64,000 nt of DNA. Origin: Flaccisagitta enflata (Eukaryota). The translations under genes and the position numbers were made by a program. The stretch spans positions 45,136,001 through 45,200,000 of the forward strand of contig OZ231126.1 in assembly GCA_965153355.1 (NCBI GenBank). Direction: 5' to 3'. Under the pieces are notes generated by a model. It had not been told where the DNA came from, searched no databases, and saw nothing but the letters and a program-made list of their open reading frames with translations. Below are positions 1 through 64,000 of this stretch, in pieces; within the stretch, counting starts at the first letter, position 1, and each line of letters begins with the position of its first letter.

Positions 1-171
1 TTTCATAAATTTCCACAACACTTTTTTTTTATAAGAACCGAGATTATAAGAACATTAGGCTTAAAATCCTCAAAAATTTAAGAACATGCTAAGAACATTG
101 AAAGGTTTTATTTCTTCAAAAATTTTACAACGTGCTTAGTGTATTAAAAATATTATTTTTCTATAAAGATA

Positions 172-410
172 AACAAGGCCAACACCCATAAGTCGCGTGC
201 GAGACTTACAGAATGACTTAGCATGACTTAGAATGACTTAGAATGACTTAGAATGACTTAGAATGACTTAGTATACTCTGAAATGACTTAAAATGAGTTA
301 AGGGAATAAAATTGATAAAAAAAATAAAAGTGTGACGGACCGACAGACCAACCGATCAACCGACGGACGGACGGACAAAGCGGGGTGTAGAGTTGCGTGC
401 ATGCAACTAA
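172..410 (-). mobile_element. HINE/DINE-1-like short element, family A
   Basis: Terminal palindrome, (GTCN)n microsatellite, internal GACTTAGAAT 10-mer array, GGCCTTGTT end; near-identical layouts at 6967-7382 and 29665-29861. Confidence 0.75.
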
Positions 411-997
411 AAGCTGGTAATAATTTTGTAAGTTTCGCCTATTTACACTATTTTTGATACCCTTTTTAAACATTTCGACATTTTCTTCAATTTTTTTTAG
501 AAGATAAACTCAAACCAATTAAGAACATTCTTAACAAAAAGTTAAAAACTGTTTGAACCAAAATTAATTCAAAAAAATTTAAATATTGAAACTACTTAAA
601 GATTAAGAACATTGAAAGCTTGCCCAAAAAGTGATGTTCTTATATAACAATGCCGGATACATGGCTACCCCAGTCGCGTGCGGGAGGGCAGGGGCAGTGC
701 GGGAGAAGGTCATAAGGGCATTTGGGCAGGAGCGGTAGGCTCAAAATGCTCAATGCCGAAAAAGTAAAAGGGGGACCGACCAACTAACTAAACGACCAAC
801 CGACCGACGAATAGACATAGCAGGTTGTGGAGTCGAGTAGCACGCGACTAAAAAAAGTGTACCTGGAGTATGGCACAAAGTGCTTGTGAATGGATAAATA
901 ATCATAAAATATTAGGGACTGACTCAGACGATTGATGGACAAATCCGCATAAGGGTACAGCCCATGCCCATACCCGCAGTAATCTTAGAAAGTAATA

Positions 998-1615
998 CAG
1001 TACCTTCCAAGCAAACCCGGCTAAAACTGGAGGATTAATTTTTGTTATTATAATATCATTTCCCAAACTTCTTTTTTTGTATCTAGCTTAATTAAAAAAT
1101 ACTTAATTCCTTGAACATATCTGGCTGTTTAAAAAAAAAACTTGTGAAATCAAAATGCATGAAGACATCAATATGGAGTGTTCTAACCCACATCATTAGA
1201 TTCAGCAGAAAATTGTACCTATCCTAGACTACCAGAACAGCTCAGTCAGATAATTATTTCAGATTTTATGGCCGTTTAAAGTTTTTAAGGACAATTGTCT
1301 TAAATTATTTTGAGACAATTGTCCCTAAAAACTTTAAATGGCTATAAAATTTGAAATAATTTTCTAACTGAGCTGTTTTTGTAGTCTAGGATAGGTAAAA
1401 TTTTCTGCTGAATGCAATGGTCTGGGTTAGAACACTCCATCTTGATGTCTTCATGCACTTTGATTTCACAAGTTACGGTTTTTAACAGCCAAATATGTTT
1501 AAGGAATTAAGTATCTTTTAATTAAGTTAGATACAAAAAATGAAATTTAGGAAATGAAATTAAAGTAACAAAAATTAATCCTCCAGTTTTAGCCTGGTTT
1601 GCTCGGAAGGTACTG
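998..1615. mobile_element. Palindromic (foldback) Tc1/mariner-type MITE
   Basis: CAGTACCTTCC...GGAAGGTACTG ends, TA on both sides; the two halves are inverted copies almost to the centre. Confidence 0.88.
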
Positions 1616-2079
1616 TACCTTGTTCTCTTTATGGATAGGGGGCACGATCTCAAGGCTACTCTGGAAGACCCATGTTGTAAAGAACTTCATTTAAAATTTG
1701 GTCAAGGCCACATGAAGCGCAAAACGACAGTGCAAAACAAAATTGGTAAGGTAAAATTGGCAATGAAAACTCGGAGACATTTACAGACAAAAACACACAC
1801 ACACACACACGCACACGCACACACACAAACACACCCCATAATTACCTTACAGTCACACAACGAACACACAACTAACACACACACAACAAAAACACAGAAC
1901 AAAGACACACAACAAAAACATACAAAACAAACACAAACAGAACAAACACAAACACAACAAACACAAACAGAACAAACACACACAGAACAAACACACACAG
2001 AACGAGCACACACAGAACGAGCACACACAGAACGAGCACACACAGAACGAGCACACACAGAACGAGCACACACAGAACG

Positions 2080-2138
<59 letters not shown>

Positions 2139-3384
2139 CGCAGTTGATTCGCGGTGATCTTTTCTCACCCAGGGGACGCCTGTTATAATTCTTTTGCTGT
2201 AAAAAACATTGGGCTTGTCAAAAAGTATGCCAGCCCATTCAACGTAACGCGACGCCCTTGATGGCTACACATACAGGTTCTAATTGAATGATTACTGTCC
2301 TATTGAAAAAAGGAAGTGATTATGAATAGCTTGGAGGGTTTCTCCATTCTTTGTCGGGGACAAGTAACTCTATAAGACTTTTTCTATCCGTTGGTCCATC
2401 AGTTGTTAGGATTGAGTTGAAAAGTGTGCTAAGTGTGTCAGATTTTAGCAAATCAGAAAGAAGGAGAGGAACAAAGACTGAACAGACGGAATATTGTAAT
2501 TACACCTTATTTTTCGCGTAATCCTTACATTGTTTACTGTCAATTCGTTAAAGTTTGCAATAAAAGTCTTGTCATTGAAATGTTTATTCCTCCATGTTAT
2601 TGCCTAATTATGAACTAGCAATGGATTAATAGATTGTCAGGTGTAGGGATTTGCCAGAGCAGCATGTATTTGTCGCTTTTATTTTGGCTGCTTTTCGTGA
2701 GATGATCGGTTTTGCTTAGTTAGCTAGTTATTCGCCGCGTCCTGAACTTAATAAGAATTCGCGATTTGGTTCAGGACACGGTAAAGGATAAAACCGATCT
2801 ACGTGTGTTTACAACCCGATCCAGGGACGTACAGGCCTTGGATTCTTATGTGTGTGTCCACAACTAAAAACAAATAACATGAAGTTCACCATGAAAAGGT
2901 GGGCAGGGTTGGAAATGTGTGTTTTGACCCTTTAACTTGAGTGTTATGGACCAATGAATGGGGGGATGGACAGAAAAAGCCTCTTACAGTCAGGACAAAA
3001 ATGATAAAAAAAGTGAAGAAATAGAATGAAAAAAAAAAGATGTAGGTCCCAAGGTAGGCTGTGAAGATCATCATGCAAATTTGTCACTAGACCTTTTTAT
3101 CTCTGTCCTTTAGACGTGCTTTGGCGCACATTTATAAAACAAGGCCAGATACACGCCCAATCGTAGTCACTGGCGGGTAGGCAGGGGCAGTAAGGGCACT
3201 GCCACGGCTATAAAGGGGCTGTAACGTGGCTGGGCAGGGACAGTTATGCTGAGAAATCATTCATTTCAAATTTTGCGTTACGTTCCATCCTTCCTAAGGA
3301 CACACCATCCTATAGAGTGGCTAAGGCAGCGACTAGAAAGAAAGACAAGGCGGGAAATCTGAAAATAAATTAGAAACAACATTT

Positions 3385-3851
3385 TTAGTCGTGCGCTACG
3401 CGACTCTTTACCCTGCTTTTTCCGTCCGTTGGTTGGTCGGTTGGTTGATAGGTCGGCCGGTTGGTTGGTCGGTCCCCTATTTACTTTTTTAGCGTTTTTG
3501 AGCGTTTTGACCTCTCTGCTCCTGCCCAAATGCTCTGGTGACTTTCTATCACTGCCCCTGCCCACCCGCATGCGACTATGGTGGAAGGTGGTGGTTATGG
3601 GTGGATAGAGTTGAAATAGGCCTAAGAGCTTGATAGGTGGTGTATTAGGGCCAGCGTGATGGCGGAAGGTGGTGGTTATGGGTGGATAGAGTTGAGATAG
3701 GCCTAAGAGCTTGATAGGTGGTATATTAGGGCCAGTGTGATGGTGGAAGGTAGTGGTTATGGGTGGATAGAGTTGAGATAGGCCTAAGAGCTTGATAGGT
3801 GGTGTATTAGGGCCAGTGTGCGACGAGGGTAGCCGAGTATCCAGCCTTGTT
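3385..3851 (+). mobile_element. HINE family A copy with three 81-bp tandem units
   Basis: Standard ends; units start at 3580, 3661 and 3742. Confidence 0.75.
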
Positions 3852-4117
3852 TTTATGTAAGTAAAAAATTCGACAATCATCAGTCGGGCAAAAAAGCAAC
3901 CTACATACCAATATTGTTCATTATTTTACAAAGGATCTATTTGTGTTTATCCAACGGTTGTATGTTCAGTGTGGGTGTGAACGAGGTTAGCGTGCCGCTA
4001 TTTAGTCTGTTGCTTTGTCATTGTCTGTGAAAAAGAATTGTCTTCCTCTCAGCACTTTTGAAAGAACATTCCTTTTACTTGAGATATAAAACTAATTGAC
4101 CGGAAGAAATATCAGTG

Positions 4118-4185
4118 TTTCACTAGCATGGTGGTAAGACGGTCGACTTCTTGTCCAAACGTCACGAGTTCAAACCTTGTCCACA
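4118..4185 (+). other. Degenerate tRNA-like sequence, possible SINE head
   Basis: A-box-like TAGCATGGTGG and B-box-like GAGTTCAAACC with tRNA spacing; no convincing cloverleaf. Confidence 0.35.
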
Positions 4186-7100
4186 TATACTTTTTATTTC
4201 GTTTGACCTGCGTCTTTTTCATTTTTTTTCTTTCAGCGCAAATATCTCTTATGTTGGGGGCGATGAAATAAATAGTTATAATTGAGCTAGAGGGTTGAAA
4301 TTTTGCATGTAGGTTCCCAAAGCCATAAGGAACAATTGGTCTGGCGGTTTTGATTTCTTAATTTTTTTCTCTGTCTTTCCTACGAACCTTAAATAATCCA
4401 GGCTTCTACATCGATTGTTCACTGAATCATTTGCCAAATTTCTAAAAAGACGGGTTCTTTTCCTTTTTGCCAAATCATCTATTAAATTGTTTCTTAACTC
4501 GGGTCTCGGGAGGGTGAGTCTTTCCGTTTGTTGCGTCTTCTTATTCATCGGGATCGAACGTTAAGCACAGATCAACAATTTACCTAACAGTCGCGTGTGG
4601 TGGGGCAGGGGCAGTAAACAGTTTTATGGTCAGATGATTGATTTTGCTCATGGCCGCCACCCCGTCTCCCCCCCCCCCCCCCGAAAAAAAGACATGGATA
4701 AAGATATTAGTTTTTGGTCTTCTTGTCTTTGGTCTAAGATGTAATCTTGGTCAATCGCTCCCTCCTACAACAATTTCTGCGAACACTAACTGTGAATCAT
4801 TAGAGATCTTGAATGATCATTTCCAAGACCATCAAAATTCTTACAATAACAATGCATGGACAAAATGCTACTGACTCACCTAATTGAAATGCATAATCCG
4901 ATTCAGTTTATTCTGGTTGACAGACATATTCGGAGTTAGCACGAGCACAAAAGTAGAACTTTCAATATTCAGGTTTTTGTAAAATCAAATTCTTAAATTT
5001 CTTTTCCCGTTGAAAAAATCCTTAGATTCTGTTCAGTAACTGCTTGTTGAAAAGATGGAATCTTATTCGGAATGATCATCCATATTTTGTCCAATGACTG
5101 TACAATAACAAAACGACATGTTCAGTGCACGTGCTCACGTCAATAAGAACACAAAGCGACTTGTTTGTCTCTGGCAAGTTTATGCATGAGAGCGTGGGGA
5201 GGGAGGATCACTTATTTGGATATCTTTTTTTCCACTTTGCCCACCTGCAAACGCAGAGCCTGCAAGTTGAGGATAAGTTACCGGGACAGAGTGGTCTCCT
5301 GTTACAGCAGAAGATTCGCCAACAGCGATTGTTTATTTGGTTTCCAGTTACAGCTGAGTAATCCTCAACAGCAAGTGTTTACATGGTTACCAGTATTCGC
5401 CAATGGCGAGTGTTTATTCAAGTGTTGAGTAAGGCAGGCCAGCGTCAGTCTCTGGAATTGTTCAAAAAATATTCTTTTAAGTCTTTTAAAAGTAAAAGTA
5501 TAAAAACAAAAATCGGATAATCGTGAAGTTGGAAAATGAAGATAAAAAGAAATTTTACTGTTGATGTAGTATCATAAAAGGACGCACCTTTTTAGCTCTT
5601 TTCAAGAAAGACAAGGTTAAAATTTTTTTAGAAATCTTTCATTACAGAGTCTAGACCGATCCCAGGTCTGTATCTTAAACAATTTAGAAGCAAGAGCCCT
5701 CAAAAGAAAAAGCCTAATTTGCTAAGATGCACCTTTTAAAGGGAGTGGTGTTTAAGTGATGTTTACATTCAACCATTAAAAAGTATGTTTTTTAGTCGCG
5801 GACACGCGACTCTACACCTTGCCGTGTCAGTCGGTCCGTCCGTCCGTCGGTCACATTTTTGAATTCCGAGCGGTTTTCGCATTACTGCTCCTGCCCGCGA
5901 CTGCACTGCCGTGTATCCGGCCTTGTTTTTAAGTCGCGTGCACGCGACTCTATGACCCGAAATGTCCGACAGTCAGTCAGTCGGTCGGTCGGTCAGTCGA
6001 TTGGATGGTAACACTTAGATTTTTGGGCATTAATGGACGGTTTTGACCGAGGTTCTTTTGAACACAGGGGTTTAATCCTACACATCGTCCTACCTTCCTT
6101 CCTTCCTTCCTTCCTTTCTTCCTTCCTTCCTTCCTTACTTTCTTCTTCCTTTCCTTCCCCCAGGACTGAGGCCCCAATCCAGTCCACTGAGGTCTGTAAT
6201 CTAAACTTGGAAGCCTAAAATCAGCCTTCACAGGCCTGAAATCAGCCCTCTCTGACCTAAAAACAGCGCTCTCAGGTCTGAAATCCGCTCTCATTAAATT
6301 GGAATCAGCTCTCAGCGAGGGTCATGAGGGCCTCACTGCTCTTAATAAGCCCTTATATGCCTAAAATCAGCTCTGACCTGGCAGTAATTAGCCCTCATGG
6401 GCCCAGTGCTCCTGTCCCGATCACTAAAGCCTGAAATCAAACCGCTGAGGCACGATCAGGCCCTTTCTATCCCACTTAGCTCCTCCCTGTATGTATGGAA
6501 AATCACCGCTATGTTCTTCAGGAGATCGGCCCTTTGGGGCTGCTACCCTGCTCGCACCTCACCTCGTCACGAGAACACCCCAAGCAGGGCATCCCTGGAT
6601 GAATTGTTTACAACTACCAATACCCACCCGCACACGACTTGGGTATCCGGCCTTGTTTTTTGTGGGTTATAGAGATGCGTGGATCATGACTATCGATAAT
6701 AGAAATTCGAGCAGAGAAGAGCTATAGGAAAGTAACAACGACCATCGTAAAAAATTGTCAAAGATATTCATCTATACATCGTCATATCTTAAGTATTTGC
6801 AGAAATTTGTGCCTCTGACGCAATTTATTTAACCACGTTCGAGCCAAATAAAGAGATGGAGAAGAGATGAATTGATACAGCGCTTTAGAAAAAATACAAG
6901 ATAACCCTTAATTCAGAATTCTATTTAGCATAATTTGAGTGGCTTACGTTTTAGATTTTTTTGGGCAACAAGGCCAACACCTATAAGTCGCGTGCGAGAC
7001 TTACATAATGACTTAGAATGACTTAGAATGACTTAGAATGACTAAGTATACTCTTTATTGACTTAGGGAAATAAAATTGATAAAAAAGCATAAGTGTGAC

Positions 7101-7788
7101 AGACCGACAGACGGACGGACAGACGGACAGACGGACAGACGGACGGACGGACGGACGGACGGATGGACGGATGGACGGACGGACGGACGAACGGATGGAC
7201 GGACGGACGGACGGACGGACGGACGGACGGACGGACGGACGGACGGACGGACGGACGGACGGACGGACGGATGGACGGACGGACGGACGGACGGATGGAC
7301 GGACGGACGGACGGACGGAGAGATGGACGGACGGATAGATGGGCGGACAAAGCGGGCTGTAGAGTCGCGTGCACGCGACTAAAAAACAGTTCTGAATCTG
7401 TTTCATGGTTCCCTGATATTGTTATGCCAAATGACCAAATAATCTAAATGTTCGGTTGGTCGGTTAATCGGTCCCTTTTTGGGCAGCGGCACACACAGCT
7501 TTCTTTTCTTCTTCTTCTTCTTCTTCTTCATCTTCTTCTTCTTCTTCTTCTTCTTCTTCTTCTTCTTCCTCTTTTTCTTTTTCTTTTTCTTCTTCTTCTT
7601 CTTCTTCTTCTTCTTCTTCTTCTTCTTCTTCTTCTTCTTCTTCTTCTACACTTAACAAAGATGCAAATTATATTCTTTGCCTAAGTGGGGTTCTTTCGGT
7701 TATTCATTCTGGCATTGCTCCATTTGTTCTTCATTGACCGTCAGGGTGTTCAGCCAAAATAGTCAAAGGCCCTTTTGACCAAAAAACG

Positions 7789-7903
7789 ATGGATATCTGG
7801 ACGGAATTGCAAGATTTCTGCTCGACCACGACTGCTCATGGATTTGTGAATTTCACGGGGAAAAGTAAGACGAAACGGCTTTTCTGGGGCATCATTTGTT
7901 TTG
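7789..7903 (+). CDS. DEG/ENaC (pickpocket-like) channel, coding exon 1
   Basis: MDIWTELQDFCSTTTAHGFVNF...KRLFWGIICF: conserved F-x-x-x-T-T-x-HG motif and start of TM1; donor G|GTAAG. Confidence 0.88.
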
Positions 7904-9646
7904 GTAAGCACGACGACGATTTCTAAACATCTCTAGCAGAATTCTCTGGATGCCATAAAATGGCAGCTGACACGTAATATGTCTGATGTGCCTGTTCAAG
8001 TCACTGAAGGATCATTTCAATAGAAGTTGGAAGGCTTAGCCTGGCATTAGGACTCACGGAAAGGTTTCCTGCTGAATATAACACCTGTAACACAATCATT
8101 GAAAAAAGATTTTGATGCTTCCATATCTAAACCAAGGCATTTGGACTGGAATGGATTTTACCATTTGTTAAAGCGTAAAGAGTAGATATATCATCGGGAA
8201 AAAAGTCGAAGTCAGTCTTCGACTTTTTGACATATTCGAGAGAAACAGGGTTTTCATTTTCTTATGCGGAAGTTGAGCATCTCCACCGACCGATTGGGGC
8301 CTCCAATGAAATTGATAGGGTAAGTAAATTTAATAATTCTCTTTCATTTGGCACCAAGCAGAATGCTCTACAACAAATATTTTTCGCGCTATGATTTTTT
8401 AAAGATTTATTTATAAAAATTGCGAATTGAATTTTTTTCGATTTTTTAAGATTTTGAGTAGGATCAAAAAAAGAGTGTATTTATGTTTGTTTGAGCATGC
8501 AAATACAAGAAAACATGTTTATGAGCATAGCTGCTCATCTGTGAGGGTGTTTTGGAGGATTCTAGCTCATTTTGCTCATTTTGCTCATTTTTTTTTTGTA
8601 TTTTAAATGTGATAAATGAATAGATATTTTGATACATGTTTAAGAAAGCAGATACAAAAAAGCATATCAGTGAGCATAACTGCTCATCTGTGAGGGTGTT
8701 TTTAAACATTTTAGCTCACTTAGCTCATTTAGCTCAGTTTTTTTTTATCTTTAATGGGATAAATAAATGTTTTGATGGGAGCATGTAAATACAAAAAAGC
8801 ATGTCAGTGAGCATAGCTGATTGTCTTGTTGAGTGATTTTGAGCATTTTAGCTCATCTAGCTCATTTGGCTGAGTCCTATTTTTCTCTGATTTTCAGTGC
8901 AATCAATACATACAATTGCTCTTGATTTGATCTAAAAGAACAAAAAATTTGCAGTGACTAAAGACAAAAGCTTGGTGAAAAGTGACCACAGGGCTGCAGA
9001 AAATTTTTTGCTTCCTACGAGCGCGATTTGCCCCTGTCTACTTTCCTTTTGAAGTGCGTAAAGTTTTTATATCATTTTGATTGTTAATTTTTAGTCGTGT
9101 GCACGTGACTTACAACCTGCTTTGTCCATCAGTGTGTCGGTTGGTCATGTTTTAGTTTTTTTAATGATTTTACTTTTTTGACCCCACTGCTCCTGCCCAA
9201 ATGGTCTAGTGACCTCAAATATGGCCGCTGCCCACCCACACACGACTTCGGTAGCCTTGTATCCGGCCTTGTTATCTAGTGATAGAAATGATAAATTGCA
9301 CTGGCATAGTACTTCTTTAAAGAAATGTCTTTTAAAATTTTTTCAATTTTTCAATACTTGAAAAAATAATCATTGCATTATTTTTCAACCTGATTTTTTC
9401 CACCTGATGCCAAGCTACTAATTTTCAGTCGCGGACACGCGACTTTACACCTTGCCATGTTGGTCGGTTTGTTGGTCTGTCGGTCTGTCGGTCCGTCGGT
9501 CTGTCAGTCCGTCAGATTTTTTAATTCTGGGCGGTTTTTGCATTACTGCTCCTGCCCAACCATCTGCCACTGTCCTGCCGTGTATCCGGCCTTGTTCTAT
9601 TAGCAAATTAGGACGGGTTCCATTCTTTTAAGTAAGAAACAAACAG

Positions 9647-9731
<85 letters not shown>

Positions 9732-11006
9732 CAGAGGCACACACACATGCACACATATGAACAAAAAGAATTTTGAAAAACGGGTGTCTTATACAGACAC
9801 ATAACTTGCTTGCTATTCTTTTTTCTTTTCCTTTTTTTTTCCTTTCAGATTTTTCTTCTTTTTCTTCAAAGACTTTTTTCTTCCCCTTCCTTTCCTTCCT
9901 GCTGGCCCAGCTTGCTTCCTACGAGCACCGCTCGCCTGCTCGGCCACTTTCTGCAGCCCTGAGTGACCAAAGCTTACGACTTTTTTCCTCACGGCGACAG
10001 CCGGCATTACTGGTAGATTGTGACAGGGTCCCCAATGAAATCAGCTCCAAAGTTACCAAATTAGACCCCTCATTTTCAAAAGCCTGTCTTTTCTGAAGAA
10101 AACCAGTTTCAGACATACGGATTGCGCCATTGCATAGCTTTTGAAAAGCCCTTCAATTTCGTCATGAATTTCAATCAGATTGAATAAAGGCAACATGGCA
10201 TGTAACATATGAAATGTAATGATAAAAATCAAAATTCGAGAACTATCGCCATCCTTTCAGGTGTAATTATTTGTTACTTAGGTCGTTTTAAACAATTGAA
10301 ACTGGTAAAATTAAAGATAAAATACATCCTCATATGTATAAACTGATTCAAATTTGACCCAATCAGTGTATGAAGCAGATAAAAGCTGACCAAATACTGT
10401 CTTTTTGAAGTTTTTTCAATAATTGTGTTACAGATGATAAACTATAGTGTTGACTAAGGAGGCCCTCTCACAGGTTCATCCTCGTAGTAGGTCCTAACAG
10501 GTCTCACAGAATTAGGCGGAAAAAGCTGATAACTCATGCTAAAAAGCATTGAAAATGTAAATATAATCAGTCCAAAAGATATATTATATGTTTATTTTAT
10601 TTACATACTGCAAAAAAAATGACAAAAAGAAAAAAAGAACGGCTACCTCCTTATAAATGTAATTATTGAAATTAGTTGAAGGTTGCCAAATCTGAGATTG
10701 ACACTTTTTGCTTATTGGTGATGCTCGACTTCACCATCGTTTCCTCAGCTGTTCACAACTTTCGCAGCCTTCTTTCTGTGTAACACACTCTCCTACACCA
10801 ATCCACTGCATTATGTGAGACCTGTTAGGACTACACAATTCAAGCAATCGGACGCAAAAAGATCCGGCGGCCTTGTAGAAATCCATGAACCGCGCTATTT
10901 CTCGGAAACAACTACAACCACAACCATTCCTCACCCTTTTAACGAAATACAAAGGTAAGGTATATTATCTGGTCCTAGTAATACTATTCATCTTTTCACG
11001 TGACAG

Positions 11007-11198
11007 CGGCATGGACATATGTCATGTATTTGACTGTTCAAATTTGTCTCAACTGGAAATCCGACCATACTGTCACTGATGTAAAGATCGTAAAGTTCAA
11101 CGAATCAAACGGTCCATGCTTGGTCTTTGTATTTTTCGATCTTTTAAACAAAGGCTTCCTGAACAAGTGCCCAAGCGATTGGAAGATATCTGACAAAG
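11007..11198 (+). CDS. DEG/ENaC channel, exon 2 (rest of TM1 and post-TM1 strand)
   Basis: CAG acceptor, phase matches exon 1; AAWTYVMYLTVQICLNWKSDHTVTDVKIVKFNESNGPCLVF; donor AG|GTGAG. Confidence 0.8.
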
Positions 11199-11234
11199 GT
11201 GAGATAATGTGGTGTCATAACATAACTCAGCTTT

Positions 11235-11441
11235 TTAGTCGCGTGCACGCGACTCTACAACCCGTTTTGTCCGTCGGTCGGTCGGTCGGTTGGTCGGTTG
11301 GTCGGTAGGTCGGTCACACTTTACTTTTTTTATGATTTTGTTTCTTTGACCTCACTGCTCCTGCCCAAATGATCTGGTGACCTCAAATATGGCCCCTGCC
11401 CACCCGCACGCGACTTCGGGAGCCGTGCATCCGGCCTTGTT
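11235..11441 (+). mobile_element. HINE family A, canonical copy in a DEG/ENaC intron
   Basis: TT-AGTCGCGTGCACGCGACT, (GGTC)n, core, 3' subTIR GCACGCGACT, GCCG...CGGC hairpin, TTGTT. Similar copies at about 646-851, 5791-5927, 9090-9273, 9426-9596, 27864-28071, 32934-33131, 34740-34891, 35528-35707, 56549-56704. Confidence 0.8.
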
Positions 11442-11715
11442 TTTTACCGGAAGCGCAAGAATTGATTCATATCAATCTCAAGAAATTATAGATTTGTATC
11501 TGTTGGAGACGGAATTCAGTTATAGACGGGTCCTCAACTCACGTATGGGTGGGCAAAGAAAGCGACATTGCAGGCCACTACATTTATACATGACAATTAT
11601 TCACAAGGATGCGTAGCAACCGTAGCAAGGAACGATAATCATTTGGTGAACAGACACATAGAAAAGAAAAACCGCTTTTGCCGCATCCACTGCCGCATCT
11701 GCTTCCATTTTGCAG

Positions 11716-11817
11716 TTTAAATACTAGTAGCTATCCTACCCACCAAATTGGAAGCGATCATCCCTACAGTACTTCCATGAAGTTTATAGGCAATGACCGA
11801 AATGCAAAAAAGAGCCC
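11716..11817 (+). CDS. DEG/ENaC channel, probable internal exon
   Basis: TTTTGCAG acceptor, open frame LNTSSYPTHQIG...KKSP, GTAAAT donor in phase with the 11896 acceptor. A further exon near 11450-11620 is needed for phase but could not be placed. Confidence 0.5.
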
Positions 11818-11895
11818 GTAAATGCTTGAAAAAGACACTTCAACTAAGATTGATAGCATTTCTCCTGCTAAAAAACTTTACCCTCTTTTAACCAG

Positions 11896-12781
11896 TAAAG
11901 TAATGATACTTGATCCAGGAACGCGTCTTAAGCCCAAGTGCCTCTTCCAGTTTGCCGCTTATCGAAGTCCTCCAGAATTCCTCACTCTGTGCGCCTACCA
12001 ACATTTCATGGGCATTAATTCGAGTTTCTCTAGTGACAGAAAACTGAATGTTGAATTTGGAAATGACTTGGATGGAGTTCTGATGTGGATATATCTTCAA
12101 AGCTCATGTGGCAGCCCATTTTTGGGGAAATACGTCGCGACCGTAACACCGAAAGACGTTTGGGTGACTATCATTATTCGTGGTAAGGAATTGATCATCG
12201 ATCGACAAGGAGAGCAAACCAGATATCCCGGACAGCTGCCCGCTTTATTTCGTTCAGCTCCCCCAGAAGATTACAGTAAGGACGTTTGTATCCATCTTTG
12301 TCAAAACCGTATCAATGTTGATTGGGAATCACATCGTGATTACAACTTGAGTACTTGCGAGATTGACCAACATGCTGATGTTAGCTTGACCAATCATGAA
12401 ATATGTTCAGCTGATGAGTGTCACGATGAAACAGCGTTTGCATCCATTGATTATTTCATGGAGTATCTGGCAGCTGATAGAACGAATCTTAATAAAACAA
12501 AACTACAGATTGCTGGTACGATGGGCAACAATTCCGATGTTTGGGTCAAGTCAGACTGCAGTTTTTACGCAGTGAAAAATATCAACATTGAGAAAAAGTT
12601 TGAAGAGTTTTTGGCGGAAATTGGGGGGAACTTTGGACTGCTTGCTGGGGCGTCTGTTTTGACCCTTATTGAAATTGGGGAATTTGTTTTTAAAATTTCC
12701 AAAATATTTTTTTTCCATGAACGTAAGTCAGTGAAGGCTAGCGTTCCGCAAACTCAACAGATTGGAGAACACATAGTCTAA
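11896..12781 (+). CDS. DEG/ENaC channel, terminal exon (extracellular domain and TM2)
   Basis: FLAEIGGNFGLLAGASVLTLIEIGEF is the TM2/GAS selectivity-filter motif; Cys-containing extracellular region; stop TAA; AATAAA near 12839. Confidence 0.9.
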
Positions 12782-13166
12782 CTTGAGTAAGCATATTACA
12801 CGGACTTTTATCCCAGGTCATAAAGGTCGGTTGAGTGGAATAAAGTGGCGTTTGGTGATTTTGCCCCACCAGAGGGGGGGGGGTGTTATTTGATGGATTG
12901 CGTGGGTAGGTTGAGTGGTGTACACTGTACAGTATGTTTTTTTTTAACTTTCTTGTAGCATTTACTTTGCAGATTTGTTACCTAAAAAAGAATAATACAT
13001 CACTTCTAAAATATAGGCCCTCGCGTCATTTGAAACAATTGAATCAAAGGGAAAATTTTTCAGATCATCAATTTCAAAGAGTCATCTTACATTTATGCTG
13101 TTCCTCCATGGATCAAGCCAAACATTCAGGAATGGTCTTGAATAAAGGGAAATTGATCATGGATAT

Positions 13167-13718
13167 TGTAAAGAACCGTAGAAAATACTGTCTCGTACCG
13201 TCGTTAGGATCTTGCCGTCCACGCAACTTCCGATTGAAGACGCCACTTCCGGTATGAATACGCCATCGCTACGCCAATCACGCCGACAACGTCACTTCCG
13301 GTGGCGCTGGTCCCATTGTCAGTCTGTGGATGCTATCTCTAATCACTAGGTAAGAAAGTGTATTTAAACTATTATGTACAGAAAGAGAAAGAAGGAGAAA
13401 CAGAAGAGAGGGGGGGGAAGGATTGGTTATTGTCTACCAACTAACTAGCTAGTGTGTATCATCAATAACTACCTCAATCAATTCAATCAATTGTCAACAA
13501 ATGCAGCCAAGCACACTCACCACAGGTTCCACTGTAATCCCCAAAGTGCTTCCAGGTTGAATTGCTTGTTAAAATACACTGACCAACCGAAAGAAAGAAT
13601 GCATCCAGATAATCAAATATATCATCACAAGCAAATGAATAGCAACGCCAACGAAAGGACAACGAAACAGATCGCAGCACAAAGGCGCCAAATGCCAAAA
13701 CATCAACGATATTCCACA
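13167..13718 (-). repeat. 3' LTR of the BEL/Pao element
   Basis: Direct repeat of 22785-23336; preceded on the sense strand by a G-rich polypurine tract. Confidence 0.97.
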
Positions 13719-13731
13719 GTCCCCCCGTTGG
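13719..13731 (-). other. Polypurine tract (plus-strand primer site)
   Basis: Sense CCAACGGGGGGAC directly abuts the TG of the 3' LTR. Confidence 0.8.
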
Positions 13732-13851
13732 AATCCCATTCCAACCTAGTCACACCGTCCTGCCTCAAAAAAAAAACGAGGAGAGACCAAGGATGAAGTC
13801 ACCTGAAATGAGCGGACGAACGGACGGCGAAAGGAGCGGCGCGAGACGCGC

Positions 13852-14781
13852 CTAGCGACGCGAAGGCGCCGCGCCACGCTGTCCTTGTGGCTGCGGAGCG
13901 CGCTGCGCGTCAGGATCCGCGGCAGGCGGCTGCTGATACCGCTGCTGCTGCTGATGCCCTTGACGCTGACCACCGCGTCCGTGGTGTCGAGGGCGAGACG
14001 CTGACGGCGAGGAGGTGGCAACAGGCGCCATCGCTTCAGTCGCCGCAGTTCGCCCGAGAAGACAAACCCCGCGAAAAAAGTCTTCAAAACTCGACGGGGG
14101 GGTTGAAAAAGACGCGTTAGGGAGGAAGGGGGTTGCCTCCCTGTAACGCCTTGACAAGTCTTCGTCATCAAGAGTTTGATTTGACCGAAATCCGCCGTGG
14201 TCGCGGCGCCAGCCTCCACGGCCGCGGCCATTACCACGGCCAGTTCCACGGCCAGCTTGCCGATGTTGTCTTTGAGGGTTGGGGGACGGCGCCGGTGGGG
14301 GGATGGATGAATCTGCCGCCGAAGCGGCAGCCATCGCCTTCCCCCCCTCCGAATGCTTCCCCTTTCCTTTCTTTGAAGAGGATGAAGAAGACGACGTCGG
14401 TGGGTCGGCCTTTGGGGTGACCACAGGAACTCCCCCGGCAGCACCCTCCTCCTCCTGCTTCTTCTTCTTCTTGGAGGGCTTTTCCCTCTCCTTCCTTTCC
14501 TTCGCCTTTTCCTTCATCTCCTTTTCCAACTCCTCCATCTCCCGCTGCATCCCTTCCAACTTCTCCTTCTTCTCCCGCTCAACCTCCGCCTTCACCTCTT
14601 CCATCTGCTTCCTCTTCTCCTCAATCTGCTCCTTCAACCCATCTCTCTCCTCCTTATATTCCAGCTGCCTCTTCCTCCTATTCTCCCTAAACTTCATGTT
14701 CTTCTTCTTCTGCCTCTCCTGCTTCTTCGTCCACCCCCTCTGCTCCCCTTCCTCCTCATCCTCAACTCCTCCCCCCCCTGC
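13852..14781 (-). CDS. Extra ORF3b: Lys/Glu coiled coil, RG-rich and Gln-rich regions
   Basis: Same frame as ORF3a, separated only by TAG at 14784-14782; first ATG 14697; contains EKRKQMEEVKAEVEREKKEK, GRGTGRGNGRGRGGW and QQQQRYQQP. Confidence 0.65.
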   Translation of the reverse strand, partial: AGGGGVEDEEEGEQRGWTKKQERQKKKNMKFRENRRKRQLEYKEERDGLKEQIEEKRKQMEEVKAEVEREKKEKLEGMQREMEELEKEMKEKAKERKEREKPSKKKKKQEEEGAAGGVPVVTPKADPPTSSSSSSSKKGKGKHSEGGKAMAAASAADSSIPPPAPSPNPQRQHRQAGRGTGRGNGRGRGGWRRDHGGFRSNQTLDDEDLSRRYREATPFLPNASFSTPPSSFEDFFRGVCLLGRTAATEAMAPVATSSPSASRPRHHGRGGQRQGHQQQQRYQQPPAADPDAQRAPQPQGQRGAAPSRR

Positions 14782-15919
14782 CTACGCACCACCACGTCTT
14801 CCGCTTCCAAGTCCGGCTCCGGCCCACATTCGCCACTGCCCTGCACGCCACTCAGGAAGGAGAGGGCACCCCCACAATTGATTGGGCATCCTCACTGCCC
14901 TCTCTGGCCCTGCGTCACCCCTCGAATTCCACACCATCTCTCTCTTCCTCCACCTATCCATCTCCGCCGTCAACAAACCGTCCAACTCCGCGATCCTCAG
15001 CTTCCCCTTCCTCCTCTTCGCGTCCTCCGTCGCCACCGCCTCCTTAAACCTCACCACCACCTCATGCTCCTCCATCGCCGAGTCGCCGCGCAAACACGGC
15101 CACCGCGGCGGCTCCCTCGTCTCCGGCTCCCACAGCCCGTACGCCGTACACACCCCCGGCTTCTTCGCAAACCTCCGCATCGCCATCTTCACCTGCCCCT
15201 GACTACACCACAACAACACCGACAGGTGACGCAGGCGTGAGCCCATCGCATGGCCGATCTTGTAAATGTCGAAGCCATCTTCGACTAGGACCCAGTCCAT
15301 TTCGCCATCGACCTTAATCAGTTGGGCCACGTAAACGTTGGGGTAGCGCTTCTGACCGACATGGAAGAGCACCAGGACCGCCAAATTGGAGGCCATGATG
15401 TCCCTCTGCGCCTCGGTCGAGAATTGCCACTCATCGAATTCTTCCGTCAATGCGTTGGAACCTCTACACATCCGGAAGGATCCCACCATGTCCGCTACTT
15501 CCGTCCTGCTCTTCTTCTTCCTCTCCCCATCCTTCTCCACCGCCACCGCCACCTGCGGACCCCCTGGCAACAACAACTCGTCATTCCTATACTCCACCGG
15601 CACCTCCTCCGACTCCACCCTCCTCGGCTCCATCGCCTCGTCCTCCATCTGCACCAAATCAAACTCATATCCTCCTCCCAGCCCCTCCTCACACTCCTCC
15701 CCGGTCACACTAACATGGTGGGATGACATTCTCTCCGGATGCGGCGTCCACAACGATTGACAATTGTAAAAGAGATTGTCTTTTAGCGTGTTGACAATTT
15801 TTAGTGAATCTTTCTTAAAATCCTTCAAGCAAAGGGGCAAAAATACAAGTGCAAATTCAAAGAAATATGGCAAAAACATGGGGACTGGGGCGGGTTGGGG
15901 GGGCACGAGGGAAACACAC
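14782..15919 (-). CDS. Extra ORF3a of the retrotransposon, unknown function
   Basis: Sense ORF of about 380 codons after the integrase stop. Start is either a splice acceptor at 15920/15919 or an internal ATG at 15729. Acidic N-terminal part, then a globular-looking mixed domain. Confidence 0.7.
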
Positions 15920-15984
15920 CTAAGGAAAAAGGGGCAAAGATAACAAGATATCAAAGACCAATTGAAGCAATATACTCGGCATAG

Positions 15985-17138
15985 TCACGCCGATAAACGC
16001 GCCGGGTCAAGTTCCAATCGGACTACTTTGCTCCTATCACGTGTGAATGTCTTCCCATTCGCCGTCCTCACCACCACAGTCCGTACGACGTCGCCTCCAT
16101 CGACTTCCGTGATGACGCCGGTGCGCCAATCTCCCCGTCGACACTGATCATCCACCATGAGAACGACGTCGTCAATTTCCAAATCTTTCTCCACCCGGCG
16201 CCATTTTGGTCGCGCCTGCAAGGCCGAGACATAGTCTCTTTTCCACCTTCTCCAAAACGCATCAGCAATTGCGCGTGATTGGCGCCAAGTATATCGAAGC
16301 GCTTCTGCATCTGGAGGCGAGGGGGGCACAAGGTCGCAACCGGAAGACGCGTATACTCCAGGGCAAAGAAAGTCTATTGGCCGCAAAGCCTGGATCCCCG
16401 GCTCATCACCTACATAGGTAATCGGCCGCGAATTCATGGCCAGCTCTGCCTGGGCCAATACTGTTGCAAAAGTCTCGATGTGGAGATTGTCTTGGTTCAG
16501 TACGAACGCCAAATGTCTTTTTGCAGATTGAACCAAGCGCTCCCATACTCCACCTCGATGTGGTGCAACAGGCGGGTTAAATGTCCATTGTATGCCCGTC
16601 AGCCTTAATTCGGGTTTCGCGGACAAATTCCATGCCTCCATTTCCGCGCGCAGTTCTTTGTCAGACGCGGTGAAGTTGGTGCCATTGTCCGAATACAAAT
16701 GGCGAATCGCTGGGCGGCGAGCTTGAAACCGCAAGAGGGCGCCGACGAAGCAAGAGGCGCTCATGGATCTCAATATCTCGAAATGCACCGCGCGGCACGC
16801 AAGGCAGGTAAAAAGCGCGACGTACACTTTGTGAGATGCTCTCCCGGCGATTTTGCAAGAAGCAGGTCCAAAAACATCCACCCCCGTATTCCCAAAGGGC
16901 AAACACTTTTTAGTCCTCACTTCCGGTAGTGGTGCCATCAGCTGACTTTCTGGGCGTTTAAATTGTTTTGACACTCCACACACGCGCCACGACGCGCGTC
17001 CACAGACCGGCGTCCTTTCGTGATCCAAAAGCGGCGTCGCGATTCACCCAGTACTTGTTCCACGCCGGCGTGCAGCTGACTGAAGTGGATTGACCGGATC
17101 AAGCATGCGTCGGCCTCGCCATCGTGTAGGAGTATCAT
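15985..17138 (-). CDS. pol: Pol: integrase (zinc finger plus DDE core), frameshifted
   Basis: HFSQLHAGV...RFWI...CVEC in 17138-16938, then PFGNTGVDVFGP, FTCLACRAVHFE, SDNGTNF, PPVAPHRGGVWERLV in 17028-15985. Confidence 0.93.
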
Positions 17139-20004
17139 TTTTTAGCGTCAAGTCCAATTCCTCGTCACGCTGGAGTCGTCCTCTGCATCGTAGCAAACCG
17201 GCGTCGTCAACGAAGGGGCATAACGCCGCCAGAGGCGATTTTGCGGCGACTTTTTTAGCTCCAACCGGATCACATTGTTGCAGGGATTTAATTTCCGCGT
17301 GGAAGGCTTGGGATTGAATGGCGCTGACGATCAATTTTTCGGCGTCGGCCAATTCGACGCCGGTGGGCGCCCCAACTTTGTCGGCGTCGTTGTATAACGC
17401 CCGGCGTCGATTGCGGATGATGCACATCATGATCGTGCGTTTCAGCAGTGCGATGCGCCTCAATTTTCCCGTCCACGTCGCCACCTTCTCGCTGACGCGA
17501 ATCACCCACGATTGAGGCGGCGTTCTTTTCGGCGTCGCCGTCGTCGCGAGGATGTGAGCGGGAAATGGGCGTGTCACGATCTGCTTTTCCGGCCATTCGT
17601 CTTCGCCTCGCCATAGATAATCCGGGCCGTTGTGGAATTTGCCCCAATTTGGATCTTGGGCGAGCATCCCTTTGGACGAGTAGTCGGCTGGGTTGAGGTG
17701 GGTTGGTACCCACCTCCACTCCTCCACCTTCGTAAGCGCCTGAATTTCAGAGAGACGATTTGCAAAGTAAACCTTGAACCTTGTTTCAGTGTCATTCAAT
17801 TGCTTTATTACACATTCTGAATCGGTCCAATTTACATAACCATCATAACTCCCTGTTTCTTCAATAATGGTGGCGCGCATTCTGGCTGCGAGGCGTGCCG
17901 CTTGAAGCTCCAAGCGTGGCGTCGACTCCATGTGACCCGCTTCCACATCCTTCAGTGGGACGACGTGCGACTTGGAGCAGACGATGGACACGTGGATTTC
18001 GCCATTTGGACCCTCGTAGCGGACGTAGTACACGGCCCCATACGCCCGTCCACTCGCATCCGAATACCCGTGGAGGACCTTCCTGCCGTCTTGCGTTTCT
18101 GGCGTCGCCGTCCATCTCGTTATGCGGAATGACTCCAAGAACCTGAAGCTTGCTTGCCATTCCACAAACTCGTTGAGGGATACGGTTGGAATGTCTTTGC
18201 TATCCCAACTTTCGAAGACGCGTAGTACTTTTTGCAGAATTAGCCTTGCCCAAATTACGAATGGCTCCAAAAAGCCCAGCGGGTCAAATATTGACGCTAT
18301 CAGTTTGAGCATTTGTCTTTTGGTCTGCACATTCAATTCGGCCTCCGATTTATCTGGCAAGAAGGAAAAAGCATCGGCAGAAAACGAGTATCTAAGGCCT
18401 AACAATTTCGTCGTGTCATCAGTGGCGCCGGATACATCCATTGGCGCCGCCGGCGCCGGATCCGTTGTATCGCCTTCAAGGACTTCCGGGTGGCTTGATC
18501 TCCATTTGCACAGATTCATGCCGGCGTCCTCAAGGGCGGCCGTGATGCCCACACGAAAGTCTTTCGCCACTTTGGTATTGCGCAGTGATTTTATTAGATC
18601 ATCAATGTACATGTTCCTCATCACTGCTTGCACCACGAGGGGGCCGTACTCAGCCGAATGCTGTTCCACGTGGTGTTGCAGAGTGAAGATCGCTACACAA
18701 TTTGATGATTTTGCACCGAAGACGTGGCCAAGGAACTCATTCAAGTCGATTTCTTCTATCTTTTCATCGCGAAACCAGTAGTAACGGAAGAGTCCCGCGT
18801 CGTCCTCGGTGACATAGATTTCATGGAAGTAGTCCTTAATGTCCGCGCCCACGGCGACAGGGCCTTCACACCGGAAGCGCATCAATACGCCTCTGATATC
18901 GTTGGCAAGCTGTGGCCCGTCCAGGAGCTGGTCGTTAAGGCTTGATCCACCCACTGCTGCTTTGCAATCGTGGCAGATGCGGACTTGCCCGGGCTTGCCG
19001 GGCTTGTCCGCCACATGGATTGGAATTGTCCATCTAGGTCGATCTGGTGGCATGTTGGCGTGCACATTTGGATCTATTTTCCTCACGCGCCCTTTTTCCC
19101 AGAATTTGGCCATAGTTTCGAACGTTATTCGGCGCCTCTCTGGGTCCCGCATTAATTGTTTTTTCAGGCGAAATAAGCGGTCTAGGGCCATCGTTGGGGA
19201 ATCCAAATTGTTTAGTGCATCGCAAGTTGCTTGCCTTCCACCTTTATGAAGGACTGGAGTCCGGTAGTGTTCCGTTTTCGGATCCCACCTAATGCCTTCC
19301 TTCATTTGGCGGATGGCAAACTTATCACTGAGAGACATTTCTCGCTTATTTTCGTCCACTTTTTCAAATTCACCGGCATTTATTCTTTTTATGGTTTTTG
19401 CCAAATCTGAATCAATGCTGTGAAAGGAAGCAAAATTGCAAACAAAATATCGCGAGTCAGTATTGTTTCTGGGGCCGATCAAGCCGGCGCCAAGTGGCGT
19501 GGAAATTCCCATGGGTAATCCCTCGGCGCCTTTGAATGTCTCTCCGCCGATCCAGATTCGAGCGTGTTCTGCGCCAATTATTACGCCGATAGAGCATCCG
19601 TCGTCGCCATCCGGAAACGCAGGAAATTCCAGGTCGACGAGATGCTCCATCCCGGCGGCATCCTCAGCGCGTGGTGGTCTGTCGTCCTTCGATGCAATTA
19701 TCTCCCCAAAGATGGCGTTGTTGAGAGTGATGCTGTAGCCGTTGGTGCCTTCAATCACCACATCTGCCACCTCCCTCTCTCCTTCCACCATCTTCTCAAG
19801 GGTGGTTATCGTCATCGTCGTTTTCCTCCCACTTAGTTTTAGTTTCTTACATAAGTCCTTCGACACGACGTGTCGGTTGGCGCCGCCATCCATCAACGCA
19901 AAAGTCTTAACTTTTCTTTCGCCGTTCGTTATGTACAGCGGCAAAATCAACCTCCACGCTCCGTCGTCGCCGCCAACTTTGAAGACGGAGATGCGGCGCC
20001 TCAT
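17044..20004 (-). CDS. pol: Pol: aspartic protease, reverse transcriptase, RNase H
   Basis: TFALMDGGA (protease), GADIKDYFHEI and MYIDD (RT), LHGYSDAS, TPRLELQAA, WTDS, NPADYSSKG (Pao RNase H). Confidence 0.95.
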   Translation of the reverse strand: MRRRISVFKVGGDDGAWRLILPLYITNGERKVKTFALMDGGANRHVVSKDLCKKLKLSGRKTTMTITTLEKMVEGEREVADVVIEGTNGYSITLNNAIFGEIIASKDDRPPRAEDAAGMEHLVDLEFPAFPDGDDGCSIGVIIGAEHARIWIGGETFKGAEGLPMGISTPLGAGLIGPRNNTDSRYFVCNFASFHSIDSDLAKTIKRINAGEFEKVDENKREMSLSDKFAIRQMKEGIRWDPKTEHYRTPVLHKGGRQATCDALNNLDSPTMALDRLFRLKKQLMRDPERRRITFETMAKFWEKGRVRKIDPNVHANMPPDRPRWTIPIHVADKPGKPGQVRICHDCKAAVGGSSLNDQLLDGPQLANDIRGVLMRFRCEGPVAVGADIKDYFHEIYVTEDDAGLFRYYWFRDEKIEEIDLNEFLGHVFGAKSSNCVAIFTLQHHVEQHSAEYGPLVVQAVMRNMYIDDLIKSLRNTKVAKDFRVGITAALEDAGMNLCKWRSSHPEVLEGDTTDPAPAAPMDVSGATDDTTKLLGLRYSFSADAFSFLPDKSEAELNVQTKRQMLKLIASIFDPLGFLEPFVIWARLILQKVLRVFESWDSKDIPTVSLNEFVEWQASFRFLESFRITRWTATPETQDGRKVLHGYSDASGRAYGAVYYVRYEGPNGEIHVSIVCSKSHVVPLKDVEAGHMESTPRLELQAARLAARMRATIIEETGSYDGYVNWTDSECVIKQLNDTETRFKVYFANRLSEIQALTKVEEWRWVPTHLNPADYSSKGMLAQDPNWGKFHNGPDYLWRGEDEWPEKQIVTRPFPAHILATTATPKRTPPQSWVIRVSEKVATWTGKLRRIALLKRTIMMCIIRNRRRALYNDADKVGAPTGVELADAEKLIVSAIQSQAFHAEIKSLQQCDPVGAKKVAAKSPLAALCPFVDDAGLLRCRGRLQRDEELDLTLKNDTPTRWRGRRMLDPVNPLQSAARRRGTSTG

Positions 20005-20044
20005 GTCACGCAGTTTCGGATCCTTTATCGCGGCGTTTTTGTTA

Positions 20045-22689
20045 TCATCTGTTTGTTTCCCGCCGGGTTAGGTTCCGGATGCGCTGAAGGTGGTGGAAGC
20101 CGTTGCACTTGTCGCATGTGATCGTCGACGGACACGCCTTGGCGAGATGGCCTCCTTCAAGGCATCTGAAGCAGATGCCCAAGTTTTTGTTGAACTTCCG
20201 GCGGTCCGACGCGTTCATCTCGCTGTAAGTGGGGCAACTCGCTAGACCGTGTTTTCCGTCGCAACGAGGACAGAGGCCCGGCGTCGTTTTTGAAGCCGGC
20301 GTCAGCAACGCGTCCTTCTTTGCGGCGGCGTTGGCAGTCGTCGCGGAATCTTGGCCGATGCAGCGGGCTTGTTTTGATTGTTGTTGCGATGGTATCCTGA
20401 CAACATTTCAGAAATGGTTTGCTCTTCATCAATGAAATCAAGAAAGTCAGCAAATTTCAAATCTGAACCATTTTTCTTCCTATACCTCACAACTTTCTTT
20501 GCCAACTTATCTTTTAGGAAGGGAAGCTTCTTCTCGACGATTGTTTTGACCACCAACTTGTTCTCGAAGTGTCCGCCTTTTTTGTCTCGGTTGCAAACGA
20601 ATGGAGGGCGCTCATCAACTTGGGCGTAGAAATTGAGCATTCGTTGTGATCTTTTGGTGATCTTTTCCCTGCAACACCCGTCAAAAACATCTCAACGCGG
20701 TTCTTGGCGCATCCCGAACTAATCACATCTCCCAGCGCCTCGTCGGCGGCGGCCTCCGACTTCTTCAGCGTCTCCGCCTCGATCAGCTTGAAGGCCGATC
20801 CCTCAAACCAATGCTGCAACTCGTTCAGCATTTGCTTATTGGATACGCCCGGGATCTCCATCGCCTCGTTGAAGATCTTCCTTATCTTTTCAAAGTCCAT
20901 TCTTTTGGTCGTGTTTCCGGAGAATTTTGGCGGGTCTAGCTTCCTTTAGCTGGTGGATGGCCGTTTGCTTTAGCGCCGCCTCCAACTGTTGTCGCTGCAG
21001 TCGCAAAATGCTCGTCATTAACGTGTCTGAGACATTTGAAGCATAGCTGTTCGCACTGCTGGAAGCTATCGACGGCGCCTTCGAACGTGTTGACGATGAT
21101 CTTGACGCGATTGACAAGCGGCTGGGGCTTTTCACTTCCTGTGGATGTACCGTCGCCGATGTATCTGTCTTTGCCCCTGGCTTCTCGTCTTTCGTCTTGA
21201 TCTCTCTCTTTGTTCTTTCCTGTTCTCCTGATTCCATTTTCTTTGGCTTCACGTCACCCAATTTACGGAAAGGCATTGTCGGTGGTTTTTTGACCTCCGT
21301 CTTTGCCTCTTTTTCCCTTTGGGCCTTCGGCGTAAAAAGCTTCTTTTCGACTTTCGCAGTGGATCGGTAGCGATCTCTCTGGGATTGTGGCGTCTTCACC
21401 TCCTTCTTGGCCGTCGACGTCGGTCTCGACGTCACTCCATTCACCCACGCGCTCGTCAATGCATCCGGAGTTTCGCCACCGAATGCTGCACCTGCGGCGG
21501 TCATCTCCAATCCGGCGCCAGCATCCCTCGACTTTTCTCCCTCATCGACGGCGCCGCTTGCCGTTGACTGTTCGTCTTCGTTCGCCGCTATCAAGTCCTG
21601 CAGCTTCGCCGCGTTTTTGTCAATGTTGTCCATTTCTTTCTCATGGAGGGTTTTGTCGAGGTCCTTTTGCCTTTGTATGTCTTGGATAATGCTTTGATGA
21701 TACGCAATATCCGCGTCCGCTTGCGCGTCGTTGGATTTTATCCGTTCCTTCTCGGCTTCCCTTTTTCTCTGTCTGTCTTTCTCCACCTGCTGTGACATCA
21801 CCGTCGACGTTTTGCTCCTCTGGGATCCCTTTTTTGACGACCTCGTCGAGTGTGTCGTTGACCTGGCATTTTCTGCGTCGTCCTCGCGTTCGGGATCGGC
21901 ACGTGGAGCAACGGAGGCGGTCACACTTTGAGGTCTTTCGGCCTCTTTGTCTTTTTTGTTGGCCTCTGCCGCCTTCCGCCGTTCATCTTCAGCTAGTTGA
22001 AAACCGGGTGGAAGTGGTCGAGTCTTTGGCCGAGTGGAATCATCTGTTGTAAGCGCTGCCGCCGCCGCGGGGGGTGTTGCTGGAGGAGGAGGAGGAGGAG
22101 GATGTGACGGGTTTTGGCGTCTTTCTGGCGTCTGACTGCCGACTACGTTTCCAAGCGCTTTCTTTCCGGCAGTCACAGTCAATGATACTTTCTTTCTTAG
22201 TGAGTTCAACATCGACGCCGGTGGCGCCGTCTCCTTCGTCACTTCCGGTCTCTCCCTCCTTTCCTTTTCGCCTTCACCCTTCCCGCTCGTCCTGCTCTCG
22301 TGCAGCAGCGGCAATTCCCCTATCGCCCCGACGTCCTCCGCCGGGTCGTCAACAGTCTCGTCGACGTCCCCTGCCGATTGCGTCTTGAAGTGGGATTCGA
22401 GCGTTATTTTGTATCGAACCATGTCTTGCATCAATTGACCGGCCATTTCCCTGGCGTTAGGCTCGTCCTCAATTTTGCAGGCATTGTATTCGTCTAAACG
22501 CTTCTCGTAGAGGTCACAGAATGCGTCGCTTTTTAAGTTCAATTCGGTTTGCGCCTCTTCCGACGGTGTTTTTGTCGCGTGGTCGAGGGCAACCGTCATT
22601 GAATTAAAGCTTTTCTCCAATTCTCGCCTCACGTGTGCAACGATGCGCAGGTCCCATACCGTGGCTTCGATCGGTCTGATGTTCGCCAT
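20045..22689 (-). CDS. gag: BEL/Pao Gag region, split by frameshifts
   Basis: 599-aa ORF 22689-20890 continues through pieces 20900-20514, 20640-20302 and 20308-20045; ends in CPRCDGKHGLASC / CFRCLEGGHLAKAC / CDKCNGFHH knuckles typical of BEL/Pao. Confidence 0.88.
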
Positions 22690-22774
22690 GGTATCTGGTG
22701 TTACCTACGTGTTGTGCTCATGTATAGTAGGGGGAAATGATATAGGGTTAGCAATTTTTACCAGCGGCTTTGGT

Positions 22775-22784
22775 GTTTAAATAC
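22775..22784 (-). promoter_or_regulatory. Non-tRNA primer-binding site, candidate self-priming PBS
   Basis: Sense GTATTTAAAC directly after the 5' LTR, no TGG; exact reverse complement of LTR sense GTTTAAATAC at 22987-22978. Confidence 0.6.
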
Positions 22785-23336
22785 TGTAAAGAACCGTAGA
22801 AAATACTGTCTCGTACCGTCGTTAGGATCTTGCCGTCCACGCAACTTCCGATTGAAGACGCCACTTCCGGTATGAATACGCCATCGCTACGCCAATCACG
22901 CCGACAATGTCACTTCCGGTGGCGCTGGTCCCATCGTCAGTCTGTGGATGCTATCTCTAATCACTAGGTAAGAAAGTGTATTTAAACTATTATGTACAGA
23001 AAGAGAAAGAAGGAGAAACAGAAGAGAGGGGGGGGAAGGATTGGTTAATGTCTACCAACTAACTAGCTAGTGTGTATCATCAATAACTACCTCAATCAAT
23101 TCAATCAATTGTCAACAAATGCAGCCAAGCACACTCACCACAGGTTCCACTGTAATCCCCAAAGTGCTTCCAGGTTTAATTGCTTGTTAAAATACACTGA
23201 CCAACCGAAAGAAAGAATGCATCCAGATAATCAAATATATCATCACAAGCAAATTAATAGCAACGCCAACGAAAGGACAACGAAACAGATCGCAGCACAA
23301 AGGCGCCAAATGCCAAAACATCAACGATATTCCACA
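22785..23336 (-). repeat. 5' LTR of the BEL/Pao element
   Basis: Direct repeat of 13167-13718 with about 5 substitutions counted by eye; sense reads TGTGGAAT...CTTTACA. Confidence 0.97.
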
Positions 23337-23827
23337 GATATATTTAATGCTACTTTCTTGTAGCCGAGTTACCAATTTTCATGATAAGAAGAAAAGATAA
23401 GCATTTTTATCTAAGAATGCTCAAAAAAACTTTTTTTGGCACAAAATATCATTTATAACTAAACAATGTATTTAATCAAGTTGAGGGCAAATATCTTGTA
23501 AATCTATGCATCACCGCTTTTAGGATCAAAATCAGGATCAATGATATCAATTTGTGGTGATTTAAAGGATGTAAAAAAGGATATTCTTATAAAAACAAGG
23601 GGGGGGCAAGATGATGGCGCAATCACAGCCTTAGGATCCAAACTCTTTTTTTTTTTTACATTCAATATGATGAAAGTTCTGAAACTTTAAATCATTTTAG
23701 CAGTCCAATGTTTTATCTGAATGATTATACTTTTTTTTACGAGACATCATATTTTGTACTCAGGCCGGGGGTAATAATATTCTTCGCCGTTTTGAGGCTT
23801 AAATTCTCTTTGAGTGTTCTCATTTTT

Positions 23828-24142
23828 TTAGATGCGTCCGTCAGGAGCGCATCTCTATAAGAGGGTCTGTCCGTCCGTCGGTCCGTCGGTCCGTCGGTCC
23901 GTCGGTCCGTCCGTCGGTCCGTCCGTCGGTCGGTCGGTCGGTCCGTTACGCCTGTGCAAAAACCGCGTTTCTTGGCTGTTTTTGGCCACGGTGACATCCT
24001 ACACTGAAACAAATGATCAACCAACATGGTTTGAGAGTCCTTTCACCCGTCTGTTTGTCCATCTGTCTCTCCATACATATGTCAAATGATCAATACACGC
24101 TGAGACACAGCCCGGACGCATCGTTGTCCGGTCGGGCTTGTT
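23828..24142 (+). mobile_element. HINE-like element, AGATGCG...CGCATCT family
   Basis: 5' hairpin AGATGCGTCC...GCGCATCT, (GTCC/GTCG)n, 3' GGACGCATC, GCTTGTT end; relatives at about 30749-30971 and 45805-46021. Confidence 0.7.
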
Positions 24143-24827
24143 AGATTATTAAGAATATGCAAATAATTGTGAAAACTTGTTCATTATCAAAGAACTTTGA
24201 ATATATTAGCTCATTTGTAGAATGAAGTTGGTTCTAAGAAAACTACCATTTTTTTTTTGAAAAATCATGACTTATTGTCATTTATTCTGGTATGGTTCTT
24301 GAAAAGATTTTTCTTTCATCAGCAACATTTGGTCGCCAGTAAATCAGCGTATTTTTTAGGTCCCAGATTTTGCTGTTATTCTGTTTTGAGTTTCTATTTT
24401 GAAACTGGAACTAAAGAAATGTTTCATTGAAAATTCGCGCAAATATTTGAACATTTCCTGAACCAATGATATCTTTGGAATTGATGTGCGATTAGAAATT
24501 AAGTGCGCAACTGGGTACGACTTTTAGCTACTTCCTCTGTTACATCGTTTTCCAGAACTGGCGGCTCTTTTTTGCTGATGTATATTGCCGAAACTGAATG
24601 TCAACCTAGGCATTCTTTTAATTTGTTCTTGAGGCTTTGCCGCATCTCAGGCTTATGTCTCTTGAATAAAAAGTCTTTTATAAAAAAATGCACATATGTT
24701 TCACAAGTTTTGTTTTGCTCCCTCAATTGTTCTTCTTCACAAGACTAGAAATATTGATTTCACTAATAATCTTTGCGCACTCTTCTTGACATTTCATTTT
24801 TGTAGCGCTTAGTAAATATTCATGGTA

Positions 24828-25423
24828 CAGTGGGGTTCGTGGAATAACAGCCTAAACTGGAGGAAGGTATTTAAGTGTCTTAATTTCATTTGACAAACTT
24901 GATATTTTGAATATAAGTTGTTCACTTGATGCTTTTGAGTTTTTCGGTTGCTATGGAAACCAAAATTATTTTTTTGAACATTTATAACAAGTAGAATATT
25001 GATATTTTGACATATATTATCAGGGAACATTGCTCAGAATTAAATTTGCTACAACTTTCCCACAGTATGTCCTGTAAGAATATTGCTCGTTTAGCCGTTG
25101 CTAAGGAGCATCATTTAGCGGTTGCTAGGTGTGATGCCCTCTAGCAACGGCCAAACTAGCAATATTCTAATAGAACATACTGTGGGAAAGTTGTAGCAAA
25201 TTTAATTTTGAGCAATGTTCCCTGACAATATTTCTCAGAATATTGATATTCTAGTGGTTATAAATGTTTGAAAAAATAAGTTTGGTTTCCATAGCAACCA
25301 AAAACCTCAGGGACAAAAGCGTCAAGTACACAACTTATATTTCAAATATCAAGTTTGTCAAATGAAATTAAGACACTTAAATACCTTCCTCCAGTTTAGG
25401 CTGTTATTCCACGAACCCCACTG
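24828..25423. mobile_element. Palindromic Tc1/mariner-type MITE
   Basis: CAGTGGGGTTCGTGG...CCACGAACCCCACTG, TA flanks, about 290-bp inverted arms. Confidence 0.9.
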
Positions 25424-27032
25424 TAACTCCTTAAGCTTTTTGAAATTCATGAGTTTCTTTACTACGTTGAATTACTCTCATTACTTATGTGTATTGTGCT
25501 ACAGGTCCTTTCCATGGTCTTTCGGAAGGCACCCTCCAAAACATGTAAAATTGAGAATTCGATTTTGAGCATTGATCATAACATCAATCGAATTTTGATT
25601 AAGTGAACAACCTTCGTTAACCTTAGCGGTGTGTCGTATAAGCGTAATTCCCTGATCTCTGAATGATTTCATATCATCAGTTTTGTGACAAAAATAACCG
25701 AAATTTGAGAAAAAAGATAGGGAAAGAGATGGACAGAGCTACAAAAACATGTGAGAGGCGGACGGAATTGATGAAGAGGAAGAAGAAGACGAAAAAGAAG
25801 ACGAAGAAGAAGAAGAAGAAGAAGAAGAAGAAGAAGAAGAAGAAGAAGAAGAAGAAGAAGAAGAAGAAAAATAATAAGAAGAAGAAGCTATGAAAACACG
25901 TGAGAGGCGGAAGAAGAAGAAGAAGAAGAAGAAGAAGAAGAAGAAGAAGAAGAAGAAGAAGAAGAAGAAGAAGAAGAAGAAGAAGAAGACTGAATTTGGA
26001 ATGGAATGGTAGATGCCGATCAATATAAACGACAAAGAGGAAGAATAAGTGGAGGAAGAGGATGAACAAGAACGAGAACAAGAGCGAGATCAAGAACAAG
26101 AAAAAACAGAAGAAAACGAAGGAGAAGAAGATGAATACCATGAATGATGGAGCCGAGTAGAATTGCAGTATGCCCCACTCTGCCCCAGTCGCATGCGGGC
26201 GTGTAGGGGCTGTATTTGAAGTCACTTGATCATTTAGGCAGGAGCAGTGAGGCTAAAGACGCTAAAAGCTAAAAAAAGGTAAGATGGACGTACCCACGAA
26301 CTGATGTACCGACAGAAGAAGAAGAAGCAGAAGAAGAAGAAGAAGAAGAAGAAGAAGAAGAAGAAGAAGAAGAAGAAGAAGAAGAAAGAAGGAAGAAGAA
26401 GGAGAAGAGGAGAAGAAGAAGAAGAGGAGAAGAAGGAGAAGAAGGAGAAGGAGAAGAAGTTGAAGGAAAAGGAGAGCAGAAGAGGGGTAGGATTATAAAG
26501 GCTTTTCAAATTAAAATGTTCCATGGGGTGCTAGCCTTCTTTCTTTCTTTTCTCCTTTATATATAAGTGGGTCCGTCTATCCTTCAATCCATCTGTCGGT
26601 TTTTCCATTTCTCCATTCATCCGTTTGTCTGACTGTCCATCTGTCCCACCATCTGTTCGTTTGCTTGTCCGTTACACCTGTGCTCAACTTGTGCAGATGA
26701 CGCATTGAGTTGCCTGGTTGAACTCAATCATTTCATTTTCACTTCTGTGAAATGTTCTGTCTGTTGTTTGGTTGGTTGGTTCATCGGTTGTTCACGGTTG
26801 AAAATCGTCAAAAAAGCTTTGAGAAGCATTCTTCATCAATTATTTCATTCATCTATCACATCCATACTCTCTATGATTATTTTTGACTTTACACCAAATA
26901 TGAGAGATAACTTATTTTTTTAGGCAAAAGTCGAATTGCGTAATTTGACTTTTTAAAACAAAACTTGTTTTCCTCTAAACGATATTTTACCTTTGAAAGA
27001 GAGAGAGAAAGGGAGAGAGAGAGAGAGAGAGA

Positions 27033-27083
<51 letters not shown>

Positions 27084-28188
27084 GCAGTCAAACAGAGAGC
27101 ATATGATGCACTCACAGAAGAACATGCACTGAAAAAAAAGACTGCGATCTACGACTTTTCTTTGGACGGCAATAGTTGCCTTTGTTAATTGTAAAACGGA
27201 GCACGCGACTGTGGCCCATCATTCTTTCTTAACTTTTTTCCGAAGTTTTTCTTTTTTTTTGTACCTTCGCTTTAGTCGAGGACAGGTGACTCAATAAGAG
27301 GATTTGTCTGTTTGTTGGTCCATCAGTCTGTCGGTACATTGGTCCATTGGTCTGTTATGATAGAGTTCCATACCCTTTGATTATTTCCCCTCCCCCTTGT
27401 CTTTGATTTTCTTCCCCGTGACGTTTCGCGTCGCGTTACAAAATCTATGATTTTCTTCCCCATAAAGCAATAAAACAGAGTTTCAAAGGGTCAGTAGGGT
27501 TGAATTGTGTTTTACTAATCATGTTTTATGATTTGTTACTGTCAAAAGTTATATTTTCCTTCCCTTTCTCCCTTTTTCCCCTCCCCACATGGGGGGGGGG
27601 GGTGAATGTGGAACAATATACAGGCCTGCTTCTTTTTCTTTTTCTTTTTCTTTTTCTTTTTCTTTTTCTTTTTCTTCTTCTTCTTCATCTTAGCCTTCTT
27701 TTTCTCCAGAGTGGCAATCATGTCCTTCCGTGTAACCCGTCACCAGTTATTCCAGAAAATCCTCATGTTCTCAGTTCTCATGTTCTCAGTTCTCATGTTC
27801 TCTCATGTTCTCAGTTGCCGACACGCGACTCAGCACCTTGCCATGTTGGTCGGTGCATCACATTTTTAGTCACGTGCTACACAACTCTACACCCCACCTT
27901 GTCGGTCCAACAATCCATCCGGCTGTCCGTCTGTCCGTCCATCACACTTTACTTTTTGGGGGGGTTTTGCAGTCTTTGGCCTCACTGTATCTGCCCAAAT
28001 GATCAAGTGAACTCAATTACAGCCCCTGCCCACCGGCACGCGACTTGGGTAGCCGTGCATCCGGCCTTGTTTATTTCTGAGCAGTTTTCGCCTCACTGCT
28101 CTGCATTGCCGTGTATCCGGCCTTTTTTTTGGGGGGGGAGGGGGTACTCGTTCTTTGTCTTTCACATCATCATATTTTTCTTGTTTTT

Positions 28189-28290
<102 letters not shown>

Positions 28291-30125
28291 TTCACCATCA
28301 TCATCATCATCATCATCTTCATTGTCACATCGTCACATCGTCGTTGTCGTCGTCGTCGTCGTGTCCGAAGGCATCATGATCGGTTGCTTATTGAATTACG
28401 TTCAGCTTCACTTACAATGTAAGGAGAGGCTAAGTGCCCACACATTTGGCGCAATCATCGGGCATTGTGGTCGTCATGGTCATCGTCGTCGTCGTCGTCA
28501 TCGACGTCGTCGTCGTCATCGACACCATCATCGTCATCGTCGTCATTGTTATTGTCATTGTCGTCGTCTTCGACTTATTTTGTCATCATTATCGTCGTCG
28601 TCTTTGTTATTTGTCTTCATCTTCACCATCTTCTTTTTTTCTTCTTCTTTTTTTCTTCTTCTTCTTCTTCTTCTTCTTCTTCTTCTTCTTCTTCTTCTTC
28701 TTCTTCTTCTTCTTCTTCTTCTTCTTCTTCTTCTTCATTCTTGTTCTTCTTCATCTTCTTCTCCTTCTTCCCCTCCTTTTCCTTCTTTTTCTCCCTTCTT
28801 CTTGGGAAATTGAGTCAATTGAATCGCATTGGCTCGTGCGTTTTTTTCTCAATTTTCAGAAGATCTGAAAAGAAAGTGACGGAATTTGTTAACACCATTA
28901 CTAACACCGCGAAGAAAAATTTACATTTCTCTTGAACGGCTGAAGCTAAAGTCTTGAAATTTTGGAATCTAGCATAAAATTTGATGCCCTTTCACATCGT
29001 GTTAAAAAAAATTTACTCAAATAAAATAAAAACTATGTTAACCACTATAATACACAGCGTAACGCGATCGTAACAGGGTGTTAACAAAATCCGTCACTAG
29101 TTTATTTTTTTTATATCTGTGGCTAGAATTGACATGAAGGTCTGAAATTTGGCATGTAACCTGGTTTATGTCTGTACTAAATGGGGGTAAACCATTTTTT
29201 TCTTATTTGGCCCTCAAAGTATGATTAATCTGGTATAGCATACTGCTTTGTGTGAAAACGAGCAAATCGTCTTTTTGGACTAATTTACTATGATCTTAAT
29301 TTTTCCACAGTAAATGACGGCCGATCATCACCAAATTTTCAGTGCTTCTTTAGGGATTGCAAATGTAAAAAAATGACCGAAGCAAGGGGCGGTTTGGCGA
29401 TTATTTCATGTCTTTTACACTGACGATATGAAGTGTGACACAAGTGTGACATAAAAAATGGGCTGTTTTGGCACTAATTTGAGCCACCTAACCTATCAAA
29501 ATCTTGAGTATGAAGGATGTATGTAGGGCACTTGGTCTAATATGATGTCTAGGAACAGCTTTCATCATCAATGAAATGATTGATGGGACGAAACTATGCT
29601 TCATTGCCCACCATATCATGGATTTCAGCTTGGCTTGTTTATTGTGAAAGCTGCCTACATTAATTAACAAGTCGCGTGCGAGACCTACAGATTGACTTAG
29701 AATGACTTAGAATAACTTAGAATGACTTAGTATACCCTAAAATGACTTACAATAACTTAGAGAAATAAAATTGATAAATAAGTAAAATGGGGACCGACCA
29801 TCCAACCGACCGACCGACGGACGGACAAAGCGGGGTGTAGAGTCGCGTGCACGCGACTAAAAATAAAAACAACACTCCTCAGTCCTCACATAAACGACAA
29901 TATTGGCCTGTCAATGCAGAGACAGAACATTGCTCGATCGAAGGAATCCTCGTCTCCAGTAGAGATGGCAAGAAATAGCTAGATAGCTGAATATTTATTT
30001 CTGATACAAGTTTCTAATTTATTGATTTATCTTGAAGAAGGTCTTTCTTTGACCTTTTTGTCTTCTGATCAAACTCGCAGAAGTCTACCTTGCTACGTCA
30101 GTCAAAACTCAAATTGAAAGGGTTA

Positions 30126-30589
30126 CCCCGTGTTTAATCTCAAAGTGGGAAAAGTAAAAAGCTTACTTCTCTAAATGCAACCATTCCGTGATTTGAAATC
30201 ATTTATTACTTGTATTAATATGTTTGACGTTTTAAGTATAAAAATTCCATTGGTCTAGCCTTAAAAGTTTGTCCACAACATCAATTTCAAGTAAAACGAT
30301 ATTTACATCTGAGACCAATCTGGCGCCAGTTATCAAGCCGTTTGAGAATTAGAGGCAGAATATTGAAAAACAATGTTGATAGAAATTGGAGTTTTTTACC
30401 TTTAACTGTAAATACTTGTTTTACTTCAAATTGATGTTGTGGACAAACTATTTAAGCAAGATTGATGAAATTTGTTCACAAAAAACGTCAAATATAATAC
30501 TACAAGAGAAAAATGGTTTGTTATCACTGACTTAGCGTCTTTAGAAATGTAAGCTTTTTACTTTTCCCACTTTGAGATTGAACACCCAG
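30126..30589. mobile_element. Palindromic TA-flanked MITE
   Basis: CCCCGTGTTTAATCTCAAAGTGGGAAAAGTAAAAAGCTTAC and its inverted copy; TA flanks. Confidence 0.8.
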
Positions 30590-31447
30590 TAACAGAAATG
30601 TTTTACTCTTTTATTTGGCGCCAAGCAGCTCTACCATCATTGTAACTCGAATTGATGATTTTTCTATTTCTTTTTTCATGTACGAAAAATTCGAGTGGAT
30701 TTTTTTAGCATAAAATCAATGAGAAAATGTTTTATGATATCATATTCATAGTCGCGGACACGCAACTCTAAAAGAGGCTTGGCTCGTCCGTTGGTCCGTC
30801 CGTTGGTCCGTCGGTCTGTCGGTCCTGTGTCATCAAGTTGAAAAGTGGGAAAACGCGCATTTTTGATACTCTGTGTATGTTTGAGTGTTGGGGGTGGGTT
30901 GGGGTGTGGATGGGAGTTGGATACCCCTACCCATCCGTCCGCAACGATATTTTGACCCCGCGTCACTTGTTAAACATAAACAATGAAGGAATTGAAGGCC
31001 GACGAGTTCCGACTTGGTGTGGAATGTGAGGTGTATGGCTTTAGACAACATTGCTTCGTTAAAAAAAACATAAATCAGTACAGGGGGAGTGTAACCATAT
31101 ATACAAAAGCAGAAAATTGAAAATGGCAATAAAATGGGAAGGTTGGATGGTTGATTGTTTGAATTTTAACCCCCCCTCATTCAGTGACGAACACTCATAA
31201 AAACAAGAATGAGAGCAAGAGAGAGAGAGAGAGAGAGAGAGACATACAGACATTCAGACAGACAAAGAGAGAGAGACAGAGAGGCAGACTGACAGAAAGA
31301 TAGAGACGGAGATTGAGATAGAACCAACCAATTTACTGACCCAACAGACAGACGGACTGATAGAGGAACCAAAAGATAGACAGACTAACGGATGGACGAA
31401 CAGACTGACAGACAGTCAGACAGACATGTAATGATTCTAATGAACAA

Positions 31448-31559
<112 letters not shown>

Positions 31560-32009
31560 AGCAGCTGCTTTTCAATCTCCTTTGTCTTCTCCCCTTTTTG
31601 CTTAGCCCTTAGCTTGATGCGTCTTCAATCATCGTTGATCATCTACGCTGATGGTCGACTTTCACTTTTTTGATTTTCGAAATTTCTTTCCTGTCTTGTC
31701 AAAGTGGTCCAATTTTTACGGGATATATGTTCGCGCCGTTCATATTTCTCGATCCATTCGTGTATCGATTTGTCCGTTAGACTGTTGCACTTTTTTTTAC
31801 ATTCGTGCAGCGTCATTACCACTGCCACAGACACAAGTGTGTTTGTGTTGTGATAACGCGCATCATGGTTTCTGCCTTGCTAATCGAAATTCGAAATTGT
31901 TCTTAGTTTTAGAGACAACATGAGCTGACGATGTTTACAAAGAACGGTCAATTCACCTCACACTTCCCTTTTGTCCCCTTGTAACTCATTTCCCCTTCAT
32001 AGTTTTAAC

Positions 32010-32020
32010 AACAAACACAA

Positions 32021-32110
<90 letters not shown>

Positions 32111-32216
32111 CAACGAGAACGACAGCAGCGACGGCGATGGCGACGACGACGTTAACGGCAACGGCACGACGACAATCGGCGACGACGACGACGACGACGG
32201 CAGCAGCAACAACAGC

Positions 32217-32256
<40 letters not shown>

Positions 32257-32688
32257 GCAACAACAACAACAGCAACAACAGCAACAACAACAACAACAAC
32301 AACAACAACAGCAACAACAGCAAACAGCAGCGAGCGACAACGCATCGTCAACAGCAGCAGGAAGGCGGATACAGCAATCAGTCAGGACGGTTGGGCGAAG
32401 ACAGTAATGCGCAAACCGCTCAAATTCAAAATGTGACGGACCTACCGACCGACCGACCGACCGACACGGCAGGGTGTAGAGTCGCGTGTCGCGACTAACA
32501 ATGGCGACCGCGACAAGCGACAACGACAACAGCATCATCACGACAACGAAAATGACGACGACGACGACGACAACGAGAACGACAACAACGACGGCGATGG
32601 CGACGACGACGACAACGACAACGACAACGACAACGTCAACGACGACGACGACGACGACGACGACGACAGCAACAACAGCAACAACAAT

Positions 32689-32768
<80 letters not shown>

Positions 32769-32770
32769 CC
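32010..32770. repeat. (AAC)n/(GAC)n microsatellite block with an embedded HINE fragment
   Basis: Direct inspection; HINE part about 32370-32498. Confidence 0.85.
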
Positions 32771-35700
32771 GTTTGCCCAACCATTTCCGGTGTTTTTTGT
32801 TTTTGTTTTTGTTTTTTTTTTTTTTTTTTTTTTTTTTGCTTTTTGCCGTGCGCCCCAATATCAGGAAGCCGAACTCAACGATTCGACTCCATTTACTGGG
32901 ACTCAGCAAAAACAAAAGTGAAAGAAAAATAGAAACAAGGTCGGATACATGGCTGCCTAAGTTGGCAGGGGCAGTGATAAAAAAGCTTACCAAACATTTG
33001 GGCAGGACCAGTAATGCAAAATATGCCCATGAACGCCATAAAAGCTACGCGTCACCAACATACAGACTGACCGACCGACCAACCAACCAACCGACGGACA
33101 TAGGGGGTTATAGAGTGGTATGTACGCGACTGGAATCTTTTGCAGTCCTCTGCCAAATAATGGCGACGCGAGAAGTGCCGCTACTTGGAGGGCTTGAAAG
33201 CTTAGAAAATGAAGGGTGAAATGGTGTCTTGAAAAAGATTTAATGTCACAAAGATTTGTGGGTTTGGTCTTTTCTTAGTGGTCAAGATATCTAAATTAAA
33301 ATTCAATACCCATTTGAGAGAGTTTTATCCGGTCGTTTCCATGGCATTCTGCGCCTTGATCTCTTGCTCATGACCTCCAATACATTTAGGCATCTTACGT
33401 ACATCTTACGTACAGTACAGTTTCTAGTCTTTTCTCATTTTTAGTCTTTTCTGTAGAAGCACTGTTGTTCCAACCATCATAAAACAAAGGACGCCAAGTT
33501 ATATGGCCAATATGTTCGCCTCGGTGATAAAGAACACGCGAATAAACGTTTTGAATGAATGAATGAATGAATGAATGAATGAACGAACGAATGAATGAAT
33601 GAATGAATGAATGAATGAATGAATGAATGAATGAATGAATGAATGAATTAATGAATAAACGACTTAATGAAAATTAAATTGTACAGGCGTAGCGCAGTTT
33701 CAACGTTTGCGTGACAGGAAGTGCAACCAACCGACCGAACGACCAACCAATGGACGGACAATCATGACCTCTTTTAGAGGTGCGAAGACACATTCAAAAT
33801 GAAGTGTAACACTATGTCCGAGAAAGGATTCATAACGTCCTTAACTTGATGAGTAAAACTTGAATACTTTGAGGGTCTGATTTTTTTACTTTCGTTATTT
33901 ACGCCCCCAAAGTGTATAAACTTACAACTTACAAATATAGTTCTTAACATTGATCAGTTTCCTTTTTGGTGCCCCAACGCACCTTTATATCCGGTCGTGT
34001 CCGTCCATTGGTTGGTTGGTCGGTCGGTCGGTCGATTGGTCACATTTACGTTTGACGATCCACCAGAGGGACCTATAGGTCTGCTTCATTGATTTAATCA
34101 AGACGCATTTATTTAAATGTAAAAGTGACCTAGTGCGGCACGGTCCCTCGAAGGCGTCATTACAATGAAAATTCAGATATCCAGACCGAGAGGTGGTTCA
34201 ACGCTAATTAAAGAATGCAATCTTCAATATCAAGAATCACGGCCAGATTAATAAAGTTATTTATTGTGAGAACAAACCGCTGGGGTCTTACGGGTAAAAC
34301 AACATCCACCGTGAAGTTTGGACAATAATAAAGATTTGCTGAACTTAAATTGTCAGAGGGCAACCCGGTTGACTGTCAAGTAGCGTGATGTCTCGCAAAA
34401 CAATGAAAAAAATGTTTATATGATTACGGCCAAAGTAATTACATGATCGCCGTACAACTTACCCAGGATTTGTCCAAGGGTTGGATGGTTAATCATGCAA
34501 AATTTCAGAAAATTTCGTAGAATATTTTCATAGCTACACTTTTTTGAAATTTTTGGGCAGGTAGGCTGGTTTGGGTGGTTGTATTTACTTAAATTTCTTG
34601 AAACTTCACACATCAGTGGACAAGGTCATGTGATGTTACCATAAAAATATTCATGTCAATTGGTCAATTCGTTCATGAGATATAAGCTTTCAAAGTTTGG
34701 GTAAAAAAAGTCACGACAGATTCTGCCACTTAGGAAAAAAACAAGGCCGTATACACTCCCCCTAAGTCGCGGATGGGTGGGCAGGAGCACAATAGCAAAA
34801 AACACTCAAATTTTGTTTTCGTTACGGATGGACCGACCACCTGACCGACCAACCAACACGGCGAGTTCTAGAGTTGGGAGTCCGCGACTAAAAAATGCGT
34901 TCCGTTCTTAGACTGCGTATTTCACGCTCGAGCAATCATGAAATCATGAATAGCACTTCTTTAGATCACTACGTCTAAACTATAAGGAATATAAAAAAAA
35001 TGAAATGTACAGTGGAAAGCTTACATGCTAGGCTTTCTAACAATATGAAACTTGATAGTAATCTTAAAAAAAAAAGGAACGCGGTAACTATCTTTGGACC
35101 AACCGCCATAAAAAGTTGAATCGGAAAATTCCTCTAAACTGGCGAAGATGAGCGAAGGTTTAAATCTATCATGGTAATTGATCGTCAGGTTTGTGAAAAA
35201 AAGTAATCGGAACACGGTATTCATTAGAATGAGTCTGTTCAGAACATGGTGTGTCAAAACGAGTCTAACTGGAATAAGTTTGTTTTCCTAATGGCAACCG
35301 GGAAGGGAGACCCGAAACGGAAACCAAAATCCCCCTTGTGCAGGCCTGGCCAGAGGGGGGTCACCCCATCTGAGATAGGAAGCCCGGGCACCAATGGGAC
35401 CTGTGAGAGCCTATATGATACAAAAAAAAAAGAACAAAAAAAGAGAAAAAAGAAAGAAAGAAGGAAAAGAAGAAAAAGAAAAGAAAGAGAAAGAGAAAAA
35501 TCAAGAAAGAAAAAAAGAGGGAAATAAAAACAAGGCAGGATACACGGCTACCGAAGTTGCATGCGGGTGGGCAAGGGCCATATTTGAGGTCACTAGACCA
35601 TTTAGGCAGGAGTGGTGAGGTCCAAACATAAAAAAAGTAAAGTGTGACAAACAGACCGACCGACCAACCAACAAAGCAGGGTGTAGAGTCGCGTAGCACT

Positions 35701-35974
35701 CGACTAATGAGATAAGAAAGTGAAAAAAAAGGTTCTATCCAAGTTACAAGTTCTGGAGGCTGAAGTTTCAGCACTGGAACAAACTTTAAGGCAGTAAAAA
35801 AAAGTTGAAATATTAAGCGTAAAGGAGGGGGCTGAAGGGGGAGGGGAGCCCAACCAAGGGAGCCAGCAGAGGGGCCCACCATTTTTCTGGCCGGGCCTGC
35901 TTGGATAACTTGCAAGCATATCGTAAGACTGTCAATCAATGGAGCGAAAAAAATAATAGAGACACAAATTTACA

Positions 35975-37260
<1,286 letters not shown>

Positions 37261-38619
37261 AGCTACAAAAACACTGAATTTAGAGAAAAATCTAAGTCAT
37301 GAGAAAAAGATAGAAAAACAGACAATCTGAGTTATGAGAAATAACAAAATTGTCAAATTCTCATAACATAGAATCTGAGTTATGAGAAAAGTGCTAAATT
37401 CTAAGTAACGCGACTTAGAAAAATCTGAATAACGAGATTTTCCCTGTGTTTATTTGATTGTTGTTAAAACAATATGCAACAAACAAGGGAATTATTGCTG
37501 TAACACAACCCAACACTAGAAAATATCACTTCATGTAAAGATCAACTTTGTCTTTTAGTATCATGCCCTTAGTTTCATAGCCAAAACATGCAAAGAAATT
37601 GTTTTGAAATATTAGGAAATGATGTGATGGTCTATAAACATAAAGAAAATAGTATGTTTTTTTATAACAAGCCCAAAAGGGCAACAGTCGCGTGCGTCTG
37701 GAAATGACAAACAAAAGAGTCAAAATGTTAAAAAATGTTGGAAATGTTAAAAAATGTTAGAAAATGTTAAGAAATGTTAAAGAATGTTAAAAACTGTTAA
37801 AAAGTGTTAAAAAATGTCAAAAAATGTCAAGAAATGTTAAAAAATGTTAAAAAATGTTAAAATAGGTACAATGTTAAAATGTTAAAAAGTGTTAAAAATG
37901 TTATAAATGTTGGAAAAGTTAAAAAAGATATTAAAAATGTTAAAAAAAATGTTAAAACGCTTAAAATTAAAAATGTTAAGAACGCTTAAGATCCAAAAAC
38001 GTGACTGACCGACGGACCGACCGACGGACCAACCGACAGAGCAATGTGATGGTCTATAATCATAAAGAAAATAGTATGATTTTTTCTAAAAACATAAAAA
38101 AGAATATCATACATTATAATAGAAAACAATATTTGTATTAGGAAAAATGTTTCTCTTGGCATTTGCTTTAGATTTTTAGTCGCGTGCACGCGACTCTACA
38201 CCTTGCCGTGTCGGTCGGTCGGTCGGTAGGTCGGTCGGTCGGTAGGTCGGTCGGTCACGTTTTTAAAATTATGACTTTTTAAGGTTTTTTAAGGTATTTT
38301 AAGGTACTCTAGGGTATTTCTGGGTACTTTAGGGTACTTCAGGGTATTTTAGGGTACGTAAGTTATTTTAGGTACTTAAGGTATTTTTAGGTACTTTCAG
38401 ATATTTTTGGGTACTTTTGGGTATTTTTGAGTATTTTGAGTATGCATGGGTAATTTACAGTGTTTTCAGATACTTTTGGTTTTTTTAAGTATTTTTGAGT
38501 ATTTTGGGTATTTCATTGGGTATTTTTTGGTATTTTGGGTATTTTGTCAACTTTTTATTGGACACTCGTTATTGGTTCAGAATGTAACTTTTTTTGGGAC
38601 AGACGTTATGAAGTATGAA

Positions 38620-39603
38620 GTTGTAGTATGAAGTTATGTAAGTATGTGAGTATGTAGGTAAGTATGTAAGTATGTAAGTATGTAGGTATGTAAGTATGTT
38701 AGTATGTAAGTAAGTATGTAAGTAAGTAAGTATGTAAGTATGTAAGTATGTGAGTATGTAGGTAAGTATGTAAGTAAGTATGTAAGTAAGTATGTAGGTA
38801 TGTAAATATGTAAGTGAGTATGTAAGTAAGCATGTAAGTATGTTAGTATGTGAGTATGTGGGTATGTAGGTAAGTATGTAGCCCAATAGCTATAGCTATA
38901 GCTATGTCTATGCCTTTGTTGAGAAGATGTAGATTTGTGGGCATGTAAGTAGTAAGTATGTAAGTATGTTGGTAAGTATGTACGTATGTATGTAAGTATG
39001 TAAGTAGGTAAGTATGTAAGTATGTGAGTATGTAGGTAAGTATGTAAGTATGTAAGTAAGCATGTAAGTAAGTATGTAGGCATGTAAGGCTGTGGTATGC
39101 AAGTATGCATGTAAGCATGTATGTGGGTATGTAAGTATGTAGGTAAGCACGTAAGTATGTATGTAGGCATGTAGGTAAGTATGTAAGTGTGTAGGTAAGT
39201 ATGTAAGTAAGTGATTATGTATGTAAGTATGTAAGTAGGTGTTATGTAAGTATGTGAGTATGTATGGGCATGTAAGTAAGCATGTAAGTATGTAGGTATG
39301 TAAGTATGTAAGAATGTAAGCATGTAAGTATGTAAGCATGTAAGTAAGTATGTAAGTATGTAAGTATACATGTAAGTATGTAAGATGAGCATGTAGGTAT
39401 GTAAGTATGCAAGTATGTAAGTAAGTAAGTATGTATGTAAGTAAGTAGGTAAGTATGTAAGTATGAGTATGTAGGTAAGTATGTAAGTATGGGCAAGTAT
39501 GTATATGTAAGTACATGTAAGTAAGATAAGTAAGTATGTGGCAAGTATGTGGCAGTATGTATTTAAGTATGTAAATATGTAAGTAAGTATTTAAGTATGT
39601 AAG

Positions 39604-39634
<31 letters not shown>

Positions 39635-39960
39635 GTATGTATGTATGTATGTATGTATGTATGTATGTATGTATGTATGTATGAATGTATGTATGTATGT
39701 ACGTATGTATGTAAGTAAGTATGTAAGTATGTATGTAAGTATGTAAGTATGTAAGTAAGTATGTAAGTATGTAAGTACGTAAGTATGTAAGTATGTTGGT
39801 AAGTATGTACGTATGTATGTAAGTATGTAAGTAGGTAAGTATGTAAGTATGTGAGTATGTAGGTAAGTATGTAAGTATGTAAGTAAGTATGTAAGTATGT
39901 AGGTATGTAAGATGTATATGTAAGTAAGGGCATATGTGGGCATGGGCATGTAAGTAGTGC
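38620..39960. repeat. Degenerate (GTAAGTAT/GTAT)n satellite
   Basis: About 1.3 kb of 4/8-mer variants; source of the TYIL/HTYL ORFs. Confidence 0.9.
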
Positions 39961-40350
39961 ATGTATACAACTGTCAGCATCTCATGGAGTGAAACAAATA
40001 GAAAATCTCAACAGAGCTCATTTTAAAGAACTGACAAAACTCATTAAAAACTAAGTTGAGGTCAGTGCCTCAGATTCAGCAGGGGAAATGACAGTCTTGT
40101 GAAATGGGTGTTATTATAAAGAGTAATACTTGAAAACCTTGTAACTGTCAGCTCTAAACAAATTCAGGTACAGATACCCATGACTGTGTGTATGTTTGTG
40201 TTTGTGTTTGTGTGTTTGTGTGTGTGTGTGTGAGTGTGAGTGTGTGTCAGCAGGTGTGTGGTGTGAGTGAGTGGAGGTGAGTGGTAGGTGGAGTGTGGTG
40301 TGTGATTGGTAAGTGAGTGTGTGTGTGTGTGTGTGTGTGTGAGTGAGTGA

Positions 40351-40391
<41 letters not shown>

Positions 40392-40719
40392 AGATTGGAT
40401 GGTTTTTACTTTTGGTCAGGACACTCTATAGTATTAGTTGAATGCAGGACTCAAATTTTTGTCAATTGGTCCAAGAAAATATATTTGAGATTGATGTTAT
40501 TATTTTTATTTGAATTGAATGAGCCTATCTTTATTTTTGGCAAAAAAATTGTCTTTTGGGGTGTCTGCCCCTGCCCCAGCCCACTCCCAGCCCATTAGGG
40601 TTAACCAAACCGAAAAACGTATAGCGAAGTTCAGTTATACTTGAACAGAAAAATTATTTTCCAGTTTGAAGTTCAAAGATTTTCAGTACTACGCCCTGAT
40701 TAAAAAAATCACCTACTAG

Positions 40720-41130
40720 GGAAACGAATATAGAACATTGTTAAAGCGATTGAATGTGCTTGATGAATTACTTCCACCGGAGCGTTATCGTTACTTGACG
40801 GCATTCAAATGTTTTGACGCAGTTGTTACATCTACATTTTCATATGACCTTGATCCTAACTACGCATGATACATTCGTGAGTTTGAGGCATCTTGGATAG
40901 ATTTGGGGATAAGCATAACACCAAAGGTACATCTTCTGTGCAAGCATTTAGAGGAGGCGTGCGAATACTACGGTTTTGGAATGGCCTTACTGAACGAAAG
41001 CGCGGGGAAGGCGATTCACGCCGACTTTGCGAAACATTATCAAGGCTACGCAGTAAAAGATCAGGAATCAGACAGCTACCAGAAAAAGCTTTTACACGCA
41101 GTCAAGACAAACAATTCCAACCACATTTAG
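40720..41130 (+). pseudogene. C-terminal fragment of a DDE transposase (Chapaev/Transib-like)
   Basis: GNEYRTLL...LDPNYA*YIREF...GISITPKVHLLCKH...GMALLNESAGKAIHADF...NSNHI*; internal stop, and the expected catalytic Glu reads Lys. Confidence 0.7.
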
Positions 41131-41627
41131 GCAGATTTTATGCGTATTGAGTTTCTCTTCTTTATACACAATTACTTGTGTTCAGAAGAAGAAAAAAGGT
41201 GAGAGAAAGAATCTCATTTTCCTTCAATTTTTTGTGCATCTGGATGACACAAATCGGTCGAAATCATCAGAACCGAGCTGAAGGTAAAGGTTTGACTATT
41301 TTTTTGTGAAAATAGCATGTTTGTGACATTTTTTAAACAATTAAACCGGTCAGCATCAATAAAACTAAAAGATAAGGGAAAAAAATGGTTGCTATTACCA
41401 CCTTCTTACAACCGGAAAAATCATTGTTTTGCACACATGCAACCCAGATTTTGCATAGATTTTTGTTTTTTTAGTATCTTAATACATTATTTTACCATTT
41501 ACTACTAGAGTTTTGACTGAATTCAAAGTTTTGATTTTTGGACCCTCTGGACCCCTATTTTGGCCCCTTCGCTGGCACCTTGTCAACACATCACACACAA
41601 ACACACACACATTGTAAAATATAACGG

Positions 41628-41677
<50 letters not shown>

Positions 41678-42988
41678 CTCTCTCTCTCTCTCTCCCTCCC
41701 TCCCTCCCTCCCTCCCTCCCTCCCTCTTCTCATCTCTTTTCTTTTGTGCAAAGGGTCAAATATGCATGACATAAATTCATTTGCTTTGGGAAAGGAAGGA
41801 AGGTAAGGAAACGTAAACACTGAACACGTCAGTAGCATTTTCCTCGATTAGTTCTTTTTAAAGAAGGTGCCCTTTTCAACTCTTCGAGGCGCCGTCGAGG
41901 AAGCTTTCATTTGCCAGAATTTATTGCGTCTAAAGCTTCGACTCAGTTCACCAGAACAGGTGGAGATCTTTATCAGATTCGTCTTCATGTTAGACTATTC
42001 TCTAGTCTAGTTAGTAATTCAGCTAAACGTTGGTCGGAGCTTTTGATCGGCACTTTTCATTTGTCAGCTTCACAAAGCTTAGAAAAAAAAAATCAACAAT
42101 TTCAGGTTTGAATTCGTGAACGAGCAAACCAGCCAGCCAGTTTATTTCATAGCGCAAAATTGAGCATCCCTTCCATTTTAGCACTCTCGTATCGCTTACA
42201 TTCGAACATTTAGTGAAAATCAGCGCAAAACCTGGTGAATCAACGCTATTTATAAAAAAATCATAATAAGACAATGTTGTTTGGCGCTGATGAAAGTCAA
42301 TCGGCGCCATACAACTTAAATCAGCGCCAGTCAACGCTAGTCAACGTTTTCAATCGATGCAACTCAGCGTGAAAGTGGATATGAGACAAAAATCTTTCCA
42401 TGACCGTTTTTCATTGCTCGAATGATTAACAAACAACCACACCTAAAGTTGTTACGAAGGGCGAAACCTATAGGTTTTGAGGCGTGAATTATTGCGTGTG
42501 AATAGCATGAGAAAAGCTCATCTCCTGAGCCTGACCTTTGCAGTTTCGCAGTTCAAGGATTTTCGTATATCTTTTATATTTGAAAGCAGGAAAAAAAAAA
42601 GAGGACAAAGTTTGAAAAGCATTACTTCTTAAATCTCTTTCGCTTGTCTGATGTCTCTCTCATTTGCATATTCTTGACGGTGACGATATCATATTTTGAA
42701 TCGCATGCGCATGCGAATTGCTGAGCTGGCCGGTCTGTCTGTCGGTCGGATGCTTGATAGGTTCGTCCATCGGCCACGTCACTCTTTGTATAATGAGGGT
42801 AAATTGATAATGGCAAGCGCCGCACACGCAATCATACAGATTACAGATCCCTTCAAAATCATTGCTGCTGCCCACCAAGTCGTTTGAATCAACCTCAGGT
42901 AGGGGGAATTTAAAGCATGTTTGTTTGTTTGTTTGTTTGTTTGTTTGTTTGTTTGTTTGTTTTTGTATATAGTTATTCCGTTTATGTA

Positions 42989-43091
<103 letters not shown>

Positions 43092-43332
43092 GCTCTCTCT
43101 CTCTCTCTCTCTCTCCTTTTGCAGCCGGCGTTGCACGTGCGTAAAAAGAGAGAGAGCGTCGCCAATCGCGGAAAGGTGTTCTCTTCAGTCTTTCCCCGTG
43201 TACCGCTTCCTTCCTTCTTTCCTTCCTTTCCTTCCTGCGCCGGGAAAAAAAGACAACCGGCCCCGAATTCAAAACTCATCTACATCTCAAAGCACCTCAC
43301 AAACGTGTTTTTTCTTCTTTTCTTCTCATAGT

Positions 43333-43412
<80 letters not shown>

Positions 43413-43455
43413 TTTTTCTTTCTTTCTTTCTGTCATTCTTTCTTTCTTTCCTTTT

Positions 43456-45052
43456 TTAGGTGCGCCATAGCACCTCTATAACTAGCTCTGTCTGTTGGTC
43501 GGTCGGTCGGTCGGTCGGTCACGCTCGAGTTGAAAATCTCGAAAAGAAGCAAAAATCACTTGAAATGATTCAGAAATATGCTAGGATGATTCCCAGATGC
43601 GACATAGCACCTCTTAAAGAGGTTCTGTCCATCCGTCGGTCACGCTCGAATGAAAACTCGCTGAAAATGTTTGATATCAATTGAAAACTCATTTCGTTCA
43701 TTTCAATCACTAAAATTCATTTCAATCACTAAAATTCATTTCATTCACTAAAATTCATTTCATTCACTAAAATTCATTTCATTCACTAAAATTCATTTCA
43801 TTCACTAAAATTCATTTCATTCATTCATTCATTCATTCATTCATTCATTTCATTCACTGAAAATGTTTAAAATCAATTGAAAACTCATTTTGTTCATTTC
43901 ATTTACTAAAATTCATTTCATTCACTAAAATAATCAGCTACGTTGAGGTCATTCACTAAAATTCATTTCATTCATTAAAAATTCATTTCATTCATTAAAA
44001 TTCATTTCATTCACTAACATTCATTTCATTCACTAACATTCATTTCATTCACTAACATTCATTTCATTCATACATTCATTTCATTCATACATTCATTTCA
44101 TTCATACATTCATTTCATTTATTCATTTCATTTATTCATTTCATTCATTTCATTCATTCATTCCTTCATTCATTTATTCATTCATTCCTTCATTCATTCA
44201 TTCATTCTTTCATTCATTCATTCATTCTTTCATTCATTCTTTCATTCATTCATTCTTTCATTCATTCTTTCATTCATTCTTTCATTCATTCATTCATTCA
44301 TTCATTTCATTCATTCCATTCATTCAATTTCATTTCATTCAATTTCATTTCATTCATTCATTCAATTTCATTCATTCATTCAATTTCATTCATTCATTCA
44401 TTCATTCATTCATTCATTCAATTTCATTTCGTTCATACATTCATTTCGTTCATACATTCATTTCATTCATACATTCATTTCATTCATTCATTCATTCATT
44501 CATTCATTCATTCATTCATTCATTCATTCATTCATTCATTCATTCAATTTCTTTCATTCATTTCATTCATTTCATTCATTTCATTCATTTCATTCATTTC
44601 ATTCATTCATTTCATGTTTGAAATCAATGGAAAACTCATTTCGTTCATTTCATTCACTAAAATTCATTTCATTCACAAAAATTCATTTCATTCACTAAAA
44701 TAATCAGCTACGTTGAGGTCTGATCAAGCTGGGGATAGGTCGGATAGGTCTGGTGATAGGTCGGATAGGTGTGGGGATAGGTCTGATAGAGCTCGGGATA
44801 GGTCTGATAGAGCTCGGGATAGGTCTGATAGAGCTCGGGATAGGTCTGTTAGAGCTCGGGATAGGTCTTATAGAGCTCAGGATAGGTCTGATAGAGCTCG
44901 GGATAGACCTGATAGAGCTCGGGATAGGTCTGATAGAGCTCGGGATAGGTCTGATAGAGCTAGGGATAGGTCTGATAGAGCTAGGGATAGGGCTGATGGA
45001 GCTAGGGATAGGTCTAAGAATAAATAACGCCCGGCGTGTATCCGGCCTTGTT
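43456..45052 (+). mobile_element. Expanded HINE-like element filled with tandem arrays
   Basis: Starts AGGTGCGCCATAGCACCT plus (GGTC)n, ends GTGTATCCGGCCTTGTT; interior has about 1 kb of (CATT/CATTT)n and a 21-bp array. Confidence 0.6.
44730..45015. repeat. 21-bp minisatellite GATAGGTCTGATAGAGCTCGG
   Basis: About a dozen tandem copies visible. Confidence 0.9.
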
Positions 45053-46195
45053 TTTTCCAGTTTCTTCTTTTCTTTCGGTCTTTCTTTCTTTCTTTCTTTC
45101 TTTCTTTTTTTCTTCCTTTCCTCCTTTCTTTCTTACATTCTTTAATTCTTTCATTCTTTTCCATTGACGCTCCCGTTTACCTTTTATCTTTTGGACTGCC
45201 TAGACTGAGAAAAGGTGTACTGAAGAGAAAAGAGGGAGGAAAAGTGTATAAGTCAAAGAAGGCGAAGTATAAGTGAGAGGCGCGAGTGAGAGGCTAGGAA
45301 TAAGACTTCATCGGAACATTAGAAATTCAGACTAATGATTACGAATGACTCTTGTTAGATTGAGACTCTTGTTAACGATTCATATGATCATTGAAAAATT
45401 GATATGAGATTGCTACAAATTGTGAAACCGCTCGAAACAGTGACGTGGGCGGAATAAGTCGTCGTGATTACTGCTACACTGGGGATGGTGCCGGAAAGGT
45501 TGTCTTACAAGTTTCCACTGGAAACTCCCTGATCTCCCATATCAAGAGATGATTCCCCGCATCTCCAAGGAGAGACTTGACTCGAATTTTAACCTAGAAG
45601 GCGTGCGCCCTCGACAGAGGCTTGCCTCACCGCCCCCGGCAGGCTTCCTTGAAACGGCGAGAGACGTTTGTCGCGGCCATCTCTTCAAGACAGTATGGGC
45701 ATTCTTTCCGCTTTGCCTCATACTTCCTTGCCATGACGACTTCTTGGGTGCTTTCGTTACCAAACTACTTGTGGTTTCAGAGATTTTCTTGATTTGCCGC
45801 ATTTTTAGATCTCTATAAGAGGCTTTGTCCGTCTGTTGGTCCGTCCGTTGGTCCGTCTGTTGGTCCGTCGGTGAGCACGAGTCATATATAGTGAAGACTC
45901 AAGGGAATCACGCAAAATGTTAAGTCATTGCATCATGCCACATGATTGATGCAATATTGCATCATTCCTAACAAGCTGAGCAGCATGTGGACGCATCGTT
46001 GTACCCCCGGGGTACTTGTTTACAGTCGAGAGACCTACTAAGCTTAGATATTTGATGAATACTCTTCTTGTGGATCGTCAAAACCTTCGACCGGCAAACT
46101 TCCCCGCAGATCTCAAGATCCCATAACTTCCTTCCCACTTCTTCATTCCTCACCATCCATGGGCCGCTCCACTTTTTACCTTTTCTCCGCTCGTA

Positions 46196-46779
46196 ACAGG
46201 GTGTGCAAAATTATCCGCACTTGGCACTTACTTTGTTCAAAAACCCTAGAAGGTAAAGATTTATGAAAGCATAAATAATAGGTATGAAAAAGTATTTTTT
46301 TTATTATTCAAAACTTAAAATCACAGAGTCAGTATTAAGTCTTTTCAGGTATATTTTACCCTAATAAAACATTCCTTAGAATTCTTTATCAAAATAATCT
46401 GAAATTCTGTTATGAGTTTTTCTTGCTTTTCAGGCCTAGTTAATTTGCTTTAGTGAGCTCCATTCATGATGATATGATTTACCTACCTCAGCACAATGTG
46501 TGCCAAGCAAAAAAGATCGATATTTAGTAGTCACAAATACAAGAATCTGTAATATTGTTCCCTTTTTTGCCTATGAAATAAAATCCTGTCAAAATCAAAA
46601 TCTTTGCGTCAAATCATTTGACTCCCTTAGTGACAAGGGGTATAAAAAAGACCTGCAATCAGTTTTAGCTTCTTGTATAACTTACTGGGGCACTCTGGTC
46701 CAAATTTCATGGTGCTGAGTCACTTTTGAGTACAGTTTTCTTTCCACAAAGCAAGTGCGGATAATTTTGCACACCCTGT
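46196..46779. mobile_element. MITE with about 28-bp TIRs and TA TSD
   Basis: ACAGGGTGTGCAAAATTATCCGCACTTG and exact inverted copy; removing it plus one TA restores a flanking reading frame. Confidence 0.85.
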
Positions 46780-47255
46780 TAGTCCTTCAGATGTCGCATC
46801 CGTTCATTCACTTGTCTTTTCCTCTCTCTGTACAGTCGATTCCGGCTTTCCTGCAAAGCTTTCTCTAGTAGGCCACTGTTGTGTATTGAGAGCCTCGTTT
46901 TATGGTCCTTTTTGGAAATCTGATTGTGCGTCCATCTGTTCCTATATCGCAAATGTTCAGCTCGAAGTCCCCCACATGTTTCACAGTCAGGTCGTATCGA
47001 AGCCCGATCGGGGTTGGGCTATTCTTGCTCCGTGCACCGACGAGTGGAACGGGCTTCTCGCCTTGCCGTAACATGCGGTGATATACTATACCAATACTAT
47101 TTCGAGACGTTATTCGTTGCGTTAAACAAATGCGGGGAGATGGTAATAAGGGCGACCAGTTATGGCCCAGATCAATTTGCCGGAATAATCAATACATCCC
47201 TAAATCGACCATTAATCGGTTTTCGCCATTAAGACAGTTTTATAGTTTCCATGTT

Positions 47256-47431
47256 CAGTGGAACCCCGCAATAACAGCGTCGCTTTTAAAGGTTCCCCAT
47301 CAATAAAACTCAACATTTTGAGGTCCCAAGTGATAGTTTATAATGTTATTTGACCTCTCTTTAAAGGTTACCCTGAAATAAAGGTAAAAAATGTTCAGTC
47401 CCAATTGGACCGATAAGGCGGGGTCCTACTG
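47256..47431. mobile_element. Small pogo/Tigger-like MITE
   Basis: CAGTGGAACCCCGC...GCGGGGTCCTACTG-TA ends. Confidence 0.6.
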
Positions 47432-47904
47432 TATTCACTTATCTCTCGCCAAATGTTTCTTTTTCTTTCTCTCTTTTTCTCGTTTTCTCCTGTTTTTCCT
47501 GCTTCATGAATTTTCTCTTGTTCCCGGACGGTTTTTTTTCGCCTTTGGAGCTCTTAAAACCGAGAGAGAGAATGACTCCCAAAAGAAATAAACTCAGGAG
47601 AAAGAAGATGAAGAAGAAGAAAATGGAGGGGGAAAAATAGGAAGGAGAAAAACGGAGAAAGCCAAGAAAATAGGAAAGAGAAGAACGAGAGAAAGGAAAT
47701 GGAATAACGGTGGACGAGGGTTTTTGCGTCTAAGGCAAGAGGTAACCTAGGCCCAAGGTAAGTGTTATACTTGACCTTCTTGGCATAAGGGCATGAGAAA
47801 AAACAGATGAAATACTGTGAACTAAACCTAGACTTGGTGCCGGCACATTAGCCGGGGAAGACAAGAAAGCTGAGGAAGAAAACACGTTCAGAAACATGAT
47901 CAAG

Positions 47905-48831
<927 letters not shown>

Positions 48832-49511
48832 ATGCATCTGATGCTGTGAACCAAATTGATAGTGAACGATGGTGAAAAAAGGTCACGCTGTTGATGGTGA
48901 CGATGATGATGGTGACGAAAATGTTGAAAATTTTCGAGTTGATCCAAAATGACACCGCAGACAATAATTAGGAAGAGGAGCCTGCAGAAGCTTCGGAGAT
49001 GATCTGAGCAGACGTTAACAACCCCTCAAACTCAGGAATGTAAATTAAGTGGCTTAAACAATCTACAGCGCCAAAAAAATGTGAACCTCATCATTTACAT
49101 AATGAGTCCCAGTTTTGGAGCCTAATTTCAAACGTGTCTCTCCATGTCCCTACATCCCTATCTACCACCCTCCCCCCCTCCATCTCCCTCAGTGATTTTC
49201 TTTCCTTTCCTTCTCTGGTTATTTTTGACAGGCTAAAAGCTCATGTTCTCTTTTTTTGGAAATGTCGTTAGCGATGTGTGTTCTTTTTTTTTCTTGTGTG
49301 TTCTTTTTTTTTCTTGAAAAGGTTAGACGCCAGATGTCAAAGTCGTAAGCAAAACGCTTTGAACTCTCTCTCTTTCAATTTTAAAGAATACTTAAACAAG
49401 GCCCGATACACGGCTGCTGTAGCCCTTAGTCGCGGACAGACGCCGGGTGGGCAGGAGCGGAAAATCTCGAAAAAGGACTCTGTAACCGACCGACGGACCA
49501 ACCAATCAATG

Positions 49512-50470
49512 CACTAAGGGCCACGGATTGCGCTAGGTGGCTCCTTGGGTATTTGGGTGAAAATTTTCATCTCTGCTATATGGCTCAAACTAAGTAGAAT
49601 GGTCATGGTGGCATTTGAGCGTACATTACCAATCCATATGACAGGTTTTATGGCAATTTAGAGTGAAAAAAGGCGACCTAAATAGACGTTACTACGAAAA
49701 ATGCTACATTTCAAGAAAAATCAATGAGTTATTTGGATTATCTGTTAAGATTACAAAAAGCTCATGATATCTTCAATATTGGATTGGATTCCTTCATTAA
49801 TGTTTAAATGTCTGGAAAAATTTAAAAAATCATTATTTTTTACATTTTTAGCACTATTAAATTGGTCTACTATTACTACAGATTTGACCTAATTTGCATG
49901 CTATTATTACCCTATAAATATAAAAAATCGCACAAGGACGCACAATGAGCCACCTATGCCAAAATGTAGTTCAAGGGGTCCTGAATCCAGAATGCTATAG
50001 CTCAAGCGGGCCTTCGACGTCCAAATTGCGATTTTCTTGGCCTAAAATGGACAAGTAATAATGTGGATAAAAGTAAAAATCTATATTTGATTGGAAGAAA
50101 AATGAGCAAAATGAGCTAAATGAGCAAAAAAATGATTTTTTTTGAGCACCTTATTAAGGAATCTTATTGAACAAAGACAAAAATTTAATTGATTTGGTCA
50201 AAACATTAGACAATTTGAATACTAAATGTAAGAGAGTTTAGCAGTATTTTTCACTTTATTTTCTCAAATTTTTCTTCTTTTGTACTCTAAGCTCATAAAG
50301 CTCTTAATCCAATAGAAATGAGTCAATATTGGATATAAATAGTTTCATAACATCTGAAAATATGCAGACAAATGTTTTTTACTCTGTATATTTCATAAGG
50401 AACAATGTAATGGAAAAAATGTAATGTTAATCCCCAATGAGCCACCTAGCGCACAATGCAGCCCACAGTG
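49512..50470. mobile_element. Non-autonomous Transib-like DNA transposon nested in a HINE
   Basis: CAC...GTG termini (right end CACAGTG), imperfect TIRs sharing GCGCTAGGTGGCTC, perfect 5-bp TSD CAATG. Confidence 0.8.
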
Positions 50471-52740
50471 CAATGGACCGAAAAGTGGCGTATAGAGTCA
50501 AGGGTCCGCGGCTAGAAGATCGAGAAAACATTGGAATTTTGTCTACGTGAGCTGTGTTTTGCCAGCCTTATGATTTTCATTTTCTGAATAGAAGTTCCTT
50601 CTAAGATTTGAAGTAAACATTACACGCGAATTGGTAAAATCTCAATAGATAGAAGTTTGGATTTTAGCTTCGAGGCTGGATGTTGCGCTTCAAGTTATCA
50701 TTTGTTGGACAATAAGACTTTTTCTGGTTGAGTCAAGCTGAATTTCATATTTCTACTGCATCCCTCTTTCCCCCGACACACTTTGTTCATTTCAAAGTGG
50801 ACCAATTATGAAAGAAAAATATATGCTACATGACAGTAAAGACATTCTCTATTTTTGGCAATGAAGCTGACATGGCGAGATATATCGTCTCCGCCAAATT
50901 GCGCTTTTTCTGTCATCTTTGCAAACCCGGCATTCTCTTCTTCATCTTCTTTCTTCTCCTCTGATTCTCTTTTTTCTTTCTTCAATTACGCATGCGAGGT
51001 TTTCAATGTCATCTATTGGGAGAATTTTTTGGCAGCCGAAAATGAAAATTAGCAATTTGAAAGGGAATGCGCGAGGCAATTGTGGGTAGATCGCAAACGC
51101 GTCACGGTTTCGTCTTTGCTGCGTCTGTTACAACACGACTCTGTAGTGGGATCCCAAAGCGAGAATGCAGAGTCACAAAAAAGCTGGAAAAATTCTTTAC
51201 TCGTCTTTTCCCAAGGTAATGAGAAAAAATCTGCTTGAATGCAATGAATAACAAGCGTCAGGGACCAAAAATGATGGAAATGAAGGCTCCCGTCTTTTTC
51301 CCTTTCTCTTTTTCTTTCTTTGGCTCTTTCTGCGTTTCACCCGGCGGAAATTAGGACTAAATTTGTGCGAGAGAGAGAAAATGAGAAAAAAGCTGGCGCT
51401 CTGTGAGCGGCTCGAGTCAATATTTTCGCGTGCGTCATGCATGCATGTGCGTTTTCTTAATGTCAAAAAGTTGAAAACCTCATGATATGAATACGAATAT
51501 TGATATGAATAAGCGAGGTCGCTTTATGGCGTGATCAGATCCAGTGCTGCTTAGAACATTTGAGTGATATTCATTTGCTTAAATGTCATTTCTTATGAGT
51601 GAAATTTGTCACACAGCCAGAGAATAAAGATAGATAGATTTTTCTTCATCGCTACAATTTCTGATTGAACCACGCACCACCACAAGCTTTCAAAAAATAC
51701 CACCATCAACCTACCAGTCATCATCTAACAAGATCCGCAGCACCCAAAAAAGATCGCGAGGACGCAAACACTTAACTCCCTTTCAAAACAACCAGCACCC
51801 CATCATGTCGCCTAAACCTTTTCGCCGTTTCCAATGCCGACTCTGCCTAATTTTCATGTTATTCCTTTCCTTCTTTTTTTTCTTTCATTTTTTTTTCTCT
51901 CTCTCTTCCTAATTCCACCACTAATTTGTGTTTTGATCCTTTTTGCTTAATCTCCTTCCTTTTCGCTTTTGCCTTTCCTGGAATACCGGCCTTAGTTCTG
52001 CTTTTCAAAATTACTAAAGGCTGTCATCGCCACACCCACCCAAGCCAACCCAAGCAAACTCGACTAATTCTTAACAATCTTATTCAAGCGAAAACTAGTT
52101 TCTGGCTTTTTGTTTCGGTTTTTTTTTTCATCTTTCAGTTTTCGTTCCCCATGTAGGCATGTAACCTTCTCTTACCTACTAACCGACCCATGAATACGTC
52201 TCTACTAAAATATCCTCCCATTCAAGAGTCAGATTTTGAAAAAAAATCTTTGGCAGGGAAGTTTCTACCTGTCGATCAGACAATTTGGGTCCCTATTCTC
52301 TTTACTCCAGGTCTAAATATCTAAAAATCCGAATATCGTTCATTATTTATAAACATATGAATTTCTTAATCATTCCCCAGGTTTTCCCCTCACCGGACCC
52401 GCCTATCACTTGCTGTCAACATTTCCGTCACCCATCTAGCTAGCTCAACTTATGACTCATCAGTCATTTCACATTGTCACCCCGCGCATCGCCATCTTTA
52501 TCCCCTTCCCCCCTATCCCACCCCACCATAACTTTTACTAAGCCGCGGCGACGACAGAGTCGGTGGTTCCGCGTGTTTTGTTCTATTCATCGGCGCTAAT
52601 TTGTGTTTTGGTTCTTCATGTTTTCCGAGCCTTCTTTCCCCAATTGGGCACCTTTTTAGTCTAAGTGACGCTGATTCTCATTCATTTAGTCAAAAGCCCC
52701 CTAAAGGAGCTTTGCCTGTTTCTCTCCTTCTCTTGCTTTT

Positions 52741-54897
52741 TGGGGAGCGGCCCGAAGGGGTCGATGACCTATACTTTCACCCATATGGGGGATTTCCACC
52801 TTCTTATCCTTCTACTTCTTCATCCCCCCTCCAATTCTAGTCTCAAGGCCCAAATTCCAGTCTCGAGGCCCAAATCCCAGTCGCGAGGCCCAGATCCCAG
52901 CATTAAGGCCTAAATCTCAGCCTCCAGGCTAGGATTTGAGCCTTGAGACTAGGATTTGGGCCTGGAGGCTGGGATTTGGGCCTTGAGACTGGGATTTGGG
53001 CCTTGAGACTGGAATTTGGGCCTCGAGACTAGGATTTGAGGGGTGGGGGGGGGGGGACGTAGAGTAGGCCAGGGGTTTTGAGTGAAAAATTGGAAACTAG
53101 TCATCCAAGGATCGCACATGGTCAGCGGTACCCGATGCCCTGCTGGGAGTGATCCAGTGAAGAAGTGGAGTGAGAGCAGGGCAGCGGCCCCAAAGGGCCG
53201 ATGTCCTGTAGAACACAGGGGGGAATTTCCATACGTCCTGAGGAGGCACATTTCTGGGCCTATTCATTGAAGCACGAACTCTGGGCTGGAAATTGAGCTA
53301 GTCACTGAATCACGAACTTTGCGCTGGAAAAGAGGCCAGTTAGGCCCCATTCCACTGAAGCACGACTTCGTGCTTCAGTGGAATTGAAATTTGTGCTTCA
53401 GTGGAATTACTCTTGACCTCTTTTTATATTGCAATAAAACAAAAAATCAATCCAGTTTTTCTTTGATTGGGCAATACAAGTCATTTCAGTGCAATTAAAA
53501 ACTTTTTTATTTCTCTTATTCAAATAAAGATAGGTTTTTCTTTTTGTCATAAATTATTATCTTTGGAAATTTTTCTCAATTTTTCTTTTTTTTTAAAGTT
53601 TTTCTTATCACATGGATATATGTCTTTATGAAAGGAAATCAGAGATAAAAAGAAAGGAGATGATTTCTTCAGATAAAAGTAAATGAAGATTACTTTAACT
53701 ATCCTTCGGCTTCAATGAAAAAATCAGTTATTTCCAATTCCACTGAAGCTCGAATTGCAAAGAGTACCTGTTAGTCTTCATTCCACTGAAGCACGACGTC
53801 GTGCTTCAGTGAAAATGACTTTAACTTCAGCACAACTTTCGTGATTAAATGGTTGCCTGTGGAAATTAGGTCAGTCAAGGCCCATTCCACTGAAGCACGA
53901 CCTCGTGCTTCAGTGGAATTGGAATTCGTGCTTCAGTGGATTGACTCTTGACCTCTTTTCATACTGCAATTGACCTTTTTTTACCGCAATGAAATAAGAA
54001 GTCACTAAGGGTTTTTTTGATTGGTTGCAACATTTTAGTAGAATAAGGAACTTTTTTGATTTTTTTGATTCAGAATTGTTCTTTTCTTTTCTTTTTCTAA
54101 ATTTTCATCTATGAATATCTTTATATTTTTTTTTCAGATTATTCTTTTTGTTTTATCATAGAATCTTTTCCAATGTTTATTCTTCTCCAATAGATATTTC
54201 TTTTTTTGGGGGGGGAAATTAAGTTTTCTTACATGCCATTGTGTTTTCTTCAAAATGATGAAAACTATGAAAATGTAAAAAAAAAGATTTTCTTTTTGAT
54301 ATCAAAAGGAGAAAAAGGGAGAGATGGAAAAAATAGAGGAGAAATAGAAAGAGATGAAAAGAAAGGAGTTTTTTTCTGTGTCAAAATCAGTTACTTACAT
54401 TTCCACTGAAGCTCGAATTGCAAAAAGCCCTAGTTAATCTTCATTCCACTGAAGCACTAGGGTGTGCTTCAGTGGAAAAAATTTTAACTTAAGCACGAAA
54501 TTCGTGATTAAGAGGATGCCCCCATTTCTGGCAATAGATTACTGATTCAGGCCAAAGAAGGCATATTTGAAGGCTGGAGGGCAGAATTGAGGCTTTGAGA
54601 GTGGATTTGAGGTTTGGAGGGCAAATTTGAGCCACAGAGGGCTGATTTGATGCTTGGAGGCCTAGTTGAAGGTCTGGAGGGCAGATCTGAGGTCTGTAGG
54701 TCAGATTTGAGGCGGGGGGGGGGCTGATTTGAAGCCTAGAAGGCTGATTTGAGGCCTGGAGGGCTAAATTTAGGGCTGGGAGGGCAAATTTGAGGCCTTG
54801 ATGGCCAACGGGGGGGGGGGGGGACGGACGGACGGACGTATGGAAATTCCCCCCTGTGTTCTACAGGACATCGGCCCTTTGGGGCCGCTGCCCAAAA
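52741..54897. mobile_element. Cluster of a second HINE-like family (GGGCAGCGGCCCC ends) with short tandem arrays
   Basis: GGGGCCGCTGCCC and CCCCTGTGTTCTACAGGACATCGGCCC motifs, also at about 6500-6600, 57520-57650 and 59520-59640; interrupted by the 53258-54522 element. Confidence 0.55.
53258..54522. mobile_element. Non-autonomous DNA element with 8-9 bp TSD (Mutator- or hAT-like) and repeated palindromes
   Basis: CATTTCTGG at 53249-53257 and 54523-54531; two internal units each carrying TTCCACTGAAGCACG-n-CGTGCTTCAGTGGAA hairpins. Confidence 0.65.
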
Positions 54898-55508
54898 AGC
54901 TTATGTATTTTGCACTTTGGCTCAAAATCGATGTAGTATCACTATTCTTTCTTCAAAAATCGACTGGGGTGTCAGTAAATTGTGACCGCCACCCCCCACC
55001 CCCCTCAAAATAAGGTGACCTCACAATCTTGAACAATTCGCCTTTTTCCTTTATAAATTCTATGTGGATTGATCGAAAAACCTGTGAAAGGCCTCATTTG
55101 AAAGATTTTCATTTGGAAAACATGAATTATGACTGATATGGAGGATGGGGCCCGCACAGGGCCCCAAAAAAGCCCCTAGGGGACACTAAAAGGGGCTCAA
55201 AGGATACAAGATTGTGAATTTTTGCTTATACCCTTTATCAAGATTTTAGAACTGATGACGGATGTTTAGGCGTAGTAAATGCACAAAAATCCATAAGGGT
55301 GGGGGGTTGCTTGGGGGTTCCAGGGTCTTTTCTCAATGTCCCAGGCCATGTTTGAAGACAAAACAGTAATACTACATCAATTTTTAGCTACAGTGCAAAA
55401 TACATAGGATTTTTTCTGATACCATCCATTTGGCATCCCCATACTAGATGGTTTTTCTTTCTGTACATAAAAAAACTGAAGGCTCCAGGGTTAATAATAG
55501 GTGCGCCA

Positions 55509-55750
55509 CACCTTGATCTGGGGGCTGAGAAAAACCCGAGATGAATCTCAATAGCTTAAATTACATGAAAAACATACCTCTAGTTGCCCCAGTGGGATGA
55601 AATTTTACATGAAGAAAGCCGATGGTTTTGCAGAGCTTCAGTTAAAATTTCATCTCACTGGGTTAACTAGTAGTATGCTTTTCATGTAAATTAAGCTATT
55701 GAAACACGCTAGATTCATCTCGGGTTTTTCTCAGCCCCCAGATCAAGGTG
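55509..55750. mobile_element. Palindromic Transib-like MITE
   Basis: CACCTTGATCTGGGGGCTGAG...CAGATCAAGGTG, 5-bp TSD CGCCA at 55504-55508 and 55751-55755. Confidence 0.8.
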
Positions 55751-56452
55751 CGCCAGCGCCTTTTTCAACATGTGCTTTTCCAAATCTGGTGATTTAATGG
55801 CATGGTGTCATAACTCCTAGGGCTCAATGAAACCTACAACTTTGAACGGACGAACAAAAGTCCCCCTGTGTTCTACCAAAAGACGGAAGATTGTGGCTAT
55901 TTTAAAGAGCGCAAAAAAATCTTTCATTACCTCCTGAATTTTACCTAAATCGATCAAAAAACAACCAAGTTACAAGCTTCCAAAGTTGGTTGAACTTAAA
56001 GAAAATCTGAATAACTCCCTCAATTTAACCATTGACTTTAGCATCTTGCTGCTTCTAAACAAAAAAAGATAGAAGAATGCGCTTGTCATCATTTTAAAGA
56101 GCGCCAAAAAATATTTTGTTACTTCATGAGTTTCATCTAAATTGGTTGATGAAAACCACAAGAGACAAGCTTTCAGAGTTGGATGAAGTTTGAGAAAATT
56201 GAATTTACTTCCCATGTTTTCCCTTAGCTTTACAAGCTGATTGCATCTGAGAAAGAAAAGGTCGAATACATTACATAGATAATTAGTAGTCACTTGCAGG
56301 TGGTCAGGGGCAGTAATGGGGATGGGCAGGAGCCATTGCACTATGAGAATGGGCAGGGGTCTGTCTCTCTGTCTGCTCACGCATTTCTTTACATCAATCA
56401 GTCTACCCATCTTCTTGTCAGCCTTCCCATTTGTCTATCTGTATGCCGGTTG

Positions 56453-56484
<32 letters not shown>

Positions 56485-57656
56485 GTCTGTCTGTCTGTCT
56501 GCTTATTTTTTTTTCTGTTGGTCCGTCCATCTCTGTCTCTCTATCTTTGTAGTCGCGGACACGCGACTCTACACCTTGCCGTGTCGGTCGGTAGGTCGGT
56601 AGATCAGTCGGTAGGTCCATCACATTTTTGAATTCCAAGCGGTATTCGCATTACTGCTCCTTCCCAACTGTCCGCGACTGGATTGCCGTGTATCCGGCCT
56701 TGTTCTAGGAGAGAGTAGAACACCAAAATTTAGTATTCATTTCAATTTTGACTATTTTGGAGTTTTTAAACAATTTGGAGATTTATGCATATGGTGTTTT
56801 GAGATCCCAAGAGTTTCTCCTGTGATTCCAACAGGGTCGGCAATCAGTCTGGCCACTTTTGATACTTGCTCTGCCATGGATCAATATTTCAACAATAAGT
56901 CTAAAGAAAAATACAAAAATTCTGACTTTTCTCAATTTTGGATCATTTTGACCTCTTTTTGGGTCCCTTAAGTAATATGTTTATTCACACGGAAGTGTAG
57001 CACGTAACAAATGGACTATAAACTAAGTACAATTATGGCATCGCTTCTCGACAATGATAGGTGAATTCAGTTAAATGAAATCGTACATGACTAAATGAGG
57101 CAAGAGAATCATTGACTGATTTAACCAAAGGCATTCACGAGGGAGTCACGAGGGCATTTCTTGCCCCGTTGAAGAAAGCTTGATTAAGTATCCTTTGGGA
57201 GCCCCATGGAGGTCCCATCCTCCATTTTAATGTTGATTCATGTTCTCCAAGTGAATATCCTTCAAATAAGACCACTTGCATATTTTTTGATCCATTCATA
57301 AAAATGTTATGAAGGAAACCAAGTGAATCAGTCAAAATGGAAGGCAAATTCCTTTTTAGGGGGGTGGGGGGGGGGGGGGGTGGCGGTCACAATTTCTCCA
57401 TGTCCCAGGCCTTGATTGAAGACAGAACAGTGATACAACATCGATTTTGAGCCAAACTGCAAAATACATAAGCTTTTTTCCGATTTTTCACTCAAAACCC
57501 CTGGCCTAACGTAGAGGGAGAAAGAGAAGAAGGAGAAAATCCCCCATATGTGTGAAAGCATAGGTCATCGACCCCTTTGGGGCCGCTGCCCTGCTCCCCC
57601 TTCAACTTCAAGCACAACCTACTCAGGAGGGCACGGGTACCGCTAACCATCTAACG

Positions 57657-57867
<211 letters not shown>

Positions 57868-58252
57868 TTCTTTACTTCCTACCTTTTTTTATGAACGCAT
57901 GTTGGTTAATGTCTGAAACAATATAAAGAATGAAGTTGATAAGGGGTGGATGGGATTTAGCCATTTAGGGAGGATTGAGAGGGGGTGGTAGATATTTTTC
58001 CGGGTCACTGAGTTGGGGCGAATGAAGAAAGAAGCAGGCACTCGGAGTTGTGACAGTTATTTGTAATTTCTTTAAAAGTTTTCTGGCATTTACTCTTCAA
58101 TATTCGATTGTGTCACACTAAAAAAATTTGACAAGGTAAAACACCGATTGACTCACGAATGGGAAGTTTGCTAATTATAGGATATTTAAAGGAACAAACT
58201 CTCAAACAATGAACATGGCGTCTAAATGCGTTTTCCGAACTTCATGGTGATA

Positions 58253-58655
58253 CTATGCGGATAAAAAAAAGACGCACCTATTTGTTTATTGATAAAAAAG
58301 ATACAAAAAACAACTTAAAGTATTTTCAACAAAATCATTTTTGAAGATTTTCAAAAAATCTTTCATTCTAGATTCATACCAGGTCTGCATCTCAAACGGT
58401 TTAGAAGCTGGAGCTCTGCAAAGAGTCACATTATTTTGCTAAAATTCATTTTTTACATAGAGATTGCTAAACTGAAATGGGCAATGTTTTCATTCAAACT
58501 AATGCCATTTCTAAACAAAAGAAGATACCAAATTAGCGTCAAATGAAAATAATTTTGAAGGGCTTTCAAATGGTCTGAGATTGTAACTACTTATCTTGAG
58601 ATTTATTAGTATCATTAGCCATTTAGAAGTGCGTCTTTTTTTTTTATCCGCGTAG
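58253..58655. mobile_element. TA-flanked MITE
   Basis: CTATGCGGATAAAAAAAAGACGCAC...GTGCGTCTTTTTTTTTTATCCGCGTAG; a related internal fragment lies at about 5570-5735. Confidence 0.8.
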
Positions 58656-59732
58656 TAAGTCTAAGAGGAAAAGCTGGAAATTTTTCGCGAAGCTCCATCT
58701 CAGCGGTTCGCGTCTCACCTTGTCCTTGAGGCGAGAGGCACGTGACACCTGGTCAACGCGTCAATCCTCATTTAAGACGAATTTTCAATTATAAGATCAA
58801 CTTCCTCAGACAATCCTCTCATAATACTTCCTATAAAGAGACGATTTTACATCCTCATTACTTCTTCATGATTGATTCTCAACTTGATATCCTTTTCGGT
58901 AATATTTCTCACCTTCAAGGAGAATTTTGACAGTCAATGACATGTCAAATATCGGATTCGATGAGAAATTTCAATTTCGAGTGGTTTATAGTAGAATTGA
59001 CATTTGAATAAAGATATCGTGATCTCTATAGTATTATAACTTAAATTTTTGACCTGATAGAACGTCATTTTTACTTTTTAGTTATGGCCAAAATAAAATA
59101 AATCAAATCTGTGAAGGGGAATAAGATTATTGTGCAATGTCTGTGACAATTTCGTCGAAAATATCTAAATCCTGTTTGGTTAGAATCATTGATGGTATTA
59201 ATCTGGGTCTATAGGACTCATAGATTAGATAGGCTTATGAAAGTTGTAACAACATTGCCCTTATAAAAGGAGGCCAGAATTCTCCAATTAACAAAGGATG
59301 AAAGCCTTGCAAGCTTTCAATGGTGTTTATAGGGCTGATAGGTCTCACATAGAGCTTTTAAAAGTCGGCTGATTTAGGGTTTGAGAGGCCTTAATCAGGA
59401 TCTGAGAGGCCTAATCAGGGGGCTGAGAGGCCCCATTTGGGATCAGAGACAGAGGGGCCAGGAGGGCCTGGTTTGGGGCTACAGGGGGGGGGGCAGGTGA
59501 CGACGAAACACCGGATCTGGGGCCGCTACCAAAAGAGAAGAAGGAGAATTTTTTCCAAGTGTGAGAAAGCATCTAGGTAGAAATTTCTTCGTATGTGTGG
59601 AAGCGTAGGTCATCAGCCTCTTAGGGGCCGCTGCCCACAATCCAATAAACGATGAATCTGATACGGCACGTATATCACGTTTGAACTATAGTTCCCCGCC
59701 GAACACTTTCTCGTAGCCAAGTCGACGAAGGA

Positions 59733-59739
59733 TATAAAA
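59733..59739 (+). promoter_or_regulatory. Candidate TATA box of the PLA2 gene
   Basis: TATAAAA about 175 bp upstream of the ATG. Confidence 0.5.
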
Positions 59740-59911
59740 GTGCGTCATCCAAAACTGCGCAAAAACGTCACGAACATACATTCAACGTAAAACTAACAGA
59801 ATAATTTCTTTCGAAAAAAAAAAAAAGAATTATAAAAAATCATCTACCTTGTTCGTCGGAAAAAACGAACTGCGTTTTTTCTCTTTTTGGTCGACTTCAA
59901 TAAGAATAAAG

Positions 59912-60074
59912 ATGAAAGCCACTTTCTCCGCCGTTTCCGTTGCTACTTTGACAGTCATCCTCAATGTGATATTTTTCTGTGATGCTGACAACAAATCAGC
60001 TTTTCGATTGGAGCAATTTTACAGCCGAGTAGCCAAATCGAAATTTATCAGGAAAAAACGTGCAATTTACGATG
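59912..60074 (+). CDS. Secreted group III phospholipase A2, exon 1 (signal peptide and propeptide)
   Basis: MKATFSAVSVATLTVILNVIFFCDA signal-like segment, RKKR convertase site, then AIYD; donor G|GTAAG. Confidence 0.9.
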
Positions 60075-60076
60075 GT

Positions 60077-60170
<94 letters not shown>

Positions 60171-60325
60171 TGGTGGGTTTTGATGACGCAAAGCAGCGCC
60201 CATAAGCCATGGAAACCAAATGTAAACAATCAACATAGAGATAGACTGTGGTGTAAACAGACCAGTAAACACGACTACAATCATTCATCGTGTTTTTTTT
60301 TTATGTTTTGTTTTGTTTTTGAAAG

Positions 60326-60488
60326 GGACCAAATGGTGCGGACGAGGAAATATTGCAAAGCATTATCACGACCTGGGTGCTCTAAAGGAAGTTGACAAAT
60401 GCTGTCGGGCACATGACCATTGCGAGCATTACATCAGTCCCGGTGAAACAAAATATGGCATCAAAAACACCAACGATAACGATAACAT
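60326..60488 (+). CDS. Group III PLA2, exon 2 (Ca-binding loop and catalytic His)
   Basis: GTKWCGRGN...DKCCRAHDHC...PGETKYGIKN, matching the bee/scorpion venom PLA2 pattern; not in the ORF track. Confidence 0.95.
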
Positions 60489-60663
60489 GTAATTTCAAAA
60501 CGTTGATGTTGAAAAGAGAAAAGAATGCATTGTTTATATTTTCATTTCTGTTGTTTTTTTTTGTTTTTGTTTTGTTTTTGTTTTTGTTTTTGTTTTTGTT
60601 TTTGTTTTTGTTTTTGTTTTTGTTTTTGTTTTTGTTTTTGTTTTTGTTTTTGTTTTTGTTTTT

Positions 60664-60704
<41 letters not shown>

Positions 60705-61870
60705 TGTTTTTGTTTTTGTTTTCATATTTGTTGATTTACGTTTTTTGATGTTGTTTTTGTTTTTTTTTATTTATTTTTTATTTGCGTGCCCACGTCTCTA
60801 CAACCCACTCTGCCCGTATGTCAATCTCTCCGTCCGTCCGTCTGTTCCGCTGTCCCTTTGTCCATTCGTCCATCAGTCCATCTCACAAAGGGCAGAGAAT
60901 CTTTTTTTAATGCATATAGGGGCATTCTTTCTTTCAATATCTTTTTAGCTTCCATCGTGCATCATAACCTGTTGGAGGTAGAGGAACATGATTTGGTTGA
61001 ATTATCCCATTCCATGTACAGCTTATTGGAAGCCAAAGCAAAGTTTCAGCTTATGTTTCAATAGAGGGAGAAAAAAAATTCTATTCCCGCCTATTTCCGT
61101 CAAAAACTTTATACCAATTTGTAGATCTTCTCATAACAAATCTAAATATGTAATCTTTTCCTGCTACTTTTCTGCACTTTAAGAGAAAAAGCTCATGAAA
61201 AAGTTGTTGCAAAGCAGCTCTTTCCCAATCATTGGTGACCAACTTAGGAGATACGCCGTTTGATATAGATCTTGGTGATAACATCACACTCACAAATTGA
61301 CCAATGAGAAGTAAGGCACTACCAACCAGAGATTTGCCTCAGTTTTGGGTGATGTTAAAGGCCAGGTACTCTCTTGCTTTCGGTGCCTGTCATCGAATTT
61401 ATCATCGATTTCCCAAACTGTAATCACTGATCTTTTGTTGAGAACAACAAACATGACATCTGTTAATAAATAGAAGAAGTTGTGAGGCTGATTTCTTCAA
61501 ACAATTACTTTCAAGACTAAACGCAGATCTGTGTCCCTCAGTGCATCTGTCGCTCCGTCTGTCGCTCCGTCCGTTAGTCAGTCAAACTTTATCTTTTATG
61601 TCACTTGAAGTCATCTGAAGTCATTTTAAGTCGTTTATTTGTCGTTATATGTCTTAAAAAGATTGAGCCATTTTAGTCTTTTGCGTCATTTTACGTCAAT
61701 CTTTTCAGTCAGTTTAAGTTATTTTCAGTCATTTAAAGCCTTTTAAACTCAATTCAATACATCTTAAGTTATTCGCGTCCCACACGCGACATATAGGTGT
61801 TGGCCTTGTTGATAGCAAAGTGCCGTAGTTCCATTGTACGATTGCGTTATATCACCATATTCCTCTTCAG

Positions 61871-62020
61871 ATTCGCCTGTAAGTGTGAGAATGATTTCAG
61901 ACGTTGCTTAAACGCGACCAACACTCCCAAAGATGCAACACTTGTTTCCGACTTATACTCGTTTTGGACTTCTTCTTTTTGCTTCACATATGGTAGTGTA
62001 GCCATTCGCGAAACACCCTG
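61871..62020 (+). CDS. Group III PLA2, exon 3
   Basis: TTCAG acceptor in phase; FACKCENDFRRCLN...DLYSFWTSSFCF; donor TG|GTAGG. Confidence 0.92.
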
Positions 62021-62556
62021 GTAGGTTACTGCGAATATATGCAACCGTCCTCTTTCAGTAGATATAGTGGATTAATAGCAACACGATTTTTAGTCACTCG
62101 CTAAATGCTACTTAAGGGACTCTTTAGGAAATTAGGTGCGAATTTCGGAGGTCGGTCTGTAACGCGAATGTTAAACACATGAAATTCATGACAGGGTGCT
62201 TTCATAGATTTAGGAGAGCAATTTGCAAAGGGGCATTCAGGTTTTGTTTCAAGTCCGACAGCTTATGTCAGTCTGACAGAGTCAGATGTCTTTTTAGCTA
62301 TCTTACTGTATCACTTAGATCTAAAACACCAATTTTATCATCGAAACCTACACTAAATCCAACAAATATGAACCGATTTATTTTCCTCTCTTTTTCTTTT
62401 ATCCATTTTAAGAATTTTTTTTAAAGCTTTTCTTCTGAAAAATGAGTCTGACAGACTCCTCAGTCCGACAACAGGGCCTTTCTCTGAAGGCCCTGAAGGC
62501 CCTCCTCCCACATCCATGGGTGCTTTACTCAGGTTTTGTATTTCATTAAAAATCAG

Positions 62557-63115
62557 GCACCTCTGGTGGACGTCGTATTATACGGAAAAATGCGAACCCG
62601 AAATTAGGATGCATCTGCGTAGATTGCCATCAAAATGCAAAGACCTGTGGGCCGAATTTGTCCTATCCACGACTAAGAAGAGCAGAACCGGAACCGCCCT
62701 GCCAATTCTCAGCGCGTCCCCGCCATCCACCTTTACAACTAACTCAACTACGACAAAAGTTGCGTTGCCGGTAACAGAGCAAAATAAGCTGAACACGTCG
62801 CAAGCCGTAAAGAGCGATGAAGTTTCTACGTCCCCATTGCTGACGTCGACCGTTGAAAAAGATACAACAAACGCAGTATCAGCATCGTTCCGAACATTAA
62901 CAGTGACACTTTCCTCCGAATTCGGTGGTTCCACCATCAAGTCTGCTGGAGAGAATACAATGGCAGACTTCAGTAACGCAGCGATTTTGATGACTCAAGA
63001 AACTCCTCAGCGTCAATTGACGTCCCAGTTTCCAAAGGATGCAAAACCTTCGAACGCAAACCGACCGTGGTACAATTGGTTAACATGCAACTACTATGTT
63101 AAGATTTCGTGTTGA
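62557..63115 (+). CDS. Group III PLA2, exon 4 (Ser/Thr-rich C-terminal extension)
   Basis: ATCAG acceptor in phase; the four exons total 1035 nt = 344 aa plus stop. Confidence 0.82.
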
Positions 63116-63350
63116 TATATCTTAGGATACTATCGTCACCGTTTGTAGAAAAAAAAAGATAAACTGATAAAGTAAAAACTGTGCTATTGTGTAGAAACCC
63201 AACATGATCTATTCCTTACCAGTTACCAAATACCAATGTTCATTTCCTTCTTAATGTCGCCGGAAGCGTGCCATATACCACGTAACATATCAATGATTTG
63301 CTAGCATTTTTACCCCATATGCATACTTCTACCATACGTCGCTCCGTCTT

Positions 63351-63559
63351 TTTAGTCGCGTGCACGCGACTCTACAACCCGCTTTGTCTGTCTGTCGGTC
63401 GGTCGGTCGGTCGGTCGGTCGGTCGGTCGGTCACACTTTCCTTTTTTTAATGATTTTATTTTTTTGACCTCACTGCTCCTGCCCACTTGGTCTGGTGACC
63501 TCAAATATGGCCCCTGCCCACCCGCACGCGACTTCGGCAGCCGTGTATCCGGCCTTGTT
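63351..63559 (+). mobile_element. HINE family A, canonical copy
   Basis: Nearly identical to 11235-11441. Confidence 0.8.
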
Positions 63560-64000
63560 CTTGTCTTTCCTCCTTTCATTTTTCCTTAGCTGCTTTTTTG
63601 TTTCTGGTAATAAAAGTCGTCCAAAATTTTTAAAAGATATCTGTTCATCAAGTATTTGGAACCGTTGGCACACCCAAATTTCTCAATGATTGATGATGAC
63701 AACTTTTCTCGAATTATGATAGAAAAGCTAAAAAGAGGCTGTTTCAAGAAACGACCCATTATTACCAAACTCAGCCAGATTGGGTATGATGCAGGCCAGA
63801 GTTGATAAGACCAATTTTGTCTTTGATGAGGGGGGTGAAAGAGAGGGGGTGAAAGAGAGAGAATACTATTTCTGAGTCTCAAAAAGGAGGAAAGAAAAAG
63901 CAAAAAGTCGCTTGCCAAAAAAGGAAAAACGCAAACTTGAAAACGGAAACTCAAATTGACAGATCAAAAATTTTTAAGTCCAAAGGTCTTAAAAGAAGAA

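What the first reader, a model, noticed from the sequence alone, without database searches (positions are those of the whole stretch)
13852..15954. About 2.1 kb of extra, non-env coding capacity between integrase and the 3' LTR
Seen: after the integrase stop (15985) a single sense frame runs to 13852 with one internal stop. It has an acidic region, a globular-looking block of about 170 aa, a Lys/Glu coiled coil, an RG-rich box (GRGTGRGNGRGRGGW) and a Gln-rich tail. There is no Cys-rich ectodomain or C-terminal transmembrane anchor, so it is not a typical env. Inference: an accessory RNA-binding, condensate-forming or anti-silencing protein. The segment LVEDGFDIYKIGHAMGSRLRHL loosely recalls part of DnaQ/RNase D-like 3'-5' exonucleases, but I see no intact catalytic motifs, so that is only a weak hint.
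Basis: partly seen in the sequence, partly recalled or inferred. Interest (0 to 1): 0.72.

Follow-up and report, generated by a model that had tools for sequence, protein, structure and literature searches.

The report
Dead-integrase gene shared by unrelated retrotransposons
This jumping gene carries an extra, strongly conserved protein shaped like an integrase with its active site missing; it seems to be made partly by reading through two stop codons, and the same protein also sits in a quite different class of jumping gene in the same animal.

Summary
The extra frame is a real third gene (ORF3, about 630 aa) of a young BEL/Pao family with at least 126 matches in this genome. The internal stop belongs to the window's copy only. 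ORF3 is under purifying selection like pol (dN/dS about 0.1) and is not an env. Its core folds confidently (pLDDT 90) into an RNase H-like domain closest to integrase catalytic cores (Z 8-9), with no DDE or DEDD residues. LINEs have no integrase, so the likeliest job is a non-catalytic nucleic-acid-binding accessory that protects or escorts the element against host control. Function, expression and readthrough were not shown directly; the RNA reads were uninformative.

The parts
22785..23336 (-). 5' LTR, 552 bp, TGTGGA...TTTACA
   Evidence: 5 mismatches to the 3' LTR; ATATC target-site duplication on both flanks
20009..22689 (-). gag (zinc knuckle near its end); broken by small indels in this copy
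   Evidence: zf-CCHC E 0.0045; DUF1759 E 0.0017 in sister copy
20006..20008 (-). gag/pol in-frame TGA (GCG TGA CAT); putative readthrough site 1
   Evidence: (Ala-TGA-C at 24 of 26 junctions)
15988..20005 (-). pol (protease, RT, RNase H, integrase); 1343-1344 codons in unbroken copies, frameshifted here
   Evidence: Peptidase_A17, Integrase_H2C2, rve, DUF5641
15985..15987 (-). pol stop TGA followed by CTA; putative readthrough site 2
   Evidence: TGA-CT at 84 of 87 loci
15730..15984 (-). 85-codon T-rich linker, stop-free and in frame with both pol and ORF3, neutral at amino-acid level
   Evidence: (dN/dS 0.92)
15915..15930 (-). splice-acceptor-like motif (polypyrimidine, TAG|GTGTG), present in 64 of 87 loci; use not shown
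   Evidence: no joint seen
13852..15729 (-). ORF3 (624-630 aa in unbroken sister copies)
15523..15729 (-). ORF3 start (purine at -3) and acidic N-terminal region
   Evidence: dN/dS 0.16; purine at -3 in 20 of 20 family representatives
14860..15400 (-). ORF3 core: RNase H-like fold closest to integrase catalytic cores, catalytic acidic residues absent
14770..14850 (-). copy-specific cluster of small deletions that causes the internal TAG (14784-14782)
14446..14727 (-). Lys/Glu/Arg/Gln-rich probable coiled coil with basic clusters
   Evidence: (dN/dS 0.10); coiled coil inferred from composition
14188..14253 (-). RG-rich box followed by RDHGGF, kept in diverged families
   Evidence: (dN/dS 0.11)
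13852..14187 (-). Ser/Pro/Gln/Arg-rich tail
   Evidence: dN/dS 0.12
13719..13729 (-). polypurine tract
13167..13718 (-). 3' LTR, 552 bp

Best explanation
ORF3 is a non-catalytic accessory protein of retroelements: a dead RNase H-like (integrase-core-like) domain, a charged coiled coil and an RG/Gln-rich disordered tail. Shown: it is a conserved gene, not env, with this predicted fold and without catalytic residues, and it is shared by BEL/Pao LTR elements and LINEs of this genome. Inferred: it is made in two ways in the window's lineage, as a free protein from its own AUG (probably on a subgenomic RNA) and, at low level, fused behind integrase because ribosomes read through UGA-C at the gag/pol and again at the pol/ORF3 junction. 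Inferred further: because it serves elements that integrate by different chemistries, it acts on a step they share; most likely it oligomerises and coats the element's RNA or its replication complex and shields it from, or distracts, host silencing, with the fusion form loading a few copies into the particle.
For: Purifying selection on every ORF3 segment and on the LINE ORF3 (0.08-0.16 in the less saturated pairs). Fold: pLDDT 90, pTM 0.84; 15 best VIA rows all integrases, Z 8.1-9.2, e.g. MMTV core Z 9.1, rmsd 3.5, 132 aligned; the LINE model gives the same class of top hits, Z 7.5-8.7. No conserved Asp/Glu in strand 1 or strand 4. Homology BEL-LINE 99.3%, E 1.2e-20, 198 columns; LINE anatomy ORF1, endonuclease-RT, ORF3, short tandem tail in 3 of 3 long loci. 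ORF3 diverges far faster than integrase between families (16-23% against 65-69% identity), as host-facing proteins tend to (inference). Readthrough; UGA-CUA is the Sindbis/ONNV context (PMC13517186, passages).
Against: No expression evidence: the poly(A) run gave 29 repeat-only reads and the contigs showed no splice joint. No RNA binding, partner or silencing effect was tested. Profile comparison with integrases finds no sequence signal above shuffled controls, so integrase ancestry rests on fold alone, and IstA and a PIWI domain score Z 8.0. No stable structure 3' of either stop (z from -2.2 to +2.1). Copies are related, so linker counts are not independent; the non-readthrough control is one clade. 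The fusion is dispensable in that clade and in LINEs.
Confidence: 0.45

Rival explanations
1. ORF3 is a targeting or nuclear-import tether: fused behind integrase (or riding on the LINE RNP) it binds chromatin or import factors and chooses where or when the element inserts, like the chromodomain or Ty5 targeting domain at an integrase C-terminus (recalled).
For: Fusion places it directly behind integrase; basic clusters in the coiled coil; a tether would be useful to both element classes.
Against: A conserved own AUG in good context and loss of fusion in one BEL clade and in LINEs show the free form suffices; insertion sites were not analysed.
Confidence: 0.25
2. ORF3's core is a duplicated, dead integrase that heterodimerises with the element's own integrase as a structural or inhibitory intasome subunit.
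For: Integrase cores are the best fold matches; it lies next to and in frame with integrase.
Against: It is conserved in LINEs that encode no integrase; it has diverged to 16-23% while integrase stays 65-69% identical; no sequence similarity to the element's integrase.
Confidence: 0.1
3. No second readthrough: the linker is open for another reason (an upstream in-frame start on a spliced RNA giving a hydrophobic N-terminal extension, reinitiation, or editing of the UGA), and ORF3 is made only as a separate protein.
For: Acceptor-like motif in 64 of 87 loci and in-frame ATGs after it in many copies; several linkers reach TM-like hydrophobicity; Tca2 shows that a gag-UGA-pol layout need not mean readthrough (PMC2194720, passages).
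Against: The stretch between the stop and the acceptor, which splicing would remove, is also open: 1 stop against 48 expected in 64 loci, lengths 65, 74, 77; hydrophobicity is no higher in the coding frame than in the other two; TGA-CT context and open linker are lost together.
Confidence: 0.2
4. ORF3 is an active or DEDD-type exonuclease like the rotifer ORF3s, trimming element or small RNAs.
For: RNase H-like fold; precedent of DEDDy ORF3s shared between retroelement classes (PMC5408684).
Against: No conserved acidic residue in strand 1 (Ser 34, Phe 36, His 32 of 50 rows at the three key columns) or at the end of strand 4; no Pfam hit in 21 members.
Confidence: 0.05
5. ORF3 is an atypical env or membrane protein for cell-to-cell spread.
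For: It occupies the env position and SIRE1 env-like protein is made by pol stop suppression (PMC2194720, passage and reference title); the linker is hydrophobic.
Against: No TM segment, few Cys, few N-glycosylation sites from the AUG on in 8 of 10 representatives (the two higher scores lie in the core strand or an Ala/Val run); cytosolic-type fold; present in LINEs, which make no particles.
Confidence: 0.04

Closest known systems
DEDDy and GDSL ORF3s of bdelloid rotifer LTR elements, shared with Penelope-like Athena/Terminon elements (PMC5408684; passages and Discussion read)
   Same: Non-env third ORF behind pol; same ORF type shared by different retroelement classes in one host; RNase H-superfamily fold in one type.
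   Different: There: Gypsy-like hosts, catalytic residues intact, no coiled coil, no departure from neutrality reported, separate ORF. Here: BEL/Pao plus APE-RT LINEs, catalytic residues absent, integrase-like rather than DEDDy best match, coiled coil and RG tail, dN/dS about 0.1, in-frame link to pol.
Retroviral and Ty3 integrase catalytic core (DDE)
   Same: Fold over about 120-150 residues, Z 8-9 for two independent models.
   Different: No DDE, no HHCC domain seen, 5-12% identity, no profile-level similarity.
SIRE1 (pol/env-like stop suppression), MuLV and Tca2 (gag/pol in-frame stop) (PMC2194720, passages)
   Same: In-frame stop between adjacent genes of a retroelement.
   Different: Each has one such stop; here there are two in series in one frame, both UGA-C, in a BEL/Pao lineage, and the third gene is not env-like.
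Alphavirus type II readthrough, UGA-CUA/CGG (PMC13517186, passages)
   Same: UGA CUA (G) context at pol/ORF3 and in some families at gag/pol.
   Different: No stimulatory stem-loop detected here; readthrough not measured.
Env-bearing belpaovirids such as Tas, Cer7, Atlas (PMC8742986 whole text; PMC554778 passages; Atlas from search listing)
   Same: BEL/Pao element with a third gene before the 3' LTR.
   Different: Those third genes are envelope glycoproteins; ICTV lists gag and pol as one continuous or two overlapping genes, not stop-separated.
Dead RNase H-fold proteins of the piRNA pathway (Maelstrom, EXD1; PMC5408684 Discussion) and TE-encoded anti-silencing proteins such as VANC (recalled)
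   Same: Catalytically dead nucleic-acid-binding fold; accessory gene of a transposon.
   Different: No homology shown; functional likeness is only a hypothesis.

Membership tests
BEL/Pao (Belpaoviridae) | LTRs with TG...CA ends, target-site duplication, polypurine tract | tested here: met
BEL/Pao (Belpaoviridae) | Pol order protease-RT-RNase H-integrase with BEL-specific Pfam domains | tested here: met
   Asp protease, Peptidase_A17 E 4e-33, Integrase_H2C2, rve, DUF5641; DUF1759 weak in gag
BEL/Pao (Belpaoviridae) | gag and pol as one continuous or two overlapping genes | tested here: not met
   separated by one in-frame TGA at 24 of 26 junctions; an expression variant, not a reason to doubt the family
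BEL/Pao (Belpaoviridae) | tRNA primer-binding site just after the 5' LTR | tested here: inconclusive
   no TGG-type site by eye in 3 of 3 readable junctions; 8-12 nt complementarity to the LTR instead; host tRNAs not compared
Env glycoprotein | signal peptide, TM anchor, Cys-rich glycosylated ectodomain | tested here: not met
   no Pfam family for ORF3
DEDD/DnaQ-like exonuclease | DxE in Exo I and later Asp residues | tested here: not met
   column counts
DEDD/DnaQ-like exonuclease | DEDD-type fold as nearest structure | tested here: inconclusive
   integrases lead; a family that is not listed is not excluded
DDE integrase | catalytic-core fold | tested here: met
DDE integrase | D-D-E catalytic triad | tested here: not met
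   register inferred from aligned range starts (model 46 to HIV 59 puts D64 on the Ser column)
DDE integrase | sequence-level homology to integrases | tested here: inconclusive
   HHalign scores 11.9 and 19.6 against shuffled maxima 20.2 and 17.7; shallow integrase profiles
Type II (UGA-CUA) programmed readthrough | UGA-C(U)A context with conserved in-frame continuation | tested here: met
Type II (UGA-CUA) programmed readthrough | 3' stimulatory RNA structure | tested here: inconclusive
   first 120 nt only, z -2.2 to +2.1
Type II (UGA-CUA) programmed readthrough | measured readthrough product | not testable with these tools
   needs ribosome profiling, proteomics or reporters
APE-RT non-LTR retrotransposon (second carrier of ORF3) | ORF1, ORF2 with AP endonuclease and RT, short tandem 3' tail | tested here: met
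   (Exo_endo_phos_2, RVT_1) in L209-L211
APE-RT non-LTR retrotransposon (second carrier of ORF3) | CR1/L2-group clade by RT phylogeny | not tested
   label recalled from RT motifs and tail type only

The most novel reading that the evidence does not exclude
A previously undescribed family of dead-integrase accessory proteins has been passed between LTR and non-LTR retrotransposons of one animal lineage because it counters a host defence common to both; the BEL/Pao carriers express their whole genome from one frame through two serial stop-codon readthroughs, and the LINE carriers have a three-gene layout with a gene behind ORF2.
Probability: 0.35. Interest if true: 0.88.

Novelty: new variant of a known kind. 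Interest (0 to 1): 0.76.

Why it matters
Animal retrotransposons are thought to have few proteins of their own against host silencing. A gene kept under strong selection by two mechanistically unrelated retroelement classes points to a shared host barrier and gives a concrete protein to test. A pseudo-integrase reused for a non-integration job, a LINE with a gene 3' of ORF2, and a retroelement with two serial readthrough stops (with a natural clade that has lost the second) are each unusual and each directly testable.

Tried and rejected
Pfam on ORF3: no family. PDB by sequence: nothing under E 0.1. ESM Atlas: no usable hit. Foldseek: no match at E 0.001 in PDB or BFVD. No DEDD exonuclease among the 50 VIA rows for either model, which does not exclude one. 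HHalign to integrase profiles: not above shuffles. Annotated long fusion proteins: none among 7914 candidates of 1282-3660 aa, weak evidence. LINE ORF3 in the protein collection: none of 2124 candidates. Contexts in other organisms: no loci in metagenome or viral contigs, so host range is unknown; the 49 outside hits are unnamed, the 10 looked up all from ENA. RNA: run X5 gave 29 repeat-only reads; three marine metatranscriptome contig sets carry 90-99% identical pieces but no splice joint and cannot show transcription. Integrase-ORF3 complex: no verdict. Linker as selected TM segment: rejected, other frames are as hydrophobic. RNA structure behind the stops: no signal. A joint probability for the linkers was computed but is not used, since the representatives are related and were picked unbroken. 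A changed genetic code is rejected: pol uses 27-32 TGG per frame and TGA ends ordinary ORFs. Three look-ups in earlier findings were empty.

Full report
Observation. The minus-strand frame behind the integrase stop (15987-15985) runs to 13852 with one internal TAG at 14784, against 21 and 37 stops in the other two frames. The element is a BEL/Pao LTR retrotransposon: 552-bp LTRs at 23336-22785 and 13718-13167 with 5 mismatches, an ATATC duplication on both flanks and a polypurine tract, and pol domains Peptidase_A17, Integrase_H2C2, rve and DUF5641.

The gene is real and the stop is not. A search of the own genome (794 Mb, 9 contigs) with the first half gave 127 match rows from 126 scored of 268 candidates. 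Among the 56 main-family loci I examined (best-scoring ones, so biased to young copies), 33 read unbroken from the ATG at 15729 to the shared C-terminus, 624-630 aa. The window's copy differs from sister L048 by 35 indels over 9 kb, 28 of them deletions, five clustered at about 14770-14850, which explains the internal stop; whether these are mutations or assembly errors I cannot tell. Over 29 unbroken copies dN/dS is 0.09 for the end of pol, 0.088 for the ORF3 core, 0.10 for the coiled coil, 0.11 for the RG box, 0.12 for the tail, 0.16 for the acidic start and 0.38 for the Ser/Pro hinge. There is no TM segment from the AUG on and no Pfam family. So it is a selected, non-env third gene.

One frame, two stops. 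In unbroken copies gag, pol (1343-1344 codons) and ORF3 follow each other in one frame, each pair separated by a single TGA. At gag/pol the context is Ala-TGA-C in 24 of 26 junctions; the other two are broken copies. In 4 of 8 pol frames checked the first Met lies after the protease Asp and in 2 more directly before it, so pol cannot start at its own AUG there. At pol/ORF3, 84 of 87 distinct loci have TGA-CT (83 CTA); of these 76 are in frame with the ORF3 start and 73 are also stop-free; stops in the linker number 27 in the pol frame against 347 and 412 in the others and 332 expected per frame from shuffles (nine rows without a pol end in the locus and duplicate loci were dropped). Linkers run from 240 to 621 nt, several do not align with each other, and they evolve neutrally as protein (0.92, inflated somewhat by local compensated frame changes). 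The part upstream of an acceptor-like motif is open too, 1 stop against 48 expected in 64 loci, which a splice-only model does not need. Five loci of another BEL clade end pol with TAA, TAG or TGA-T and have stop-filled linkers; they form one clade in both trees, so this is a single contrast. Copies are related and these counts are not independent trials. UGA-CUA is the readthrough context of Sindbis and O'nyong-nyong viruses (PMC13517186, passages). I found no stable structure behind either stop. ORF3 also has its own start: a purine at -3 in 20 of 20 family representatives. I therefore infer two products, free ORF3 and a rare Gag-Pol-ORF3 fusion (about 75% likely for the second readthrough). 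RNA data did not test this.

The core. A profile of own-genome families found 49 unnamed proteins among 1.84 billion. With 57 sequences AlphaFold2 gave pLDDT 90 and pTM 0.84. Against 48,161 chains the 15 best rows are retroviral and Ty3 integrases, Z 8.1-9.2 (MMTV core 9.1, rmsd 3.5, 132 aligned), then IstA and the QDE-2 PIWI domain at 8.0; Foldseek also ranks HIV integrase first, though only at E 2.3e-3. The tool notes that best Z of 7-8 is common, so the margin is modest. The columns where catalytic residues should stand hold Ser, Phe, His in strand 1 and Trp, Ser/Cys at the end of strand 4; the register is inferred from aligned range starts. Profile comparison with BEL and Gypsy integrases is not above shuffled controls. 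It is a dead RNase H-like domain most like an integrase core; descent from integrase is likely but shown by fold only.

The same gene in LINEs. Searching the genome with a distant outside hit led to loci where the homologue lies behind a non-LTR reverse transcriptase: 10 of 12 loci show the RT within 1.5 kb upstream. Three long loci have ORF1, an endonuclease-RT ORF2, then ORF3 (about 600 aa, own AUG, no in-frame link), a 3' UTR and a short TTGAA-type tandem tail. Profiles of LINE and BEL cores match at 99.3%, E 1.2e-20 over 198 columns; a LINE core alone finds the window's copy at E 3.3e-5 and about 25 LINE-type matches. Its model (pLDDT 74) again matches integrase cores best, Z 7.5-8.7. It keeps the acidic stretch, charged coiled coil and Arg/Gly/Gln tail and is under purifying selection. 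In the ORF3 tree the LINE forms are one clade with unresolved placement, so the direction of transfer is open. The CR1/L2-group label is recalled from motifs, not tested.

How it most likely works. Between BEL families integrase stays 65-69% identical while the ORF3 core falls to 16-23%, yet each family conserves its own version. A protein needed by both an integrase-based and a target-primed element must act on something they share: the RNA-protein particle, nuclear entry, chromatin, or host silencing. I favour a non-catalytic nucleic-acid-binding oligomer that shields the element or diverts silencing (0.45), then a targeting or import tether (0.25), then a partner of integrase (0.1). An active nuclease or an env is unlikely. 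None of these functions was tested; the complex prediction gave no verdict.

Prior work. The nearest precedent is the DEDDy and GDSL ORF3s shared between LTR and Penelope-like elements in bdelloid rotifers, which keep catalytic residues and lack coiled coils (PMC5408684, passages and Discussion). Single in-frame stops are known in SIRE1 (pol/env-like), MuLV and Tca2, and Tca2 did not read through in yeast tests (PMC2194720, passages). ICTV describes Belpaoviridae gag and pol as continuous or overlapping, with env as the optional third gene (PMC8742986, whole text; PMC3118150, passages). Accessory domains shared by LINEs and LTR elements are also reported for viral helicases in insects (PMC6338049, first of four parts). 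Passages of PMC7998251, PMC8310308, PMC554778 and PMC4580426 added nothing. Nine literature searches returned no description of this protein family, of a LINE gene behind ORF2 shared with BEL elements, or of two serial readthrough stops; the library lacks most subscription journals, I read no supplements, and Repbase and Dfam were not searchable, so prior annotation is possible. I recall, unchecked, that a gag/pol stop was noted for the BEL element Kamikaze.

Verdict. Observation confirmed and extended. A new variant of a known kind: a selected dead-integrase-like accessory gene shared across retroelement classes, probably reached by double readthrough in most BEL carriers. Interest 0.76.

Noticed in passing
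window 22775-22784 and LTR offset about 349; L214, L213: No TGG-type tRNA primer site after the 5' LTR; the first bases are instead complementary to a stretch inside the LTR (10 nt in the window, 12 nt in the L116 family, 8 nt in the L149 family). Possible self-priming as in Tf1 (recalled).
   Followed up: partly
window 15979-15993: In the main families the pol stop sits in the loop of a possible 6-bp hairpin; not kept in distant families.
   Followed up: no
window 23133-23138 and 13515-13520; L031, L048, L194, L196: Splice-donor-like GTGAGT about 200 nt into the LTR in 4 of the LTR starts scanned; it may lie upstream of the transcription start if self-priming holds. A second donor-like site lies just before the gag ATG.
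   Followed up: partly
L194-L196 and about 20 similar rows: A second large BEL family with ORF3, readthrough context at gag/pol (L212) but a plain stop after pol.
   Followed up: partly
L209-L211: Full-length LINEs with three ORFs and a conserved 3' UTR motif before the tandem tail.
   Followed up: partly
L121/L124, L123/L128, L197, L203: ORF3 copies interrupted by insertions of a few hundred bases to over 4 kb.
   Followed up: no
window 11822-12781 (+): Open frame with a weak amiloride-sensitive sodium channel (ASC) match, E 1e-5, just beyond the 3' LTR; probably a host gene piece.
   Followed up: no
window 996-1617: Long palindrome, 309-nt arms, 89% complementary, 4-nt loop; foldback or MITE-like.
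   Followed up: no
window 47888-48841: Inverted pair of short-period tandem arrays about 340 nt long.
   Followed up: no
P0009, P0016, P0019, P0039, P0040, P0044: Deep-branching outside homologues from unnamed ENA contigs with the same core plus coiled-coil and RG tail; carrier element and host unknown.
   Followed up: partly

What the first reader, a model, noticed from the sequence alone, without database searches (positions are those of the whole stretch)
22775..22990. BEL/Pao retrotransposon with an apparent self-priming (tRNA-independent) primer site
Seen: the 10 nt immediately after the 5' LTR (sense GTATTTAAAC, 22784-22775) do not begin with the TGG of a tRNA PBS. They are the exact reverse complement of sense GTTTAAATAC inside the LTR (22987-22978; 13369-13360 in the 3' LTR). 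That site sits in ATAGTT, resembling the TCAGTT/TTAGTT initiator and preceded by a pyrimidine tract, so the RNA would begin AGUUUAAAUAC at about 22988. The leader after the PBS can also pair imperfectly with the U5 end. Known: fission yeast Tf1 primes reverse transcription by annealing its first 11 nt to the PBS, followed by RNase H cleavage, whereas BEL/Pao elements are generally described as tRNA-primed. Inference: this lineage may have evolved self-priming independently. I cannot verify from here whether that has been reported.
Basis: partly seen in the sequence, partly recalled or inferred. Interest (0 to 1): 0.85.

Follow-up and report, generated by a model that had tools for sequence, protein, structure and literature searches.

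The report
Possible self-priming BEL/Pao retrotransposon
A young BEL/Pao retrotransposon in a marine animal genome has no tRNA-type primer site; instead the ten bases right after its left repeat pair exactly with a site inside that repeat, so it may prime its own copying as yeast Tf1 does, but this is not yet shown.

Summary
A 10,170-bp BEL/Pao element lies on the minus strand. Its 552-bp LTRs are 99.1% identical, end in TG..CA and are flanked by a 5-bp duplication, ATATC. The 10 nt directly after the 5' LTR (22784-22775) are the exact reverse complement of LTR positions 350-359 (22987-22978). Chance is about 0.05% by shuffles and about 0.2% per position by real-sequence controls. It is about 0.5-1.2% under the published criterion for a self-primer (at least 10 bp, offset 0-5).

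The first TGG lies 21 nt downstream, so priming by a tRNA 3' end is excluded. If the RNA starts at 22988 or 22987, the predicted fold pairs the two 10-mers (probability 0.67-0.74). A 168-nt hairpin (z -2.56) lies between them.

The decisive tests could not be run. No transcription start could be mapped. No DNA of relatives or host tRNAs was reachable. A rival promoter reading (TATA-like box, start near 22965) would leave the site out of the RNA. The claimed U5-leader pairing is no better than chance.

Five literature searches found no report of self-priming in BEL/Pao; the ICTV profile calls the family tRNA-primed. Verdict: a plausible, unproven Tf1-like self-primer, about 50% likely. If true, it is a new variant of a known mechanism.

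The parts
22785..23336 (-). 5' LTR, 552 bp, TGTGG...TTTACA
   Evidence: Alignment of the two repeats; script count of 552 nt with 5 mismatches.
13167..13718 (-). 3' LTR, 552 bp
23337..23341 (-). Target-site duplication ATATC, upstream copy; the downstream copy is at 13162-13166
   Evidence: Flanks printed; sequence.
22775..22784 (-). Candidate primer-binding site GTATTTAAAC, directly after the LTR; it does not start with TGG
22978..22987 (-). Candidate self-primer GTTTAAATAC (LTR positions 350-359), the exact reverse complement of the PBS; the 3' LTR copy is at 13360-13369
   Evidence: In-register pair probability 0.67-0.74 when the RNA starts at 22988 or 22987.
22808..22975 (-). 168-nt segment between the two 10-mers, predicted to form one long imperfect hairpin that brings them close together
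   Evidence: MFE -58.1 kcal/mol, z -2.56, 3 of 200 shuffles fold at least as well. The same helix appears in every construct folded.
22969..23002 (-). AT-rich island (at least 80% A+T per 20 nt).
   Evidence: Motif and A+T scan. What the motifs mean is recalled knowledge and was not tested.
13720..13726 (-). Polypurine tract GGGGGGA, one base before the 3' LTR
   Evidence: RNA-run contigs join this region to the LTR start (loose ends at 23337).
20890..22689 (-). gag ORF, 599 aa. It is truncated in this copy: relatives have about 900 aa, and the C-terminal part matches in other frames between 20927 and 20023
   Evidence: tblastn pieces.
15985..20004 (-). pol (Pao peptidase, RT/RNase H by homology, integrase), one frame, interrupted by an in-frame stop at 17046-17044
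   Evidence: Pfam; a single tblastn match to P0001 over 19893-15988 at 89% identity; translation.
13852..15984 (-). About 2.1 kb between the integrase and the 3' LTR with two open frames (400 and 309 aa, stop to stop) that match no Pfam family

Best explanation
This is a recently inserted, now defective copy of a very high-copy BEL/Pao (Belpaoviridae) LTR retrotransposon of a marine animal. Its lineage most likely starts reverse transcription by Tf1-like self-priming rather than with a tRNA.

Proposed mechanism (inferred, not shown):
1. The genomic RNA starts at or upstream of 22987.
2. The R-U5 region folds into a long hairpin (22975-22808). This brings GUUUAAAUAC (22987-22978) next to the site GUAUUUAAAC (22784-22775), and the two form a 10-bp duplex.
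3. The element's RNase H cuts the RNA after C22978. The freed 3'-OH primes minus-strand strong-stop DNA through U5 up to the cut.
4. That DNA transfers to the identical sequence in the 3' LTR.
5. Plus-strand synthesis starts from the GGGGGGA tract. It copies the primer and so rewrites the PBS to match the LTR site in every cycle.

Shown: the anatomy, the exact complement and its rarity, the absence of a tRNA-type site, and the predicted folds.
For: 1. Exact 10-nt complement anchored at offset 0: 10 of 20000 shuffles, and about 0.2% of real 10-mers.
2. No TGG until 21 nt after the LTR (leader). The LTR end is fixed by TG..CA and the 5-bp TSD. By the established retroviral replication scheme, the primer's 3' end must therefore pair at 22784-22782, and a CCA-ending tRNA cannot.
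3. It meets the published self-primer criterion (PMC6317226). That paper predicts self-priming for two other superfamilies: Tf1/sushi/Tcn1 and the copia TAR lineage.
4. With a 5' end at 22988 or 22987, both the MFE and the centroid structure pair the two 10-mers. Pair probability is 0.67-0.74.
5. The spacer forms a hairpin with z -2.56; 3 of 200 shuffles fold at least as well.
6. The family has clearly been active with this PBS. The LTRs are 99.1% identical. 844 contigs were laid in run X1. Contigs of other samples run LTR-PBS-leader, such as X2 record 23 and X16 record 9.
7. The perfect match in a young copy is what primer copying predicts.
Against: 1. The transcription start is unknown. ATAGTT matches the initiator motif at only 4 of 6 places, and nothing fits a downstream promoter element (read).
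2. TACATAAT at 22996-22989 is TATA-like, and one X1 contig reads it as a better TATA (loose end at 23001). Its first T lies 31 nt before the A of cTAGTg at 22965. That start would leave the site in U3, outside the 5' end of the RNA.
3. A consensus TCAGT lies at 23200. If the RNA starts at 23000, 23030 or 23198, the pair probability falls to 0.31, 0.17 and 0.14.
4. The duplex is short and AU-rich: -7.6 kcal/mol at 37 C.
5. There is no AATAAA downstream of the site, only the variant AATACA.
6. The whole 249-nt fold is not unusual: z -1.29, and 23 of 200 shuffles fold at least as well.
7. A U5-leader stem like that of Tf1 or retroviruses is at chance level.
8. There is no comparative evidence. 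Variant tables from reads show no change in either 10-mer, but with 79 variant places in 1101 nt and 39 of them hidden, that is uninformative.
9. The finding was selected from a very large scan, so a 0.2-1.2% chance event cannot be dismissed.
Confidence: 0.5

Rival explanations
1. The element is primed by a non-canonical host RNA, such as a tRNA half cut in the anticodon arm (as described for copia-type elements) or another small RNA whose 3' end reads ...GUUUAAAUAC. The LTR complement is then a coincidence.
For: Half-tRNA priming is an established third primer class (PMC6317226 passage). A chance complement occurs for about 0.2% of 10-mers. One X2 contig keeps the LTR end, the PBS and 15 more nt (to 22760) while the following leader has diverged (loose end at 22760). 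That would fit a longer site of up to about 25 nt.
Against: It needs a 0.2-1.2% coincidence on top. An 80% A+T primer end is unlike cytosolic tRNA stems (recalled, not tested). No tRNA or other Rfam family was found in the window, though the host genome was not available.
Confidence: 0.27
2. The LTR 10-mer is part of the core promoter and poly(A) island: a TATA-like box at 22996-22989, AATACA at 22982-22977, a start near 22965 and a very short R. It lies in U3. Its match to the PBS either has another role (pairing of the 3' U3 with the 5' PBS region to bring the RNA ends together for strand transfer, or dimer contacts through the palindromic UUUAAA core) or has none. The primer remains unknown.
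For: This is the only AT-rich island in the 3' 350 nt of the LTR. The TATA-like box lies 31 nt before cTAGTg (read). A variant contig has a stronger TATA. LTRs with a TATA box and poly(A) signal close together and a very short R are described (PMC3601003 passages).
Against: TACATAAT is a poor TATA box. No function of this kind is known for such a match. It leaves the lack of any recognisable primer site unexplained.
Confidence: 0.15
3. The site after the LTR is a decayed or deleted PBS of a dead copy and says nothing about priming.
For: This copy is defective: gag frameshifts and an in-frame stop in pol.
Against: The LTRs are 99.1% identical and the TSD is intact. Contigs from other samples carry the same LTR-PBS-leader junction with few differences: X2 record 23 has 2 differences in 100 nt, and X16 record 9 has 12 in 313 nt, of which none of the 10 listed falls in the PBS.
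Confidence: 0.05

Closest known systems
Tf1/Tf2 of Schizosaccharomyces pombe and Tj1 of S. japonicus (Ty3/gypsy, Tf1/sushi group): self-primed reverse transcription
   Same: The PBS just after the 5' LTR is complementary to a short stretch inside the 5' LTR instead of to a tRNA. [quoted passage not shown] Tj1 was assigned the mechanism from the same kind of complementarity (PMC4600332 passages).
   Different: This element belongs to a different superfamily (Pao peptidase, DUF5641). It has 10 bp rather than 11. The transcript start is not mapped. A U5-leader stem is not supported. There are no experiments.
[quoted passage not shown]
   Same: They were assigned from sequence alone by the same rule, which this element meets: at least 10 bp of complement in the 5' LTR to a region starting 0-5 bp after the LTR (PMC6317226). 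They show that self-priming has been proposed in two of the three LTR-retrotransposon superfamilies.
   Different: They have plant hosts and belong to other superfamilies. There the prediction holds across many elements of a lineage; here it rests on one copy.
Canonical BEL/Pao elements (Belpaoviridae, genus Semotivirus), such as Tas and Achilles
   Same: Pao-type peptidase, integrase with DUF5641, TG..CA LTRs, a 5-bp TSD, a metazoan host, and a length within the 4.2-10 kb range given (PMC8742986 passage).
   Different: They are described as primed by a host tRNA, with an 18-nt site for tRNA-Arg or tRNA-Gly (PMC8742986). Achilles has a site for tRNA-Tyr (PMC4580426 passage). This element has no such site.
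Half-tRNA priming (copia-type; 1/2 tRNA-Met and 1/2 tRNA-Ile lineages)
   Same: The PBS does not start with TGG, and the primer is produced by cleavage of a longer RNA (PMC6317226 passage).
   Different: No tRNA match could be tested. That mechanism does not predict a complement inside the element's own LTR.

Membership tests
BEL/Pao (Belpaoviridae) | Pao-type aspartic peptidase (Peptidase_A17) in pol | tested here: met
   PF05380, E 1.5e-32, 113.2 bits against a cut-off of 22.3.
BEL/Pao (Belpaoviridae) | Integrase downstream of RT/RNase H, with the BEL/Pao-typical C-terminal DUF5641 | tested here: met
   rve (weak, 21.5 bits, below its cut-off) and DUF5641 (E 9.9e-21) in the 15985-16938 frame. 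Relatives of about 1300 aa carry PF05380, PF17921 and PF18701 in one protein.
BEL/Pao (Belpaoviridae) | LTRs ending TG..CA with a short target duplication | tested here: met
   TGTGG...TTTACA, with a 5-bp ATATC on both sides.
BEL/Pao (Belpaoviridae) | PBS complementary to the 3' end of a host tRNA (as the family is described) | tested here: not met
   There is no TGG within 21 nt of the LTR end. This is a descriptive feature of the family, not a classifying one, so the protein-based membership stands.
BEL/Pao (Belpaoviridae) | Metazoan host | tested here: inconclusive
   A neighbouring open frame matches the amiloride-sensitive sodium channel family (ASC, E 1.1e-05, 25.1 bits against a cut-off of 23.6). 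Holder runs are one coded organism and marine metagenomes. The host was not identified.
Self-primed LTR retrotransposons (mechanistic class, Tf1-like) | PBS next to the 5' LTR complementary to at least 10 nt inside the 5' LTR | tested here: met
   Exact 10 nt at offset 0. Chance is 0.05-0.2% per position.
Self-primed LTR retrotransposons (mechanistic class, Tf1-like) | The complementary stretch is at the 5' end of the transcript, or at least inside it | not testable with these tools
   All runs that could be laid are assembled contigs, which cannot show RNA starts. The contig breaks at 22962/22963 are explained by a variant bubble: a 61-nt contig spans 22932-22992, and a DNA run breaks at the same place. 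Motifs allow starts at 23198, 22988 or 22965.
Self-primed LTR retrotransposons (mechanistic class, Tf1-like) | RNA structure that holds the primer on the PBS | tested here: inconclusive
   The duplex is present in the MFE and centroid structures, and the spacer hairpin has z -2.56. But the whole fold has z -1.29, and the U5-leader stem is at chance.
Self-primed LTR retrotransposons (mechanistic class, Tf1-like) | RNase H cleavage at the end of the duplex, with strong-stop DNA carrying the element's own RNA | not testable with these tools
   Needs experiments.
Self-primed LTR retrotransposons (mechanistic class, Tf1-like) | Complementarity kept by compensating changes in relatives | not testable with these tools
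   No DNA of relatives was found in viral contigs, metagenome contigs or genome contigs. The window holds only this copy.
Tf1/sushi group (phylogenetic family) | Ty3/gypsy-type pol related to Tf1 | tested here: not met
   pol is BEL/Pao. Any likeness to Tf1 is in mechanism only.

The most novel reading that the evidence does not exclude
A whole lineage of BEL/Pao retrotransposons, very abundant in a marine planktonic animal, has replaced tRNA priming with Tf1-like self-priming. This would be the first case in the third LTR-retrotransposon superfamily, and an independent origin of the mechanism.
Probability: 0.5. Interest if true: 0.65.

Novelty: new variant of a known kind. Interest (0 to 1): 0.5.

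Why it matters
Self-priming is demonstrated only in the Tf1 group. Elsewhere it is predicted for some gypsy and copia lineages. BEL/Pao is described as tRNA-primed (ICTV profile, PMC8742986). A self-priming BEL/Pao lineage would show that escape from host tRNA primers arose independently in all three superfamilies. It would also warn that annotation pipelines that require a tRNA-type PBS miss such elements. And it would offer a very high-copy, apparently recently active family in which the idea can be tested by comparing copies.

Tried and rejected
- Whole genome: none is held.
- DNA of relatives: all eight scans found nothing. These were single pol and a pol alignment in viral contigs; a gag alignment in viral contigs; gag and pol alignments in metagenome contigs; a gag alignment in genome contigs; and a pattern of LTR end, 10 free bases and leader in genome contigs and viral contigs.
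- Protein relatives exist (15 for pol; 5 for gag), but only as proteins from assemblies whose DNA I could not fetch.
- Window: no second copy or solo LTR. All 3 blastn rows lie inside the element. The fourth GTATTTAAAC at 11715-11724 has no element context.
- Reads: I first read the RNA-contig ends at 22961/22963 as a possible start or poly(A) site, then rejected that. A 61-nt contig (twice the usual 31-letter assembly word minus one; the word length is recalled, not stated in the output) spans 22932-22992. DNA run X2 also breaks at 22964. This is a variant bubble.
- Reads: the absence of listed variants in the two 10-mers is uninformative, because 40 rows are shown and 39 are hidden over 1101 nt.
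- Reads: depth in the 3' 220 nt of the LTR is 2-4 times that of the 5' part in X2 and X17. I treat this only as a sign that more subfamilies share that part.
- U5-leader stem: at chance.
- Rfam: only three sub-threshold hits with no bearing, and none at gathering score in the whole window. No tRNA in the window.
- Earlier findings of this scan: nothing relevant.
- Papers not held: the original Tf1 papers and the 1997 list of self-primed elements. What I say about them comes from passages in later papers. Supplements (for example the per-element PBS tables of PMC6317226) were not seen.

Full report
**Anatomy**

The finding lies in a complete LTR retrotransposon on the minus strand, 10,170 bp from 23336 to 13167.
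- The two LTRs are 552 bp each (23336-22785 and 13718-13167). They differ at 5 positions (99.1% identity), start TGTGG and end TTTACA.
- A 5-bp target duplication, ATATC, flanks the element.
- A GGGGGGA tract lies one base before the 3' LTR.
- Between the LTRs lie gag (599 aa here) and pol. pol carries a Pao peptidase (PF05380, E 1.5e-32), a weak rve match and DUF5641.
- Relatives in public assemblies have gag of about 900 aa and pol of about 1300 aa in one piece.
- This copy is broken. The C-terminal third of gag matches in other frames, and pol has one in-frame stop at 17046-17044.
- The BEL/Pao assignment is therefore sound, and the copy is young but defective.
- A neighbouring open frame matches a DEG/ENaC channel family. 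Together with the BEL/Pao identity, this fits an animal host.

**The observation**

The 10 nt after the 5' LTR, GTATTTAAAC (22784-22775), are the exact reverse complement of GTTTAAATAC at 22987-22978, which is LTR positions 350-359. The same 10-mer lies at 13369-13360 in the 3' LTR. The duplex is exactly 10 bp, with A.A mismatches on both sides.

How rare is this?
- Shuffles of the LTR gave such an anchored complement in 10 of 20000 trials, and in 27 of 5000 when offsets 0-5 were allowed.
- Real sequence is a stricter control. 21 of 9057 10-mers inside the element, 200 of 107364 elsewhere in the window, and 54 of 22919 AT-rich ones have an exact complement in the LTR.
- So the chance is about 0.2% at one position and about 1.2% for offsets 0-5.
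- That is unlikely for one test. It is not negligible for a feature picked out of a very large scan.

**Why a tRNA 3' end cannot be the primer**

The 3' LTR ends at TTTACA, directly followed by the target duplication. So U5 ends at 22785. In the standard scheme of LTR-element replication (established knowledge), the primer's 3' end pairs with the first bases after U5. These read GTA, not TGG. The first TGG is 21 nt further on. A primer ending in CCA is therefore excluded by the sequence. An internal tRNA fragment or another RNA is not excluded. I could not test that, because no host genome is held and the window has no tRNA.

**Folding**

- With a 5' end at 22988, both the minimum-energy and the centroid structures pair the two 10-mers.
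- The in-register pair probability is 0.67 for a start at 22988 and 0.74 for 22987. It falls to 0.31, 0.17 and 0.14 for starts at 23000, 23030 and 23198. In those cases the site pairs instead with GUAUUU in U5.
- The 168 nt between the 10-mers form one long hairpin: -58.1 kcal/mol, z -2.56, with 3 of 200 shuffles folding at least as well. This puts the two 10-mers close together.
- Against this, the whole 249-nt fold is not exceptional: z -1.29, and 23 of 200 shuffles fold at least as well.
- The duplex alone is worth only -7.6 kcal/mol at 37 C.

**Where does the RNA start?**

This is the weak point. The LTR has three AT-rich islands.
- The candidate self-primer lies in the third island (23002-22969).
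It has no TATA box or downstream element in register.
- Just upstream lies TACATAAT (22996-22989). One contig of run X1 reads it as a better TATA box (loose end at 23001). Its first T is 31 nt before the A of cTAGTg at 22965. A start there would put the site in U3, outside the 5' end of the RNA.
- AATACA (22982-22977) could then be a poly(A) signal with a very short R. That layout is described for other LTRs (PMC3601003, passages).
- A consensus TCAGT also lies far upstream, at 23200.

The self-priming model does not strictly need a start at 22988. Any start at or upstream of 22987, with a poly(A) site downstream of 22978, would allow cleavage after C22978 to leave a paired primer. A start downstream of the site would refute the model.

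**Public reads**

- Part or all of the stretch is held by 20 of the 24 listed runs, from 11 studies. They are one coded organism and marine metagenomes; 4 are RNA libraries.
- Four runs were laid, and all four are assembled contigs.
- Run X1 gave 844 pieces with very high word depth, so the family is highly repeated.
- RNA-library contigs join the polypurine region to the LTR start and run to 22963. Another runs from 22961 through U5, the PBS and the leader into gag.
- The gap at 22962 is a variant bubble, not an RNA end. A 61-nt contig spans exactly 22932-22992, and DNA run X2 breaks at 22964.
- Contigs from other samples carry the same LTR-PBS-leader junction. X2 record 23 has 2 differences in 100 nt. 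X16 record 9 has 12 in 313 nt, and none of the 10 listed falls in the PBS. So this PBS is the family's own and not a private lesion.
- The lack of listed variants in the two 10-mers has no weight, because 79 variant places in 1101 nt were found and 39 are hidden.

**Relatives**

I could not obtain DNA of any relative. Eight scans of three collections found nothing, and the window has only this copy.

**Literature**

- The ICTV profile of Belpaoviridae states that replication is primed by a host tRNA, with an 18-nt site for tRNA-Arg or tRNA-Gly (PMC8742986, passages).
- A BEL/Pao element of the olive fly has a tRNA-Tyr site (PMC4580426, passage).
- The main BEL/Pao survey never mentions PBS, tRNA or priming (PMC3118150, term search with 0 hits).
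- In Tf1, the first 11 bases pair with the PBS and RNase H cuts between bases 11 and 12 (PMC7175516, passage). Tj1 was assigned the mechanism from complementarity alone (PMC4600332, passages).
- A plant survey predicts self-priming for the Tcn1 and TAR lineages. Its rule is at least 10 bp of complement in the 5' LTR to a region starting 0-5 bp after it (PMC6317226, passages). The present element meets that rule.
- Five full-text searches found no paper that reports self-priming in BEL/Pao. Subscription journals and supplements were not searched.

**Verdict**

- For it: an exact, well-placed and rare complement; exclusion of a CCA-ending primer; a fold that fits; and a prolific family that must prime somehow.
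- Against it: an unmapped start with a credible rival promoter reading; a short AU-rich duplex; no comparative or experimental support; and selection from a large scan.
- If true, it is a new variant of a known mechanism, in a superfamily where it has not been described.

Noticed in passing
window 22918-22912, 22869-22863, 22850-22844 (minus strand): Three direct copies of CGGAAGT, an ETS-type binding motif by recall, lie inside the LTR between the candidate self-primer and the PBS. They form much of the long hairpin. They could be enhancer sites, which would bear on where the promoter lies.
   Followed up: partly
window 22809-22801 and 22787-22779 (minus strand): A 9-nt direct repeat, ACAGTATTT, occurs once in U5 and once across the LTR end and the PBS. 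The U5 copy competes with the PBS for pairing to the LTR site when the RNA is given a longer 5' end.
   Followed up: partly
window 13852-15984 (minus strand): About 2.1 kb between the integrase and the 3' LTR holds two open frames (400 and 309 aa, stop to stop) with no Pfam match. The second is rich in Lys/Glu and low-complexity runs. [quoted passage not shown]
   Followed up: partly
proteins P0017 and P0020: Two partial gag relatives (55-57% identical) are filed by a public source under a bacterial metagenome-assembled genome. As relatives of an animal retrotransposon gag, they are most likely contaminating eukaryotic contigs in that bin.
   Followed up: no
window 22781-23002 versus 23003-23336: Summed word depth over the 3' 220 nt of the LTR is about 2-4 times that of the 5' part in runs X2 and X17. 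The change lies near 23002, just upstream of the candidate self-primer. More subfamilies seem to share the R-U5 side than the U3 side.
   Followed up: partly
window 7054-7385, 9566-9779, 31161-32818, 36083-39820, 41596-43471, 47861-48850: Many long arrays of 8-12 nt and 9-15 nt period repeats fill much of the window. A 21-nt period array lies at 44674-45051.
   Followed up: no
window 11822-12781 (plus strand): An open frame matches the C-terminal part of the amiloride-sensitive sodium channel family (ASC, E 1.1e-05, just above the curated cut-off). It is probably an exon of a host gene about 400 bp from the element's 3' end.
   Followed up: no
window 12001-24000 versus the rest: The element has about 49-53% G+C, against about 35-43% in the surrounding host DNA.
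   Followed up: no
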